Shown piece by piece: positions 1 to 64,000 of a stretch of 64,000 nt of DNA. The stretch lies in IMG/VR virus record IMGVR_UViG_3300048592_001370; one strand, written 5' to 3'. The notes under the pieces are model-generated. The model was not told the origin of the DNA, made no database searches, and saw only the letters and a list, made by a program, of their open reading frames with translations. A program made the translations under genes and the position numbers. The first letter of the stretch is position 1. Every line of letters begins with the position of its first letter. This DNA comes from an uncultured virus (IMG/VR IMGVR_UViG_3300048592_001370). Taxonomy: Duplodnaviria > Heunggongvirae > Uroviricota > Caudoviricetes.

Positions 1-201
1 TCTCCATTACGATGTCGGCTAGACTCGTACTATGCGCTGTATTATCGATCGCAGTTCGATCCGCACTACGCATTGCTGTCACGTGGCATTGCCAAAAAGA
101 AGTATGAAATAGGGCCGTTGTTTTTCTACGTTCTGGAAGACGATGCCATTCTGATAACCAGACTCGAAGAGAACCGAGTCACTGAAATGTTGGAGATGTA
201 A
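1..201 (+). CDS. Hypothetical protein, 5'-truncated
   Basis: Frame 1 is open from base 1 to TAA at 199-201, which overlaps the folE ATG (TAATG). Confidence 0.6.
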   Translation, partial: SPLRCRLDSYYALYYRSQFDPHYALLSRGIAKKKYEIGPLFFYVLEDDAILITRLEENRVTEMLEM

Positions 202-839
202 TGAGTACTCCCGATCCGCAATTGGTAGAAGCTTTTTCCCGTGTCATCCACTATGTCGTGTCGCAGTCGGCCCTGACAGCGGCTGAGATCAAGAACGTCG
301 AAGATTCCGCGTCGCGTGTGGCAAAAGGCTTCATGGAAATGGTGATGCCTAAGGACCAGCTTGTCGCCGAACTGCGAAAGAACTGGGCGTCGAAATTCCC
401 GCGTGATGGGAATGAAGACGTGCCTATCATCGAGGGACCGATCTTTACAAGTGGCCTCTGTCCTCACCATCTGTTGCCGATTGTGAACAAGGTGTGGTAC
501 GGCTATCTGGCGTCGCGAAACCAAGATGTGCTCGGCCTATCCAAATTCGTTCGCGTTGCTCAATTGATGGCACGTCGGGCGACCATTCAAGAGCAATACA
601 CGGTAGAGCTGGCCAAGCTGATATCCACGGGGCGCATCCTGACCAAGCTGGGCGATGAGGGCTTTATCCTGATAGGCGAAGCTATTTCTCCGTCAGCGGC
701 CGTGTATGTTGAGGCCGAGCATATGTGCATGGCGTGTCGAGGTGTTCGCTCCCAGGCCCATACGCATACGTCTTACTTCACCGGCGTTTTCATGGAACCG
801 GTGTATCAGAACATCTTCTGGAACATGGTCAAAAAGTAG
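201..839 (+). CDS. folE: GTP cyclohydrolase I (FolE)
   Basis: Motifs LCPHHLLP, GLSKFVR..ARR..IQE and EAEHMCMACRGV; Zn ligands present. Confidence 0.93.
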   Translation: MSTPDPQLVEAFSRVIHYVVSQSALTAAEIKNVEDSASRVAKGFMEMVMPKDQLVAELRKNWASKFPRDGNEDVPIIEGPIFTSGLCPHHLLPIVNKVWYGYLASRNQDVLGLSKFVRVAQLMARRATIQEQYTVELAKLISTGRILTKLGDEGFILIGEAISPSAAVYVEAEHMCMACRGVRSQAHTHTSYFTGVFMEPVYQNIFWNMVKK

Positions 840-846
840 GAGGAAC

Positions 847-1380
847 ATGTCTGCCGTCAAGGAACTGCGACGTCGGTTGAAAACAGACGAGACGTGGCAG
901 AAATACCGTAGAATAGTGGAACATTCGTGGGATACTTCCTTCGATACGTTTCTGGACGAGATTCAGAAGATGCACAAGGGCCGAGCATTGCGGATACTCG
1001 GCCTTGATAGCAGTCATCCTTCCGGGAAGAAGTTGGCGAAAGCCGCTTTGGTCGACCAGGCCTATCGCTCACGTTGCGTAGAGATCGTCATGACACTCAC
1101 GCGTAACAGGAACAACTTGCATTACGCTATCGACACGATCAAGAAGCACCTCGATGCCAATTATCGCAGCACCTTGATTACGTTGGGTGTGCGAGGCGTC
1201 ACGGATCGCAAGCAGTTGATCGCCAGCCTCTTATCCTCCGCGACACGAAAACTTTCCGACATCGATACCATTGTCGAAATAGCAGACATGGTCATCAAGG
1301 ACATTGATCAAGGCACTTGGTGCATTAAGCACGCGGTGGACGCTATCCAGGTAGCTACTAAGCGCCAATATGGTGTGTAA
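847..1380 (+). CDS. Hypothetical alpha-helical protein
   Basis: ATG at 847 after AGGAGG; fills the gap after folE. Confidence 0.75.
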   Translation: MSAVKELRRRLKTDETWQKYRRIVEHSWDTSFDTFLDEIQKMHKGRALRILGLDSSHPSGKKLAKAALVDQAYRSRCVEIVMTLTRNRNNLHYAIDTIKKHLDANYRSTLITLGVRGVTDRKQLIASLLSSATRKLSDIDTIVEIADMVIKDIDQGTWCIKHAVDAIQVATKRQYGV

Positions 1381-1381
1381 C

Positions 1382-1555
1382 ATGGATCCTCTTTTTGCTA
1401 TCATTCTTTGCTTCCTTGCATTCAGCCTCGGCTACTTGTTTGGTCACAAACAGCACTGGTTCTCAGACCTGCTCCTGGCCTTGTCGTGGATGTTCGCCGG
1501 CGTCCTGATTACGCTGGCTTTCATTCTGGTCCTTTTTATCATCCCTAACTCTTAG
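1382..1555 (+). CDS. Small two-TM membrane protein
   Basis: 57 aa, two hydrophobic stretches. Confidence 0.6.
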   Translation: MDPLFAIILCFLAFSLGYLFGHKQHWFSDLLLALSWMFAGVLITLAFILVLFIIPNS

Positions 1556-1564
1556 GAGAATACA

Positions 1565-2260
1565 GTGGAAGAACTCAAACCCAATGCTGTGATGCTGGAC
1601 TTCGAGACACTGGACACGAGCGAACGACCCGTGCTTATGTCAATCGGGGCCGTGGCGTTCAATCTGCTTAACCGCGACACTGTCGAGTCCCTACGTGTTC
1701 CAGGTCGCGGTTTCTACTCCACTTTCAACCTCGACGACCAGTTGTCTGTCGGCCGAACCATCTCACAAAGCACTCTGCTGTGGTGGAACCAGCAATCCGC
1801 AGAGGCCCGTCAATTGTTCACAACGCTGCAAACGATGGACGTTTCCAAATCCGTAATGCAGATGTTCCACACTTTTTGCACGAGTTGGTTGTCAGACGAA
1901 TTGTGGTGCAACGGAGCCGCTGACGACGGGAAGTGGTACGCAACCTTCTGCGCGGATTTCGGGATCAAGCCGCTGTTCCGATACAGTAAAATATCCTGTG
2001 CCCGGACGATCTACAAACTGGCGAAGGTGAAACCCGACGACTTCAAGGTCGAGGGTTTGGTTGCCCATAACGCAATCGACGACTGTATCGGCCAGATTCT
2101 CAAATTGCAGCATTGCTATCGTCTGCTAACCAAGGAACCACCTGTCATTGCAGAAGTGGCTCCTACTGAGGTTGCCGAACTAGGCCTCGTACAATTCACG
2201 GGACAAGGATCCTCGACACCTCTGGGAACTCCTGTTCAAAACGGACCTGCTAAAACCTGA
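1565..2260 (+). CDS. DEDDh 3'-5' exonuclease (DexA/Rv2179c-like)
   Basis: ExoI LDFETL, WCNGAADD, ExoIII HNAIDD. Confidence 0.85.
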   Translation: MEELKPNAVMLDFETLDTSERPVLMSIGAVAFNLLNRDTVESLRVPGRGFYSTFNLDDQLSVGRTISQSTLLWWNQQSAEARQLFTTLQTMDVSKSVMQMFHTFCTSWLSDELWCNGAADDGKWYATFCADFGIKPLFRYSKISCARTIYKLAKVKPDDFKVEGLVAHNAIDDCIGQILKLQHCYRLLTKEPPVIAEVAPTEVAELGLVQFTGQGSSTPLGTPVQNGPAKT

Positions 2261-3804
2261 TGAAAGTTTTTCTGACCGAACGCCTGTGGCTTCCGCTTAA
2301 CGATGAGACACAAGAGCTGATTCGCAAATTCACCATTAAGCTCTACAAGGAGGACGCGTGCTCGAAGTGTGAGTACCGTCCTGAACGTCATTGTGACGTT
2401 TGCGACGAGTGTCCCGCCTTCTTCGGAGAGTACAAGCTATGGCGTAAAAAAGAGGCAAAATCCGGCAAAATCTACGTCGGATTCCCTCTCGGTCGTCGAA
2501 AGTACTTCAAGGGTTTTCTGGCGAACGTAGACGTAAAGGATCAGCGCGGCAAGACGCCGTTTCGGAACGACATCCGATTCATCCGTGAGCTGAATGCGGA
2601 GCAAGAGCCAACTGTCGCGCAGATGCTGAAGAAGAAATACGGCATCCTGGAGGCTCCTCCGCGTAGCGGCAAGACAGTCATGGCCACGTACATTGCGTGC
2701 AAGTATGGTCGCAAGACACTCATCTTGGCAAACCAGCACGACTTCTTGCAAGGCTTCTACGACACCCTCATGGGGAATGAGAAAACGGGTGTAGCCCCAT
2801 TCACAAACATCCCCGAGCTTCAAGGCAAGCGCAAGAGCCCTATCGTTTCCTTCGGCAAGTCTTTTGAGGAGATGAAACACGCAGACGTAGTCCTATGTAC
2901 GTACCAAAAATTCCTCAGTCCCAAGGGACAGAAGCTTCTCTCCAAGATCAAGAGCATGTTCGGGACCGTCATCATTGACGAAGTCCACCGCACGGCGGCT
3001 CACTGCTATTTGAAGGTCGTGGCTCAGCTGAACGCACGTATGAAGTTTGGCCTGACAGGAACGGTCGAGCGCAAGGACAAGAAGGACATACTCACGGATT
3101 ACGTACTAGGGCCGGTGAATGCGCGTTGCGAGGTACAGGTGTTGCGTCCGGTAGTCGATATAGTCGAGACGGGTGTGTCGACGAATTATCAGTATCGGCA
3201 GTGGACATACGCTATGAACTTCTTGGTGAAGCACAAGAAGCGCAACCAACTCATCGTGAAGCATGCGATCCATGACCTGAAACTCGGTCGTTCGATCATC
3301 ATACCTACCATACGTGTGGGTCACGCCAAAGAGCTGACCAAGATGATCAACGATAAGCTAGACGAAAAACTGGCCGAGGTCTTCTATGGCGCTCAGCCAA
3401 AGGCGCTGCGGACGTCGATTATAGAGGATGCCAGGAATGGTAAAATAAGGGTGGTGGTTGGGATGCGACAGTTGGTCCAATTGGGACTCAACGTGCCCCG
3501 TTGGGATACGATCTATGTGATCTCCCCCATCTCCAATCCGCCAAACTTTCACCAGGAGACGTCGCGGATCAGAACACCTAACAAGGACAAGAAGGAACCC
3601 ATCGTCAAGTTTTTCATTGACGACTTCGGACCAAGCAAGGGATGCTTTCGGACTTGCTGGTGGCAGACAGTGAAGAAGGAAGGCTTTCGTGTTCCACGTG
3701 ACGTAGAAGCAATTGCGTTCAAGTATTTGAAGAAGACAAAGGGTTTTGGCGAGTCTAGTGAATACGGAGACACTAAGGTCGCTAAGTTCAAACGAGGCTT
3801 CTGA
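2260..3804 (+). CDS. SF2 DNA helicase (UvsW/XPB-like) with N-terminal Cys cluster
   Basis: APPRSGKT, IIDEVH, GLTGT, QETSRIRT; CSKC and CDVCDEC near the N terminus. Confidence 0.88.
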   Translation: MKVFLTERLWLPLNDETQELIRKFTIKLYKEDACSKCEYRPERHCDVCDECPAFFGEYKLWRKKEAKSGKIYVGFPLGRRKYFKGFLANVDVKDQRGKTPFRNDIRFIRELNAEQEPTVAQMLKKKYGILEAPPRSGKTVMATYIACKYGRKTLILANQHDFLQGFYDTLMGNEKTGVAPFTNIPELQGKRKSPIVSFGKSFEEMKHADVVLCTYQKFLSPKGQKLLSKIKSMFGTVIIDEVHRTAAHCYLKVVAQLNARMKFGLTGTVERKDKKDILTDYVLGPVNARCEVQVLRPVVDIVETGVSTNYQYRQWTYAMNFLVKHKKRNQLIVKHAIHDLKLGRSIIIPTIRVGHAKELTKMINDKLDEKLAEVFYGAQPKALRTSIIEDARNGKIRVVVGMRQLVQLGLNVPRWDTIYVISPISNPPNFHQETSRIRTPNKDKKEPIVKFFIDDFGPSKGCFRTCWWQTVKKEGFRVPRDVEAIAFKYLKKTKGFGESSEYGDTKVAKFKRGF

Positions 3805-4427
3805 TGCCTATAAAAAGAATCCAACTAGAATCTGTCCGGTCGATTACGCACCATATGCTGACCCGGGGTATGCCACGCGACATTTTGCGTATGCGTCCAT
3901 TTCCCGTAGGTCAGCATGTCTTGTCTATACGCTCGGACGTGGAAGGTCTTCGCACGAAGAAGATTCCTAGACAGAGGCAGTTGGCTTACTTGGAAGACGT
4001 CTGCGAACGTCCCTTCAACAACCCCTACATCATGATAGTAGGGTCGATTCCAAACGACGCAAAAGCAAAACTGACCGCCGCCTACATCATGGAGAAGGCC
4101 GTCAATTCACACGTTCGGAATAAGTTCCCCAACAAGACGCGTAGCCGTCGCTTGCCTCTATGGCACACACTTACAGGAGCCTTTGCAGACGACCTTCGTG
4201 ACAACCGAGGAGAGGAGAATCCCTCCATGCTCGTGCTGTCTAACATTTCCGTCGAGTCTTCCAACGTGAAGATCGAGAAGCTGCGCGACATACTCGAATT
4301 GTTCAATCATATACCCAGAGTGGTAGTAATAACGGGTTGCGATCCAATCACCTTCGTCAATACACGTCTTCGGATGGCTATCAACTACTGCGTCCATCTG
4401 TCGACGGCACATAAGGTAGAGCTGTGA
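3804..4427 (+). CDS. Hypothetical, possibly degenerate DnaC/IstB-like helicase loader
   Basis: Overlaps the dnaB start; strand order resembles DnaC but Walker motifs are degenerate. Confidence 0.4.
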   Translation: MPIKRIQLESVRSITHHMLTRGMPRDILRMRPFPVGQHVLSIRSDVEGLRTKKIPRQRQLAYLEDVCERPFNNPYIMIVGSIPNDAKAKLTAAYIMEKAVNSHVRNKFPNKTRSRRLPLWHTLTGAFADDLRDNRGEENPSMLVLSNISVESSNVKIEKLRDILELFNHIPRVVVITGCDPITFVNTRLRMAINYCVHLSTAHKVEL

Positions 4428-5821
4428 AGCTACTGTCAACGTCCCTAGAACTCAAAGCAATAAAATCGATCTGCAGCGCAGACGAGCGGACTGCTAGTCA
4501 CATCCTGTCGGGGTTGGCCAAGGATTCGTTCTACTACAAGCCGGCCAAGGAAGCTCACGGTCGGATATTGTCCCTGCTCAAGTCACGCGGTACGCTCCCT
4601 GATTGGAGCGAGATCTGCAACGACCCGGCCGTCTCGGAGAGTACGAGGAACGTTCTCAAAGCCTCCGACGAGAAGGCCATCCGCTCATACAAAAAGACGC
4701 GAATCGACGGGTTGCTGAACACGTTAGAGCGCTACAGACAGCTTCGTGGTATGTTGAGCATTGCGGACACGACGCTGAAGAAACTTGAAGACGAGAACGT
4801 AGACCTGGATGTATTGATGGACGAGGCCAGCTCCAAGTTGGCAGACGTTAGAGTGCAACGGCAAGCCACGGAAAGCATTGTCCACTTCGGCAAGGGAAAC
4901 AATGCCGGCAAGGTAATGAAGGACTTGCTGCGTGGTAAGCGCAAGGCTTTCGTCCCTACCGGATTTAGAGCGTTCGATAAACGGAACGGTGGGTTCCATT
5001 ACGGTAGCTTGGTAGTCATAGGTGCAAACACAGGTGGCGGCAAGTCCGCTCTTGCGAATCAGCTGCTCGTCAACATGACGTCCATGTACGCCGAGGATTG
5101 TTGCATTGTACCTTTGGAAATGAATGCGACAGAGATGTCGGCCAGGATAATAGGTTGCCAGACAGGTCTAGAAGTATCGAAGATCGCACAGAAGAAGCTG
5201 TCCAAGGACGAAGAGAAAATAGCGATCAAGGCTTACGCCCGTTTCGTGAATGGCCTAAAAGCGAACGAGACCAGGTACTCGATCTATGTGCCGGAGCAGG
5301 ACATGTCCCTAGAGGAAATCCTCCTCGTTGTCAAACCCTATCGGTACCGGGTAGTCATTATCGACTACATCTCCTTGTTGAAGGGAGTCGATGGTGACGA
5401 TCAATGGAGGAAGCTAGGCGCGGTGGCACGCTTCGCCAAGATATACGCGAAGACAACGAACACCATAGTGATCCTCTTGGTGCAGTTGAGCAAGGACGGA
5501 GAACTGAAGTATTCCAAGACGATTGCGGAGCACGCAAACAATGCCTGGTTCTTCGTCAATAATGGCACTCCCGGTGAGGAGACAACCATATGGGATATTC
5601 GACAGATCAAGGCACGTAATCAACAGCTGTTCAACTTCCAGCTCCTATCTCATAACCTGTGCATGAAGATCACCGATGTCGAAGAAGGGCACGGAGAGCA
5701 AGAGTCAGAATCGAATGACAAGAAAAAGAAGGGATCGGACGAGGAATACCTAAGTGACTTGAACGAAGCGTCCGAGTCTGACGATGACGATGACGACGAG
5801 GAAGAAGGAGACGACGAATGA
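4424..5821 (+). CDS. dnaB: DnaB-like replicative helicase with acidic tail
   Basis: VPTGFRAFD, GANTGGGKS, LEM, IIDYISLL, LLVQL, KARN. Confidence 0.9.
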   Translation: MKLLSTSLELKAIKSICSADERTASHILSGLAKDSFYYKPAKEAHGRILSLLKSRGTLPDWSEICNDPAVSESTRNVLKASDEKAIRSYKKTRIDGLLNTLERYRQLRGMLSIADTTLKKLEDENVDLDVLMDEASSKLADVRVQRQATESIVHFGKGNNAGKVMKDLLRGKRKAFVPTGFRAFDKRNGGFHYGSLVVIGANTGGGKSALANQLLVNMTSMYAEDCCIVPLEMNATEMSARIIGCQTGLEVSKIAQKKLSKDEEKIAIKAYARFVNGLKANETRYSIYVPEQDMSLEEILLVVKPYRYRVVIIDYISLLKGVDGDDQWRKLGAVARFAKIYAKTTNTIVILLVQLSKDGELKYSKTIAEHANNAWFFVNNGTPGEETTIWDIRQIKARNQQLFNFQLLSHNLCMKITDVEEGHGEQESESNDKKKKGSDEEYLSDLNEASESDDDDDDEEEGDDE

Positions 5822-6471
5822 GCAACCCCTTCGGAATAGTAGATGAAGAGGAAGGCGTTTTTGATACGCCGGATCCAGATAAGGCCGAGGAAGGGGCTAG
5901 CGCTCTGGCGAGCCACATAGGTACTCGCTTCCAGGGTGTGAAGCGTCGCACGCGCACTGTGCTAAAACCCAATGCCTTCCTATCTAGTCAGAAGCCCTCC
6001 AAGTTTCTCCGCGTGTCTAAGAACAGAAAACCTGTTCCGATCCCTTCTGACACGGAGGAGCAAGAATTCAAACGCAAGAAATTGCTTTCGCACTTGGCGA
6101 ATCTAGCGGATGTTCCGCCGGGTATTCAGGAAGAGTTCATCAAGCAACTCAAGTTGCACACAGAAGCCATTCGGGATTTTCTCGTCACACAGATAGCACC
6201 CTTCGAGGTAGGGATGGAAGCCGCGTTGGAAGAAGCAAGCGAGGCGCTAGAGCTCGTTACGGGTACGAAGAACGCAAAGATCGAGTTCTCCCGTCCTCGG
6301 CGCATAGCCGACAAGATGTCAGAACTGAAGACGGTGGACTTTTTGTGCAAACAGTTCAGTGTCCCAGACGACCTCCGCAAAGTAATTTTAGAGCAGTTCT
6401 CCTCACGAGAAACCCCAGATGAAAAATTGTCTCTCTTGCGAACGCTTTCAACATTGTACCAAGCCAAATAA
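5818..6471 (+). CDS. Hypothetical protein upstream of terminase
   Basis: ATGA overlap with the dnaB stop; 217 aa. Confidence 0.65.
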   Translation: MSNPFGIVDEEEGVFDTPDPDKAEEGASALASHIGTRFQGVKRRTRTVLKPNAFLSSQKPSKFLRVSKNRKPVPIPSDTEEQEFKRKKLLSHLANLADVPPGIQEEFIKQLKLHTEAIRDFLVTQIAPFEVGMEAALEEASEALELVTGTKNAKIEFSRPRRIADKMSELKTVDFLCKQFSVPDDLRKVILEQFSSRETPDEKLSLLRTLSTLYQAK

Positions 6472-8668
6472 GTCTGCCCTCTACGTCTGCAAGAAGTATC
6501 AGCGGAAAGAGAAGAGACAATCCAAGTTTGTAGATAGGCTGTTCGACCAAGAGTCTGAACGGCCTTTGTCATCTTCGTCCAAGATAGAGGATCTGGACTA
6601 CTCTAGCCTGGAACTCAATCTAGAAGGTATGCTGGACGATCTGATCGATCCACATACCAAGATGCCTCGCGATTTGAAGATCGATGATCGCGATCACAAA
6701 GAGTTCCCCAACTATAACGAGTTCGTCACTTCCAAGCACGGACTCAATCTCAAGCCATTCGCTCGTCAGTTGTTCATCATTGCCAACCTGTTCCATGAAA
6801 TCTGTCCGGATTGCTCCAAGAAGGAATGGACACGTTTGGAAGGGGTGCCTGTAGATGCTACTGTCGATCAGCTGAGCGAAAACCTCGTCTATCTAGAATA
6901 CGGCAAGTGTCCGTCCTGTGGCCAGACAAAGCTCGACTTCTTCCGCAATGGTAGGCTACGTGCCTATCAGGAACTGGCGGCACTTTGTGGACAACGGGTT
7001 GGCAAATCAACAATGTTCGTAGCGCCCGCGGCCTGCTATCTGTTGCACAAGTATCTCAAGCTCCAACGACCCTACGACGTGTATGGACTGAATCCTACAA
7101 CCCTTGTCGGAACGCTGGTTGCTCAGACATACGCAGCCGCTTATGAACAGCTCTTTATCCCTATGCGGACGTATTTGGAAGAGAGCGAGTGGTTCACACA
7201 GTACCATGAAATGCTCAAGGACTATGGATTGAAGTACGGCCAGGAATTCTTCAAGTTCCAGCCGACCCTTGTTCACTACAATCACAGACAGCTCCTTGTG
7301 TATCCCTCGGGACCGAACAGAAAGACGTTGCGCGGCAAGACGCGATTCCTGTACGCGATTGACGAATGGGACTTCTTCGATGCTGACGAGGATTCAGAAA
7401 AGGTGAAGATGAACGGCGAGGAAGTCTATGCCTCGCTCGACAACTCTCTCACCAACATCCGAGCTTCTTGGATTGACCTTATCAAGGCTGGCAAGATAAA
7501 CACTCCGAATGCTTATGGCCTGACAGCGTCCTCTCCTCAATACGCACATGGAGTATTGGTCAAGCACGTGGATCAGCACAAGGACTCGAAGAAGATATTC
7601 ACGGTTCATGCGTCTACGTGGGAGATCAATCCGAAGCTAACCCGCGCTAAACTTGCAGCTCGCTTTAGAAGCGATCCAATCAAGGCGATGCGTGACTTTG
7701 GAGCCGTGCCACCCAAGTCGGAAACGCCCTTCATCGAGGATCCGGCTCAGATAGAAAAGCTGGTTGATCCCAATCTGCACAATCGCGTTCGATACGAGTA
7801 CGAGACAATCAAGACAGAGCTATCGACACGACGGGCGGCCAAGATCATCAAGATGTCTCCGCCGAATCGAGTGCGGCCTAGTCTCATGTCAATCGACGCG
7901 GGCTACAACAATAACAGTTTTGCTCTGACCATAGGACACCTCCATCCGAATCCGAAGAGCCCGGCTCGCTACGTTTTCGACGTAATGGTCGAGATAGCAC
8001 CCATACGCAAGAAACTCCCTTTGCACTATTCGGTGATTGCGACGCAACTACTGTATCCGTTGATCGAAGCCTTCAATGTGAAAGCCGTGTTCGCAGATAG
8101 GTGGAACTCGCTCAAGCTGTTGCATGACATTGAGCACAAGTACAAAATCCCGGCTCTTCAATACAGTATGAAGTACGCCGACTTCACAACCATTCGTGGT
8201 TATGTGGATGACGCAGTGCTCCGTATTCCACAATTCGAGCAAGAGAGGAAACTCAGGTCGAATCCGGATGTCGGCAAGTATCCGCATTGCTTCAAGTACG
8301 CCCCTGTTTCCCATCTGTACTATCAGGCCCTTACGGTTCAGGATACTGGAAGGTCGATTGAAAAGGGCAAGGGCTTGACCGACGACATCTGGCGCGCTCT
8401 CTGCCTTGGATTGCGTTGGCTGCTAGATGAAAAATTCACGGCCAAGTATCTGCGTGGTGATATGACAGGACGGGCCAGAGGTGGTGTTGCCGCCATGGCT
8501 AGTGCTACATATGGGAACATGGCATTTGGTGGTACTGGTATGCAAATGGACAGGTCCGAAATCGCGCAACGTGCGAACAATGTAGCCGCCAGTTCCTCAG
8601 CCCAGTCGGCAACAATGTTCACTTTCGACCCCAACAGAATGAATGCGATTGGCGTCACGTCCAGGTAA
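6419..8668 (+). CDS. terL: Terminase large subunit
   Basis: Walker A GQRVGKS, Walker B YAIDE, coupling motif ASSP, RNase H-fold nuclease SIDAG...DD. Confidence 0.85.
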   Translation: MKNCLSCERFQHCTKPNKSALYVCKKYQRKEKRQSKFVDRLFDQESERPLSSSSKIEDLDYSSLELNLEGMLDDLIDPHTKMPRDLKIDDRDHKEFPNYNEFVTSKHGLNLKPFARQLFIIANLFHEICPDCSKKEWTRLEGVPVDATVDQLSENLVYLEYGKCPSCGQTKLDFFRNGRLRAYQELAALCGQRVGKSTMFVAPAACYLLHKYLKLQRPYDVYGLNPTTLVGTLVAQTYAAAYEQLFIPMRTYLEESEWFTQYHEMLKDYGLKYGQEFFKFQPTLVHYNHRQLLVYPSGPNRKTLRGKTRFLYAIDEWDFFDADEDSEKVKMNGEEVYASLDNSLTNIRASWIDLIKAGKINTPNAYGLTASSPQYAHGVLVKHVDQHKDSKKIFTVHASTWEINPKLTRAKLAARFRSDPIKAMRDFGAVPPKSETPFIEDPAQIEKLVDPNLHNRVRYEYETIKTELSTRRAAKIIKMSPPNRVRPSLMSIDAGYNNNSFALTIGHLHPNPKSPARYVFDVMVEIAPIRKKLPLHYSVIATQLLYPLIEAFNVKAVFADRWNSLKLLHDIEHKYKIPALQYSMKYADFTTIRGYVDDAVLRIPQFEQERKLRSNPDVGKYPHCFKYAPVSHLYYQALTVQDTGRSIEKGKGLTDDIWRALCLGLRWLLDEKFTAKYLRGDMTGRARGGVAAMASATYGNMAFGGTGMQMDRSEIAQRANNVAASSSAQSATMFTFDPNRMNAIGVTSR

Positions 8669-8671
8669 CAA

Positions 8672-8687
8672 TAATTTCATAGGGAAC
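8672..8687 (+). promoter_or_regulatory. Candidate late promoter motif TAATTTCATAGGGAAC, copy 1
   Basis: Intergenic; 15/16 identical to 11735-11750. Confidence 0.5.
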
Positions 8688-8703
8688 ATGGAGGCGAACT
8701 CAT

Positions 8704-8931
8704 ATGACCAAAATCGTTGATCCGTTAGGTATTGTCAACAACCAACAAAGCACACTCGTGACGGCAAAGACCGTCACTTCTCGTTTTGATCACGGGGCAA
8801 GTCTGGAAGATTGTCCTGTCTGCTTGTCAGAAGGACGGTCGGAGTCCAGAATGAAGGTTCTGTCCTGTGACGGTATCGAGGCATACACCTGTCTTGAGCA
8901 TTGCGTCTGCTTGCCGGTGGAGAACCACTGA
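8704..8931 (+). CDS. Small Cys/His (Zn-binding) protein
   Basis: CPVC...CLEHC; GGAGG RBS. Confidence 0.7.
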   Translation: MTKIVDPLGIVNNQQSTLVTAKTVTSRFDHGASLEDCPVCLSEGRSESRMKVLSCDGIEAYTCLEHCVCLPVENH

Positions 8932-8932
8932 C

Positions 8933-9190
8933 GTGATAAAAGTCCTGAGCCGTCCTAATACGGAGAAGCTGCTCGAAGACGGGGAAGCAACTCGCATCGA
9001 GCTAATCGTCACTAATCGCTACGACTTCGATAAGCGCCTCCTTCGCTTCCTCGAACAGGTAGCCAATCTTTCCCAGATTGGTGCCAGCCGGACGATTGGG
9101 GTGACAGACGATTCCGAGTACGAGGACGTCAAAATCTTCATCGACGGAGATGGCTCGGACAAGATCTGGGAAGTGACAAAGGTAGAATAG
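8933..9190 (+). CDS. Hypothetical protein (GTG start, IKVLS leader)
   Basis: Fits exactly between its neighbours. Confidence 0.6.
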   Translation: MIKVLSRPNTEKLLEDGEATRIELIVTNRYDFDKRLLRFLEQVANLSQIGASRTIGVTDDSEYEDVKIFIDGDGSDKIWEVTKVE

Positions 9191-9191
9191 A

Positions 9192-10988
9192 ATGATAAAA
9201 CTAACACAGCAAGTGAAGGTAAGAGAGAAGGCAACCGGAGGACACCATCTTGTATCCGGCAATCCCATCAGCCGCACTCCACCGATGGCGGTAAGAAGCC
9301 GCTCAATGGAGAAGGCCGATATGTCGATGATGACGGGGCCCGTCTCCAATTCGCGTTCCTTCAACTACATCACCGGAGCGGCGGCGCAGTACGACACGCT
9401 GCTGGCTGGATTGATGTCAGATGAAGAACAGAACCTGTACCGTTTCTACCGCGACATCTACAAGTACGATCCCGTAGCAGGTGCCTCTGTGGATCTGTTG
9501 TCCACTCTGCCGTTCTCCGACTTTAACCTGACGGGCTTGCCCGAGGATCAACTCAAGAAGTATCAGAGTTCGATTGAGCGCCTCAACCTCAAAACTCTGT
9601 TCCCGGAAATCAGTACAGACTTCCTGTCGCTTGGCAAGTTTGTGGCAACCCTCGTGTTCAAAAAGGACGAGGGTATCTTCACCGACGTTATGCCACATCA
9701 ACCCGAGAACGTAGAGATTACTCCTACTCCGTTCCTCGGTATCGATCCCGTCCTGACCGTGAAGCAGAGCGACGAAACGAGGCAATTCCTCTCTTCGACG
9801 GATCGGCGGTTGGTCGAGCTTCGCAATAGACTCAACCCGAATTTCCTCAAGGCCCTGCGGTCAGACGAGATGGTTCTCGACCCGTCTGTAACCCTCTTCC
9901 TTCCGCGCAAGACACACACGACTGAATTCAAAGGCGCTTCCTACTTCCGCCGAGTGCTTCCCATATACCTCCTGGAGAAGACGTTGTATCGCGGGACGTT
10001 AGTGGAAGCCGGTCGCCGGCAACGAGCACTTGTTCACCTGTCCTGTGGCGAACAAGGAGAATGGGAACCGACGGCTGAAGAGCTACAAGCCATTGTTACA
10101 TTGTTCCAGCAGACGGACCTTGATCCGTTAGGTGCGATCGTTGCTACTCGGAACGGTGTGCAACCAAATGAACTGCGCCAGGGTGGGGACTTCTGGAAAT
10201 GGACAGACATCGTCGATATCCTGTCGCCCCTCAAGTTGCGGGCCTTGGGAATTTCTGAGACCTTCCTGTCGGGCGAAGCGAACTACTCAAGCATGGAGGT
10301 TTCGCTCTCTGTGTTTATTGAGAACTTGCGTGCCTATCGTGACATGGTGACGCAGCGCATCTTCATATACAAGCTATTCCCGTTGATCGCTGTCATCAAT
10401 CGCTTCTACAAGGACACCGGCAAGGGCGAACAGGCACAAAGAGCGTTCGTTGAACGAGCCCTGTCGGACGCAGATACACAACTGCGTATCTCGTACAAGA
10501 TTGCGGACACCTCCAATCTGGCTATCCCGCAAGTGCATTGGCACAAGGCTCTGAAGCCAGAAGCGGACACACAGTATCTTGAAGTCCTGCGTTCCCTCGA
10601 CGAGCAAGGCTTGCCGATCCCAATGCGGACATGGGCGGCGGCCGGGGGTTTGTCTCTCGAAACCATCGAGCAAGAACTGACCGAAGAGAAGGAAATGATG
10701 ACGCGTATCGCGGCGTTGTCAAAAGGGGACGGCAAAGGAGGGGCCGAAGGCGAAGGTTTCAGCTTTAGCACCTACGGTACTCGCAAGTCTCCGATGCGGA
10801 ATTTCCTCACTCGTGACTATAGCGATCTGTACGAAGTCGCTGGATTGACGAAGACAGGGAAGCGCAAAGCGATTCTGAACCAGAAGGCAGAACAAGAACG
10901 TGTCAATCTGATGGTTGCCAAGGCTCTAAAAGAGCTAGCCGATCCACACGTATATCAGTCAGCCCTGAAGCGGGCAAAGAAGAGATAG
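9192..10988 (+). CDS. Probable portal protein
   Basis: 598 aa, between terL and the protease; portal-like segments YRDIYKYDPVAGASVDL and LGISETFLSGEANYS. Confidence 0.7.
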   Translation: MIKLTQQVKVREKATGGHHLVSGNPISRTPPMAVRSRSMEKADMSMMTGPVSNSRSFNYITGAAAQYDTLLAGLMSDEEQNLYRFYRDIYKYDPVAGASVDLLSTLPFSDFNLTGLPEDQLKKYQSSIERLNLKTLFPEISTDFLSLGKFVATLVFKKDEGIFTDVMPHQPENVEITPTPFLGIDPVLTVKQSDETRQFLSSTDRRLVELRNRLNPNFLKALRSDEMVLDPSVTLFLPRKTHTTEFKGASYFRRVLPIYLLEKTLYRGTLVEAGRRQRALVHLSCGEQGEWEPTAEELQAIVTLFQQTDLDPLGAIVATRNGVQPNELRQGGDFWKWTDIVDILSPLKLRALGISETFLSGEANYSSMEVSLSVFIENLRAYRDMVTQRIFIYKLFPLIAVINRFYKDTGKGEQAQRAFVERALSDADTQLRISYKIADTSNLAIPQVHWHKALKPEADTQYLEVLRSLDEQGLPIPMRTWAAAGGLSLETIEQELTEEKEMMTRIAALSKGDGKGGAEGEGFSFSTYGTRKSPMRNFLTRDYSDLYEVAGLTKTGKRKAILNQKAEQERVNLMVAKALKELADPHVYQSALKRAKKR

Positions 10989-10990
10989 CT

Positions 10991-11548
10991 ATGGAAAAGA
11001 AGCCAGGCCATTTCTACATCTGGATAACGGGAAACGTGCTTCCGAAGAGGAACACTCCGTATCTGATTAGCCGAGATCTGTTGGCCGTAACCAATACTCT
11101 CAAGCGCAAACAGAAGAAACCCGTACTGATAGTCGATCAGTCGAATCCTTCGAAGATCGCGTTGTCACTAGCCTCGGCACTGCAAGTCCAAACAGTCTCT
11201 TTCGGCGAAGTCCGTCAGTCCGAGGTTGATGAATTTGCTCAATCCGGCTCCCTGAAGGACAAGGTGGTCCTGGCGGATTCCATCATCTACTATGACCTTG
11301 ACGGCGAGGACGCGCTCTACGAATCCATAATGGATTTGAACCCGGCCAACATCATGTGTCGTGGCTACGTTCCTTCTACCGAGCCCGTAGAGACAAGAAC
11401 GACAGATGCGGATCCGTATGCTTTCTGGCATACCGTCCTGTATGAGAATTACCAGCCGAAGAAATTGCCCTACAAAGGCATTCGCATCCTGCAACAGATT
11501 GACCTGCGTCCTCCTGTTTGGCTACCCGGAGTAAAGAGATCGTACTGA
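10991..11548 (+). CDS. Hypothetical protein
   Basis: 185 aa ORF tightly packed in the head module. Confidence 0.7.
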   Translation: MEKKPGHFYIWITGNVLPKRNTPYLISRDLLAVTNTLKRKQKKPVLIVDQSNPSKIALSLASALQVQTVSFGEVRQSEVDEFAQSGSLKDKVVLADSIIYYDLDGEDALYESIMDLNPANIMCRGYVPSTEPVETRTTDADPYAFWHTVLYENYQPKKLPYKGIRILQQIDLRPPVWLPGVKRSY

Positions 11549-11549
11549 T

Positions 11550-11819
11550 ATGCTGAAAACAGTCCATCTGCGTCAGGACGCTTCTGCTACCCAGCAGAAA
11601 GGTACTTGGCAACATGCGAGCGGCCGTTACGTTGCGATGATCAGTTGTCCCGATTGTGGACTACTAATGACCGTTACCCAACGTCATCTGAGTGACGGTG
11701 AGGTGAAAAGAATACGTTGTCCATCCACCCAGTGTAATTTCAAAGGGAACGTAATACTTGAGAACTGGACCGAGATACCGGCCCAGAAGGAGACAGAAAA
11801 TGCCGCAACGCTTTCGTGA
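11550..11819 (+). CDS. Zn-ribbon protein
   Basis: CPDC...CPSTQC. Confidence 0.6.
   Translation: MLKTVHLRQDASATQQKGTWQHASGRYVAMISCPDCGLLMTVTQRHLSDGEVKRIRCPSTQCNFKGNVILENWTEIPAQKETENAATLS
11735..11750 (+). promoter_or_regulatory. Candidate late promoter motif TAATTTCAAAGGGAAC, copy 2
   Basis: About 50 nt upstream of the protease ATG; near-identical to 8672-8687. Confidence 0.45.
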
Positions 11820-12591
11820 GAAACAATTCGCCGAGTACGCAGATGCTTTTGGGATCGGTTACTCGATCGATATGCACAAAGGTTCCCGAAACAAGGATGT
11901 GCTGGTCGACCGACAGAATCAGCGCATCGAGATCAAAGCGAACGCCGATCTAGGCGAGATGCACTCGTTGGATTTCTCGTCCTGGCTTCCGTTTGCTTCG
12001 CGGGAGTACAAGATTTCCAGCAACATCATGGACTACATCTTGGTTCCCGTCATCACGATTCCCTCCGATCTGCCGAATCGCAATGGCGTGGCCTTTCCAC
12101 TGAAGGAACTGACAAAGTTTTCCATCGATCAAGGACGATTGGCCTACAAGACATTCGCAGGCAAGCCGGTTCATATTGAGCACGCGAACGAAGATCCCAC
12201 TAAGGCTATTGGCGTGATCGTCGATGCTACTCTGCGCAAGCTCGATGGCTTCGCGGGTGGGAAGGTGTGGAAGCTTGTCGAACTGCTTGCAATCGACCGA
12301 AGCAAGGACAAGCTCCTTGCTTCGCGTATCGTTTCCGGTGACATGAACTGTTACTCGATGGGAGCTTGGGTCGGTGGTTATCAATGCTCCATCTGCAATG
12401 CCGAGATGGGTAACTGCGGTCACTTGCATCCACGCGAGATGCGAGACTTCTACGAGATCGATGGAAAGCTCTGCTATCGCAAGGTGAGAGACATAGTCGG
12501 TTTCGAGACGAGCAGCGTCCAAACCCCGGCGTACGTCTCTGCAATACAAACTCGACTGTTTGACCACAACGGGCTCGAAGTAAGGACATAA
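11800..12591 (+). CDS. Probable prohead (capsid maturation) protease with Zn finger
   Basis: PNRNG, GKPVHIEH, SMG, CSIC..CGH, FETSSVQTPA; HK97/assemblin-like pattern. Confidence 0.7.
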   Translation: MPQRFREKQFAEYADAFGIGYSIDMHKGSRNKDVLVDRQNQRIEIKANADLGEMHSLDFSSWLPFASREYKISSNIMDYILVPVITIPSDLPNRNGVAFPLKELTKFSIDQGRLAYKTFAGKPVHIEHANEDPTKAIGVIVDATLRKLDGFAGGKVWKLVELLAIDRSKDKLLASRIVSGDMNCYSMGAWVGGYQCSICNAEMGNCGHLHPREMRDFYEIDGKLCYRKVRDIVGFETSSVQTPAYVSAIQTRLFDHNGLEVRT

Positions 12592-12601
12592 GGACGAGGA
12601 A

Positions 12602-13210
12602 ATGCTAGGCCTGAACAAGTCTCCGGAAACACCGATGGACTACTTCTGCCTAGCCCTCCGCTTATCGCTAGGCGAGCGTTGTCCCTATACCAAAAAGCAT
12701 GGAGTTCGCGTCAGCACAATGGCTGTGTCGATCGGTGCCTTGTTGGGGTTGTCAAAACGGGACTTGAGTATTTTGAAGTACGCGGCGGCCTGCCACGATA
12801 TTGGGAAGCTCGGCCTACCCGACCAATTGTTGTACAAGCCCGCTCCGTTCAACGAGGCCGAGTGGGCGCTGATGCGAACACATAGCGAACGCGGTGCCAA
12901 TCTGTTTCGGGACAGCGAAGTAGAAGACGCAGACGAAATAGCAATGGTTATCGAACAGCACCACGAACACTTTGACGGTAGCGGATATCCTCGCGGTCTG
13001 GTTGGAGAAACAATCGACCTACGTTCCCGGATTATCTCCGTCGTGGATAGCTACGATGCAATGGCCCTTCCCCGTGTCTATCAGAGGGCTCGAACTCACC
13101 GTGAGATAATGAACGTGCTGGAGCATGAACGTGGGTCGAAACACGACCCAGCTGTGTTGGATGTATTTTTCCAAGTGTTTTTGTTGAAGACAGAAGGAGA
13201 GCAACAATGA
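12602..13210 (+). CDS. Stand-alone HD-GYP cyclic-dinucleotide phosphodiesterase
   Basis: YTKKHGVRV, HDIGK, HSERG, HHEHFDGSGYPRGL, DSYDAM..PRVY. Confidence 0.92.
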   Translation: MLGLNKSPETPMDYFCLALRLSLGERCPYTKKHGVRVSTMAVSIGALLGLSKRDLSILKYAAACHDIGKLGLPDQLLYKPAPFNEAEWALMRTHSERGANLFRDSEVEDADEIAMVIEQHHEHFDGSGYPRGLVGETIDLRSRIISVVDSYDAMALPRVYQRARTHREIMNVLEHERGSKHDPAVLDVFFQVFLLKTEGEQQ

Positions 13211-13317
13211 TTGAACTCGTTATCGGTATTGCCATTGGCGCTGCGTTCGCCCCGTTCTGGATCAAGGTTTGGAACATGGCCAAGGCCAAGTACGAAGCAT
13301 TCAAGAACAAAGGTTGA
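13207..13317 (+). CDS. 36-aa membrane peptide (not in ORF track)
   Basis: MIELVIGIAIGAAFAPFWIKVWNMAKAKYEAFKNKG; AGGAG RBS and ATGA overlap. Confidence 0.65.
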   Translation: MIELVIGIAIGAAFAPFWIKVWNMAKAKYEAFKNKG

Positions 13318-13323
13318 TGGAAA

Positions 13324-13809
13324 GTGTCGTTGCTGAACCCACTCAGACGAACTGCTAACCGTATTAGCAAGACTGTCCGGTCCTTCATGTTCCTACACAG
13401 AAGGTACTTCTGGCAGTCTGATACGGAAGGAACACGATTTGTCATCGCGTGTTCCTCGCTGCTATGGTACATCATGTTAGCCTCTCCAGGTAATACCTTC
13501 GATCGGCCGACATATTCTATCATGCGCATGTACGCCAGTGAGACCGGGTGGGAAGTTGCGTTCTTGCTTTACGGTTTGTTTGCACTCTATATCTTGTTTG
13601 CCCGTGTCTATCGAAAATGGCTAGACATAATCATAAGCACCTACGGATGCTTGCTTTGGATGATTTCTTGCCTATCCATGACATTCGCTATCTGGCCGTT
13701 GCCGGCAGCGATCTCCGGCGAGATAGTCCTGTCCTTGGCATCCTTGTGGGTCCTAGTACGCGTGATCGTAGACAGAGGAAGACGCTTCAAGTGGAGTGAG
13801 GTAGAATGA
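13324..13809 (+). CDS. Four-TM membrane protein (holin-like candidate)
   Basis: Four hydrophobic segments and a basic C terminus. Confidence 0.55.
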   Translation: MSLLNPLRRTANRISKTVRSFMFLHRRYFWQSDTEGTRFVIACSSLLWYIMLASPGNTFDRPTYSIMRMYASETGWEVAFLLYGLFALYILFARVYRKWLDIIISTYGCLLWMISCLSMTFAIWPLPAAISGEIVLSLASLWVLVRVIVDRGRRFKWSEVE

Positions 13810-14297
13810 CAACACCCATGGAAGGTATTGAAATAGGCTACCAGCTCACCTCTCTAGGAGCGGTTGCTGCTGTGGCGGGAGTCGTTATTTTCGGCGTCGT
13901 TCGCCGCTTCTTGTCGAAGACGTCTGTTGACGTCATTGCGAACAATAGTACCGCTGACGTGTTGAACGAGATGCGGAAAGAGCGCGACGATCTGCGTAAA
14001 GATCGTGACGACCAGAGACTGCGTGCTGACACATTCGCCAAAGAACGCATGGAGGCGATGGAAAAAGTCGGCGCTCTGACAGTTGAGGTAAAGCTCTTGC
14101 GGGATCAGCTGACATCGCAAGAGAATGAATTGCGTGCGATGGAAGAGCAGATGCTCGATATTCAGAACCAGCTGAAGGAAGCGCGCAAGACACTGTCCGA
14201 GACACAAGAAATGCTGCGTGAGACACTGCGGCAGAACGCCGAGTGGATCAATCGTTGTACCAATTGTGATTTTCGCAAGTTTGCGGAGGGCAAATGA
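13806..14297 (+). CDS. Membrane-anchored coiled-coil protein
   Basis: N-terminal TM followed by a long heptad-rich region. Confidence 0.7.
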   Translation: MTTPMEGIEIGYQLTSLGAVAAVAGVVIFGVVRRFLSKTSVDVIANNSTADVLNEMRKERDDLRKDRDDQRLRADTFAKERMEAMEKVGALTVEVKLLRDQLTSQENELRAMEEQMLDIQNQLKEARKTLSETQEMLRETLRQNAEWINRCTNCDFRKFAEGK

Positions 14298-14908
14298 TCA
14301 AGGTTCTGAAAGTCTTGTCTGAGGCTAACACGCTGGATACACTCACGTTGGACATTCCCTTGTTCATTCGTTTGTTGGAGTACGCCCGTGAAGATGCGCC
14401 GGGTGACGCGGCCCTTCATAAGCTGACAGAGAACGCTATTCGTATCAATCAATCTGGAGTAGAGATTCTTGGTATGGATAACTACGAGAACATGCTGGAA
14501 GGCATTCCACAGAAGGAACAAGCTGGTCTTGGCGCTATGCTCAAGAAGCTTGCCGCTAACATCCTGCTTGCGATGGACATGGGACTGTACAAGTTCCAAC
14601 TCGTAGGAGACAGACTGTCCTGGACGCCGCGTTCGGGCTCCGGCAAACGTTCTATCCCCTTCGCCAAAGACATGGATGTTTCGCGTGCGTCATCTGTGAT
14701 CCTGCACGACATCCTGAACGAGACGGGGTACAGTGATAAGATCGACAACGATCAAAAACACTGGATGCAAGTCCTGCAGAACATGTCCAATCAGGACATA
14801 GCCAAGAAGTGGAAGGAACTCGCGCCGATCGTTGACAGAGGAGCTGAGTTGATCGGAACTGCGGCCTCTGTCAAGAAACCGAAGATTACGCTAGTGAGGA
14901 AGAAATGA
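14294..14908 (+). CDS. Hypothetical protein (IKVLKVLSEA leader)
   Basis: ATGA overlaps at both ends. Confidence 0.7.
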   Translation: MIKVLKVLSEANTLDTLTLDIPLFIRLLEYAREDAPGDAALHKLTENAIRINQSGVEILGMDNYENMLEGIPQKEQAGLGAMLKKLAANILLAMDMGLYKFQLVGDRLSWTPRSGSGKRSIPFAKDMDVSRASSVILHDILNETGYSDKIDNDQKHWMQVLQNMSNQDIAKKWKELAPIVDRGAELIGTAASVKKPKITLVRKK

Positions 14909-15402
14909 GAGACCTGTTACTGCTGCTCACGTTGTTCCTTGCTAGCCCAGCGATGGCGGTGAATTGCGAGGTAGCGTTCACCCCGGATAAGCAGGCTGTC
15001 GAGACACACATCCTTCCCATCATAGACGAAGCAAAGCGCCATCTTCGGATGCACGCCTATGCTCTGACGAATGACCAAATCGTAGCGAGCTTGATTGCCG
15101 CGAAGGAACGTGGAGTTGATGTACAGGTACTCGTCGACAAGTTCTCCATCACGGTCAAGGGTACTGATGTAGACAGGCTGTTGAAGGCAAACATTACCAT
15201 CTACATCTCGGGTGGTTCCCGGATGGGACACTCTAAGTACATCGTAGCCGACAAGCGCGTGCTGCAGACCGGTTCTTTCAACTACTCGGCGGGCGCTGAG
15301 TACAACTCGGAAAATTTGGTGATGTGTCGTTCAACCAAGTTGTCGGCGCAGTATCTGGAAGACTGGGAATCCAAACGCGCCAAGTCGAGGCTGTACGAAT
15401 GA
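14905..15402 (+). CDS. Secreted PLD-family (Nuc-like) endonuclease
   Basis: Signal peptide ending AMA; single HxKxxxxD (HSKYIVAD), GSFNYS, ENL. Confidence 0.85.
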   Translation: MRDLLLLLTLFLASPAMAVNCEVAFTPDKQAVETHILPIIDEAKRHLRMHAYALTNDQIVASLIAAKERGVDVQVLVDKFSITVKGTDVDRLLKANITIYISGGSRMGHSKYIVADKRVLQTGSFNYSAGAEYNSENLVMCRSTKLSAQYLEDWESKRAKSRLYE

Positions 15403-15412
15403 GGAGATCAAC

Positions 15413-15823
15413 GTGCTAGATCTGTTCAAGAACATTCAGAATCCAAGGCTAAAGGTACTTGCAGAAACGGCAAGTGTGATCGCGGTTTTTACCTCGATAG
15501 CCTTCGGCGTGTCGTCCTTCTTCGATGCTCACTATGCCAGAGCCGACGATTTCAATGAGTTTCGTTCGGCCGCCGTCGTGCAGATGAAGAAGCAAGAAGT
15601 GCTGTCGGAAAAGCAATGGATGAAAGCACGCTACCAACAGCTGGAGGACAAGGACGCTGAAATCCAGTACAAGAAAGACGAGAAGAAAGACACGAATGTC
15701 GATCGGAACATGCAACGCCGATACCAAGCTGAGATGAAATCCATCCAGTCTGAGATACAAGAAAAAGAAGCGGCCTTGAGAGAGTTAGAACGTAGAGAAA
15801 TGAAGCTGAATGCGGTGAGGTGA
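15413..15823 (+). CDS. TM plus coiled-coil protein
   Basis: GAGGAG RBS; hydrophobic N-terminal helix. Confidence 0.7.
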   Translation: MLDLFKNIQNPRLKVLAETASVIAVFTSIAFGVSSFFDAHYARADDFNEFRSAAVVQMKKQEVLSEKQWMKARYQQLEDKDAEIQYKKDEKKDTNVDRNMQRRYQAEMKSIQSEIQEKEAALRELERREMKLNAVR

Positions 15824-15828
15824 CAGAC

Positions 15829-15838
15829 TTGTAAATAG
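15829..15838 (+). promoter_or_regulatory. TTGTAAATAG motif (candidate phage promoter)
   Basis: Intergenic; identical 10-mer on the - strand at 51920-51929. Confidence 0.4.
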
Positions 15839-15878
15839 TGGGTGTAGTAGACCTGTTCCTAGGTAGGAGATTACACTC

Positions 15879-16058
15879 ATGAAAATCAAGAACGTTTCCC
15901 TTGCAACTCCGCAGAAGAAGTCTCTCAGGCCCGTGAAGGTTCCCGCATTCGCGACTGTTGATACAGAGGTCGCATGGCCACTTCCTGTGACGGAGTATAA
16001 ACATGCCCAGAAACGGAATTCGGATACTGTCAGAAAAGAAGGAAGTGGCCGCGTATAA
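15879..16058 (+). CDS. 59-aa hypothetical protein (not in ORF track)
   Basis: MKIKNVSLATPQKK...; AGGAG RBS. Confidence 0.55.
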   Translation: MKIKNVSLATPQKKSLRPVKVPAFATVDTEVAWPLPVTEYKHAQKRNSDTVRKEGSGRV

Positions 16059-16242
16059 CGAATACTCCTTCCGTGTCGATATGTCTGGTTTCTCCGAAAC
16101 AATGAACACTCGCGCTGCATCCGAGACGCAAGCTCGTTCAAACATTAGGTTCCGTCTTTCGCAAAAGCTAGGGAAAACACCCGGGGCGCTCAAAGCCATG
16201 GAGCAACGAGGCGAACTAACGATAACAAAAGTGGGAGGCTGA
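16003..16242 (+). CDS. Hypothetical protein
   Basis: GGAG RBS; 79 aa. Confidence 0.6.
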   Translation: MPRNGIRILSEKKEVAAYNEYSFRVDMSGFSETMNTRAASETQARSNIRFRLSQKLGKTPGALKAMEQRGELTITKVGG

Positions 16243-16243
16243 C

Positions 16244-16600
16244 GTGATAGTGCGAAAACGCGCCGTTGCGAATGGTTACGATAGCGAGATCAAGTACGAG
16301 CAGGAAGACGATATCGAGGACACCGAGGATCCAGGCCCGATGTTCAATCGGGAAGCCTTCGATATCCAGTATCAGATGTCTCGCAGCAAAGTGGAAGAGC
16401 AACCCAGCAGACTGGAACTCGACATGCTGGCAGATTCCCTGGCCCTTCATCTGAGCCTGACGCCTAGCCCAAGGCAGAACGAACTACGTGGTGTATTCCA
16501 AATACCGGTGCCGGCTACCAAGAAGAGCTACGTGCTCGACGTGATAGTCAGTCCTGCGAACATTGCCTTCGCCATTCTTTCTGAGTCGAATCTGCACTAG
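16244..16600 (+). CDS. Hypothetical protein
   Basis: GGAGG RBS, GTG start. Confidence 0.6.
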   Translation: MIVRKRAVANGYDSEIKYEQEDDIEDTEDPGPMFNREAFDIQYQMSRSKVEEQPSRLELDMLADSLALHLSLTPSPRQNELRGVFQIPVPATKKSYVLDVIVSPANIAFAILSESNLH

Positions 16601-16605
16601 AGAAA

Positions 16606-18567
16606 ATGCCTATCAAGCTATTGGAAACCTCTGCGAACAGAATTACGCTGGTAGATATTCTGAAGATGGCTTCGGACATCTACTACAACGAACAGGAACG
16701 TCGAACGACGAAAGTTCCTACGGACATGATTAGGGCCCGCGACAGGGCCCTCTTGCATTATGGTCTACCTGCGACCAAAGGGCGTCTGCAGCCCTTCATG
16801 ACGGACAAGGAATTCGACGCTCTGCTAGACAAGCTGCGCGAGCTGAAGCCTACGCATCCTTTCTTGTCGCAGGTTGGAGCTCCAGTACGCTCGAAGCAAA
16901 AAGTACGGTTGCCGTACAACATGCCATCGCTGGACAAGATCAAACCTGAATCCGGGAACGTGGACCAATGGCTCGCTCGACATCCTGGGCCATATCTGGT
17001 TTCTGACAAGATCGACGGCGTGTCTCTCCTGCTGGATTATGCGAAAGGGAAGAAGATCCGGGCTTTCAAGAGAGGGGACGGCATTACAGGTACCGACATG
17101 ACCTCGTTCGTGCCGCATCTACGTGTTCCGAAATTGAACGCGGACGTTGCTGTGCGCGGAGAGATCGTGATGCCTATTTCACGCTTCAATGCAAAGTGGG
17201 CTGCCGAGTTCAAGAATGCACGCAACCTTACTTCCGGTATTACCAATCGCAACGATGTGCACGAAGCGTTGGCCGATGTCAAAGTTGTCATCTACGAAGT
17301 CCTCAATCCACGTGGCATTCCCAGCAAGCAGTTAGCCTGGGCGAAGTCAAAGGGCTTCACCGTTGTAGGTAGCAAACGCTACACCGTCCTGACGAGCGAC
17401 AAACTCCTCAAGATACTGGCCCTACGCAAGAAGAACTCGAAGTACGAAGTAGACGGCCTAGTCATTACACAGGACAAGCGCAATCCCTTACCTAGTGGCT
17501 TGCAAAATCCAGACTGGTCGATTGCATTCAAGGCTGAGTCCCTGATGGGAACGGCCATCACGAAGATCATTCGGGTGGAATGGAACGTGACCCGAACTGG
17601 TTTCTACTTCCCGAGACTGGTCATCAAACCCGTGAATGTAAGCGGAGTTACGGTACGTTACATCAGTGGCAAGTCGGGTGCCTTCATCAAGCGGAACAGA
17701 CTAGGGCCCGGTGCCGAAGTACGTGTCCGTCGTTCCGGTGACGTGATCCCTGACATTCAGGACGCGGACGTCATCAAAGGAACCAAGGCTCAATTCCCTA
17801 CTACCGAGTATGAGTGGGAAGGGGAGCATATCAGGATACCCGGTGATTCCTCAGAACACTACTCAGTGAAGACAAAGGCCATCACCTACTTCTTCAGCAC
17901 GATCGGCGTGGAGAACTTTAAGCTCGCTACAGTTGAAAAGTTTGTGAACCACGGGCTGGATTCGGTACCCGCTATTCTCAAGCTAACCAAGCCGCAGTTT
18001 GTGTCGGTTCCTGGTGGAACCAAGACGCTCAATTCCGTCTACGATCAGATCCAGAAAGCAATCAATGGCCTGGATCTTGCACTTCTCATGGCCGCCTCTC
18101 AAGTGTTTGGTCGTTCCATGGGCTACCGTCGTTCCAAGGCTATTATCAAGAAGTACCCAAACATCCTCGACTACGCGCAACAGCCGGTTCGCGTTGTGCA
18201 TGACATGATCGTTGCGATTCCCGGTTTCCAGTCTACCACCGCTGGGATGTTCGCCAACAACTTGAAGACTTTCGCCAATTGGCTGCGTCAGGTTCCTTCC
18301 ATCAAGTGGACGCTACCGAAGAAGGCACGGGTGATAGGTGACAAAATGGCCGGACAGGTTGTCTGCGTGACCGGCTTCCGCAACGAGGACTTGGCGAAAT
18401 TCGTCACGGAGCAGGGAGGGCAATTCACTGAAAGTTTCAGTCGTGGAGTAACGCTGCTGCTACATATCGCAGGCAAGCATTCATCCAAGATCGACAGGGC
18501 CAAAGCCATGGGAATCCGTCTAATGACGCTTGACGATTTCTCGCGCAAATACGGGTTTCGGACATGA
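16606..18567 (+). CDS. ligA: NAD-dependent DNA ligase
   Basis: MPSLDK, KIDG, RGDG, VRGE, NARN, DGLV, IAFK, RSGDVIP; C-terminal BRCT. Confidence 0.93.
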   Translation: MPIKLLETSANRITLVDILKMASDIYYNEQERRTTKVPTDMIRARDRALLHYGLPATKGRLQPFMTDKEFDALLDKLRELKPTHPFLSQVGAPVRSKQKVRLPYNMPSLDKIKPESGNVDQWLARHPGPYLVSDKIDGVSLLLDYAKGKKIRAFKRGDGITGTDMTSFVPHLRVPKLNADVAVRGEIVMPISRFNAKWAAEFKNARNLTSGITNRNDVHEALADVKVVIYEVLNPRGIPSKQLAWAKSKGFTVVGSKRYTVLTSDKLLKILALRKKNSKYEVDGLVITQDKRNPLPSGLQNPDWSIAFKAESLMGTAITKIIRVEWNVTRTGFYFPRLVIKPVNVSGVTVRYISGKSGAFIKRNRLGPGAEVRVRRSGDVIPDIQDADVIKGTKAQFPTTEYEWEGEHIRIPGDSSEHYSVKTKAITYFFSTIGVENFKLATVEKFVNHGLDSVPAILKLTKPQFVSVPGGTKTLNSVYDQIQKAINGLDLALLMAASQVFGRSMGYRRSKAIIKKYPNILDYAQQPVRVVHDMIVAIPGFQSTTAGMFANNLKTFANWLRQVPSIKWTLPKKARVIGDKMAGQVVCVTGFRNEDLAKFVTEQGGQFTESFSRGVTLLLHIAGKHSSKIDRAKAMGIRLMTLDDFSRKYGFRT

Positions 18568-19022
18568 CCGTACAGATCAAGGTATTGAGCGGTGGGGTTG
18601 ACGTTCGTAACGTGGAGCAAGTGCTGAACAACATTGCCTTCACCGTCGTGGGCCCTATGGTCAAGAAGACCACTACCCGTCCTCCTGTCAGCTACAGAGA
18701 CAGAAGCTCAAATTCGTGCTACGCCCAAGTCGCGAAGTACCTTCTCAAGTTCGACCCTAGCCTTCGTGGCAACTACCGCATTCTCTGTTTTGGCTACGGT
18801 TTTGAACGCAACGTCTACCACGCCATTCTCGCAACGTCGGATTATCGACCCGTTGTGAATACGTGGCAATCGAAGGGTACATTCATACGTGACGATAAGG
18901 GAGTGATCCAGGCCTTTTGCCCGACTACGCACTGTGTAGAGGAAGTCGAGCCGGAAGAGAACTATTACAAGATCTGCGACATTACACTCGCCGACTTTCG
19001 CAAGAAATACACCAAGCTATGA
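18564..19022 (+). CDS. Hypothetical protein (IKVLS leader)
   Basis: ATGA overlaps. Confidence 0.7.
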   Translation: MTVQIKVLSGGVDVRNVEQVLNNIAFTVVGPMVKKTTTRPPVSYRDRSSNSCYAQVAKYLLKFDPSLRGNYRILCFGYGFERNVYHAILATSDYRPVVNTWQSKGTFIRDDKGVIQAFCPTTHCVEEVEPEENYYKICDITLADFRKKYTKL

Positions 19023-19411
19023 TTCTAGGCGTCGTTGGATCAAAGAAACTCTGTGACTCTGTTCACCTACGGCAAGTAGGACACGTACTTCGAACCGTTC
19101 TCCAATCGGGAAAGGTTAAGCGCGTGGTATCCGGTGGTGAGAAAGGAATCGACCGATTCGGCGTAAGAGTCGCTAGTAAGAAGTCGATACCCACTACCGA
19201 GTGCCACCCGGATTGGAAGTTCCATGGATCGTCTGCCGGAGACGTGCGATATGGAAGTATCGCCTGGAAAGCAACCCACATATTGATCTTTGCACACGCG
19301 AAGCGCAAAGACACACAAACGATGGTGGAAATCTGCCAGCGGATGAAGAAACCCTACCGCTATTACGTCTGGGACGACGCGTCCCGGAGCTTTGTAAGGG
19401 AATGGCTATGA
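19019..19411 (+). CDS. SLOG-superfamily (DUF2493/YspA-like) protein
   Basis: ILGVVGS, VVSGGEKGID, PDWKFHGSSAGDVR. Confidence 0.75.
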   Translation: MILGVVGSKKLCDSVHLRQVGHVLRTVLQSGKVKRVVSGGEKGIDRFGVRVASKKSIPTTECHPDWKFHGSSAGDVRYGSIAWKATHILIFAHAKRKDTQTMVEICQRMKKPYRYYVWDDASRSFVREWL

Positions 19412-20814
19412 GCAAAGAACTGGCCGCGGCCAAAAATATTGCGAATCCGAAGGAAATAGACGAGGCTCTTGACGAGATCAGCAAACGCTTCTCAGAAGCG
19501 GTAGCGAAGTGGATCAAGACCGTAGCCCGGAATCATCTGGTCCGTGATCTCGATACCATGTTCCATGAGGTGTCCTTTAAGGACAAGAACCGTTGGGAGG
19601 AACTAACAGGGGAACCCCTCCCGGACTGGGCGAAGAAGGCCCTCTTCTCGGGCAAGACCCTCCACGTATTTGTTCCCGACGCTACTTTCGCCCGGTTCAA
19701 GGACAAGCTTGAGCACGCGGCCGTGTATCTGCAGACTCTGACCACCGACCTATCCCGCATTCCTTTCGACGCGGCCGTGAAGGAAGGCGACAAACTGATG
19801 CGGCAAGGCATCAAGAAGAGAGTGCTGGAAGAGACCCCCATTCCGGAAAGGGCTGAGGTAATCTATCGGTGCTCCGATGGTTTCTCTTGGGTGAATCTAC
19901 CACCCGAAGCACTGGAGGCGGAATCGGACAGCATGGGACACTGCGTTGGTAACAAGCAGTGGGGATATGTCGAAGGCGTAGAGAACAAGACGATGGAGAT
20001 TTGGTCTTTGCGTGACCCGGGCAACTACCCACATTGCACTATGCAGTACATGCCACCGACCAAGAAGGTCGCCCAGATCAAGGGTAAAGAGAATCGCGGG
20101 GTTGTGGAGCGCTATGCCAAGTATCTCGTGGAGTTTCTCAACTCGCAGTACTTCCATGGTCGCGTCTCGTCAGTCAACGAAGGTGAAATGGCACTGAACT
20201 GTATTGCACAGGCTAGGAACAACGACTACTTCAGCTACTTCGATCCGCCAGATTCACTAGAGATAGACCAGTACCGTCCTGACATGTCCGACGCGCGCGG
20301 ACAGGTGCGCTTGCCACGAAGGCTAGATGCTCGGTCCGTGTCCGTGAAATTAATGGACATTAAGGAGGGCACTCAGACAAAGGCCCGAGATTCCTTCTCA
20401 GGTAGAACAATAGCGGTAGAAAACAAGTGGGAGATCGAGGGAGGAGTGATTGGCCTAGACGATTGTGACATTCGTCCGATGGGTCGCATAGAGCTCAGGG
20501 GTGAGATGGCCAATGTGTCTGAGACGCGAAGCTCCATGGGTATGAAGATTGCTGGCTTCTCCTTCCACGATCCCAAAGAGATGGTCCTTCATAGTACGGG
20601 TATTTCGGGCAAATGCCGCGTTCTGGTAGTGTATCAGATACATGGGCGGCAAGGAGGGAACAACATTGTGTTTGACGTGGAGACGGATACGCTCCACTTG
20701 GAGGACATACGTGATTGCAGCGGGACAATCAAGTATCGGAATCTTCGTCCCGTCTTTTCAATCGAACGCATTCAGCAGAACAATCCTAACCTCGAACTTG
20801 TTCAAGTTCGTTAA
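19408..20814 (+). CDS. PcfJ-like domain protein
   Basis: ESDSMGHCVG..Y...IWSLRD...PHCTM...QIKGKEN. Confidence 0.7.
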   Translation: MSKELAAAKNIANPKEIDEALDEISKRFSEAVAKWIKTVARNHLVRDLDTMFHEVSFKDKNRWEELTGEPLPDWAKKALFSGKTLHVFVPDATFARFKDKLEHAAVYLQTLTTDLSRIPFDAAVKEGDKLMRQGIKKRVLEETPIPERAEVIYRCSDGFSWVNLPPEALEAESDSMGHCVGNKQWGYVEGVENKTMEIWSLRDPGNYPHCTMQYMPPTKKVAQIKGKENRGVVERYAKYLVEFLNSQYFHGRVSSVNEGEMALNCIAQARNNDYFSYFDPPDSLEIDQYRPDMSDARGQVRLPRRLDARSVSVKLMDIKEGTQTKARDSFSGRTIAVENKWEIEGGVIGLDDCDIRPMGRIELRGEMANVSETRSSMGMKIAGFSFHDPKEMVLHSTGISGKCRVLVVYQIHGRQGGNNIVFDVETDTLHLEDIRDCSGTIKYRNLRPVFSIERIQQNNPNLELVQVR

Positions 20815-20978
20815 TGTGTCTGTGGGGCGCGCCAACCCTTCTTGCTCAGCCACTTCCAACGCATTTCGTCGAGCTTCTGCTCAGGAACTCCTCTGCGGCG
20901 GTAATGAGCGTCGATGGCGTTCCTGATAGCTCTTTCCTCTGCGGCCGAAAGGCCGTTTCCGAACCACATGCAAGGCAT
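20811..20978 (-). CDS. 55-aa hypothetical protein; last gene of the - strand block
   Basis: MPCMWFGNG...QTH; stop overlaps the convergent + strand stop (TTAA). Confidence 0.55.
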   Translation of the reverse strand: MPCMWFGNGLSAAEERAIRNAIDAHYRRRGVPEQKLDEMRWKWLSKKGWRAPQTH

Positions 20979-21319
20979 CACGATGTCCTTATGTCGTTGT
21001 GCAAACGGTTACCCATGGGCGTATGACAGCATGCCGGGTATTGCAGTCCGGAGAACACGCTGTTTTCTATAGGGTGGTGGATTTTGTTGCACTCGGGACA
21101 CATCCAGGCGTACCCACCCCGTGGCGTCATGCCATACATACCGGATCCAGGCAACCTCTCCATGTCGGGAACGTATTCCATCCGGTAGGTATAGCGGTTG
21201 TTGAAGACTTGGGCTATGGTCTTTCGTTCCTGGAGATCACCCTCTTCCCGAAGCTTCTCTTTCACCTTTTCCAAGGACTCGTTCCAGACTTTGAAGAACA
21301 TCTTGAGTGGTCCTACCAT
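20978..21319 (-). CDS. Cys-rich hypothetical protein
   Basis: CPEC...ACCH; TGATG overlap. Confidence 0.6.
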   Translation of the reverse strand: MVGPLKMFFKVWNESLEKVKEKLREEGDLQERKTIAQVFNNRYTYRMEYVPDMERLPGSGMYGMTPRGGYAWMCPECNKIHHPIENSVFSGLQYPACCHTPMGNRLHNDIRTS

Positions 21320-21564
21320 AGGTAGCCTATCAGGATGTGTCCCAGATCCCATCCGAACAGTATAGCCTTCCAAGAGATGGCCAGTACAACTCCCAGGATA
21401 GTGAAGAGCGTTCCGAAGATGGCTGCGTAGGAAAAGGTGATGATGGCGACCGCCATAACGAACGCGATAAGGCCGCCGAAATGTGGCTTTAGCCGATTGT
21501 ATAGATCAGGGAAGCTTCCAGGCGGCGCCTTGTCTGCTGATACCATCTCTTCATGATCCATCAT
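21313..21564 (-). CDS. Small membrane protein
   Basis: Long hydrophobic segment. Confidence 0.6.
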   Translation of the reverse strand: MMDHEEMVSADKAPPGSFPDLYNRLKPHFGGLIAFVMAVAIITFSYAAIFGTLFTILGVVLAISWKAILFGWDLGHILIGYLW

Positions 21565-22220
21565 TCCTCCGAAATTGACTTGCCGGCCCAGCCGTCTAGT
21601 AGTGCTTCGCGCTCTTCAGACAATCTCCTAAAGTTTGCACTCTCCTCTGAGAACTGTGTCGGGTAGCGTTTCCTCAGCTTGGCAATGTTGCTCTCAAGAA
21701 TGCGCTCCATTGGGACACGCAGGGTCTGTGCCAAGTGTTCCAGAATCGAGGGAACGGAGTACAGGAGGCTCTTGTGATTGCGGTACTCGACAAAGAACTG
21801 TTCCTCGTCCCGTAAGAACATTTGAGCCTCGAATGCTTCGCACGCCGGTGCTACGACGCGTACTAGCGAAATTGCGGCCTTGAACACTTCCGACAGGACA
21901 GGAGGACCGTCCGGTATAGGACGAACAGAGTAGCCTACCCGCTCAATCGACCATTCACTCTTCAGCATGTCATCGTTGGAACACATGATAGCGAAGAACC
22001 AGCACGCATCACCCAATTCTTCCGCGAGATTGATGTAGTCGACCGGCCGACGATAGTACATTGCTGCCTTGAGAGGGTTGAGTATCTCAACCGCTTCCGT
22101 CAACATGCCGAAGACGCCGTGAAACGCGTCAACGTGCATTCCCGAGACCGAGCCGTATTCCTCACAGATGAACTCCGACTTGGTCCGTACCGCCTCGGAT
22201 AAGTATTTCGAGAGCTTCAT
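21561..22220 (-). CDS. MazG-like NTP pyrophosphohydrolase
   Basis: TEAVE, EELGDACWF, NIAKLRKRYP. Confidence 0.85.
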   Translation of the reverse strand: MKLSKYLSEAVRTKSEFICEEYGSVSGMHVDAFHGVFGMLTEAVEILNPLKAAMYYRRPVDYINLAEELGDACWFFAIMCSNDDMLKSEWSIERVGYSVRPIPDGPPVLSEVFKAAISLVRVVAPACEAFEAQMFLRDEEQFFVEYRNHKSLLYSVPSILEHLAQTLRVPMERILESNIAKLRKRYPTQFSEESANFRRLSEEREALLDGWAGKSISEE

Positions 22221-22480
22221 TTTGCCTTCCTTTTTGTGACCTGCTTGTCTGCGTTATAGTTTCCGTTCGGATCACGGCCGCGAAACTTGGGATCCGCTAC
22301 CTCGAGCGAACATTCCTTCTTGAGGAATGCAGCAGTAGACGCATACCATCCTTCGGCCAACTCATCCTGTTCGTTGTACGCGACGTGCATCAGGTGGCAC
22401 GAGTTGTTTATGCTCGCGCAACTAGCCAGCGTTAGCGTTACCAACATTATCGCCAATGGCGGGTATATCAAGTTCTTCAT
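22217..22480 (-). CDS. Putative lipoprotein
   Basis: Signal peptide with lipobox LAS-C; GGAGG RBS. Confidence 0.65.
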   Translation of the reverse strand: MKNLIYPPLAIMLVTLTLASCASINNSCHLMHVAYNEQDELAEGWYASTAAFLKKECSLEVADPKFRGRDPNGNYNADKQVTKRKAK

Positions 22481-22811
22481 TGTTACCTCCGAAGACTTTG
22501 CGATGCAATTCCAAATAGCAACGGGCCAGATTCGACTCTTTCTCATGTTGCAGAGCAAGATGCTTTGCCTCGTAGTGATCGAGTCTAGACTGGCTTTTCT
22601 TTTCCATCGAGATCGGTACAGAGAACACCGTCTCGTGGATTGGATGATGGGACATGTGTTCCTTCATCATCCCAGAACGGACGTTCTTGTGGCAGACAGG
22701 ACATTCCGTACAGCAAGGAATGATGTGCTTCACCGTTCCTTTTGTCAAGCGATGACAGTCGCACCTGCATTCGTCAGCCGATCCAAGACAGGACATGCTA
22801 GTTCCCTCCAA
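22422..22811 (-). CDS. Cys/His-rich hypothetical protein
   Basis: CRCDC, CCTECPVC. Confidence 0.55.
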   Translation of the reverse strand: MEGTSMSCLGSADECRCDCHRLTKGTVKHIIPCCTECPVCHKNVRSGMMKEHMSHHPIHETVFSVPISMEKKSQSRLDHYEAKHLALQHEKESNLARCYLELHRKVFGGNNEELDIPAIGDNVGNANAG

Positions 22812-23925
22812 CGGCGTATTGACGGATAACCGTTTCTGGCTCCGAATGCCGATATGGATTCAGCAGTTCCTTGAGGCGATTTATGAACGCCATCCCCTTC
22901 TCGAAGGGTACCTTGAGGTACTCGAAGATCAGTTTCATGTACTCCACTGCTGGAATGCGCTCTTGCAGATCGGTGTTAGAAGCAAGTGCCCGTACCTTGC
23001 CAATGCTTCTCAGCCAATCGGTGAACAGCGGGCACTCGTAACCAGATAGCAGACGCACGCAGTACCGCTTCTTGTGCGGGAGTCGTTCGCAGAGCTTCTC
23101 GACGTCGATCTTCAGATCGTTGTTCTTCGGATCTTCGATCAGCTCGTTGCTCGCAGCGGTTACGACCGATTGGATAGCGTCGTAGCTCACCGTATTGCTG
23201 TAGAACGTTTCATCCGCTCCACGCAGAACCCGGGCCCGTTTCTGATGCGTGTAAGACGTGATGATGTTGATACCGTGATTGTGCAACGTGCGCTTGATGA
23301 TATTCACCGCGTGGAGGAAGCTTTCTACCAAGGGATACATCTGCATCAGTCCCTGGATGCCTTTGCCGATGAGCTCGTACTCAATGTCGTGGACCGTCAT
23401 GGACTGGCTAGTCATCACGAATCGCAACTTGCGGAAGATGAACTTGTGACACCAGGTACGTATCTCCTGAAAGATGCGGACGAGCGTTGCGTCGAGTTTC
23501 TCCAAAGTTAGCGCCTTGTACTTCTTCGCGTACTGTCGCAACGTCCTATCAGTTTCCTGATCCAAGATGTCCATCAGAACAATGTCTTCAGGCCTGATCT
23601 CAAACTTGAGGGAAGCTCTGGCCGCTTCCTCTCCCAGGAAGATATTGTTGGTCGCGATCTTGTGCCGGTAGCAGTAGAACAGCCAGAGCTTGACGTTCTT
23701 GAGCAGATAACCGTTCTGGAATACGGACACCTTGACGGACTGCTTTTGACACGTCTCGTTGCTGAGCACCTGAACAAGCGAGCGAAGGTTCCTAGCGCGG
23801 AACAGATAACCGATGACAGCGGAACAGCAACGACGTTGCGCCACTACGGTCAATTCGGCATAGCCGGCCACATTGTCCAACAGGATTTTGTGGATGGTGT
23901 TACCTTGCGATTCTGAGTGTTCCAT
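22798..23925 (-). CDS. Divergent sigma70-family-like factor (putative)
   Basis: Region-2-like DIEYELIGKGIQGL...KRTLHNHGINII; region-4-like DLKIDVEKLCERLPHKKRYCVRLL. Confidence 0.45.
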   Translation of the reverse strand: MEHSESQGNTIHKILLDNVAGYAELTVVAQRRCCSAVIGYLFRARNLRSLVQVLSNETCQKQSVKVSVFQNGYLLKNVKLWLFYCYRHKIATNNIFLGEEAARASLKFEIRPEDIVLMDILDQETDRTLRQYAKKYKALTLEKLDATLVRIFQEIRTWCHKFIFRKLRFVMTSQSMTVHDIEYELIGKGIQGLMQMYPLVESFLHAVNIIKRTLHNHGINIITSYTHQKRARVLRGADETFYSNTVSYDAIQSVVTAASNELIEDPKNNDLKIDVEKLCERLPHKKRYCVRLLSGYECPLFTDWLRSIGKVRALASNTDLQERIPAVEYMKLIFEYLKVPFEKGMAFINRLKELLNPYRHSEPETVIRQYAVGGN

Positions 23926-24667
23926 CTTTCCCCTCACGTACCTTATTCGTTGTAGTTTTCTTCTTGCGCTTCTTACCATCGGCGAGAGCCCGTTTGTCCA
24001 ACCACGACAGAGGCACAGAATCCAGTGTCGGGGGCTCGTATGCCAGAGGCTTCTTTTCCAGCGAAGCGAAATACTCTGCACGCTTTGCTTTCGGCATCTT
24101 TAGCAGATCGATGGTATTCGGACGGCCTTGCTGAGGAGGGGGTTTGAGCTTCTTTGCTTTGACGAGGCGTTTTCGGTGGGCTTTGAATTCGTCGACCGTC
24201 ATGATCGAATCGCGTAACAGCGTCATGAACACTTGTCCGCGATTGAGGTCTTCGTATGTCGAGGTGAGATACACAAACTCTCCGTCAACGGATATTCCAA
24301 GGATGTAGGCCTTGAAGTATTCGGAGAGGTAATCCTTGCCGACGCTAAACAGTACGGTTTGCCCGAACTGGTATCCGTAGCGTTTTAACAGATCTACGTT
24401 CCGGAACGTGTAGGCAAGTATGTTCAGTTCTTCGCGTTTCAGATTTTTTGTTAATTCGCGCAGGACGCGCAATGAGTCTAGGTTTAACCTCGCTAGACGA
24501 CACATGTCCGGAGTGAAGCTTGGACACGCTTCTGCTTGTTTGAGAACTCCTAGCTGGATGCAAGGTTTCTCGAAGGCTGGTGTTTTGTTGAAATGCAGGC
24601 ACGCTCCGCATTTTACGTTGAGACTTACGCGGCTGGGCGGACCGGCCTCCCGTTGCTTCTTCAACAT
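23900..24667 (-). CDS. Hypothetical Cys-cluster protein
   Basis: CGACLHF..C..C. Confidence 0.7.
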   Translation of the reverse strand: MLKKQREAGPPSRVSLNVKCGACLHFNKTPAFEKPCIQLGVLKQAEACPSFTPDMCRLARLNLDSLRVLRELTKNLKREELNILAYTFRNVDLLKRYGYQFGQTVLFSVGKDYLSEYFKAYILGISVDGEFVYLTSTYEDLNRGQVFMTLLRDSIMTVDEFKAHRKRLVKAKKLKPPPQQGRPNTIDLLKMPKAKRAEYFASLEKKPLAYEPPTLDSVPLSWLDKRALADGKKRKKKTTTNKVREGKDGTLRIAR

Positions 24668-25115
24668 TTTTCTTTTTCCTTCCCATTCTTAAGGGCATCA
24701 ATGATCTGGATGCTGTTTCAAGGGCGAACTCGAAACAGGCCTGTTCGTTGTTGAACCCCATCATGGCCTTGATGAAACGCATCATTCGTTGCTGGGCGAT
24801 TGTCAGCTTGAATGTCTTTGGCTTGGGCCGTTCCAATTTCTTGGTAGCCAAGCGTGCGTTACGGATGACCTCTGACAGGTAAAGAAGGCGAGCTATCTGG
24901 GATTTGTTACGACATACGAATCTCCTCTTGCTATGTTGCTTGAAGGATTCCGCGTGAACTGCTCCGTGGCAGTTACCGCAGATTGTCACTGTTGGGCCGC
25001 GACTACCTCCGTAAGCTCTTGGAACAACGTGATGTTCTTCCAGAGCTATTCTTGTTTTGCATGCCCAGCAATGATCTAACTTGACCGTTGTCGTTATCTT
25101 GATCTCGATAGCCAT
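24345..25115 (-). CDS. HNH endonuclease
   Basis: CWAC...EEHHVVPRAYGG...ICGNCHGAVH; its 3' tail overlaps the next gene extensively. Confidence 0.8.
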   Translation of the reverse strand: MAIEIKITTTVKLDHCWACKTRIALEEHHVVPRAYGGSRGPTVTICGNCHGAVHAESFKQHSKRRFVCRNKSQIARLLYLSEVIRNARLATKKLERPKPKTFKLTIAQQRMMRFIKAMMGFNNEQACFEFALETASRSLMPLRMGRKKKNVEEATGGRSAQPRKSQRKMRSVPAFQQNTSLRETLHPARSSQTSRSVSKLHSGHVSSSEVKPRLIARPARINKKSETRRTEHTCLHVPERRSVKTLRIPVRANRTV

Positions 25116-25131
25116 TGCTAGGCTCCGTACT

Positions 25132-25264
25132 GAAACGGCTTTTGTGAGTGTGAGTAAGGCAAATGCCCGTCGCGTCGATAAGGGAGGGAGGAGGCCGTTT
25201 CACACACGCCGGACATATAAGCCTCGCCAAGCCCTGCCAAACCCACACTCGCAGAAACCGTTTC
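25132..25264. ncRNA. Candidate rod-shaped structured RNA
   Basis: 30-nt arms at 25132-25161 and 25235-25264 are 24/30 complementary; intergenic. Confidence 0.5.
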
Positions 25265-25279
25265 TCGTGTAAGAGTAAA

Positions 25280-25516
25280 TTATCGCAAATACATATTCAC
25301 TGCTAAAGACGCTAGTGCCAAAGACGCTTCCCGGACGGCTACATCGTTCTTGTCGCGGATCGCAAGCCAGAGAAGCTCATGTTGTTCTTTTATCAGCGCG
25401 TAGACTTCATGTTGGGACATCCGCACGCCGTTTGTGATTCGCTCGTAAATCGGGACGCGCAACTCGTCGAACAGTTCTTCAATCGCAACAGCCGTCTTCG
25501 GATTGGGGAAGTTCAT
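25280..25516 (-). CDS. Hypothetical protein
   Basis: Small ORF directly downstream of a promoter; start may instead be GTG at 25528. Confidence 0.6.
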   Translation of the reverse strand: MNFPNPKTAVAIEELFDELRVPIYERITNGVRMSQHEVYALIKEQHELLWLAIRDKNDVAVREASLALASLAVNMYLR

Positions 25517-25534
25517 GATCTCGCTCACTGTTAT

Positions 25535-25563
25535 ATTTTACAGTATTCCAAGTCAAAGAACAA
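25535..25563 (-). promoter_or_regulatory. sigma70-type promoter TTGTTC-N17-TAAAAT
   Basis: 17-nt spacer; shares TGTAAAATATA with two other promoters. Confidence 0.6.
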
Positions 25564-25583
25564 CGCTGTTGTAACTCACTGTT

Positions 25584-26459
25584 TCAGAATGGAAATCCCC
25601 ATTCTTTGATCGACAGCTGGTTGTTTTTCGTCTGGATAATCTTCTGCAATCGTCCCAATTCTCTGTCGGGCATCACCCAATAGAAGGATAGTCCCGAAGC
25701 AGAGTGATGTGCAATCGGGTCTGCGACTACGGTCATCTTCGTGCCCAGTCGCTTCGACAACGCCTTCAAAGTGCTTTCCAGGAAGGCTTCTTTTTCGTAA
25801 TCGTCCTGCTCGATCTTGGCCACGTTCAGACCAATGATAGTCTGATCGAAGAATACCGGATATCCTCCTACCATCGTCAGGGACATACCCACGTCCTCAA
25901 GACGATCTGATCCAACAGGGAAATTCAGCAAGACGACTACCGGCATCTTGAACAGAACCGTTTTCTTGTCGCCCAGGGAATGTGCAGCTTTCGGCAGATG
26001 CGATTTCCACGTAGCCAGCTTCTTGATCTCCTGTGAGTTGGAAATCAGATCCCGTACCGTGTTAGCCTCGCGGGCCGCACGTTCTTCAACCGTCCGCTCT
26101 TCGTTCTGCTTTGATTCCTGCGCGGATATTTCCAACGCCTTCTTGATTTCCAGAAGCTTGCTCATGCAATTCTTCTTGATTCCGGGAATCTCGTCTGACT
26201 CAAGATCACCACCGTTCGCCATCTCGATAGCCGACTGCACCATGTTATGGATGAAGTCACAGGTGTGTCCGGCAAGCCGCGTTTCCTCGGTTCGCTTGAC
26301 CTTGTTCAGCTCCTTGATCAGACCTCGCAGCTGTGCGGCCGCGTCTCGGACGTTCTCAAGCTCTGAGATTTTTCGACGAACAACAACGTCTGTGGTCATA
26401 CACTTGAGTTGTTGACGTACGTTCAGAACAGCGGCCAAACATTGTTGTTGGTGTGTCAT
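25584..26459 (-). CDS. Hypothetical protein
   Basis: 291 aa; ATGA overlap. Confidence 0.7.
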   Translation of the reverse strand: MTHQQQCLAAVLNVRQQLKCMTTDVVVRRKISELENVRDAAAQLRGLIKELNKVKRTEETRLAGHTCDFIHNMVQSAIEMANGGDLESDEIPGIKKNCMSKLLEIKKALEISAQESKQNEERTVEERAAREANTVRDLISNSQEIKKLATWKSHLPKAAHSLGDKKTVLFKMPVVVLLNFPVGSDRLEDVGMSLTMVGGYPVFFDQTIIGLNVAKIEQDDYEKEAFLESTLKALSKRLGTKMTVVADPIAHHSASGLSFYWVMPDRELGRLQKIIQTKNNQLSIKEWGFPF

Positions 26460-26848
26460 GGCTTCTCCAAAGTTAGTTCCGTGACAGGTATTCCGGTGTT
26501 ACGCTGGACTTGAACACAACGATCATCCCACAATTCGATCATGTTGTGATCCTTCCAATACACGATTGGCAGTACTTGCCCGATATGTTCTTCGCACCAT
26601 AACTCGATGGCACGAGCGACTTCGGACATGTCCCTTCCGTTCATCGGTGCGATCCGGGCCGTGAAAATCTTGACGGCCTTTCCTTCTGCCAGCCAAGACT
26701 TGATACGCTCCACCATCGCTGGAATTGGGTTCCCGATATGCAGTTCATGCACCCAACCGTGGTACTCAGCCAGGGTGCCGTCGAGATCGATACCGATCCA
26801 GCCACCCTTGTTTGCCGTCTCTTTGCGAGAGAGGATTTTTACGCTCAT
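26456..26848 (-). CDS. HAD-superfamily phosphatase (phage type)
   Basis: DLDGT, IFTAR, K, WDDR. Confidence 0.85.
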   Translation of the reverse strand: MSVKILSRKETANKGGWIGIDLDGTLAEYHGWVHELHIGNPIPAMVERIKSWLAEGKAVKIFTARIAPMNGRDMSEVARAIELWCEEHIGQVLPIVYWKDHNMIELWDDRCVQVQRNTGIPVTELTLEKP

Positions 26849-28368
26849 GTCTTCGACAGTTCCTTCGACAGATGTTCCAGTTGTTTCACAATGAACTTCT
26901 TGGGATGCTTCTTCCGGCCTTCCAGTTCCGCGACGTATTTTTCCTGCTCCTCTTTCTTGGCGCTCAGCATATTTGCTTCCAGTGCCTTCAGTTGACGGAT
27001 TCTCAGGTCGAGGATAAACTTTGCTTCCTCGACTGCGATCTTCATGTTCTTTGCCAGATACTCGGCCAGCTGTTGGTCGTTGAACTTTTGCGACAACGCC
27101 TTGATGATAAGTTCCCGGAACTGCACGGCAAGCAACATGAGTTCAAGCTTGCGTATTTCCTTCTGCGAGATAGCGATGTGGTGACTACACGCTTCGATCT
27201 CAAGTTGTTCGCGCCAGGATATCCAGTCCAGAATCAACTGCGAAACAGTCGTAGGCCGAAACTTTGCTTCTGCCTCACCCTTCGAATTGATAAACCGTTC
27301 GGTGACGTTCATGCGGAACTGGCACTTGCTTCTCATGAACTTGTCCGCCGTCTTCTTCGCCAAGGCCTCGTAGTCACGTACTGGCACAGAGCGCTTGAAA
27401 TACACGGCCGACAATCCAAAGCGGTCATCCGGCTCGCTTTCATCGGTAGCAGATTCGACAAAATCGAGGTTGTTCAACGCTTCCAACTTCTTCTTCAAAT
27501 TACCGATTGGAGCGTACTCGTAGAAAACGAAACGCTTCTTGTCTGGCTCAATACGGTACATTGATTTGAACGTGATCGAGCCAATGCCTGTTTTGAAGAA
27601 ACGCTTGATCTCCGGCATCGTCTCTTTGTTTGAGATTGCGGTGCCACCGTACTCGCAGGTGAATTTGAGCTTCTGGAAGCAGAGCTGCGGGGTTGCTTCT
27701 TGCCCTGTCAGGATGTCTGTCACCAGCTCGATTATGCTCGGCAACGTGAAGCGTGGAACCTCCGATGTGGTTCCCACGCCAATTCCCGACGTACCGTTCA
27801 GCAACAGATTGGGAAGCAAACTAGGTATCACCAGCGGTTCCACATCCTTGGCGTCATAGTTGGGAACCATCTTGGTCACTGCCATGTAGAACGGGTCGAA
27901 CAGCACGAGATCGGCATAGCGTGAGATACGCGCATTCGTGTATCGCATAGCCGCAGCCTTTGGCTCCGACAGCGTCCCAAAGTTTCCTTCACCTTCCAGG
28001 AGCTGTTGCGATAGTCCCACCATAGTCACGAGCGCGCCATAGGCCGCGCTATCCCCATGCGGGTGATACTTGCCGATTGTCTCACCTACGATCCGCGCCG
28101 ATTTGACAACCGAACGCTTGCTAGTGGCCCCTATGCCATAGGCCGCCCACAGAGTTCTCCGATGTACTGGCTTTAGTCCGTCGCGGAAATCAGGAAGGCT
28201 GCGATCTTCGTTCACTGCTACACCGTAGCGATACATGAACTTCCTGGCTAGATCGTTGATGTGTGCTTCCTTGATCTTGCCTGCCACAGATCCAGCGATC
28301 GTCACCTTCCTTGGTTTTGAGGGCCTCAAATTCTTTGCTTTCTCAGTCCTCGAAATTTTGATTGGCAT
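26845..28368 (-). CDS. gyrA: Type IIA topoisomerase subunit A (GyrA/ParC-like, no CTD)
   Basis: RSLPDFRDGLKPVHRR, KSAR, YHPHGD, GNFG, AAMRYT. Confidence 0.93.
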   Translation of the reverse strand: MPIKISRTEKAKNLRPSKPRKVTIAGSVAGKIKEAHINDLARKFMYRYGVAVNEDRSLPDFRDGLKPVHRRTLWAAYGIGATSKRSVVKSARIVGETIGKYHPHGDSAAYGALVTMVGLSQQLLEGEGNFGTLSEPKAAAMRYTNARISRYADLVLFDPFYMAVTKMVPNYDAKDVEPLVIPSLLPNLLLNGTSGIGVGTTSEVPRFTLPSIIELVTDILTGQEATPQLCFQKLKFTCEYGGTAISNKETMPEIKRFFKTGIGSITFKSMYRIEPDKKRFVFYEYAPIGNLKKKLEALNNLDFVESATDESEPDDRFGLSAVYFKRSVPVRDYEALAKKTADKFMRSKCQFRMNVTERFINSKGEAEAKFRPTTVSQLILDWISWREQLEIEACSHHIAISQKEIRKLELMLLAVQFRELIIKALSQKFNDQQLAEYLAKNMKIAVEEAKFILDLRIRQLKALEANMLSAKKEEQEKYVAELEGRKKHPKKFIVKQLEHLSKELSKT

Positions 28369-28404
28369 TTATTTGTCCTATCAAGTCTGACATCGCTATT
28401 GGTT

Positions 28405-28433
28405 ATTATACGTGAAAGTAGAACGGCACGCAA
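28405..28433 (-). promoter_or_regulatory. sigma70-type promoter TTGCGT-N17-TATAAT for gyrA
   Basis: Perfect -10 with 17-nt spacer in the intergenic gap. Confidence 0.65.
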
Positions 28434-28469
28434 CCCAGAAGTTCTGGCGTCCCCGTGCCGTCTATATGC

Positions 28470-29069
28470 TTAGTTCCGGAATGCGTTCCGAACAGACATC
28501 GCGATTTGGCGTGGCGTCATGTGTTCGCCGCGCTCGTACTGAAGAGCGAACAGAACCGTTCCCATCGCGAATGGGATTTTGTTCTTGGTGGCGAATTTTT
28601 CGAGACCCTTGATGACACGAACCACCTGTTTCCCATTCAAGGAACCAAGCGTTCCGCGTTCGGGATCCGCAAGCAGTAGGTATTTCACCGCTCGGTATTG
28701 CATGACACGGTCTTTTGTGTAACAGGCTACGGTCATGAGATTCTTGATCATAGTCTCTTCGCCGCGGTTCGTCATGTCCACGTCTTTCATCATGGACTCG
28801 AACAGCTGCATTTCGCCGTGCAGGAAAGTGCGGACGCGCAGTTGCTCTGCGTTCGCCTTGTTTGTATCCGCTACTTCTTGTGTTTCCATTTCGTCGTTTT
28901 CCTCCAAATGAAGCCGAACAAGATTCTTTGCATGAACCGATGTATAAAGTTTGGACCATGTACCGAGCAAACAACTAACCCATCCTTGGCAAACGCGCAT
29001 TCCCAATTCCGAACAGGAATGTGGAGCAAGGCTATTCCCGGCTGGGTAGAAGCTTTGTACTTGGGACAC
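28470..29069 (-). CDS. Hypothetical protein between the topoisomerase subunit genes
   Basis: ORF; start uncertain, possibly METQEV. Confidence 0.6.
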   Translation of the reverse strand: MSQVQSFYPAGNSLAPHSCSELGMRVCQGWVSCLLGTWSKLYTSVHAKNLVRLHLEENDEMETQEVADTNKANAEQLRVRTFLHGEMQLFESMMKDVDMTNRGEETMIKNLMTVACYTKDRVMQYRAVKYLLLADPERGTLGSLNGKQVVRVIKGLEKFATKNKIPFAMGTVLFALQYERGEHMTPRQIAMSVRNAFRN

Positions 29070-29133
29070 CAGATCTGACCAAAGTCTGTTCCGGTGACCC
29101 AGATCACTACATCTCGGAGCAAACCGCGCCAGC

Positions 29134-30981
29134 TTATACCACGTTCAAGAGTTTCTTCCGATATCCTGAATCGGCTCCCATCAGCAGTTGAAACTCCTTC
29201 TTGCCGTTCTTGTCTATTGGTGGCATCACTTTCCATAGTCGCCTGTTCTCCCTGCTGAACGCAATCTCGCGCATGTCAGTCGAGCTGATCTCACCCCAGC
29301 CCTTGATGTGCTGCACAGTTACCTTGTCACTCCCTGTCTGCTTGTAGATTATTTCCTTCGTCATGCCAAAGTAGGTACGGTTCTTATATCGGGCCAAGTA
29401 CTCCGGTGCCGATACTACGAATACTCGTCCTTCCTTTATCAGGTCTGGCAGATACTCCCAGAACAAAGTTAGCAACAGACAGTTGATATGGAAGCCATCG
29501 ACGTCCGGATCCGCCAAATACATCACATAGCCTACACGCAGCTTCTGCATCGGATGCGCCGTACTCATGTCTAGACCGACAGATGCTAGGATACCAGCCA
29601 CCTCCTCGGAGTTGACGATCTTGGCTTTCGACTCCCGCATGGCGTTCACGATCTTGCCCTTCATGGGCCACACTTCCTGAAAGTCTTTGAAGCGCGCCTG
29701 CTTTGCAGTACCTCCGGCTGAGTCACCTTCCACTAGATACAGCTCACGGTTCTCCGCGGGGCATTTGAGAGCCATCGCCAACTTTGCAGGTAAGGTCTTT
29801 TTCGCCGCCTTGATCTTCTTTATAAGGCGCTTGTCTTTCAGGAACTCATCCGTCTTCTTGCGAAGCTCTGCGGCTCTCTGACACACTTGCTTGGCCAGGC
29901 TTTTGTGTGCCTTCCAAAACGCTTGGAATTCGTGCAAACACGTTTCGTAGCACGGTTTCCCTACCCGTTCATCGACCAGTTTCTCTTTCGTCTGCGAGTC
30001 GAATCGTGGAGCGTCGACCTTGTAGTTCAGCAGTCCGAGCAAACCCTCCTTCACGTCGGTCGGTGTGAATTCACTGCGACCCTTGTAAGGTTTGAGAGAC
30101 TCATTCAGAGCCCTGAACATTGCGTCCGCATGAACGCCGCATTCGATATTCCGGATGGTGTTTGTGAAGAACTCGACGTTACACCCTTCTGCATCCGAGA
30201 AGCCAATAATGAGTTCCACGTTCTGCAGATTGACAAATATGGGTTTGCCGAGTATATCGCACTTCAGGTCGGCAACCCGTTTCTTCAAGTAGTCCTGGAT
30301 GCCGTTCTTCGATACCCACGTCTTCGACTTGCCGTCCGGACGCGAATAGGTGATAGGGAGTTTTGCGTTGAGATAGGCAGTGAGTTCCGCCCAGTTGAAC
30401 AAGTCCTTCTCGTTAAACTTGGCCTTGCCAAAGATGGTTTCGTCAGGGACGAATTCTATCACCGTCCCTTTCTTGGGACGAGTACCATCTGGTAACTTGG
30501 GAGCCTTCGCCACGGAGACCTTGAGTGTTTCCTTACCCTTCTCGAAACGGGTCGTATGCCACTTCCCGTCGCGGAACGTCCATACTTGGAATTCCTTTGA
30601 GAGGGCGTTCGTAGCCTTTAGACCCACTCCATGTGTTCCGATGCTAGACGTGTAGGCTTTGCCGTCCATCTTGCCGCCGCTCTGCAACGACGTCAAGACA
30701 ACTGTCAAGGTCGACTTCTTGGCGATCTTGTGAATGCCGACTGGGATACCGATTCCTGAATCGACAACCACGAACGACTTCTTGGTTTGGAACACGCGAA
30801 TGCTGTCATTGCGTCCGGCACGTGCTTCATCGACTGCGTTGTCCAAACACTCTCGCAGTATCGTCATCAGACCTGCCGAGTCTGTTGGTCCAATGTACAT
30901 CTGCGGCTTGGCGCGAATCTTGGCAGTGTCTGTGTGGAAATACGTGACGCTGCTTTCGTCGTACTTCAGCTTTTTTGTCAT
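29134..30981 (-). CDS. gyrB: Type IIA topoisomerase subunit B (GyrB/ParE-like)
   Basis: ECLDNAVDE, DSGIGIP, GTHGVG, EGDSAGG, PMKGK, DPDVDG, IKGWGE. Confidence 0.93.
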   Translation of the reverse strand: MTKKLKYDESSVTYFHTDTAKIRAKPQMYIGPTDSAGLMTILRECLDNAVDEARAGRNDSIRVFQTKKSFVVVDSGIGIPVGIHKIAKKSTLTVVLTSLQSGGKMDGKAYTSSIGTHGVGLKATNALSKEFQVWTFRDGKWHTTRFEKGKETLKVSVAKAPKLPDGTRPKKGTVIEFVPDETIFGKAKFNEKDLFNWAELTAYLNAKLPITYSRPDGKSKTWVSKNGIQDYLKKRVADLKCDILGKPIFVNLQNVELIIGFSDAEGCNVEFFTNTIRNIECGVHADAMFRALNESLKPYKGRSEFTPTDVKEGLLGLLNYKVDAPRFDSQTKEKLVDERVGKPCYETCLHEFQAFWKAHKSLAKQVCQRAAELRKKTDEFLKDKRLIKKIKAAKKTLPAKLAMALKCPAENRELYLVEGDSAGGTAKQARFKDFQEVWPMKGKIVNAMRESKAKIVNSEEVAGILASVGLDMSTAHPMQKLRVGYVMYLADPDVDGFHINCLLLTLFWEYLPDLIKEGRVFVVSAPEYLARYKNRTYFGMTKEIIYKQTGSDKVTVQHIKGWGEISSTDMREIAFSRENRRLWKVMPPIDKNGKKEFQLLMGADSGYRKKLLNVV

Positions 30982-31026
30982 GTTAAGAGACCCAAAGGTT
31001 AGGAGGCGTCTTACAGCGCCTACTAT

Positions 31027-31055
31027 ATTTTACAACAAGAGCGTTCCTTAGTCAA
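31027..31055 (-). promoter_or_regulatory. sigma70-type promoter TTGACT-N17-TAAAAT for gyrB
   Basis: Near-consensus hexamers, 17-nt spacer. Confidence 0.7.
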
Positions 31056-31893
31056 GTACCTTCGTTTCTGTGAGTCGTGGTCCCGTGCGCGAGATGATGT
31101 CGTAGATGTCTCCCTGGGTTGCGTGGTAAGCGTAGGCATATTCGACTTTTTTGACGAACAGTCTCAAATCCTCGTTCGCTACGGTACTCAGCCACGTAGG
31201 TCCCTTATCCACTATCTCTTCCCGAGAGAAGCCGTGGTCGATAGAATCAACAATCGTCGCTATCGCATTCTCCACCTTGATAGAGTAGGCCAGGTCCTCC
31301 GTAGTCACAGCCTTGATAAAGTCCTCATTCTGCTTACGGTAGTGTCTGCGAAGATAAAGTGCGTGCTGAGACTCGCGCTGTACCGACTCAATGGCTACCA
31401 AGCGAAAGCCCGCGTTCCTAGCACGTTTCTCCACCTCGGCCAGGAAGCGGGCATAGTAACCTTTGCGCTGTTGCATTACGGAGACGTTAATGTTGCCAAT
31501 GCAGAAGCAGTCTATCACTTCGCCGTGCCAGGCTCGCATCACGCGCTTGGTATAGACAGACAGGATTTCCTCGTTCCCGTGCCGGAGCGTCATCCAGGTT
31601 CCGAATCTAGAACCTAGGGCATTAGCCATCGCGGCCGATACCAAGGAGGGTAACGTCTGGAAGGTATGGTCTTCCTCGAATGAAGCGTGTGCCTTCAATG
31701 CATCGGTGAGCGAAGATGGGGACACTTCGCAACGCAGGTCCGTTCGCTCGGCGTTCATTGTATCCGCTTCTGACCTACCGAACCATTCGACGGCCAAGCG
31801 CGTACTACTCAAGCCGTCTAAAACTGATCTGTAGAGGCTTTTGATTTGGTCTAAGAGCGACCGATAGAACTGGAGCAGCGTTTTCCTTGCCAT
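31048..31893 (-). CDS. Protein with GNAT-like acetyltransferase segment
   Basis: IGNINVSVMQQRKGY (QxxG motif A)...ALYLRRHY. Confidence 0.55.
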   Translation of the reverse strand: MARKTLLQFYRSLLDQIKSLYRSVLDGLSSTRLAVEWFGRSEADTMNAERTDLRCEVSPSSLTDALKAHASFEEDHTFQTLPSLVSAAMANALGSRFGTWMTLRHGNEEILSVYTKRVMRAWHGEVIDCFCIGNINVSVMQQRKGYYARFLAEVEKRARNAGFRLVAIESVQRESQHALYLRRHYRKQNEDFIKAVTTEDLAYSIKVENAIATIVDSIDHGFSREEIVDKGPTWLSTVANEDLRLFVKKVEYAYAYHATQGDIYDIISRTGPRLTETKVLD

Positions 31894-32338
31894 AGCGAAT
31901 CCCTTCTTGTTCTCCGTAGAATTTATGTTGACCGATCTGCATTTTGTACGGCTTTTGCTTCGACCAAGTAGGGTTGACATACGTCGCGTGGAAATAGAAC
32001 ATGTCGCGGTACGGATGTGGTTTAGACCACGACGACATCACGCTCACTGCTAAGGCTTTCACTGCCAGCCATTGCGGACTCTTCTGATTCACACGTTTGG
32101 ATGGGCCAACTTTGTAGCCTATTCTCTGTCCATCCCGGTAGATTGCCTCCTTGTTGCCGATGGTCCAGGAAAACTGGTCATCCTCGAAGACGGTTTCGCA
32201 CAAGTCCTTGTTTAGGGCGTTCGCCCTGTTGATAGTGACGTATGCTACGGCCTTCTGTCCTTCGATTGGTTCGGAACCAGCCTCGTGCCAAATGTTGAGC
32301 GCGAGACATGCTAAAGCTATTTCGTATCCGGACGCCAT
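31805..32338 (-). CDS. Cell wall hydrolase, SleB/Hydrolase_2 family
   Basis: CLALNIWHEAGSE, VAYVTINR, QFSW, YFHATYVNPTW, IGQHKFY. Confidence 0.9.
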   Translation of the reverse strand: MASGYEIALACLALNIWHEAGSEPIEGQKAVAYVTINRANALNKDLCETVFEDDQFSWTIGNKEAIYRDGQRIGYKVGPSKRVNQKSPQWLAVKALAVSVMSSWSKPHPYRDMFYFHATYVNPTWSKQKPYKMQIGQHKFYGEQEGIRYGKENAAPVLSVALRPNQKPLQISFRRLE

Positions 32339-32346
32339 GAGCCCTC

Positions 32347-32718
32347 CTAGTTAGACGGGAATTTCGGAAAACGTCTGCCCTCGCAATCATCTTCGAGGAT
32401 GCCGTTCCGAATGAAACCGTGATACCGTCCTACCAAGTTTATGCTTGGAGTTATTGTGATGGCAGGTAACGTTCCGGAGACCTGCCAAGAGCCTTCTTTA
32501 TTGTCTGTTGGGAAGAAATCGACACAGAAGTGAGTCAGAGAATTGCCGTCTGGTATGAGTACCACTATCGGCATTCGCGTGTCTTTTATGGAGAGGTATC
32601 TTTTGGAGAGAAGGTGCTGCCAGTCCAGAAGCTCTTCGTCGTACCAACATGCTCCGGGACGGTATTCTTCTTCGCCTAAGCGAGGCTGTCGTGTTACTAG
32701 GAATAAGGGCCAAGCCAT
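32347..32718 (-). CDS. Hypothetical (DUF6527-like) protein
   Basis: ITITPSI...YHGFIRNG. Confidence 0.55.
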   Translation of the reverse strand: MAWPLFLVTRQPRLGEEEYRPGACWYDEELLDWQHLLSKRYLSIKDTRMPIVVLIPDGNSLTHFCVDFFPTDNKEGSWQVSGTLPAITITPSINLVGRYHGFIRNGILEDDCEGRRFPKFPSN

Positions 32719-32759
32719 CTTTGTTTCCTTTCTTGGTCTTGGATAGAGTAAGTGACTGC

Positions 32760-33052
32760 GGTTTTTGGAACTGGGTGGGTCTAGGCCCAGAACTACCGGA
32801 GTGGGTGCACTCTGCAACGCTGGCCGGCAACGAAAGGGAGAACGGAACGGGCGCAACTTTGCAGATCTTGTGCTTGCCAGTCGAGGTCAGAATCGGGAAC
32901 CGACCGGCGCGACGGCCAGTGACCATTCAGCCACGGCCCGGGCCCCGTAGGGCCAACCACTCATACTTGCGTACTTTTGCTATCCCGAGACGTACCAACC
33001 GACAATCATAAGGTTCCGTCCCGGCTACCAACGCCAGCTTACGCGGGCGTGA
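32760..33052 (-). ncRNA. Candidate ~300-nt structured ncRNA downstream of hfq
   Basis: GUAA, GCAA and cUACGg tetraloop hairpins, further stems and a 10-bp long-range helix; no credible ORF. Confidence 0.65.
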
Positions 33053-33061
33053 GTTAAATTA

Positions 33062-33268
33062 CTACGAAGCGCTCATAGGATTGATCGTGGAGATAGCACT
33101 CAGATGAACCATCTGGTCCGTGGTATTCGACAGAATCAGGCAAACGTCGTCCTGTTTCGTCACGGTGCCGTTCAACTTAATGCCGTTGACCAGATACACG
33201 TGGCACGGTCTCTCGTTTTCAATCAGACTCGAAATGAACGCCTTCCGTATTTCCGAATTTTGTGTCAT
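33062..33268 (-). CDS. hfq: RNA chaperone Hfq (Sm fold)
   Basis: Sm1 VYLVNGIKLNG; Sm2 QMVHLSAISTI. Confidence 0.9.
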   Translation of the reverse strand: MTQNSEIRKAFISSLIENERPCHVYLVNGIKLNGTVTKQDDVCLILSNTTDQMVHLSAISTINPMSAS

Positions 33269-33279
33269 TGAGTGCCTTG

Positions 33280-33783
33280 TTATTGAGGCAGCTGTACCTC
33301 CGCCGCCACGTGCTTGTGAGTGGGAGTGGCCTTACCCTTCGCCTGTTTCTTCCGACCCTTACCTTTCTTGGGCTTGACCGGTTTTGCCGATTTGCCGACG
33401 ATGGGTTTGTCATGACCTTCGAACGGTGAAATCTCGGGGCCCGTCAAGGTCATCTCCATCGACATCGGCATGACGACCTTGTCCTTGTTGAACCGTTCTT
33501 TCAGCTCGTAGCCCTTGTCCTTGTTCAGGGGCACATTCGGGGAAACGAAAACGCGCAAGGCACTCGTCTTCCCGCTCTTGAGGAAGAGCGTGGGCGCTTG
33601 CCGCGGTTCGGCTTCCTTCGGAATCACCGCGAAGGCCGACCCCACCGGCAGCTTCTTGAACGGGATGCCAGTCTTCCGATCGAGTTCCAGAACCGTCGGC
33701 CCCAACACCTTGCTGGCGAACTGGAAGAGGTTGTAGTTCTTGTCGGAACCACGCGCAGAAATTGCATGCTGTTTTGTTTGCAT
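33280..33783 (-). CDS. Basic hypothetical protein
   Basis: AGGAG RBS; Lys-rich C terminus; 11 nt upstream of hfq. Confidence 0.7.
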   Translation of the reverse strand: MQTKQHAISARGSDKNYNLFQFASKVLGPTVLELDRKTGIPFKKLPVGSAFAVIPKEAEPRQAPTLFLKSGKTSALRVFVSPNVPLNKDKGYELKERFNKDKVVMPMSMEMTLTGPEISPFEGHDKPIVGKSAKPVKPKKGKGRKKQAKGKATPTHKHVAAEVQLPQ

Positions 33784-33861
33784 TACTATCTCCTGAGAGA
33801 ATATAGGTACGTCGTCGAAGAAAAGCTGGGTGGAGAGACGTACCAAAATGCTCCACCCAGC

Positions 33862-33887
33862 CTGGTCTGATTCCGGAATCAGGCCGG
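33862..33887. terminator. Stable hairpin between genes
   Basis: CTGGTCTGATTCCGGAATCAGGCCGG near-palindrome; no clear U tract. Confidence 0.4.
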
Positions 33888-33889
33888 TA

Positions 33890-34585
33890 TTACTGCGGAA
33901 TGTTGATTCCGAGCCGCTGACACATCTCGTCGAACCAAACGGTGATTTCGATGTTCTGCTTCTCTTCGTCTCCGCTCAGGCTCAGCAGCCCTTTACGCGC
34001 TGCCATTTGCGCCGCTGCTTCGTAACCTACTTCGACACCCGAAGCAAGCATGTCGGCTACGCTGTCCTCGAACACGAGCTGTTCTTTGGCGTCGTACACC
34101 TGTTGTTGCACTTCCTCGTCGTAACGAGTCAGTTTGGCTTCGAGTTCCGCGAGGCCGTCGGTATCGCGCGCCATAGCCGTCTCGATCATCTTCCGAGCGT
34201 AGCTACGTGCGTTCACCCCAATGACCATGCGAAGTTCGCGAGCCGGGCAGGCATCGTTGCCCTTCGACCAGTGACAGTTGGAGAACGGCTTCACCTGGAT
34301 GGGCTTTTTCTGGCCCTTCAGGCGAACGTTCGACAGCACAGTCGTAAAGTGCGAGCAGCGGATGCAGTTGGCGCTGAAGATGAAGATCGTTGCCACAGAG
34401 GGGACTTCCTGTGTTTCCACAATCTCCTCCATCGCTTCCCCAACTTGTCCTTCCTCCTGCTTCTTGCTCTCCGGCTCGGCCGTCACGGTCCCTTCTTCGA
34501 CGATTGCCTCGTCTCCGAAGTCACCGTCAACGTCCTCGTCTTCCTCGACGGGCGCTGCTTTTACTGCGGTTTTGATTGCTGCCAT
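33890..34585 (-). CDS. Hypothetical acidic Cys-cluster protein
   Basis: CIRCSHF..C..CP; AGGAG RBS. Confidence 0.7.
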   Translation of the reverse strand: MAAIKTAVKAAPVEEDEDVDGDFGDEAIVEEGTVTAEPESKKQEEGQVGEAMEEIVETQEVPSVATIFIFSANCIRCSHFTTVLSNVRLKGQKKPIQVKPFSNCHWSKGNDACPARELRMVIGVNARSYARKMIETAMARDTDGLAELEAKLTRYDEEVQQQVYDAKEQLVFEDSVADMLASGVEVGYEAAAQMAARKGLLSLSGDEEKQNIEITVWFDEMCQRLGINIPQ

Positions 34586-34652
34586 AGAGGCTCCTTCTGA
34601 CGTGACTTGTTTGACTAGGTGGTGGTTTCCCACCACCCTTTGCGATTACTGG

Positions 34653-35180
34653 TTATTCCCAGTCCTCGTCGTCGTCCGACTCTTCTTCCTCGTCGTCGTC
34701 CGACTCTTCGTCATCGTCATCGGATTCCTCGTCATCGTCGTCCGACTCTTCGTCGTCATCCGATTCCTCGGATTCCTCGTCGTCGGATTCCTCGTCGTCA
34801 TCCGATTCCTCGGCTTCGGACGCGCCGGAGGGGGCGCCGTCGACGGAAATCGACATGCCGGTGGCCGCTTCCAGAACCACTTGCGTGCCGTCTTCCAGGG
34901 TGACAACCAGGTTGCCGTTCTCGTCACGCTCGATGTTCGTAGCGGCAAAGTTGTAGGTTACGGCCACGTTGAACGCAGCGCCACCGCCCTTGCGGGACTT
35001 CTTGGCAGGACGTTCTTTCTTGGCCGGGCGCTCCTTCTTCACCGGACGCGTCTTCTTCGCGGTACGAGTCTTCTTCGCCGGGGCTTCTTTCGCAGCCCGG
35101 GTCTTCTTCACGGTGCGCTCCTTCTTGGCGGCGCGGGCGGGTTTGGCGGGTTTCTTGCTCTTGCGAGTAGGCTTGGCCAT
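34653..35180 (-). CDS. Bipolar histone-like protein (basic repeats plus acidic repeats)
   Basis: KK(E/T)R(P/T/A)(A/V) hexads; (E)ESDDDE tail repeats. Confidence 0.8.
   Translation of the reverse strand: MAKPTRKSKKPAKPARAAKKERTVKKTRAAKEAPAKKTRTAKKTRPVKKERPAKKERPAKKSRKGGGAAFNVAVTYNFAATNIERDENGNLVVTLEDGTQVVLEAATGMSISVDGAPSGASEAEESDDDEESDDEESEESDDDEESDDDDEESDDDDEESDDDEEEESDDDEDWE
34660..34812 (-). repeat. Coding tandem repeat encoding ESDD(D)E(E)
   Basis: Repeated TCGTCGTC(G/A)TC(C/G)GA(C/T)TC(T/C)TC units. Confidence 0.8.
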
Positions 35181-35309
35181 GTAGCAATTTCCTTTCATGA
35201 AAGTGGACGCTCTTTTATTGAAAACGCTATCCAGCGAGCAACCAAGTTCTGGATACCGTTAGGAACATTTTACACTGATTCAAAACGGGTCAGTTCCCTT
35301 TACCGTGTT

Positions 35310-36044
35310 TTACCGCTTTTTACCACTCGGTAGAAGTGATGCCCAACTGCCAGCACTTCCTTCTGTTTTTGCACGACTAGGTGATTTGTCTAGTTTCTGC
35401 TTTCTTTGCCCTTTCTCCCTTTCTGAATAAGACACCGGAACTGGAGCACATCCCATATCATCATGAAGATGCAACCCCAGAATTTGTTTCTCCGAGACAT
35501 GGCACGGTCTCGGGTTGCGGAACAACGTACTGTTATCCCAATAATTCGGTCTCGTTCCTTCTGCTACTTCACGAATAACGAAGAGTCGTTCCTTCAGGTG
35601 TTTTTCGCCGTCTCGTGAATTTACAATGACTTGGGTAGCAAGCCAGCTGCACAAAGGAAGTACGGTGAGAAAGCCGCGATCATGCAGTAGATTGAGTCGC
35701 AATATCCGGTTGAACGGGTTTTGCCCCTTTACTTGCAAGTTTTCTGCCAGGAAATAGGACTTCCCGTCTACACATGACTTTACAATCGTTCCCGTCACAC
35801 GGCTTTCTGCGAATTTGAACCCACCGATCCTATTTCGGACAGGCTTGTACAGCTTGATTGGCACGTTGCTCCGTTTCAGGACCTCTTTTTGCTTGTCGGA
35901 GAAGACACTCGCATCCAGTCGTCCTTTGACATAGACCAGAACAACAGGAACACCTTCTATCTCTGGCGTGAGAAACATGTCCAGCGAGCGTTTCTTCCTC
36001 GCAAGGTTAGCTTCCTCCAAGTTTTTACCTGATAGGATAGCCAT
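35310..36044 (-). CDS. Hypothetical protein
   Basis: 244 aa; GAGGA RBS. Confidence 0.65.
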   Translation of the reverse strand: MAILSGKNLEEANLARKKRSLDMFLTPEIEGVPVVLVYVKGRLDASVFSDKQKEVLKRSNVPIKLYKPVRNRIGGFKFAESRVTGTIVKSCVDGKSYFLAENLQVKGQNPFNRILRLNLLHDRGFLTVLPLCSWLATQVIVNSRDGEKHLKERLFVIREVAEGTRPNYWDNSTLFRNPRPCHVSEKQILGLHLHDDMGCAPVPVSYSEREKGQRKQKLDKSPSRAKTEGSAGSWASLLPSGKKR

Positions 36045-36051
36045 GTTTTCC

Positions 36052-36534
36052 TCAGGCGTCTTCTCGTACTCGCGGGACGCCCCAGAACAGTCGTTGCTGT
36101 TGCTCCCATGTTCGTGCTTTCTCGATAGCCGCGCAGATCAGCTCTTTGTGCCCTGGAAGTTCCAGGAAGGAAGGATCCAGTAGCTCCTCTTCCGTAAGCA
36201 TCTTCGACATCTCCAGAAGTACTTCTCCCTCCACTTCCGGTTTGTTGTCCGCGGTTCTCAACAGCGAAGTAATGCGGTAGACGCAAACTTTGGTACGGTA
36301 TTCCTCCGGCCCGGATTTCTCCACAGTAGCCGTGACGTACATGCTACCTAGCGTGATAGGCATTAGGTAACGGTGTATGCCAGCGGATCGATCAAAGATT
36401 ACCGGCAGCTTCTCGCCGTTCGGACCAGCTACCAGCACGGAGAAACCGCCGCTAGTTCGTGGAAGCCATAACCCGGATTCCCACATGGCGAAGTTTCCTT
36501 GCTTCGTCACGTCATATTTTGGAAAGGCTTTCAT
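36052..36534 (-). CDS. Hypothetical protein
   Basis: 160 aa; AAGGA RBS. Confidence 0.7.
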   Translation of the reverse strand: MKAFPKYDVTKQGNFAMWESGLWLPRTSGGFSVLVAGPNGEKLPVIFDRSAGIHRYLMPITLGSMYVTATVEKSGPEEYRTKVCVYRITSLLRTADNKPEVEGEVLLEMSKMLTEEELLDPSFLELPGHKELICAAIEKARTWEQQQRLFWGVPRVREDA

Positions 36535-36543
36535 GATGTTTCC

Positions 36544-37266
36544 TTATTTGAGAAGACTACGCAGAGTATTTCGCAGGCTCGTTAAAGTCCCACCTACCCT
36601 GTGGTAGCGGTCTCCGAAGTGTTTCTTCGCGGAGGTGTCGGTGGTATGTGGCATGAAGTCGATCATACCGAGGACGTGGTCGGCAACCAGTCCCGTATTG
36701 TGCGCGTATTTATCGAGGAATCGAAGATTGCACACGGCAGCGAAGTCTTGTTCGATTATGTGCTGTTGCGCGTTCTTGAGTCCCAGAATGACGATTCTGG
36801 GCTTTGACCGCTCTGTAGATTTCCCGGTGGAAATACCGAGATCGGAAACAGGCTGTTGGAAGCGTTTGAGTTCCTGTTCCAGCCGCTTCACGACGGAGGA
36901 ACGTAGTAGCAAGTCATCTAGCAGGGAACCCATGTATTCGCGCAAACCAAGTTTGGCTGATAGTGTCTCCACCAGTTGAGGGATAGTCGCGGCCGCCAAC
37001 GCCTCGTCCAGCAAGCGCAATTTGTCCTGTTCGGCCTTTTCCTTCTCCGCTTTGCGCTTCGCCACTTCCTTATCGACGGCCTCGCGCAGCCAAGGCAGTA
37101 CTGATTCAGAAACGATTGTGCGTCGGCGGCTTTCGTGCAGAACAGTATCTTGAGCCTGATACAACGCCTGGAGTAGGGAGATAACTTGGATCGTTCCCTT
37201 TAGAGAAGCGATTTCCTCGACCAAGGCAGTGCGTTCTTCGACAGTCCAGAAGATTTTGCTTTTCAT
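36544..37266 (-). CDS. Hypothetical protein
   Basis: 240 aa; AAGGAG RBS. Confidence 0.7.
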   Translation of the reverse strand: MKSKIFWTVEERTALVEEIASLKGTIQVISLLQALYQAQDTVLHESRRRTIVSESVLPWLREAVDKEVAKRKAEKEKAEQDKLRLLDEALAAATIPQLVETLSAKLGLREYMGSLLDDLLLRSSVVKRLEQELKRFQQPVSDLGISTGKSTERSKPRIVILGLKNAQQHIIEQDFAAVCNLRFLDKYAHNTGLVADHVLGMIDFMPHTTDTSAKKHFGDRYHRVGGTLTSLRNTLRSLLK

Positions 37267-37280
37267 GATCGGCTCCTTGG

Positions 37281-38393
37281 TTAAGACAACGCAATCACAT
37301 TGCCAGACCGTTTCTGCTCGGCCGGTTGTTCAAGGGTGGTGCCGATGATCTCCTGTATCCGCAGAATATGTACCGGATTGGTGATGGTTAGTGTGGCTGT
37401 TCTGAACTGGCCGTCAGCCGTTCGCTCTACGCGAACATTGCTTCCGCGCTTGTTCTCGTTCTTGAAGCGAAGACCCGCTATCTTTTCGTCGACGCGGAAC
37501 AGTTTCGACAGCCGTTCGCGAATCGAAAGCCTTTGCCACGGACGTGACCAGTATTCGGCCGTATCCACGAACAATGGATGCTTCGACTCTATGGGTTTTT
37601 GGCGGCCCTCATCCTCCTCCTCATACGGAGAAACCCCTTCGTGGCGATCGTCATTGTCGTCGTCGGAACACTCCTCCTCGTTCACTTCTTCATCCGCTGG
37701 ATCGCGTGTCAGCAGTTTTATCAATCCTCTGTCCGGAGCTGGTTCGGAAACCAGTTCCGTCAAAACGTGCAAGTAACGGATCGGCTCATTTGGTGAGAGG
37801 CATTGAAGAATGTCCAATATCTCATTGGCTCGGCCGCGACCTATACGGTAGTAGCGTGCCAATTCGCAGCGAGCCGTTAGCTGCTCGACGCTAGGAAGGA
37901 CTAGCGGCCCCGCGTCCTTGATCACGTCAAGGAGATAGTTGTTACGGCTGATACTTGACAGTGCCGACCGCGTAGCCGCGCTTTTCTTTTTCGCATTACC
38001 GGCTGCTTCTGGAAGCAGAGCCCTGACCAGAGGCAAATCGACCATCTGGCCTATATCTTCGAGAAGTTTGTAATCGCGGGTTGTCTTGCGGCCGATGGAT
38101 GGTACGACGGTATTGGACACGGCGTCAAGCAAAGACAGAATCTTCCTGGAATACACGAAGCCATAGGTATCCCGATAGAAGCGCTGGAATTCGTCACGCT
38201 CTATCTTGAAGGAGTTGTCCACCACCCAGGAGAAATCACTCATGTCGTCGTCACCGCTCAGAATGAACATCCAGAGCGGTATGGGATGGTCGTCGTCCTT
38301 AGGCCAGTCGAATTTTCGCAACATTGAACAAAGACGCTTGTACCCGGGGGCGCAGGAATTGGTATGCTTCAGAAGATTGATGGTCGTGTACAT
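37281..38393 (-). CDS. Hypothetical protein, N-terminal domain shared with 38471-39145
   Basis: MYTTINLLK...PIPLWMFILS..DD.SDFSWV. Confidence 0.7.
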   Translation of the reverse strand: MYTTINLLKHTNSCAPGYKRLCSMLRKFDWPKDDDHPIPLWMFILSGDDDMSDFSWVVDNSFKIERDEFQRFYRDTYGFVYSRKILSLLDAVSNTVVPSIGRKTTRDYKLLEDIGQMVDLPLVRALLPEAAGNAKKKSAATRSALSSISRNNYLLDVIKDAGPLVLPSVEQLTARCELARYYRIGRGRANEILDILQCLSPNEPIRYLHVLTELVSEPAPDRGLIKLLTRDPADEEVNEEECSDDDNDDRHEGVSPYEEEDEGRQKPIESKHPLFVDTAEYWSRPWQRLSIRERLSKLFRVDEKIAGLRFKNENKRGSNVRVERTADGQFRTATLTITNPVHILRIQEIIGTTLEQPAEQKRSGNVIALS

Positions 38394-38470
38394 CTTAAGG
38401 TCACTCCTAGGTTAAGGAAATTGTCGGTTACTTTCTCCGACGGCCCAGACGGGTCAGGTTATGTCCGCAA

Positions 38471-39145
38471 TTAGCTGCTGGCGAGGCCCACCAGTTCATG
38501 CGAGGCCGGCACGGTAACGTAGATCGCGATCGTCACACGTTCTTCGTGCTGTTTGCCCGTGATCTTACCGACGTGAACTTTGCCGTACTTCTTGAACTTG
38601 TCCATGGTGCGGCGCACGTCCAACGTCACCGGCAAAGAACCCGTGGAAAGCACGCTGCTGACTGGGGACTTTGCTTTCGTGGGTTTCTTTTGAGCGTCGT
38701 CCTTGGACCGGGCCTCATGCATGGCGGTGCATTCTTGCATGGCTGCGATGGTGGTCGCATTCGGCGTCTTGATGCCTTTCTTCGGAGTTTCCTTCTTGGC
38801 CTTGGGAATCGGCATGGCCGCGATCTCGCCGTAGATTTCGGATTTGAGTTTGACAACGCATTCCTGCTTAGATTTGCCCTCATCTAGGATGAGGTCGATC
38901 TTCGCAGCGATCTCGGATTTCGTACCTGAAGCTTTGACCTTCTGACCGGACATCTCCAGCTGCGTCACACGATCGTTGTTTGCCACCCAGGAGGCATCAG
39001 CGGCACCGTTGGAATCCAGAATCGCGTAGATCGGGATCGGGGTTTTATCGGTAAAGCCCGGAGTCTTTCGCATAAAGGTCTGTAGCACGTTGACCCGAGA
39101 GGGCATTGCCGAAGAGGCCCGGAGTTTTTCGATTGTCGTGAACAT
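38471..39145 (-). CDS. Hypothetical protein, N-terminal domain shared with 37281-38393
   Basis: MFTTIEKLR...PIPIYAILDSNGAADASWV. Confidence 0.7.
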   Translation of the reverse strand: MFTTIEKLRASSAMPSRVNVLQTFMRKTPGFTDKTPIPIYAILDSNGAADASWVANNDRVTQLEMSGQKVKASGTKSEIAAKIDLILDEGKSKQECVVKLKSEIYGEIAAMPIPKAKKETPKKGIKTPNATTIAAMQECTAMHEARSKDDAQKKPTKAKSPVSSVLSTGSLPVTLDVRRTMDKFKKYGKVHVGKITGKQHEERVTIAIYVTVPASHELVGLASS

Positions 39146-39176
39146 GTTGTTTCCTTTCTTTCAAAGTGTAGAACTA

Positions 39177-42100
39177 CTAGAATGGGTCGACAAAGTTGAA
39201 TCGTACCCGCAACCTCCTTACTTCCTCACGCGCCTTAGACAGTCCCGTTGCTAGACATTCGGGACAGCGCGTGTTACTGCCTTCTTCCGTGTAGTAGCGA
39301 TGTCCTATATCGCACATCTCTGCTATAGGATCCTTCATTGCATTCTTGGGCCCGTGCTCAGTCCCAAGGATGTCCTGTATCTGAGTTACTGCCTCGCTTG
39401 GCATTTTATCGCGCCAAAAGCCCAACCAAGCGTACAGCAAGATTTTCTGGCTAGGAGTTACGACGTTCATAGATGTTAGCCTCCGTGATGTGACCAATTT
39501 CGCCCGTTAGCAGGGCCTTTTCTTCTTCCTCCGTCATTTCCACCGTCTGAATCAGCTGTTGAAAAGTCGTGCTCTTTTGTGGGATAAAGATCCAGTGGTA
39601 GCGATACCGAGCGCCGTGTGGAGGTAGTCGCCATTGCCCAGTCGACCTCAGCTTGCGCTTCTTCGTTGTTTTCATAGTTTGCGCTCAGCCGCCGTCTTTC
39701 CGTTCCAAGCTTCCCATCCGCAACTCTTCTCGTCAGAGCAATACCAATTGCTGTGGTGTGCGGATCGTCCACCCAGGCATAGCAAGTCCTTGCCGCATCG
39801 TGGACACTTGTCTTCTGAGAATGTTGCCCGTGTTCTCGCGGACGATTCCGTGTTTGCCATGTTATGATCCATAGTCAATTGCTACAATTCGGCCGTTCAA
39901 CCACCCGAAGGAACTTTGCTTTTCCTCGACAGGAACGCGACCGTCGCGCTTGTCAATGAAGGCATACGTATCGAGCGCTTCCCATTCCTCGTCTGTGAGC
40001 GGAATGGCCCTTGGCATTACCACCATCCAACCGCCAGGAATGGAGAACAATACCGGACAGAGTTCTTCCCAGCCGATACGCGAGAATTGCCGCTCCTGCA
40101 TATTGCCTAATAGGCCGTGCAGGAACAGGCGCCATTCGGTCGGCCTAGGAAATTTGATGGCCCAGCGCCGCGTCAAGATTACTACGCGAGTGGCTCCCTT
40201 AGCTATTTCGGGCCATACTTTTCGTACAGCTCTTGCAGATTCTTCGCACATTCGTCCGGTGTCCGTGTGTTCGTAACTTGCTGCCAACTGCTGCGTTCCC
40301 TCATTACCGCTGCGGTCAGCTGCGCTTCTGTGAAGAGAGGCGTGAATCGAATTTGGCCTTTGTCGAACCAAACGAACGGTTGAGCCAGAACGACGTGTTG
40401 CCAAAGACAAGACCACCTCCCGTTACGTTGTTCCAACGGAAGGAAACCAAAGGGTTTTAGTTCCTCGGAACTCGATGTTTCGCTCATCGTGGAGGTAGGA
40501 CACATCTCACCAAACTTGGCGGCCAACTCGCGATCGACGCGCAGCGGGAAATCCACCTTGTTCGCTCCAGACAACTTTACAAGTTCTTCGAGTGTGAAGA
40601 TGGGTTTCATAAGGAGGACCTTCCTATCTCGACGCCGTCTATCTCCCAAGAGACACAGGGGTACGGCTGCGACAGTTCATAGAGAGCTCCACAGGTCACG
40701 CACTTGTGCTCGAATGTTGGAGGGAAGGAACGCAGGATCTTTCCTGTCGTTTTCAGTTGCCCGTTGTTGCACGTGTCGCAGGCATACAGAATCAAGTATG
40801 GCCTGGCCGTTGTTCTCTGTTCCGCCATATAACCTCCTAGTCTAGTCCTTCCAGCAGAAGGATTTTGTTGATCTGCACCACGTCGTTCGGCATGCTGGAA
40901 ACATCCAAGGAAACGCTGCGGCCGTAGACTTGGATCTTTTTGTCGTTATCGAGGATGAAGAATCCAGCACTGCGAATCGTACCAGGAAGGAATACGTCTC
41001 GGATGCGATCATGACCGACATATTCAGGAATCAGAACGGCGGCTAGAACACTGCCTACCTCCGATGGTATTTCGCCCACGACGTACTTCCCTTTTGTCCA
41101 TGTCATGACAATCTACCTAGGAGGCGAAGTATCGCGTAGATAGCGCCAGACCATGATACCCAGAGCAGGAAATCAAAGTCCCTGCTGAGCGCTGTTTCGC
41201 CCAAGTACCAGTCACTTAGCCGGAATTTCTTGCCGTACCACGGATGTTCGGGCTTGAGCCAGCGCATGGCAATCTTGTTCACAAGCCAGGTTGGCAACGC
41301 GCGGAACTTGCGCAGACTGATCGGAATGGCCGATGGTCTGTACTGTATGGGAAGATGTTTCATGCGTCCTCCGGTACGTTGCACTTGAGGCACTTCCTCG
41401 GGTACTCCTGGTTCATAGTGCGCGAGTACACGCAGGGTTCGCCTACACAGCGAGTGTAGCGGACACGCTTCGTCTCTGCCTCCCGCTTGTCTTCTGCAAA
41501 CTTGACAAGCTTCCTCGCAAAGTCGGCATAGCCATCCATACCCGTTCGCAGGAACTCGTGGTCCAGGGCGTAGAACTCGGCCATGTCTCGATGGAGACGG
41601 TCGTTTGCACCCAAGCGAACGTCTTCGTCGGCTAAACGCACGCAGGTCTTTTGTGCCTCGTCCATGGCATGTTTGGCGATGCTTGCCAAATTGCTCCATT
41701 GACCGAGAAAGGCCATTTCTTCGATGGCCTTTGCAACGATTTGATTGACGTAGATTACGTGCCGCGACTCCGTGAGACGGAGTTGTTGGGCCGCAAACTC
41801 GTAACTCTGCTGGGCGATCTTCAGCTCGTCGTCCCCACCCACACGCATCTTCGGAATGGCACCGCTCAGGATTAGATGAAGAATGCGAGGGGTTTCGGAT
41901 TCTTTCAATTTGTACTCGAACGTACTCATGTTTCCTCCTCTTCGTTGTCACAGATAACGCAGCCTACTCCGCGTCCCATATCGCAATGGCTGCACTTCAT
42001 ACCTTCGCAAAAGGGACACTCTCGTAGTTCGCCTTCATAATCGGAGCGCCCACACGCTGGACACTCCGGCTTCTCTTCCGTTGCCATAGTTCCTCCTAGT

Positions 42101-44312
42101 CATCACTGGGTGGTAAGCAGCGGTCCGGATATTCCAGCAAGTCCGCAGTTAAGGTGACTCCTTCTCCCAGATGCGGGTAGAAGTGACCCGTCGCAGTATT
42201 TCCGTATGGATTTGGATGTGGGTCAGTCTGATTGACGCTGTCCGGTTCCCAATACTCGGATTCCTCGATAGGGGTCGCTCCAGCCTTGTGATCGCAAACA
42301 CCGGGATCGCCCTCTTCATGGTCCGGCCAAACAGCCCAGAACGTGTCCTCCCGCTTGTAGACCAATCCGTCCGTGTCGGTACGGGCATAACCACTCTTGA
42401 GTCCCATGTTATCCCTCCTATGTCACAAAGCAGTTAGTAATTCGAATGCCGAATTTCTCCAAAATCAGATCCGCCTCCTTCCGCAAAGCGTATCCTTGTA
42501 CCTGCGCTTCGGCCTTGGACTCGAAGTTTACCCAATACACCACGACGAATACTCGGTGGTAGTAAGGTTTTACCAAAGGAGATACATACCATTCAATACG
42601 ATCCGGTTTCTCAGTACCGGACATGAGAGCCGAAAGGATGTGCCCTTGCTCCTCTGGAGAAAACAGGCCTGTATTTTGCGCTGCTTCCTTGCAGCATAGT
42701 TCCACCATCCATCGCTTCAATTTGGACATAGAGTTACTCCATGTGAGCTTGATAAGAGCCGCGAATCGGTTCCTGGGACTTCGTCAGGTAGTCGCGGAAC
42801 TGTTGCAACGCCGGCTGCGGCCGCTCCACATAGTTCTGCAGCCAACCGAGGTAGATCAGCAAGTCGGCCTGTCCTTGCTCGTCGAGCGGAAAGTATGTCC
42901 CACTTCCGCGCAACCCGGACACCGTAGTGAGAGCTACGCCGACCTGTATTCCACCCGGCGTTCTTACCAGTCGAGCGTCGAACAGTATCTCGTGGGTGGC
43001 GTGTTTCCCCGTGCCGAAGGTGATTCGTTTGACACGACCTTCAAACAAGTCGTGTAGCATTTCGACTGGCAGACTAGCAATCATGTTTGGCCTCCGGTTT
43101 CGGCATCAAGGACAGGACTTCTTCGCGTGAACTGCCTTGTCGGAGCAAGTCTGCTACCGCGCACAGATCCTTCAAGCTGACGTGTGCATAGTCCAACAAC
43201 TCAAGCGTCAGCAACAGAGCAACCTTTGCGAGTTTCTCGCCCACGAGTTTGGTTCCAATGTGCGACAGGTTGAAGGCCGTCGCAGGGATCTTGCACACCT
43301 GCATTTGCTCGAAGGTAGACTTTGAGAACTCGTCCAGATCACGGCTAACGAGGAATTGATGGACAATAGCGACTTTGTAGAACAGATCGAGATCGCTTAC
43401 CTGTCCGGAGAACGTCGTCGTGTCGTGGCATCCCAGAACATGGGTTTTGGTAACTACCTTGTCAGGATCGGCAACCGCGACACGTCCGCCGAAGCCAAGT
43501 TCGTAGATGACAAAGAGCTCAAAAGCCTTGGACCACGGTCTCCATTCCTGGATGGGATCGAAGAGCTCGTTTCCACGCTCTCGTTGGGATATGACGTACA
43601 CCTGTCCGTAGCTCATTTTGCGTGGTTCCAGTTCCGCAGTATGAACGCAGACCACGGTTGCGGATACACGACCGTTGTCCCTCCTGTGTAAGGCAGTCCG
43701 ACAAACTTGTGCAGAACTGCGCTCAGACAGGGTTCCGTGATTTCCAAGGCCAGTGAGGGGTCGCTGAGAACAGCACGTGAGACACCGGCCGCGGCATCAC
43801 CCTCCCATGTCACCTGCTGGTCGATGATGTTCTTGCATTGGATTTTGACCATGACGAGAACTCCTTTATTTGCAGAAGCGCGCTCGAAGCGCTGCCACTG
43901 CCGAGCTGGGATCGACGGGTTTCGGACGAACCACCTCCAGCACTGGGTAGTCGTAGCCGACGACCACGCCGCGAACGAGCTTCACGCGGTAGCTGGCCGT
44001 TTTGGGCGGAACAGGTTCGTCGTTCCGTAGAAAGAACTTGTTGAGGAGATAGAACAGGGCGCGTAGCAGGAGGGGACGCTTGACAGCGCCTTTGAGGTAG
44101 ACGCGGCGCCAGCCGAAACCGGTCTCGAAGATGTCGACCGCGGTCTTGATGCGTCGCAGTGCTGCGCCGGATTGGACACAGAAGGTGTCCCAGAGTTGTT
44201 TGGAGATTTGGAAAGAGGCTTCGCAGTCCGGCGTGTTTCGGTTGCGAAGGAAGTAGCGATGGGTAACTCCACGGTAGCAGAATGTGGATTCCGTTGCATA
44301 AGTAGCACGCAT
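39177..44312 (-). other. Array of about 15 small, tightly overlapping hypothetical genes (several CxxC)
   Basis: Consecutive - strand ORFs with GGAG-type RBSs, e.g. 39451-39675, 39672-39878, 40203-40610, 40607-40828, 40837-41106, 41360-41929, 42096-42407, 42418-42729, 42734-43084, 43613-43852, 43866-44312. Confidence 0.7.
39862..40251 (-). CDS. Minimal protein-kinase-like fold protein
   Basis: GATRVV..WAIKFP, VVMPRA, EEKQSSFG, VAIDYG; start uncertain. Confidence 0.5.
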   Translation of the reverse strand: MCEESARAVRKVWPEIAKGATRVVILTRRWAIKFPRPTEWRLFLHGLLGNMQERQFSRIGWEELCPVLFSIPGGWMVVMPRAIPLTDEEWEALDTYAFIDKRDGRVPVEEKQSSFGWLNGRIVAIDYGS

Positions 44313-44363
44313 GTTTTTCTCCTCAAGCTGGTATCAGATTTAAGAACTACAACAAGACGGACA

Positions 44364-44390
44364 GGGTGTGAATCTCATCGGTTCACACCC
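44364..44390 (-). terminator. Hairpin terminator candidate after the histone-like gene
   Basis: 9-bp perfect stem GGGTGTGAA/TTCACACCC. Confidence 0.5.
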
Positions 44391-44398
44391 TTCCGGTA

Positions 44399-45160
44399 TT
44401 ACTCGTCGCCTTCGTCGTCCTTGGCTTTGCGCTTGGACAGCTTCGGAAAAGGCAGGGCCTTCGTGAAAGCCGCTGGTAGGACGCGTGCTGCTTTGCGAAT
44501 CCGACGGTAGATCGGATCCTTCTTGTCCAGCGTCTTCACCTTGCCGCCTTCGCCCTTCATCTTGATTTCCTTGAAGCCGACGCGAATCGCACCGGTCGCC
44601 CGGTTGGCACCAACCCGCAGCAGGATGCGGAAGGAGGAATTGGCAGGCAGCCGGCGTTGCATGTTGGTGACGTAGGACGTGCCGCCGAGGCGCATTGCGA
44701 TGGCCGTCAGCGTATTCGGATCGTATTCCGCCAGATCGGCAAACTTGGCCTTGGGGTTGTCCGGCCGGCCACGGTAGCGGTGAGCGGCCAGGTGGCTGAA
44801 AAGCCCGTCTTTTTGCGTCTGCGTCATCACGACCAGGAAGTGTGGTTTCAGATCCGACGGAGCCTTGAACGTCATCAGCTTCTTTTTCTGCGCTGAGGAC
44901 ATGCGAGGCAGTTTCGGCTTCGCCTTCGTTCCCTTCTTGCGTGCCGGGAAGCCCTTCTTGGCAGGAGCCGGTTCCTCCTCGTCCTCGTCGGCCGCGGCTT
45001 TGCTGGCCCGCGTCTTCGACTTGGCTTTCACCTTGGCTGACTTGGCCGGTGCCTTCTTGGCCGCCGATGCGCGAGTGGTACGGGTCGGCTTCTTGACGGT
45101 TTTCTTCGCTGCTTTGGCCGGAGCTTTCCGGACCGGTTTCTTCTTCGCTTTCTTTACCAT
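44399..45160 (-). CDS. Histone H1-like Lys/Ala-rich protein with globular C-terminal domain
   Basis: KKAKKKPVRKAPAKAAKK... N-terminal region. Confidence 0.75.
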   Translation of the reverse strand: MVKKAKKKPVRKAPAKAAKKTVKKPTRTTRASAAKKAPAKSAKVKAKSKTRASKAAADEDEEEPAPAKKGFPARKKGTKAKPKLPRMSSAQKKKLMTFKAPSDLKPHFLVVMTQTQKDGLFSHLAAHRYRGRPDNPKAKFADLAEYDPNTLTAIAMRLGGTSYVTNMQRRLPANSSFRILLRVGANRATGAIRVGFKEIKMKGEGGKVKTLDKKDPIYRRIRKAARVLPAAFTKALPFPKLSKRKAKDDEGDE

Positions 45161-45256
45161 TACGGTTTCCTTTCTTTCAAAGTTTGTCACATGGTTTTTG
45201 ACTGATCGAAAGTATGCGAAATGTATGCGTGTTTCCGACCAGTTTGCTACGTCTAT

Positions 45257-45285
45257 ATTTTACAGGATTTTGTCAAGAATTGCAA
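45257..45285 (-). promoter_or_regulatory. sigma70-type promoter TTGCAA-N17-TAAAAT
   Basis: 17-nt spacer; shared TGTAAAATATA. Confidence 0.65.
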
Positions 45286-45294
45286 TCTTTGGGT

Positions 45295-45933
45295 CTACCA
45301 CGAAATCACGTGGTTTCCTTGAGATTTTAAGTATTTGTTGGCCTTAGAGAAGTGGCGACATCCGAAAAACGCTCCCCTAGCCAGCGGGGACGGGTGTGCC
45401 GCTCTTAGTACCTGATGATGCGGGTTTTGCAGAAACGGCTCATATTCCTGCGCCTTGTTTCCCCACAACATCCAGACGAGAATGGGTACTTCCTGCAATA
45501 CCTCGATTACCGCATGCGTGAACGGTTTCCACAGCTTTGCGTGACTTCCCGGTTTTCCCTCTTTCACCGTCAGAGCCGTGTTCAGCAGAAGCACCCCTTG
45601 TTTCGCATGGTGCAAACCCAACGGTTTCTTGCTGCCTGTGTCTTCCTCCATTTCTTTCATAATGTTCTTCAAACTAGCGGGTGTCTTCGTTCCTTCGGCA
45701 ACAGCGAAGGACAGACCGATTGCGTTGCCTTTCGTAGGGTAGGGGTCTTGACCTAGAATGACTACGCTGACACGATTTAAGGGTGTGGCGCGAAAGGCGC
45801 GAAAAATCAGTTTCTTTGGAGGAAAACATTCGTAGCGCGAATATTCGTAATTCACCTCCTTCTGCAGATCGTGCCACTCTGCGGAATCCAGACGTTCTTT
45901 GACCGCCGTGGACCAGTTAGGCCGCCGCGTCAT
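45295..45933 (-). CDS. ung: Uracil-DNA glycosylase, family 1
   Basis: ILGQDPY, GLSF, PASLKNI, GVLLLNTALTV, LWG, HPSPL. Confidence 0.95.
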   Translation of the reverse strand: MTRRPNWSTAVKERLDSAEWHDLQKEVNYEYSRYECFPPKKLIFRAFRATPLNRVSVVILGQDPYPTKGNAIGLSFAVAEGTKTPASLKNIMKEMEEDTGSKKPLGLHHAKQGVLLLNTALTVKEGKPGSHAKLWKPFTHAVIEVLQEVPILVWMLWGNKAQEYEPFLQNPHHQVLRAAHPSPLARGAFFGCRHFSKANKYLKSQGNHVISW

Positions 45934-46120
45934 CTTGTTTGAAACGCGTCTTGCGGTGCTTGACGTGGTGGTAGTGTTTCTCCGCACTGAGCAGAATCTT
46001 CTTGAGTTCGCTCCGCGTCGCCTTTCCGATCAGTGTCACCGTCCCATCCTTGTGCTTGATTTCCTTCGGCGGCTCTTCCTTGTGAAAGCACAGCGCAGTC
46101 TTGCCTTGTTTTGACAGCAT
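45917..46120 (-). CDS. Small hypothetical protein
   Basis: AGGAG RBS; lies between alr-like and ung. Confidence 0.55.
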   Translation of the reverse strand: MLSKQGKTALCFHKEEPPKEIKHKDGTVTLIGKATRSELKKILLSAEKHYHHVKHRKTRFKQDDAAA

Positions 46121-46123
46121 GTT

Positions 46124-47152
46124 TTAGCTCCTGTTGAAAAGGTTGTATGCTTTGTGGATGTTGGTTGCGAGTTCGGTAAGCTCGGCGAATCGGGCGTTAT
46201 GGCTACCCAGAACATCGACTTCGAACGTAGCCTCGCTCGCATCTATATCGGGAGGGTCCAGGACGAGTCCGGATTCCATACCGTTTGCCAGATAGGTGTG
46301 TGTCGTCCCGGTCTGCAAACAGCGTACCTTCACAGGCTGCTTTCGCGGCAAGCCATGGATAAAGCCCATGTCCACCCAGGCTGCTTCGCTGGGTTCAGAA
46401 TCAGCAGTAAGACCAGCGTATCCACCGAGTTGCCCTTTCGCCACCTTTTTCTGAATACGTCCGAGCAAGCTAACGACAGGTTTGAGCAGATGTGTTACAC
46501 GCGGTTCGTAGCTGTACCCATACAGTCCGATTCCGATGCGCGCTACGTCAGAGGGAATCCTGTTCGCCGTCGGGGAACTGATTATGCTCCAGGTTGTGGT
46601 CCAGCAACTGAACGCTAAATCTAGGGAGTGTTCCTTGACGACCGAGTACACTTTCCCAATCTCATCTTGTGTGACAAAAGGAACTTGATCCCACGGTGTG
46701 AGCGACCATTTGGATACGACAAACACGCCAACAACCAGATCACCCAGCTGCTTGAGCACAGTTCGCAAGTCGTCCAGATTGTCTATTCCGAAACGACCCA
46801 GATCAACATCGTAACACACCCACACAGGCGAAGCAAAAGCTCTCTGGGTTTGATGTACGGAATAGACGACGGGGAACGTATTACTCAGGAATGGCAATGG
46901 GTTATGGTCTAATGGGTTGAAGACGACTATGCGCGTTCCTACACGTTTGCGTATCTGTCGCGCTTCGGAAGCGGTAGCAACCCCGATGATGTCTGCGTAG
47001 TCAAGAAAGCGTCCCATTCCCAGATTGTCGAAACCTAGGCCATAGGCCTGGCTTTTTATCACGGCCATGACGGCGGTTGACGGCGAAAGTACCTTCCGAT
47101 ACGTCTGTAGATTGTGAGCCAGATTTTCAGGATCGCAAATGAAGAGCGCCAT
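46124..47152 (-). CDS. Alanine racemase-family PLP enzyme (divergent)
   Basis: AVIKSQAYGLG (PLP Lys), GVATASEA, LGRFG, RIGIGLYG, GGYAG (catalytic Tyr). Confidence 0.85.
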   Translation of the reverse strand: MALFICDPENLAHNLQTYRKVLSPSTAVMAVIKSQAYGLGFDNLGMGRFLDYADIIGVATASEARQIRKRVGTRIVVFNPLDHNPLPFLSNTFPVVYSVHQTQRAFASPVWVCYDVDLGRFGIDNLDDLRTVLKQLGDLVVGVFVVSKWSLTPWDQVPFVTQDEIGKVYSVVKEHSLDLAFSCWTTTWSIISSPTANRIPSDVARIGIGLYGYSYEPRVTHLLKPVVSLLGRIQKKVAKGQLGGYAGLTADSEPSEAAWVDMGFIHGLPRKQPVKVRCLQTGTTHTYLANGMESGLVLDPPDIDASEATFEVDVLGSHNARFAELTELATNIHKAYNLFNRS

Positions 47153-47153
47153 T

Positions 47154-48323
47154 TCAGGATTCCGAAATGCGCTGCATGAACTGCTTCAGCTCTGGGTCAT
47201 CGGGATATTCCATGTACCAAACCTTCTTGCTCGCCCGGTAGGAGTGTCGGTTCCACGCCGAAGCTAGCAGATGGAAGACGAGATTGAGAAAACCATCGTC
47301 TTTGCCTTCTTCAGTAGCGAAGCGTTTGCGGAAATTCCGCATGTTGTAGCCGTTGTAGAGCACGCCTGGGATGGCATTCGTTTCCAAGAAGTAATAGCGC
47401 CCGTTTTCCTCGTCGAACATGAAGTCCAGCCGTGTGAAACCTTCAAGGTCGAACGCGAAGGTAATCATCCGAGCGTATTCTAGCAACTCTGGGTGATACT
47501 CGGTCACCTCCGTCACTTCTAGACCACCGACGTTCTTCTTGTTCCCCTCATCGAGTATTTGTTGCTCACCGTGTAGGTAGAACACACCGCAGGTCGTAAT
47601 GCCCGAATTTCCTTGTACGTCCATGAGAGAGACAACAGGAACGGTCAATTCCTTGCCTTTGATAACTTCCTGGATGACGAATCGGTCGCCGTATTCCCTG
47701 TTCGCGCGAATGAACGGAACGATCTGGTCGAACTCTTCCTTCTCGAAGGTGCGCGTCATTACGGAACCCCCCAGACGCGCCGGCTTGACGATAACCGTGT
47801 CACCCAGTCCGTTCCACAGGACGTTTTCGTCATCCCGTATCTCCCCCGACGCATCGACCAAGGCCTGAGCAGGGAACCAGACGTTCGTCGGTAAGCCAAG
47901 CGATTCCACGAAGGCACTAGCAATTGCCTTGTCCGTGCTTCCTACTTCTCCCCACACTTCGGAATGCGTGTTCGGTATTCCCAGCAGGCGCAATAGGCCA
48001 CCGACATGTCCGTCCTCGCAATAGTGATCGTGTGTGATGCTATAGACGACCACGTCTTTGTAGATGTTCGAGAACCACGTTGCCCAGGTTGGCAAGTTGG
48101 GGAAGGTCGACCCAAACTTGGTCATGGACAGTTTGTCGAAATCGACGGATATTTCATTCACTGTCCCGTCGCGCTCCCAACGAAAGACAGCGAGCGGACC
48201 GTTTTGCCAGCCCACGCGGTTGAATTCGCGCAGCACTGAGAGCATTCCGCGGAGCGAGATCATGTGTCCTGTGCTGGGACCACCGCAGAGGATTACGAAA
48301 GGGATGTTGGGCTTATCAGACAT
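47154..48323 (-). CDS. D-Ala-D-Ala ligase-family ATP-grasp enzyme (divergent)
   Basis: GGPSTGH..S, EDG, DK, VKPARLGGS, QEVIKGKE, RLDF, ETNAIPG. Confidence 0.85.
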   Translation of the reverse strand: MSDKPNIPFVILCGGPSTGHMISLRGMLSVLREFNRVGWQNGPLAVFRWERDGTVNEISVDFDKLSMTKFGSTFPNLPTWATWFSNIYKDVVVYSITHDHYCEDGHVGGLLRLLGIPNTHSEVWGEVGSTDKAIASAFVESLGLPTNVWFPAQALVDASGEIRDDENVLWNGLGDTVIVKPARLGGSVMTRTFEKEEFDQIVPFIRANREYGDRFVIQEVIKGKELTVPVVSLMDVQGNSGITTCGVFYLHGEQQILDEGNKKNVGGLEVTEVTEYHPELLEYARMITFAFDLEGFTRLDFMFDEENGRYYFLETNAIPGVLYNGYNMRNFRKRFATEEGKDDGFLNLVFHLLASAWNRHSYRASKKVWYMEYPDDPELKQFMQRISES

Positions 48324-49186
48324 GGCGTTCCTCGATTAGCATATTGATAGAAGGCGTCCTGTACTTCTTGTACGGTAAGGGCCGGCTTACGCCCGAATAG
48401 GAATGACTCCCGGTACTGCGGATTGTCCATCGGATTCTTTATGTAGCGGAAATGGTCTCGGGTGTTGGAATTGATACAAGCAACCATTCGTCGGAAACAC
48501 GCTTGGCATTCGCCACACGCCCACTCAGTCGGGTGGTAGCAGGACTTGGTCTGCATCAGCGTGGTCCATCCTAGTCCTTTCACCGTCAGCGCCATCAAGT
48601 CGCTCTTCGTTAGGAGCTGAACAGGAGAGAATACTTCCACCTTCTTGCCCAGAACCAGCGAGCAGATGTCTGACATCTTGGTTCTGAATTCATGTGTGCA
48701 ATCAGCAATCGCATCGTAGTAATTGTCATCCGCTACGTTTGCCATCATGATGGCGTCCGGTTCGTACATGGCCGCTATAGACGCAAGGGCCAAGTTCCGC
48801 GCTGGTATCCCTGCCATCTTCAACGAATGCCGTGACTGCAAGTATTTGCTATGCAGAATCGGAAGGGAGAGCGTCTCTACGTGTGGGAGTTCCAGCGAAC
48901 TTACTAGCTTCTCGAAGCAAGACCGCTCCATGTCATTGTATTCCTGACCGAGGTCGAGACGAAGAGCTATGATGGTAGCTGTAGAGTACCAATCAGTATG
49001 CCTAAGCAGGCGCAAAGCAGCAAAGCTATCGAAGCCACCGGACACGAGAAAAACAACTCGCTTGATCTGGTTACACCTCAATTCATCGTCCAGCAGATTC
49101 AGATACTGCTTGATGTAGGTGGACGGATCTCCCTTGTACACCTTACCTGCGTACTGCGAAAGATAGTTCTCAGGTCTCAAGATCAT
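48293..49186 (-). CDS. queC: QueC-like PP-loop ATPase (7-cyano-7-deazaguanine synthase family)
   Basis: SGGFDS, LGQ, IPARNL, DCTHEF, SP..LTK, SCY...CGECQACFRR. Confidence 0.8.
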   Translation of the reverse strand: MILRPENYLSQYAGKVYKGDPSTYIKQYLNLLDDELRCNQIKRVVFLVSGGFDSFAALRLLRHTDWYSTATIIALRLDLGQEYNDMERSCFEKLVSSLELPHVETLSLPILHSKYLQSRHSLKMAGIPARNLALASIAAMYEPDAIMMANVADDNYYDAIADCTHEFRTKMSDICSLVLGKKVEVFSPVQLLTKSDLMALTVKGLGWTTLMQTKSCYHPTEWACGECQACFRRMVACINSNTRDHFRYIKNPMDNPQYRESFLFGRKPALTVQEVQDAFYQYANRGTPCLISPTSLS

Positions 49187-50301
49187 AGGTATTGGTCGTA
49201 ATGGTCGATCACTTGTTTGACGAAGAAGTTGTCCCACGGAACGAACGTTTCGTTCTCCTCTATGGATTGGGACAGCTCGCGAATTCTGTACACTCCGCAA
49301 TCATATTTACCGTCATAGATTCCGAGTGCGGAACGATGGTTGCGTTCCTCGAACAGATTCACGCCTTCTATAGCTAGTCCGTCCGGCTTTTGCACAGCCG
49401 CTGTTTTGCACAAGGACGCAATGCGCTGGCACTTGTCGCACTTCCCACACCACTTTGGCGCTGTCCGGCTGCAGGAACAATAATGCAATTTACCTTTGTT
49501 CGCCAGAATCGTGACGATGGACAACTGTGTGAACATGCTGGTTGCGGAATAGGCACGCACCTTTAATCCGAAGTGTTCGGCTAACAGATTGTAGTAGTTC
49601 TGCGTTTGGAAGTAGTCGTGGGTCGGGTAGATGAAGCCCTTGTCCCGGTACTTAACCCAATACATTTCCTGCCGTTCCTTCTCGTCGCCGAAGAAGACGT
49701 TGTCGTACCCCTTCATTTCCGCCCAGTAGAGTATCAGCAGCCTCTGGATGGCAACGAACATGGGGTATATCTGAGGCGAACCTGTGAGGCCAAATAAGGG
49801 GTCAAGATGCTTGTGAATGACGATCGGAGCTTCCTGATCGATGACCGACGTGAAATCGTTCATCTGACAGCGGTCATGCATCGTGACGTGATGCATAGGA
49901 ATGCCAAGCGTCTGGAACATGTCATTCGCCAGAACGCTTTCCTTGCCTCCCGAATAGGCAAGTAGGTTCTTCTGCTGTTTGACAAGGGCCAGTGACAACG
50001 GTTCTTTCACCTTCGCGTATTTGTGCAGCAGATGAGTGATGGGTTTGTAATCGTCGATCCAGATGTTAAACTCCACATCCATCATCATGCAGTAGAGGTT
50101 GTAGTAAAAATTGGTGATGTCGGAATACGGGCCTATATTCTCCCGTCCCGACAGCCGATCTGGCATAGCCTTGAGCAAGGCAAACAAATGCCAGTACGGC
50201 TCCGCCGCTCCAAGCTCCGGTATCTCCATCGAGATATCTTTGCAGAAGGGTAGTTCTATTCTTTGTATTGCGGCACGGCGTTTAAGGGCTGCTTCGGTCA
50301 T
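49183..50301 (-). CDS. PP-loop ATPase with Zn motif (MurL-like/HUP superfamily)
   Basis: LLAYSGGKES, FGDE, SCS....WCGKCDKC. Confidence 0.6.
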   Translation of the reverse strand: MTEAALKRRAAIQRIELPFCKDISMEIPELGAAEPYWHLFALLKAMPDRLSGRENIGPYSDITNFYYNLYCMMMDVEFNIWIDDYKPITHLLHKYAKVKEPLSLALVKQQKNLLAYSGGKESVLANDMFQTLGIPMHHVTMHDRCQMNDFTSVIDQEAPIVIHKHLDPLFGLTGSPQIYPMFVAIQRLLILYWAEMKGYDNVFFGDEKERQEMYWVKYRDKGFIYPTHDYFQTQNYYNLLAEHFGLKVRAYSATSMFTQLSIVTILANKGKLHYCSCSRTAPKWCGKCDKCQRIASLCKTAAVQKPDGLAIEGVNLFEERNHRSALGIYDGKYDCGVYRIRELSQSIEENETFVPWDNFFVKQVIDHYDQYL

Positions 50302-51890
50302 GATTCAAGCTCCGGTGGTGTAAGACGGTTAAGATTGCCCAAGATGATCGTTTCCATTTCTTCTCTGTTGTAGTGCTTGAGGCTCTCATCGGCGAACAAA
50401 CGCCGCACTTCCTCTTTCGCTTCCTTCCAGGACTGTCTCTGTGCCTCATGGAAAAGCCGGAATAGCCTGCCGTCTGGTTCTCGCCATTCCGTGCCAAATT
50501 CGGGATTGTACTGTGACGTGATGCCCGCATCAACCCGGTGCTTAATCAAATCGACCAGCTCTTGAGGCTCTGTGTTCAAGGATAGCCCCGCTGCTTCCTC
50601 TAGCAAGTCGAAAAGTTGCTTGCCCATGAAAGCAATGAGATTGGGATAACGCAAGGCGGCCTTAATGGCGTTCTGTTGCTGCTCTGCAACCTTGATCGTG
50701 ACTAGCAATCGGTGCCTTAGCTTGTCGAGCTCGCTCTGCTCATGCAAAGAAGCATTCGCTATACCGGGAGCCTTCGCTTGTTGTGAGATTATTGGCTCGT
50801 CGTCTAGTGTGCGGATGTAGTCCCCGGGACAAGTACATTCGGGATCGACCCCCGGTTGACGCAGCGTGGAGGCCGGACAGTTAAGCTGATGTGGGTAGCT
50901 CAGTAGGGACATTGTTTCCTCACGGTTTCCTAGGAGGCTGTTGCAGAGCGTCGAGACGCGGGGCTGTGTATTCCGACTGCACGGAACAGCTCTTTATTCT
51001 GACATCTTTCTGATTCACGAGAATGCACTCTGCGGGAAAGAAAAGATGCCTCGGAGCGCAAGGGTGCAAACACATGCTGTTTTGGAACTGCGTGCAGTTA
51101 ATGTTCACTGGCATGTTGTCCTCTCAGAATCCGCTTGTCGGCGCATAACCCAACAAGTTTGGACGCTCCGTGAATTTCAAGTACGGATCATTGGGTTTGC
51201 GACGCGAGTCGTACAGTTGCTGGATTGTCATGAGGTGGGCGTAGGCGATTTGCGGATACAGGCTTCCTACCATGTCGTAGTAGAGTTTCCTCAGCTCGTT
51301 ATACTCGTCCGCAAGCTGCTCTTGCGTCAACTCCTTTAACTCCTCTTCGCTCCTCATAACTTCACCAATGTCCCATCGCAGAGTTTGTGGAGGAAGTATT
51401 CCGGGCGATTTATCCGCAACCACATCGAAGGCGGGGTAGGATAGCGTTTATCGTACTCGTGTTTCCAGTATGGCTGATGACAAATCGTGCAGATGCAATC
51501 TCCTGCGGCACGTAGGAACTCTGGAACATCGGTACGCTGTCGATACCTTTCGAGTATCTCGGGCCATTGCTCTACCACACAGTCCAGGAAACGTACCACT
51601 AATTCCCGATCTATCTGGACCCTATCCGTTCGTGTTTGTTCCTGGACTGTTCTCTGAAGGGAATTCCGACTACTGAGGAGTCCCTCCACGATTAGGGCTT
51701 GGCGTTCGTCCCACTTGCCCTCGCGATATATCCAGAACACTGGGGCGCCCTGTGTATCTCGACCGGCGTAGGAAAGGGCCTTCTTTTCTCCCAGAGGTGG
51801 GTCTTTCAAATCCTCGAATTTTTCACACGGTGGACAGAAGTACACGCCAGTGGGATCTGGCGGATTGTAGGTCGGCGTTGCTTCAGGCAT
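50298..51890 (-). other. Four hypothetical genes (50298-50912, 50920-51114, 51124-~51357, 51354-51890)
   Basis: Packed - strand ORFs with RBSs; several are Cys-rich. Confidence 0.6.
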
Positions 51891-51919
51891 GTATATTCTC
51901 CGAATGATCGGTTCACTAC

Positions 51920-51929
51920 CTATTTACAA
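51920..51929 (-). promoter_or_regulatory. TTGTAAATAG motif, copy 2
   Basis: Intergenic, 30 nt upstream of the ATG at 51890. Confidence 0.4.
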
Positions 51930-51930
51930 C

Positions 51931-52338
51931 TTAGCAGATTTTGACGAGGAAACCAAGTGTCCATTCAGACCGTGGCTCTAGTAGGCCAGCGCGGGATGGA
52001 TGTGGATCGTGGAATATATCTCCATTGCGGCCAACCACGGCGTGTAGCGTATTCACGTCCCTAGGAGAAGGTCCATAGATCATGTGGAACATGTCGCTTA
52101 CATCGTAGAATTTGCAGCGTTCACAGAAGCCACGGTATTCCAGCTCAAGGTGCATTAGGCCGAAGGGTTGGAGAAAACGGTTGATGCGACGTGCAAATTC
52201 AATACCTTGGTTTTCTGGGAGGTCAAGCAGGAAATTGGGGACTTGCGAGATGTCGAGATCGAGAAGGGACGCCAGACACGCAGACTGGCAGTCCCCTTTA
52301 CTCGGATCGTCGACCACAATCTGGTCGACTGGCGTCAT
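51931..52338 (-). CDS. Possible papain-fold cysteine peptidase-like protein
   Basis: GDCQSACLASLL...HAVV...HDP. Confidence 0.45.
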   Translation of the reverse strand: MTPVDQIVVDDPSKGDCQSACLASLLDLDISQVPNFLLDLPENQGIEFARRINRFLQPFGLMHLELEYRGFCERCKFYDVSDMFHMIYGPSPRDVNTLHAVVGRNGDIFHDPHPSRAGLLEPRSEWTLGFLVKIC

Positions 52339-53759
52339 TGTCGTTTAGCTTTGTCCATAAGAATAACGATTAACGGAAGCAACATGGTGCCTATTGAGGC
52401 AGCCAGTGCCAGCATTGGTTGTTTGGTAAGTGTAGCCCACGCAAACAGCGGCAAACCGCTCAGCATGCTGAGCGCAATACCCCAGAACACGCTTCTTTCT
52501 GTTGCGGCCTTTCCACGGGTAGCAAGAGTGTAGACGGTTGGCATAAACGTCGCGGCACGTAATGTCCCGTAAAACAGGAACAGATGGAGCAATTGCAAGC
52601 CTGGGATAAGAGCTATCAGCAGGGCCGCGAGCGTCAGGAACACCATGCTCATTCGACTAAAGCCTATTTCCAGTTTCTCGCCACCCTGTGCCAGGTAGCG
52701 TTCCTTTACATCATGACCCGCGATGGATGAGATAGAACACATCTTTGAATCGAGGATCGAAACGATACCAGAAAGCACCATTGCGATAAAGACCATGCTA
52801 CACCAGAATGGCAGGTTTGCCAGTATGAACTCAATATTTACCATCTGTGGATCTTTGGGTTTGAATCCACTACCGGCGGCGGCCCAGCCAAATAGCGCCA
52901 TTCCTATTGGAACAAGCCCGAAGATAAGGCCTCCAGCTATGAAAGACCGCTTTATGTACCTCGGATCCTCCATTGCAAAAGCGCGTTGCCAAAAAGCCTG
53001 GTCTCCGAAGGGACCGGCCAGCAGACCGATTGTGGCGGGTACGCCGAATGCAATCAGTATCTCCAAACCACGAGCGTCAAACAAACCACCTATGTCTTTC
53101 TTGACACCGGAGAAACCCGCTAGGATTGTGTCTAATCCCACATTAGCGAACAGGACAGGGATGAGCAAGACAAACCCCAGCAGCATCAAAGCCATTTTGA
53201 CAAAATCAGTAAAGATGGAACTGCGGAGTCCGAAGATCAGAGAATACGACAAGGGAAGGATCGATAGCAGAATGACGCTGAACATGAAGTCCCAGCCTGC
53301 AATTACCGAGAGGAGTTTGCCACCCGCAAGAAGTTGAACGGCGAAGGCACAGACGGTCAGACCGATCAAACCCAACCAGTACAAATTCTGCACCCGTTCC
53401 GAATAAGTGTCTCTCATAAGATCACTCAAGGTGAAACCACTAGGCCGCATTTCTCGAATGCGCTGAGCAAAGAAAGCAAACAATACCAAACAAAGCACGT
53501 TAGGAACTGTGAACCAGAACAAACCTACCCAACCCTCAAGGTAGGCTTTTTGTGCCGACACAAACATTCCAGTTGCCCACGTCCAGGCCGCCGCTACAGA
53601 AAAGGAAGACGCGATCCAACCTATCTGGCGATCGGCTACGAGGAAGTTGAGTTTTGTCGCAAGCCGCCCATTGTTAGCGACTACAGAGATAGAGTAGCTC
53701 GCTAGGAGCAAGGTTAGGAAAAAGATTGGCAAGAACCAACCTGTAGACAGTGACTGCAT
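52335..53759 (-). CDS. Sodium:solute symporter (SSS family, urea/proline-like)
   Basis: About 13 TM; FLVADR, SVAAAWTWA, GLRSSIFTD, DQAFWQRAFA, SILDS. Confidence 0.88.
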   Translation of the reverse strand: MQSLSTGWFLPIFFLTLLLASYSISVVANNGRLATKLNFLVADRQIGWIASSFSVAAAWTWATGMFVSAQKAYLEGWVGLFWFTVPNVLCLVLFAFFAQRIREMRPSGFTLSDLMRDTYSERVQNLYWLGLIGLTVCAFAVQLLAGGKLLSVIAGWDFMFSVILLSILPLSYSLIFGLRSSIFTDFVKMALMLLGFVLLIPVLFANVGLDTILAGFSGVKKDIGGLFDARGLEILIAFGVPATIGLLAGPFGDQAFWQRAFAMEDPRYIKRSFIAGGLIFGLVPIGMALFGWAAAGSGFKPKDPQMVNIEFILANLPFWCSMVFIAMVLSGIVSILDSKMCSISSIAGHDVKERYLAQGGEKLEIGFSRMSMVFLTLAALLIALIPGLQLLHLFLFYGTLRAATFMPTVYTLATRGKAATERSVFWGIALSMLSGLPLFAWATLTKQPMLALAASIGTMLLPLIVILMDKAKRQ

Positions 53760-53809
53760 GAGGATACCTCCAAATAGGTTGATGTAAAGTAAGCCAAATA
53801 CTGGAAATT

Positions 53810-53889
53810 GCTCGACGCGAGCGGAGGGATCTATGTCCCGGTCCCGAAGATGGGAAACTAGCGAGGGAAGGGGCCCGAAGGCCCGCTTC
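53810..53889 (-). promoter_or_regulatory. Structured leader upstream of the SSS transporter
   Basis: cUUCGg hairpin plus three short hairpins in a 130-nt gap. Confidence 0.4.
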
Positions 53890-53891
53890 AA

Positions 53892-54560
53892 TTATGGACG
53901 ATATTGAGGGCCGTTGACCAAACCAACAGTCACGAGACAATCACCTCGGAACTTGTTGAACTGGTCATCTTCTGGAATGTCGAAGCCGAAATTCTCCAAT
54001 ATCCACTGCGGGGTGCATTGCCTCGGAGTAACATTGTGCTTTTCCAGGAACGCTTTGTTGCGTTCATGATGAGCACAAACCTCGTCCCACGCGAAATGGA
54101 TGTCCTTGTAGTAGTCATACTTCGGATACCCTACTTCGGGACCGCCGACTTCCAGCCACCACGCCATTGCCTTGATCGGGTTAAGCAGAACGATCATGAA
54201 ACGGCTTTCCGGGAATGTTTCGTACAGCCAGTCCAGGTGATAGGCGAACTGGTGGCAACGGTGGAAACGGAGCTTCTCGCCAAATGGCTCGGCGTAGGGT
54301 CGATCACACTCCTTCCGAATTTCGTCTGGCGTCAGCTCTTGCAGCTTGTGGAAGTTCTCGCCGAAGAGATTGAAGGGACCGAGGAAGGCTCCCGTGTGGC
54401 AATCAATGAGTGGATCGATCCCACGTGTCTTGAACACATAGTGACGATCGAAAGCCTCGTCACTGTGATCGACACGTGGACTTTTGCCTATCAACTTGCA
54501 CACGCCTATCCAACGGGAACCAAGTGTGCCGGATGTAAATACTCGCTTGCTATCTGTCAT
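53892..54560 (-). CDS. Sulfotransferase-like P-loop-fold protein
   Basis: VFTSGTLGSRW at the N terminus; LYETFPESRFMIVL.NP. Confidence 0.5.
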   Translation of the reverse strand: MTDSKRVFTSGTLGSRWIGVCKLIGKSPRVDHSDEAFDRHYVFKTRGIDPLIDCHTGAFLGPFNLFGENFHKLQELTPDEIRKECDRPYAEPFGEKLRFHRCHQFAYHLDWLYETFPESRFMIVLLNPIKAMAWWLEVGGPEVGYPKYDYYKDIHFAWDEVCAHHERNKAFLEKHNVTPRQCTPQWILENFGFDIPEDDQFNKFRGDCLVTVGLVNGPQYRP

Positions 54561-54766
54561 CGTCTGAATCCTAAAAAGAGCAACAAGATTTGCGTACCGA
54601 AGAAAACTACGAACCACAGGATGATGGTTTTCTTGTCTCGAACCCCTTCGGCTTCCCCGATTCTGAATCCGCAGAGCAATCCGAAATAGGAAGACAAGAT
54701 CATCAAAATGAGGTACAGATTGTAGAACAGGGCGACTGGGTCATCGTGCTGATTTAGGCCAAGCAT
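54557..54766 (-). CDS. Small two-TM protein
   Basis: 69 aa, hydrophobic; AGGAG RBS. Confidence 0.6.
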   Translation of the reverse strand: MLGLNQHDDPVALFYNLYLILMILSSYFGLLCGFRIGEAEGVRDKKTIILWFVVFFGTQILLLFLGFRR

Positions 54767-54801
54767 TTGCTATCTCCTAGCCGCCCGTTCTGGCGGCTTC
54801 G

Positions 54802-55848
54802 TTACTTCGAGACTAATTCGGGTTTGAAAACGGTCTTGAATTGGTATGCGTTGTCAAACCAGAACCCCAAGGTTTTCAACTTCTGCTCCGTCACGGAGCG
54901 TCTCAACGTGGAGACTACTTTGTCACCGTCTCTACCCAGTATCCAACCATATTTACCGGAATCGCGTTCGATGTCCGACGTGCTAGCTGGATCCTGTGTC
55001 ATAGAACGGAGTGCTTTCCTCAACTGCTCTGTGTGTGGATTGTCCTTGTTCACCCACAGCGCTTTCTGCATCGAGTCTCGGAATGTACGCGCCAGAACAT
55101 AGGCTCGATACAACTCGCCTTTCGGTTTCTCACCCCAAGTCTTCTCATACACTGTCTCGAACAGGAATCCGGGATAGTTGGCGTCGTCAACCTGTTTCCC
55201 TTGTTTGAAGTCGTAGACACCATGCGTGAACCAAACAACGGTATCTGTCATCTCCGTGTAGAACTTGTTCCAAGCAGCTGGCGTCTCTCGCGTCACATTC
55301 AACTCGTTCCGAATGTACGCCATCCGTCGCTCGTTACCCTTCATGCTGTTGATCCAAACGAAGCGATCTCGGAAGCAGTTGAGGTACGCAATGGTCGTTG
55401 ACTTCGGGCCACATGCCATCAGCGCCATTGCAATTCCGTCGGGTTCTGCGCCTGAGCTATACGCGAATTTGAGCTTGTCTGTCTTGGGATTCGCACCCTT
55501 CTTGATTCCCACGACGATGTCCAAGTTCATCATGCCAACGCTGGCATACTGTCCGTAGTCGTAGTCAACCTTATCGACGAGATAGCTCACAGCGTTCCCG
55601 CCGTGACTGACCATAATGGTCTTGGGTTGATCCCGCATCTCATTGTGCCACTTGTTGAAACCGGGGATATCCTTCGCACCGGGAATGTGGCGAATAACCA
55701 CCGGCTCATTCAACTGCTTGGACAAGTGCCGAGCAATGAGCTCACTCCATACCGCCGTACCACTTCCAGGTTCCTGTGGAACAACCAATGTCCATTCAGC
55801 GTGAGCCAGAGCAGACAAAAGGCAAAGCAATGCAATAATACTTCTCAT
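54802..55848 (-). CDS. TctC/Bug-family periplasmic substrate-binding protein
   Basis: Signal peptide; LVVPQEPGSGT...LSKQLNEPVVIRHIPGA. Confidence 0.75.
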   Translation of the reverse strand: MRSIIALLCLLSALAHAEWTLVVPQEPGSGTAVWSELIARHLSKQLNEPVVIRHIPGAKDIPGFNKWHNEMRDQPKTIMVSHGGNAVSYLVDKVDYDYGQYASVGMMNLDIVVGIKKGANPKTDKLKFAYSSGAEPDGIAMALMACGPKSTTIAYLNCFRDRFVWINSMKGNERRMAYIRNELNVTRETPAAWNKFYTEMTDTVVWFTHGVYDFKQGKQVDDANYPGFLFETVYEKTWGEKPKGELYRAYVLARTFRDSMQKALWVNKDNPHTEQLRKALRSMTQDPASTSDIERDSGKYGWILGRDGDKVVSTLRRSVTEQKLKTLGFWFDNAYQFKTVFKPELVSK

Positions 55849-55862
55849 GTTTCTCTCCTGTG

Positions 55863-56477
55863 TTAGATTCCAGAAACGCGACGCGCTTCCTTGTCGCGTT
55901 CTGTCAGTTCGATGAGGGGACGCACATACTTTCGGTTCTCATCGGTGATGTACTTGCCAATACCTGGATATGCAATCGGCCAATCCAACAGCCTTTCCAA
56001 GTACCGCAAATAGTCTACACCTAGAAGCAGCAGTGCTTCGTAGCTGAGAACATGGGACCCTAGATGCAATAGTTTTTCCAATACTGGAAGGGCCTTAGGT
56101 AGTGAACAATCCTTGCGAACACGTTTCTGTTGATACGAAACAATGTTCGGTTCACGAGTGACAATGGCACAGGAGACAGCAACCCCTATTTTGGAACAAC
56201 GCTCCAACAAGCCTTCTATGTTCGGTACATATAAATTACCTTCTTGCATGTACGGTACGCTTATGCTGGTCACCGTACATCGCGTCTCGAAAAAGTCCGC
56301 TTCCAAGGCCGCAGGATCTTGCCAGTAGCGAAACATTGGTTCTTCGCTGTGAGGAAGCCAATCGTGAAAGAGCAACGATTTCCAACCGCTGACATCTGGG
56401 TGGTAGCTGAATATCTTGGCCCATGCGTGATTGCATGTTCCTTGCGGGCCAGCTATTATCAGTAGCTTCTTTTGCAT
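55863..56477 (-). CDS. Sulfotransferase-like P-loop-fold protein
   Basis: LLIIAGPQGTCNH...HPDV, IVTREP, LSYE. Confidence 0.55.
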   Translation of the reverse strand: MQKKLLIIAGPQGTCNHAWAKIFSYHPDVSGWKSLLFHDWLPHSEEPMFRYWQDPAALEADFFETRCTVTSISVPYMQEGNLYVPNIEGLLERCSKIGVAVSCAIVTREPNIVSYQQKRVRKDCSLPKALPVLEKLLHLGSHVLSYEALLLLGVDYLRYLERLLDWPIAYPGIGKYITDENRKYVRPLIELTERDKEARRVSGI

Positions 56478-57913
56478 GTTTCCCTCCAGTGTTCGGAAAT
56501 ACGCCACCAGACAATGGACAAACTGACCAACATGAGAACCATGAATATGGGGCGCGTAGCCAGCTCTACGGGTTGGTACAGTGACAAGGTCTGTCCGATG
56601 TATGATTCGATGCGTTCTATCAGGATGAACGAGATCAGAAGGGCTGGTCTGTTCAAGTCATACTTCTTGCAGAAAATCCCTAGGCCTGAGCAGAACAACA
56701 GAATAGCAAAGTCCTCCCATCCGCCGGTGTATTGCATACACGACCAAACGATGATGGCAAAAAGACCAGTAGCGAATATCCAATACGGAAGCAATAACAG
56801 CTTCACGACGTACTGGACGGAGAACAGACTTAGCGGTAAGACCAGAATCGTACTAGCAACAAAAGACCACGCTAGCACCCAAAGGAATTTGTCGTCCCTC
56901 AGAACGGTAGGCGAACCCAACTCCATTCCGAAGGTCATGCAGATTGCCATCATTACGGCCGCGAAGGGAGCTCCGGGAACTCCGAACAGGATCGCCGGGA
57001 TCAAGCTGCTGGCCTTCTGACTATTGTTCGCACCCTCCGGACCGATCACTCCCTTGACGTTACCTGTCCCGAATTCGATTTGTTCCTTCGGATGCTTCGA
57101 CGTTGTCCAGGTGTAGGCCAGTAAATCGCCAATGCTGCCACCCACTCCAGGAAGCATTCCTGTGAAGAATCCTATAGCTCCGCCTTGCAGAGCAAGTTTC
57201 CTATTGATCCAAACGTCTCGAAAACCTTGTCGGACTTGTGACCAGTAATCAAGAATGAGGGCGTGTTTCTGATTTCTGCCTTTCCAACCGTCGACTATTT
57301 CCGGTATGCCGAATAGTCCCGCCACTATGGGAAGGATTTGAATACCCGCGTTCAAGTAGTCCCAACCACCTGTCAGACGCGGTACGCCAGTTCCGGCATC
57401 TAGTCCTACCAGGCCGAGCAAGGCTCCTATCCCGATAGACGGCAAGCTTAGCACAGGGTTCTTGCGTGTGATGAAAGCAACGCAGCACAAGCTGAGTATG
57501 GTGAACGCAGCGAATTCAGGTACGCCCAAGTAGAGTATGACTTGTCGATAGAAGGGTAGCAACCCAAAAGCTAGGAGCCCCCAGAAAACACCATTGAACG
57601 TAGAAGTGAGAAGGGCTGCAGAGATAGCTCGGGCCGCCTCACCGCGCAAGGCCATGGGATAGCCATCGAAAACCGTCGACGCCGTCGTGTTTGACCCGGG
57701 AACACCTGTTAGGATAGACGAGAACGAATCTCCTGTGCTTGATGCTGCAATGAGCGACGTTAGGAAGATGATTCCGAGATAGGGATTGGCTAGGAAATGG
57801 TCAGACAATGCAAAAACCGTTATCAGACCTGTGGTTGCACCGGCAACGGGAACGACACCGATGAAAAAGCCGTACAGCGTACCCAGCAACAAATACAGCA
57901 GCTCATCCAACAT
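56459..57913 (-). CDS. tctA: TctA-family tripartite tricarboxylate transporter large subunit
   Basis: SILTGVPG, FDGYPMALRGEA, GMLPGVG, GVIGPEGANNS, FGVPG. Confidence 0.9.
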   Translation of the reverse strand: MLDELLYLLLGTLYGFFIGVVPVAGATTGLITVFALSDHFLANPYLGIIFLTSLIAASSTGDSFSSILTGVPGSNTTASTVFDGYPMALRGEAARAISAALLTSTFNGVFWGLLAFGLLPFYRQVILYLGVPEFAAFTILSLCCVAFITRKNPVLSLPSIGIGALLGLVGLDAGTGVPRLTGGWDYLNAGIQILPIVAGLFGIPEIVDGWKGRNQKHALILDYWSQVRQGFRDVWINRKLALQGGAIGFFTGMLPGVGGSIGDLLAYTWTTSKHPKEQIEFGTGNVKGVIGPEGANNSQKASSLIPAILFGVPGAPFAAVMMAICMTFGMELGSPTVLRDDKFLWVLAWSFVASTILVLPLSLFSVQYVVKLLLLPYWIFATGLFAIIVWSCMQYTGGWEDFAILLFCSGLGIFCKKYDLNRPALLISFILIERIESYIGQTLSLYQPVELATRPIFMVLMLVSLSIVWWRISEHWRETCKRSY

Positions 57914-58199
57914 TGAGCTGCTCCTTGGTCTGGAACGGCCAGGAACGCTCCATTATTGGCTGCACCCAATGTCCGAAAAGAGCTTCTTCCTGTCCGCGTA
58001 CAGAAGTAACGAGATGGAGGGCGTAGGCGCGAGCCTCTTGTTCCGACAGGTACCGAGTGGCACTGGAAAAGAGTTCGGCATCGAGGCGTTTGATTCCCGC
58101 CTCGGTGAACGGATACTTCATCAAGCTTGGGACTTGCCGTACTCGATATTCCTTTTTTGGTCCATCGTTGTTTGCGAGGATGTAGACGTAGGCCGACAT
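57903..58199 (-). CDS. Hypothetical protein
   Basis: ORF between the methyltransferase and tctA. Confidence 0.55.
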   Translation of the reverse strand: MSAYVYILANNDGPKKEYRVRQVPSLMKYPFTEAGIKRLDAELFSSATRYLSEQEARAYALHLVTSVRGQEEALFGHWVQPIMERSWPFQTKEQLNVG

Positions 58200-58909
58200 A
58201 TATGTTCCCTTGGTGGTTTCTTGTAGCGAAATACCAAGCGGCCATTGTCTTCTGTCTGGATAGGACCGATCACTTCGACATTGAACAGTTTTGCAAAGTC
58301 GGATATCCAGACTTCGTCCCAAGGAAAATATTCCATCTCAGGATCGGTAGGATGTGATAGTCCAGGATTGACACGGAAGATAGCCAAGCCGCTTGGTGCC
58401 AGGATTCTAAGGACCTTTTCCACGCTTGCATGAATAACGTGAAAGGATCCGAAGTTGATGCTTCCTAGTGCTAAAACGACATCGTAGAATTCGTCTTCAC
58501 AGTCGAACTCTAAGAAATCGACCACGCGGTCGGCGTTCGGATTGAACTTGTCGATACCGTACAGGTTCGGTATCTTGTCACGGAAGGGGTTATCTCCACA
58601 ACCTATGTCGAGAACGCGTCTCGGTTGGAGAGCGTTCACTTCTTCAACAAGGTTGCACCCGCTATATTTGAGGGATTCGATGTTTGAGACATACACGCCA
58701 GTGAAATGCTTCTTGAGCATCTCTTCCTCGTTTTGCGTGTACCCCGTTAAATTACAGTCACTCAGAATTTTCTCGATCCCTTTGTGATGACGACTACTAG
58801 CCGCGGCCACACCATGCGCGTAGTCACTTTCGCCCGCGCAATAGTCAGACGCTACCATCTCACGTATGCGATACAGGGCTCGTTCCAGACGAGCTTCTCT
58901 GTCACTCAC
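58121..58909 (-). CDS. Class I SAM-dependent methyltransferase
   Basis: VLDIGCG, GID, YDVVLALGSINF, LAPSG; GTGA overlap start (alternative ATG at 58720). Confidence 0.85.
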   Translation of the reverse strand: MSDREARLERALYRIREMVASDYCAGESDYAHGVAAASSRHHKGIEKILSDCNLTGYTQNEEEMLKKHFTGVYVSNIESLKYSGCNLVEEVNALQPRRVLDIGCGDNPFRDKIPNLYGIDKFNPNADRVVDFLEFDCEDEFYDVVLALGSINFGSFHVIHASVEKVLRILAPSGLAIFRVNPGLSHPTDPEMEYFPWDEVWISDFAKLFNVEVIGPIQTEDNGRLVFRYKKPPREHICRPTSTSSQTTMDQKRNIEYGKSQA

Positions 58910-59700
58910 CGATTTGCCAGTTTCTGGACGTTGTTCCTTATCTCGTTCCATTTTTGGACATGCCTCGCGACGTTGTGAAAGTTGACTTGGGCCCAATTGT
59001 TCGTCTTGACTTGCTTGAGTTTGCGCAGACGCTCGATAGCTTGTGTCATCCAGTGAGTACGCATCCACTTGCCGTACGATGTGAAGTATTGAACGCCGGT
59101 AACAAACTTTATCTGCCCATCGAGGTAACTGCTCCACTTCGGGAAGTCGAACGTATCCGATACTATTTCGTGATACAGGCCAAGAAGCAGTTCCTGGCCT
59201 TCGGCGTCGTGCAGATGGAATGGAAGAAACACGTCCGCGTCGCGCAAAGCCTTCTCGATCAGGGTAGTAGGTTCTTTCGGAAAATAACCACCGTGATATA
59301 CGGTCTTCCGAATGGCTTCTGCTATTGTATCACGGTTCGACCGGTCCAGGAATGCGATTTCCTGCTCTTGGCACGCCTGTCGGAGACAGTAGACAGCGAT
59401 TTCTACGTTCTCGGGATCGGAGAGTTGACCAACCGAATGGCCGCAGTCGTGAAACATGGCCGCAACAACACCTAGCGTCTGCGAATACTTTTTCGTCAGA
59501 GGACCGTCGTACTCTTCGTGGTCCAGAATAGCCATGACGTCGCACACCATGTACTTCATGTGCTGCAATCCGTGATAGGGTGCCCCAGAAGCTGGATTGT
59601 GTATCAGCCACCAATCGTACAAGCTGGATAACCCCAAGTTCTTGATTATCAGATCGAAGCGATTCGGATGGTACAGAGCTAGGTGTTGTTTTGGGATCAT
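58906..59700 (-). CDS. HD-domain phosphohydrolase
   Basis: PYHGLQH, AAMFHDCGH, LRDAD. Confidence 0.85.
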   Translation of the reverse strand: MIPKQHLALYHPNRFDLIIKNLGLSSLYDWWLIHNPASGAPYHGLQHMKYMVCDVMAILDHEEYDGPLTKKYSQTLGVVAAMFHDCGHSVGQLSDPENVEIAVYCLRQACQEQEIAFLDRSNRDTIAEAIRKTVYHGGYFPKEPTTLIEKALRDADVFLPFHLHDAEGQELLLGLYHEIVSDTFDFPKWSSYLDGQIKFVTGVQYFTSYGKWMRTHWMTQAIERLRKLKQVKTNNWAQVNFHNVARHVQKWNEIRNNVQKLANR

Positions 59701-59939
59701 TTCAGCAGACCAAGGAACATCTTGATGATGTCGAGTGCTTGTTGGAATTTGATCTGGCGTTCCACCGAATCCATCGAGTCCTTGATGCTCTCGATGTTGA
59801 CGATGTCTTGTGCCAGTTCATCGTACTCGTCCTGGGTAATGGAACCGGCATCCAACCGTTGCTTCAACTGGACAGCACGTTGGGCCGCTTCGGCGACGGG
59901 AACTTCTTCGTCCGACAACAGTTCGGTAATGGTCATCAT
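59697..59939 (-). CDS. Small helical protein
   Basis: ATGA overlaps. Confidence 0.65.
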   Translation of the reverse strand: MMTITELLSDEEVPVAEAAQRAVQLKQRLDAGSITQDEYDELAQDIVNIESIKDSMDSVERQIKFQQALDIIKMFLGLLK

Positions 59940-60319
59940 TGCATTTTCCCTGTGGTAGTCAGAATCAGGTCAGCACCCCTTGCGATATTTGCTGCCTTCT
60001 CTTCGCAGTAGGCTTTCGTCGGAACAGCCGCTTGGGAATAACGGGCTCGCATCTCAGACGTCATCCCGTACAACTCCTTCGCTGCGTTATACACATCTTC
60101 TCGACCGGCTTTGTGCTGGGTATAGACCACCGCGTACTGCGAGGTAGCCTCCATCTGGGCAACAAGCAACGAAGCCTCTTGCGGGCTGTTACACTTCTTG
60201 TGGATTTGATCGGCCAGAACGCGAACGCCGACGAAGGCTGAGTACTCGCTACTGTCAAACTTTACGCTGGCACAGGCAACCAAGAAGATTGCCACAGACA
60301 GCAGAAACAGCTTCTTCAT
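59936..60319 (-). CDS. Putative lipoprotein
   Basis: MKKLFLLSVAIFLVA-C lipobox. Confidence 0.75.
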   Translation of the reverse strand: MKKLFLLSVAIFLVACASVKFDSSEYSAFVGVRVLADQIHKKCNSPQEASLLVAQMEATSQYAVVYTQHKAGREDVYNAAKELYGMTSEMRARYSQAAVPTKAYCEEKAANIARGADLILTTTGKMQ

Positions 60320-60327
60320 AACTTCTC

Positions 60328-61361
60328 CTAAACGAATTTTGCAAACTCGATCATAGCAGCTAACGCATCACTGCCGTCTCTGCTATAACCACCGATAAGC
60401 CACCAGCCACCGTCAAGGTAGTACAACTTTGCGCCATTGTGAAACAAGAAAACTTCTTGGGGTTTGCCAAGGAACCAATTGATCTGAGGAAAGACAGAAG
60501 CCGTTTTGTGCTCGTCACACAGCTTCCGGACCACCTTCATTACCAAATCCTTTTGTGCCTGGAAGCGAATCAAGCATTTCTCACTCGTGGGATTCTGAAC
60601 CGAGAAGAGGAGTGGCTTGTCGGTCCTTTTTGCGAGCTGTTCGAGATGGCTGTCTGTTATTTTGTCACTGGATTGTGACAAAAAGTGCCGCAGATTGCTT
60701 CCGTACTCTTGGGGAAGCAGACGAGTGCCTATTCTTGTTGTGGCTACGGCCTGTGTATCCTCTAGTAGATGCGGCTCCTCTACTGCTTTCTCCTCTCCTG
60801 TGAGAACGCGTTTCTCCACCTTCTTCATATAGGACAGAAGTGGATTGATATTTATGCGCTCAACCATCGAGATACTTCCCACAGCAGCGACACGCCAATT
60901 GCATCTTCTCTCCCGGATCGGCCGCGTTGTATTTTTCGTGTCCGAAGATCCAGCAGATGACACGTCCGAACGTGTCTTTCCACACAAGGGACTGGAATCG
61001 TTTGCGCTTCAGATCCGAAAAGAAGTTCTCCCGGCCGTGTTTGTTGAAAAGATCATAGCTTGGTCTGGATGCTCCCATGTGTTCCTCACCGTTTAACTCG
61101 AACCGTCATGCCATCGCGTATCATCAGGCCGGTCCGCTCGAAGAAAGCAAGGCACTTTGCCAATTCCTCTTCGGACCGCCAGTCGACCCCTAGGACTTTC
61201 AGTTGGAAACCGATCTGGAGCATGTTAATGTTCCGCATGTGCGTCCATGTCTCGGGCAAAAGCTTCTTGATCTTGTCTGTGTTCTGCTTCATCCACTCCG
61301 GATTGCCTAACGTAGCGGACAGAGGAATGAGACCGTTACTTGACGTGGGGTTTTCTTGCAT
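60328..61361 (-). other. Three hypothetical genes (60328-~60828, 60860-61078, 61086-61361)
   Basis: Packed - strand ORFs. Confidence 0.55.
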
Positions 61362-61788
61362 AGATCAGTCCTTTTTCGTTCGCATATAGGTCGCGCGTCT
61401 TGAAATCCTCAAAGACACGTCGTTCAACGGCATCGAGATCCACGTCGATCTCGAAGGCCAGACGCTTGGCCATGAGAACAACATCTGCGCACTCGCCGGC
61501 CATATCCACAATGCTGTGTGCTCGTCGCAGGTCACTCGGAAAGACCGTTTCACCCGAGTGATAGGATTCTTTGACAGCCTGATTGTAGACGGAATCCGCG
61601 ATGTGACCAAATATTTGGTCAACGGTCAGCCCACACGCTATGCCAAGCTCGGCGGCTTCCTCCAAGAGGCGTCCGGCCAAGGCAGATACATCAGGAGAGT
61701 TGCCTGCGATGGAGCGGCAGAACTCGCCCACTTCTTTAGGGTGGACAGGAACTACTGCGTCCTTTCCTTCGTCGAAAAGTTTAACCAC
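61336..61788 (-). CDS. Second MazG-like NTP pyrophosphohydrolase
   Basis: RLLEEAAEL...GECADV. Confidence 0.65.
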   Translation of the reverse strand: MVKLFDEGKDAVVPVHPKEVGEFCRSIAGNSPDVSALAGRLLEEAAELGIACGLTVDQIFGHIADSVYNQAVKESYHSGETVFPSDLRRAHSIVDMAGECADVVLMAKRLAFEIDVDLDAVERRVFEDFKTRDLYANEKGLIYARKPHVK

Positions 61789-62666
61789 GTCGTTCTCCTC
61801 CTACCAAGGTTACCTCGGTTAAAGATGCTACAACTACTTCGCCGCGTCGCAAGTTCTTTCGCAGCAGAACACGGTGTGTGACAACAAAAGGAACACCGCC
61901 CCTTGCTAAGACCGAGGCGGCGGATTGCAAACGGGAAGGATCTGAATCGGCTATCCGAATGCAGATATCGACCAACTGATACGTCAAGTGATCGTTGCGT
62001 TGTTCTGACATAGGAGTGCCTGTCTGGTTCGTTCCTCTTGAGCCGCTACTCTGAGTTGAGATCTTGCCATCCTCAAACCCCAAGCGACATATCTGCGTTC
62101 TCGCATGTGCTGACGTGTGAAAGACACGCTGAGGGATACGTATCTGTCACCTACCAATCTGCGCATGTGATAGACCACAATGTTGGTTTCCCTATCAAGC
62201 CCATGCTCATTGGAGAATACGCTAACTTGCGACTTAGCATTCGTCACCGTCACTGCTGAAATGTTGGGCTTGTCAGGTATCCGCATGGTCAGTACCCGCT
62301 CGTAATCAAATCCATGAAAAAGTTCCCTTCTCTCGCATCGGACAACTGGCTCCAGCGATTCTTCAGACTGGAAGTCGCGTTGTCCTTGGCCTTGAGGAAG
62401 GCTATTCCTTTTGGCGTCGCGAGAAGGAGCTTCTCCAACTCGTGTTCGCTCTCGTCGTTACCCCAGATGGTGACAAACTCCCAGAGCATCCGTTTGAAGC
62501 GTCGATTGAGTGCGATGATCTTGTCGCGCTGGATAACAAGGTCTTCCTCTGTGCGTGTCCGGTCAATGTCGCGGACTATTTCGCTGAAGGAACAATTCAT
62601 CCAGTGAATGTACCAGTCTGCGAGTTCCCTCCACGTGATGGCTTTGTCTAGTGCTTCGCTCTTCAT
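61781..62666 (-). other. Three hypothetical genes (61781-~62010, 61984-62286, 62289-62666)
   Basis: Packed - strand ORFs. Confidence 0.55.
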
Positions 62667-62691
62667 TGTGTTCTACCAAAAATGGTGGATG

Positions 62692-62767
<76 letters not shown>

Positions 62768-62771
62768 TGTT

Positions 62772-63341
62772 CTAAAGCGCCGCTATTTCGCCAAACTTTG
62801 TTGCGTCTATTTCGGCCAACTTGTATCTAAGTGACGCATACGTCATACCCAGACCTAGCGCTTCGGCGTTTGGCAAATCTCTACCTAGAGTAGTTGATAA
62901 GCTTGTCAAATAGGCTCCACGCAAACACATAAGCTTCTTGTGTTCTCCCTCCGGCGTAACAAAGCCAATCTCGGCGTAGGTCTCTTCCTGGACGATCGCC
63001 TTTTCTACGAGCGTTTTGTAGAAATTCGGATCACTTGAACCAAGGGTCATCGTTTGATATACCGATTGTATATCCAACCACACTCCAAGAGACGTAGCGA
63101 TTTGCGGGAGTGGTTCCCACTCCAACCCCAACTCTCCATCTAGGAGGAAAGTCTGCCCGAACAAGCGAGCATAGAGAGTACCGAGTACGTCCGAGAATTC
63201 CGCTAAGTAGGTCGGATCCTTGACTTGCTCTTTCGCAACCCAATCCGTGAGTTCCTTGTCCGGAGCCGCCACGGCGCTAATGGCAGGAAGGCCCAACAGG
63301 GCCGTGAGAGTTTGCAGAAATTGTCGACGGTTGACTGACAT
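62772..63341 (-). CDS. Protein with twin-arginine (Tat)-type signal
   Basis: MSVNRRQFLQTLTALLGLPAISAVAA. Confidence 0.7.
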   Translation of the reverse strand: MSVNRRQFLQTLTALLGLPAISAVAAPDKELTDWVAKEQVKDPTYLAEFSDVLGTLYARLFGQTFLLDGELGLEWEPLPQIATSLGVWLDIQSVYQTMTLGSSDPNFYKTLVEKAIVQEETYAEIGFVTPEGEHKKLMCLRGAYLTSLSTTLGRDLPNAEALGLGMTYASLRYKLAEIDATKFGEIAAL

Positions 63342-63342
63342 A

Positions 63343-63801
63343 TCAGCGATCCTTTCGGTAGTGAAACTTGACGAGAGCGTTCGTATGAACTGACATTGTG
63401 CTACAGTCTACGATCATTTCGCTTGTACCCCGCGCTGAGGTGTGACCGAAGATAAGGTGGGTGCCTTTCAACTCGATCAAAAGCCTCGATTCCCCGTCCA
63501 TGTCACAGAAACCCCTTACTGTGGGCTTCCCGTATTTGTCCTCGAACTGTTTGAACGACCGATGGAAGTGCGGGAAACTGGTCTCGATCAAAAGTTGTGG
63601 AATCTCGAAACAGAAAACTCCCTTCGGTTCTGACGTTCGTTGAATGAGAGCATTCTTGACGAACAGGCTATTCTCGTAGGAGGATCGCTCAAGCATCGAC
63701 TCCCTATCGAGAGGATGGCACACATTCAGCAATCCAACGGTCGAGCAAAATTTGCTCGGCACCGAGACAGTTAGAAAGGGCAGACCCGTTTCCGGTTTCA
63801 C
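63343..63801 (-). CDS. Hypothetical protein
   Basis: GTGA overlap; 152 aa. Confidence 0.6.
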   Translation of the reverse strand: MKPETGLPFLTVSVPSKFCSTVGLLNVCHPLDRESMLERSSYENSLFVKNALIQRTSEPKGVFCFEIPQLLIETSFPHFHRSFKQFEDKYGKPTVRGFCDMDGESRLLIELKGTHLIFGHTSARGTSEMIVDCSTMSVHTNALVKFHYRKDR

Positions 63802-64000
63802 CTCCGTACCTCGATGTCGGGTACAATCGCCAAGGGCTTGAACACCACACGGTAATGATACACGCTCGTTTTCGCCGGTTCAACCTGTTCGGCGAAATAA
63901 GTCACGTTGTCTGATAACCCAAGGAAATGCTTCTTGTAGTCGCTCGGCCCGGTCTTGCACGTCACAGTTACGGCCTTTGTTTCGCTGGCACTGCCTAGAG
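63798..64000 (-). CDS. Conserved phage hypothetical protein, truncated by the window edge
   Basis: ...VTCKTGPSDYKKHFLGLSDNVTYFAEQ..YHYRVVFKP; stop at 63798-63800. Confidence 0.7.
   Translation of the reverse strand, partial: LGSASETKAVTVTCKTGPSDYKKHFLGLSDNVTYFAEQVEPAKTSVYHYRVVFKPLAIVPDIEVRR

Follow-up and report, generated by a model that had tools for sequence, protein, structure and literature searches.

From the analysis presented here, we propose that an uncultured jumbo phage carries a four-gene cassette that probably builds or edits a small D-amino-acid-containing peptide. Judged from their sequences, the four enzymes, which are distantly related to queuosine and cell-wall enzymes of bacteria, are intact and have their catalytic cores. 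In this model, which we consider fairly likely, the enzymes would act as an assembly line independent of ribosomes and powered by ATP, in which a D-amino acid is added to a carboxylate acceptor, epimerised and perhaps amidated. The likeliest candidate for this acceptor, itself a doubtful one, is the soluble cell-wall precursor UDP-MurNAc-peptide of the host. Our best explanation as a whole, i.e. a peptide-tailoring line of this kind in a jumbo phage with a wall precursor as its acceptor, is put forward tentatively.

The window, i.e. the whole stretch of 64,000 nucleotides that was analysed, is part of a 207-kb contig of this phage. On the minus strand, positions 46124-50301 contain four translationally coupled enzyme genes, followed by a short ORF encoding a basic protein and by a genuine ung gene, all located where the original prediction had placed this series of abutting or overlapping genes:

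50298..50912, minus strand: g0, 204 aa, matches no known family and may or may not be a member of the cassette
49183..50301, minus strand: g1, MurL-like PP-loop enzyme, 372 aa (NF041275, fold comparison)
48293..49186, minus strand: g2, divergent PP-loop enzyme of the QueC family, 297 aa (PF06508)
47154..48323, minus strand: g3, Ddl-family ATP-grasp ligase, 389 aa (TIGR01205, PF07478)
46124..47152, minus strand: g4, Alr-type fold-III PLP racemase, 342 aa (PF01168, alignments)
45917..46120, minus strand: g5, small basic ORF, 67 aa (ORF list, junction)
45295..45933, minus strand: ung, family-1 uracil-DNA glycosylase (NF003592, TIGR00628)

The ATG at 49186 was taken as the most likely start of g2, the full ORF of which is 48293-49300, and the ATG at 45933 is the probable start of ung in an ORF of 45295-45987. 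The g0/g1 and g1/g2 junctions are ATGA overlaps, with the g0 stop over the g1 start; g2 and g3 overlap by 31 nt, gaps of 1 nt and 3 nt separate g3 from g4 and g4 from g5, respectively, and the last 17 nt of g5 are shared with ung. The cassette genes are part of a long, densely packed minus-strand array, and scans for promoters and terminators did no better than on shuffled sequences (12 vs 10.5 +/- 3.2 and 17 vs 15.7 +/- 3.8, respectively). Thus, the adjacency of the cassette genes is weak evidence. At the flanks, g0 has no match in Pfam, NCBIfam or PADLOC, its best score in the ESM Atlas is 0.84 and the model of g0 itself is of low quality, while ung scores well above the cut-offs of its families (NF003592, 225.1 bits vs 162; TIGR00628, 214.3 vs 185.75). 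g5 has a pI of 9.9, a C-terminal DDAAA and an AGGAG 7 nt upstream; it matches no family in Pfam, NCBIfam, PHROGs or PADLOC and no relatives were found, and its frame is preserved in a related strain by a compensated indel pair (45936/45943).

Close strains are present in sludge and sediment runs. In the contigs of a strain with 90-99% similarity, gene order is unchanged and each of the five listed single-base indel pairs is compensated over a distance of no more than 10 nt. The relatives found for g1, g2 and g3 have 61%, 67% and about 74-75% identity, respectively, and because the longest listed contig is 21,993 bp in each case, we read them as sharing one contig. The synteny check suggested with the original prediction, i.e. 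co-conservation of the cassette in other genomes, is thereby supported for these three genes. Neither the 50,697 phage records of GenBank nor IMG/VR yielded a comparable cassette: g1 and g4 had no tblastn match in the GenBank records, g3 matched only 11 of them, all resembling bacterial ddl, and IMG/VR scans with g1 and g3 as queries gave no relative. This agrees with the initial view that no phage system with this combination has been described.

The four family assignments made at the outset (PP-loop, QueC-like, Ddl-like and Alr-like) were upheld by profile matches far beyond chance, every quoted motif was found in the translations of g1-g4, and motifs and alignments confirm that the catalytic cores are retained. 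Intact cores also fit an alternative in which there is no joint pathway and the genes are separate auxiliary genes with ordinary activities (an alanine racemase, a D-Ala-D-Ala ligase and a preQ0 synthase) that supplement the pools of the host in the course of a long infection. Metabolic genes are common in jumbo phages, the window holds several, and the changes in g4 are conservative. However, all four enzymes score far below the NCBIfam cut-offs of the named enzymes (g1, 30.1 bits vs 700 for the MurL model NF041275; g2, 59.8 vs 150.3 for TIGR00364; g3, 113.6 vs 245.65 for TIGR01205; g4, 63.6 vs 168 for TIGR00492), g3 lacks a substrate-binding triad and g2 lacks two essential residues, as detailed below. 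With about 25% identity to any cellular homologue, the cassette proteins are also unlike recently captured host genes. We regard this alternative as improbable.

g3 matches TIGR01205 (E 9e-33) and PF07478 (E 1.6e-14) and contains GGPSTGH at 14, VKPARLGGS at 179, TRLDF at 297 and LETNAIPG at 313, and K180, R298, D300, E314 and N316 do not vary among the 10 aligned sequences. By contrast, when aligned to E. coli DdlB and eight ordinary Ddl proteins, it has Gly for Glu15, Gly for Ser150 and Gln/Gln for Lys215/Tyr216, with FYLHGEQQ where Ddl has the YxxKY loop and a 5-residue insertion past the PG motif. The Glu is kept in all eight ordinary Ddl proteins, which have the complete D-Ala1 triad, and is Gly in both phage-type proteins. 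The relative with 75% identity has the same unusual motifs, which are thus under selection. These alignments bear out the claim of altered Ddl substrate residues and show that g3 has kept its ATP and catalytic residues while the D-Ala1 subsite, with the Glu/Ser/Tyr triad gone, has been rebuilt. g4 matches PF01168 (E 4e-19) and, over residues 7-331, the VanT-G C-terminal model (E 2.8e-18). Alignment to 4ecl, 2odo and 4y2w assigns the PLP lysine K33, the second base Y245, R120 and R205, and the motifs are VIKSQAYGLG at 31, GGYAG at 243, GFIHG at 263 and GMES at 291. Of these, GFIHG and GMES had been taken as altered substrate motifs; both are present, but the changes are conservative (Tyr to Phe and Asp to Glu, with Met retained), which leaves room for g4 to be an ordinary racemase of small amino acids. 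A racemase adjoining a Ddl-family ligase is also the Van-type arrangement, and g4 and g3 share folds and catalytic residues with Alr and Ddl and their Van variants (VanT/VanC, VanH/VanA). However, the phage cassette has no VanX/VanY-type peptidase and no regulator, and the Van ligases likewise keep the Ddl Glu15.

The core of g1 is of the QueC type and its C-terminal motif is rich in Cys (SGGKES at 117, SC at 276, CGKCDKC at 285), and G119, S122, C277, C285, C288 and C291 are invariant in an alignment of 30 sequences. g1 matches no Pfam family, and its closest named relative is MurL (NF041275, E 1.7e-7; MurL clusters in the ESM Atlas, TM 0.70 over 320 aligned residues). In VIA-align, its AF2 model (pLDDT 81.8) resembles QueC 3bl5 (Z 9.5, rmsd 3.5, 164 aligned) and Cap9 9nto_B (Z 8.6). 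MurL is described in the reports cited here as an ATP-dependent one-way L-to-D epimerase, the mechanism of which is thought to be terminal carboxylate adenylation (PMC8788868, PMC5808125); g1 is presumed to adenylate a carboxylate. The MurD2/MurL route to D-Glu in Xanthomonas oryzae and the phage cassette have in common the PP-loop core, the Cys-rich motif and overall predicted fold of MurL and g1, an adjoining ATP-dependent amide ligase and the same "ligate, then epimerise" logic. They differ in that the partner of g1 is an ATP-grasp Ddl-like enzyme and not a Mur ligase, g1 has 372 aa compared to 447 positions in the MurL model, and the cassette has an extra racemase and a second PP-loop enzyme and is carried by a phage. 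Moreover, g1 is placed in a branch apart from true MurL, and none of its nearest nine relatives (P0013-P0021) matches the MurL model at E <= 0.01; UDP-MurNAc is thus not necessarily the substrate of this branch. The same result speaks for an alternative in which this chemistry yields a free small peptide or pseudopeptide ending in a D-amino acid, perhaps amidated, that serves as a metabolite (inhibitor, signal or cofactor-like) and is not attached to the wall. Two transporter genes that the array contains a few kb further upstream (SSF, 52335-53891; TctA, 56459-57913) are consistent with this, but they are tied to the cassette by adjacency only and neither a product nor an export gene or regulator can be linked to it; we judge a free peptide to be rather unlikely.

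g2 matches QueC in Pfam (PF06508, E 3e-22, 79.6 bits, gathering threshold 22), PHROGs (phrog_1550, E 9e-27) and PADLOC (E 2.8e-14, residues 40-235 on model positions 4-184 of 190), with extensions beyond QueC of about 40 N-terminal and about 60 C-terminal residues. Like QueC, Cap9 and QatC, it has SGGxDS (SGGFDS at 49), IPARN with the Arg of VPxRN, the Asp-Cys of YPDC, the conserved Lys and the CY...CxxCxxC zinc motif including its Tyr. Unlike them, it has a zinc spacing of C(x)7C instead of C(x)8C, and two residues that are essential in E. coli QueC are replaced, Tyr35 by Leu and the stacking Tyr131 by Ile; a relative of g2 has His for the Gln of the motif. Nor does g2 have queD/queE neighbours or CBASS/Qat partners. 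According to the cited preprint, the Arg of VPxRN and the Asp of YPDC contact the deazaguanine in Cap9, and in QueC-family enzymes such as Cap9 the adenylated carboxylate can couple to amines besides ammonia (bioRxiv 10.1101/2025.04.06.647259). In a further alternative, with the deazaguanine acceptor of the original prediction, g2 would adenylate 7-carboxy-7-deazaguanine and link this base to the D-amino acid or dipeptide that g4 and g3 produce, with the conjugate base entering phage DNA. The retained residues, ung in the same gene array and folE in the window, where the original prediction had noted it, fit such a pathway, and a QueC-like protein of phage Moby also lacks Tyr35 by alignment, though within a FolE/DpdA/QueE cluster. 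However, folE (201-839), the sole basis for proposing a 7-deazaguanine acceptor, is 45 kb from the cassette, DpdA, QueD and QueE are absent from the window (89 ORFs with Pfam and 55 large ORFs with PHROGs, covering 64 of 207 kb), the neighbours of g2 are MurL-, Ddl- and Alr-like genes and not que genes, and the two Tyr replacements in g2 and the His in its relative also count against this pathway. We give this pathway little credence.

Cap9 and QatC are described as repurposed QueC relatives that attach deazaguanine to proteins (PMC13329287; bioRxiv 10.1101/2025.04.06.647259). By analogy, g2 might modify the N-terminus of a protein, with g1 and g3 acting on the C-terminus; the target could be g5 or a defence protein of the host, and the modification may serve to counter QueC-based immunity. 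The full-length match between g2 and the PADLOC model of QueC, the Cap9-like core of g1 and the coupled small ORF with an Ala-rich end directly after g4 agree with this. On the other hand, no Cap10, CD-NTase, QatA, QatB or QatD partner was found, PADLOC matches none of 13 other neighbouring proteins and g5 lacks findable relatives, making protein modification very improbable. Altogether, among the acceptors originally suggested (a 7-deazaguanine base, a protein or host peptidoglycan precursors), no particular one is supported.

In the tailoring line that we prefer, g4 would provide a small D-amino acid, in the simplest case D-Ala. Because g3 lacks the triad that holds the free ammonium of D-Ala1, its donor is most likely N-substituted; g3 would phosphorylate the carboxylate of this peptide or acyl end and then couple the amino acid. 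g1 would adenylate the terminal alpha-carboxylate with MurL-like inversion of that residue from L to D, and g2 would adenylate a carboxylate and convert it to an amide using ammonia or an amine. A racemase and an epimerase together would be redundant unless the product has two D-residues. As for the acceptor, profile scans of the window found neither a Mur ligase nor any further mur gene. Ddl and Alr are present in nearly every bacterium and divergent members will, therefore, always match cell-wall enzymes first, which weakens the cell-wall inference.

There is a functional parallel in lactic acid bacteria, in which racD, aslA (D-Asp ligase) and asnH (amidation) are reported to work on wall precursors, an edit that alters wall hydrolase action (PMC4155827). 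Functionally, this is the same trio of racemase, ligase and amidating enzyme, cytoplasmic and with a wall precursor as substrate, but the enzyme families differ and the parallel is an analogy of logic and not homology. RacD is an Asp/Glu-type racemase, AsnH is of the asparagine-synthase type and Aslfm is an ATP-grasp enzyme. If UDP-MurNAc-peptide were the acceptor of the phage cassette, an edited stem peptide would be made in infected cells.

Based on the data reported here, the combination of known enzyme kinds in the phage cassette g1 to g4 is real and rare, and it has so far not been described. ORF calls placed the four genes of the cassette, the small ORF g5 and ung on the minus strand where the original prediction had them, and all motifs quoted in that prediction are present in the cassette proteins. 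The genes of the region are:

50298-50912 (-), g0, a 204-aa protein
49183-50301 (-), g1, a MurL-like PP-loop protein
48293-49186 (-), g2, a QueC-like PP-loop protein
47154-48323 (-), g3, a Ddl-family ATP-grasp ligase
46124-47152 (-), g4, an Alr-type PLP racemase
45917-46120 (-), g5, a 67-aa basic small ORF
45295-45933 (-), ung, a full family-1 uracil-DNA glycosylase (225 against an equivalog cut-off of 162), coupled to g5

The g0/g1 and g1/g2 junctions are ATGA overlaps, and the latter places the start of g2 at 49186 and not at an upstream TTG. Further downstream, g2 and g3 overlap by 31 nt with GAGGA preceding g3, g3 and g4 are separated by 1 nt, g4 and g5 by 3 nt with AGGAG preceding g5, and g5 overlaps ung by 17 nt. 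The minus-strand gene array continues for many kb, promoter and terminator scans were at chance level, and the borders of the cassette are provisional. No method, including PADLOC and ESM Atlas, found a family for g0. Further minus-strand genes nearby are listed here, the two transporters being part of the array that holds the cassette:

44399-45190 (-), directly downstream of ung, a 263-aa protein; a basic Lys/Ala/Pro-rich repeat makes up its N-terminal third and recalls histone H1-like DNA binders; the protein has no family match
51354-51890 (-), upstream of the cassette, a 178-aa Cys-rich protein with CPPC and CICTIC...H motifs and a weak PHROG match
52335-53891 (-), a sodium:solute symporter (PF00474; phrog_20720, E 1.4e-104) with PanF and PutP as the nearest NCBIfam models
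56459-57913 (-), a TctA-type tricarboxylate transporter subunit (PF01970, E 1.3e-89), beside which neither TctB nor TctC was recognised

The cassette proteins match their families strongly, and comparison with relatives and strains supports that the genes are maintained. For the relatives of g1, g2 and g3, with 61%, 67% and 74% identity, respectively, the longest contig listed is in each case 21,993 bp, which we read as all three lying on one contig. In a bioreactor-sludge run, strain contigs with 90-99% similarity cover 30 of 30 bins of 44000-52500 with the gene order kept, and a sediment run covers 28 of the 30. Each of the five single-base indel pairs listed is offset within 10 nt, and with the only other indel being 6 nt long, the reading frames stay intact. 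Together, the relatives at 61-74% identity and the intact frames of the strain contigs argue that the cassette genes are real and under constraint. Small-share wastewater and groundwater runs cover 8/30 and 4/30 bins and were left out of the habitat assessment. No RNA sequencing run is listed as carrying the cassette region, and two matching runs labelled RNA-Seq are probably DNA.

At the same time, the cassette is rare. Among 50,697 GenBank phage records, tblastn gave no match to g1 or g4, nor did two of the closest branch relatives of g1 (P0013 and P0016) match GenBank phages, and the DNA of 45000-51000 had no blastn match in them. Eleven of these records match g3 at 23-29% identity; they look like bacterial ddl, and one is a 289-kb Salmonella contig annotated ddl/murC. 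IMG/VR scans with g1 (in two alignment orderings), g2 and g3 found no relative, the g4 scan indicated one stretch with a relative, for which no locus was returned, and no match was obtained with a degenerate DNA pattern built from one motif of g4. Scans of JGI metagenomes and GTDB genomes yielded no true relative either. In the metagenomes, a PP-loop gene of PAPS-reductase-like type, next to a phage terminase, was rejected because the PP-loop alone matched; in the genomes, an ATP-grasp gene of generic type, next to polA in a MAG of Acidobacteriaceae, was rejected because the match was to a chance peptide. One diverged relative of the cassette is present in 5.8 billion clustered proteins, and no such cassette was described in the literature searched.

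The window, whose own g1 and g3 are assigned to a contig of 207,582 bp, comes from a jumbo phage and forms part of that contig. PHROGs identified a large terminase (E 1e-175), portal, head protease, DnaB- and SF2-type helicases, both topoisomerase II subunits and an NAD-dependent ligase. In the terminase, no GenBank phage exceeds 39.7% identity; the nearest are Phage NCTB and jumbo phages of Xanthomonas, Erwinia, Vibrio and Pseudomonas. G+C is level at 0.50-0.54 throughout the window; thus, the cassette is not a compositional island. In the Rfam search of the window, a tRNA alone reached the gathering score, one snoRNA match (E 0.65) was a chance match, and no riboswitch was found. Other features of the window are listed here; the two HD-type, the PLD-like and the MazG-like genes could have a bearing on nucleotide pool editing.

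201-839 (+), at the very start of the window beside replication genes, a divergent GTP cyclohydrolase I FolE (95.6 bits, under the NCBIfam cut-offs of 162-202)
12602-13210 (+), HD_5 phosphohydrolase, nucleotide-metabolism type
14905-15402 (+), PLD-like protein, nucleotide-metabolism type
21561-22220 (-), MazG-like pyrophosphatase, nucleotide-metabolism type
33062-33268 (-), phage-encoded Hfq-like protein of 68 aa (PF17209, E 4.5e-12)
58906-59700 (-), second HD-type phosphohydrolase, nucleotide-metabolism type
62692-62767 (-), a single tRNA-Thr (TGT), found by ARAGORN and Rfam

To our knowledge, MurL is the sole characterised member of its enzyme group and the sole known ATP-driven one-way peptide epimerase. 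g1 has no Pfam family, and its sole NCBIfam match is the MurL model (30.1 bits, E 1.7e-7), a match that is not full-length (residues 100-324 on profile positions 128-363 of 447) and lies below the curated 700-bit cut-off; a diverged relative of g1 (P0002) scores 16.3 bits. An exhaustive phmmer search of 1.84 billion representatives returned 29 proteins at E <= 0.001, g1 included. None of the nine closest relatives (P0013-P0021), scanned singly, matched the MurL model at E <= 0.01, while 10 of the 19 more distant ones matched it full-length at 185-426 bits, none of them reaching 700 bits. Thus, g1 represents a branch beside MurL and is not MurL itself. In an alignment of 30 sequences, among them 10 with matches to MurL at 185-426 bits, residues G119, S122, C277, C285, C288 and C291 of g1 are invariant, and g1 shares with MurL the PP-loop, the C-terminal Cys cluster and the overall fold by alignment and ESM Atlas. 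The AF2 model of g1 (pLDDT 81.8) has a predicted QueC-type core, aligning in VIA-align to QueC 3bl5 (Z 9.5, rmsd 3.5, 164 aligned) and to Cap9 (Z 8.6); Foldseek against the PDB gave weak PP-loop matches alone (best E 2.8e-3). In ESM Atlas, g1 lies on MurL clusters over its whole length (TM 0.70, 320 aligned residues) and the cluster nearest to it by features contains 182 members, most commonly from the phylum Uroviricota, a model-based placement that we take as one lead and not as proof. MurL has a MurD2-type Mur ligase as its partner; by contrast, the neighbour of g1 is an ATP-grasp enzyme and Pfam detected no Mur ligase domain in the 97 window ORFs. As described in parts of two papers, MurL requires ATP and Mg, gives AMP and acts in the L to D direction only, with adenylation of the terminal alpha-carboxylate as the proposed step (PMC8788868, PMC5808125).

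By its sequence, g3 clearly belongs to the Ddl family (113.6 bits, E 9e-33 against TIGR01205), and it is under the cut-off of 245.65. In a comparison with E. coli DdlB and eight ordinary Ddl proteins, K180, R298, D300, E314 and N316, i.e. the Lys of VKP, the Arg and Asp of RxD and the Glu and Asn of ExN, are invariant in 10 of 10 sequences. In DdlB, Glu15, Ser150 and Tyr216 form the D-Ala1 triad, joined by Lys215; Glu15 is the acidic residue holding the free amine of D-Ala1, and the second D-Ala is bound after the PG motif. In the alignment, Glu15, Ser150, Tyr216 and Lys215 correspond to G19, G186, Q255 and Q254 of g3, the omega-loop positions being uncertain due to an insertion with KK at 262-263; an equivalent of Glu15 is present in all eight ordinary Ddl proteins. 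At this site, behind the PG motif, g3 carries a 5-residue insertion. Its unusual motifs recur unchanged in a relative with 75% identity, arguing that they are functional and not a sign of decay, and we infer from the loss of the acidic residue that the donor may be an N-substituted carboxylate.

The original prediction had also pointed to a divergent racemase. The motif changes are present in g4, i.e. GFIHG for GYADG and GME for CMD (Tyr replaced by Phe, one Asp by His and another by Glu, Met unchanged), but their extent was overstated, as most of them are conservative. g4 scores 63.6 bits against the equivalog TIGR00492, under the cut-off of 168, and aligns full-length with alanine and serine racemases; its PLP lysine K33, its second-base tyrosine Y245 and its two active-site arginines, R120 and R205, occupy the equivalent positions in alignments with 4ecl, 2odo and 4y2w. 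Because the motif changes are mostly conservative, we read g4 as a putative working racemase for a small amino acid, the specificity of which is not readable from sequence.

g2 scores 79.6 bits against the Pfam QueC family PF06508, above the gathering score of 22, 59.8 bits against the equivalog TIGR00364, under the cut-off of 150.3, and E 2.8e-14 against the PADLOC QueC model; 147 records of GenBank phages match it at ~26% identity, mostly QueC or Gat-QueC. According to part of a 2026 study that defined the canonical QueC signature, Y35A, R99A, Y131A and Y189A each abolish E. coli QueC function (PMC13329287). g2 keeps SGGFDS at 49, IPARN with R130 as the Arg of VPxRN, TKSD with K194 as the conserved Lys, the Asp-Cys of YPDC, and the zinc motif CYHPTEWACGECQAC at 216 with the Tyr counterpart of Tyr189 and a spacing of C(x)7C instead of C(x)8C. 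In an alignment of ~30% identity, in which a one-residue shift is possible, g2 has Leu at Tyr35 of YxQxHxxE (reading LGQEY...E) and Ile at Tyr131 of YPDC (reading IADC); a relative of g2 reads LGHEY, with His replacing the motif Gln, and IPDC. The structure model of g2, from a 3-sequence alignment, was unusable (pLDDT 44.1).

These substitutions bear on an alternative in which g2 would couple 7-carboxy-7-deazaguanine with a D-amino acid or with a D-terminated dipeptide. The racemase g4, the ATP-grasp ligase g3 and g1, as a MurL-like epimerase, would supply this partner, and the product would then be installed in phage DNA. In Cap9, the deazaguanine stacks on Tyr and Arg and hydrogen-bonds with Asp, as described in part of a preprint (bioRxiv 10.1101/2025.04.06.647259); with Arg and Asp kept and Tyr changed, g2 retains two of three contacts of this type. 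Moreover, the QueC-like protein of phage Moby lies in a FolE/DpdA/QueE cluster and yet, by alignment, also lacks these tyrosines, so that their loss in g2 lowers the likelihood of a deazaguanine substrate and does not exclude it. The window offers this alternative no positive support, and neither queD nor queE is present in these 64 of 207 kb, although the DpdA, QueD and QueE that it needs could sit in the remaining 143 kb. Overall, we regard such a conjugate as unlikely; if made, it would represent DNA hypermodification of a new class. In Cap9/QatC systems, a QueC-like enzyme works with dedicated partners; by contrast, none of the 13 other proteins neighbouring g2 matches any PADLOC model, including those for CD-NTase/Cap10 and QatA/B/D.

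Based on family chemistry and the altered pockets, we suggest as the most economical reading a short assembly line with three ATP-dependent carboxylate activations and one racemase. In this model, g4 would make a D-amino acid, g3 would couple an amino acid to a substituted carboxylate, g1 would invert a terminal residue in a MurL-like manner, and g2 would form an amide. Host UDP-MurNAc-peptide is ranked first as the acceptor, tentatively, since it is the substrate of the only characterised g1 relative and there is a precedent for cytoplasmic editing of wall precursors. In that precedent, described in part of one paper, a racemase, a ligase and an amidating enzyme of lactic acid bacteria (racD/aslA/asnH) edit wall precursors in the cytoplasm (PMC4155827), and by analogy the cassette may follow a like logic. 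A free peptide as the product is nearly as likely as this acceptor, and modification of a protein, which has no positive support in the window, is unlikely.

A phage MurL relative acting with a Ddl-like ligase, a racemase and another enzyme of QueC fold would take MurL chemistry beyond bacterial wall synthesis, and the cassette would be a compact four-gene system open to expression and assay. If the target were a nucleobase or a protein, this would be a new kind of modification. If, instead, the target is a host wall precursor, the phage would edit peptidoglycan chemistry from inside the cell, which would bear on lysis timing, superinfection exclusion and resistance to wall hydrolases.
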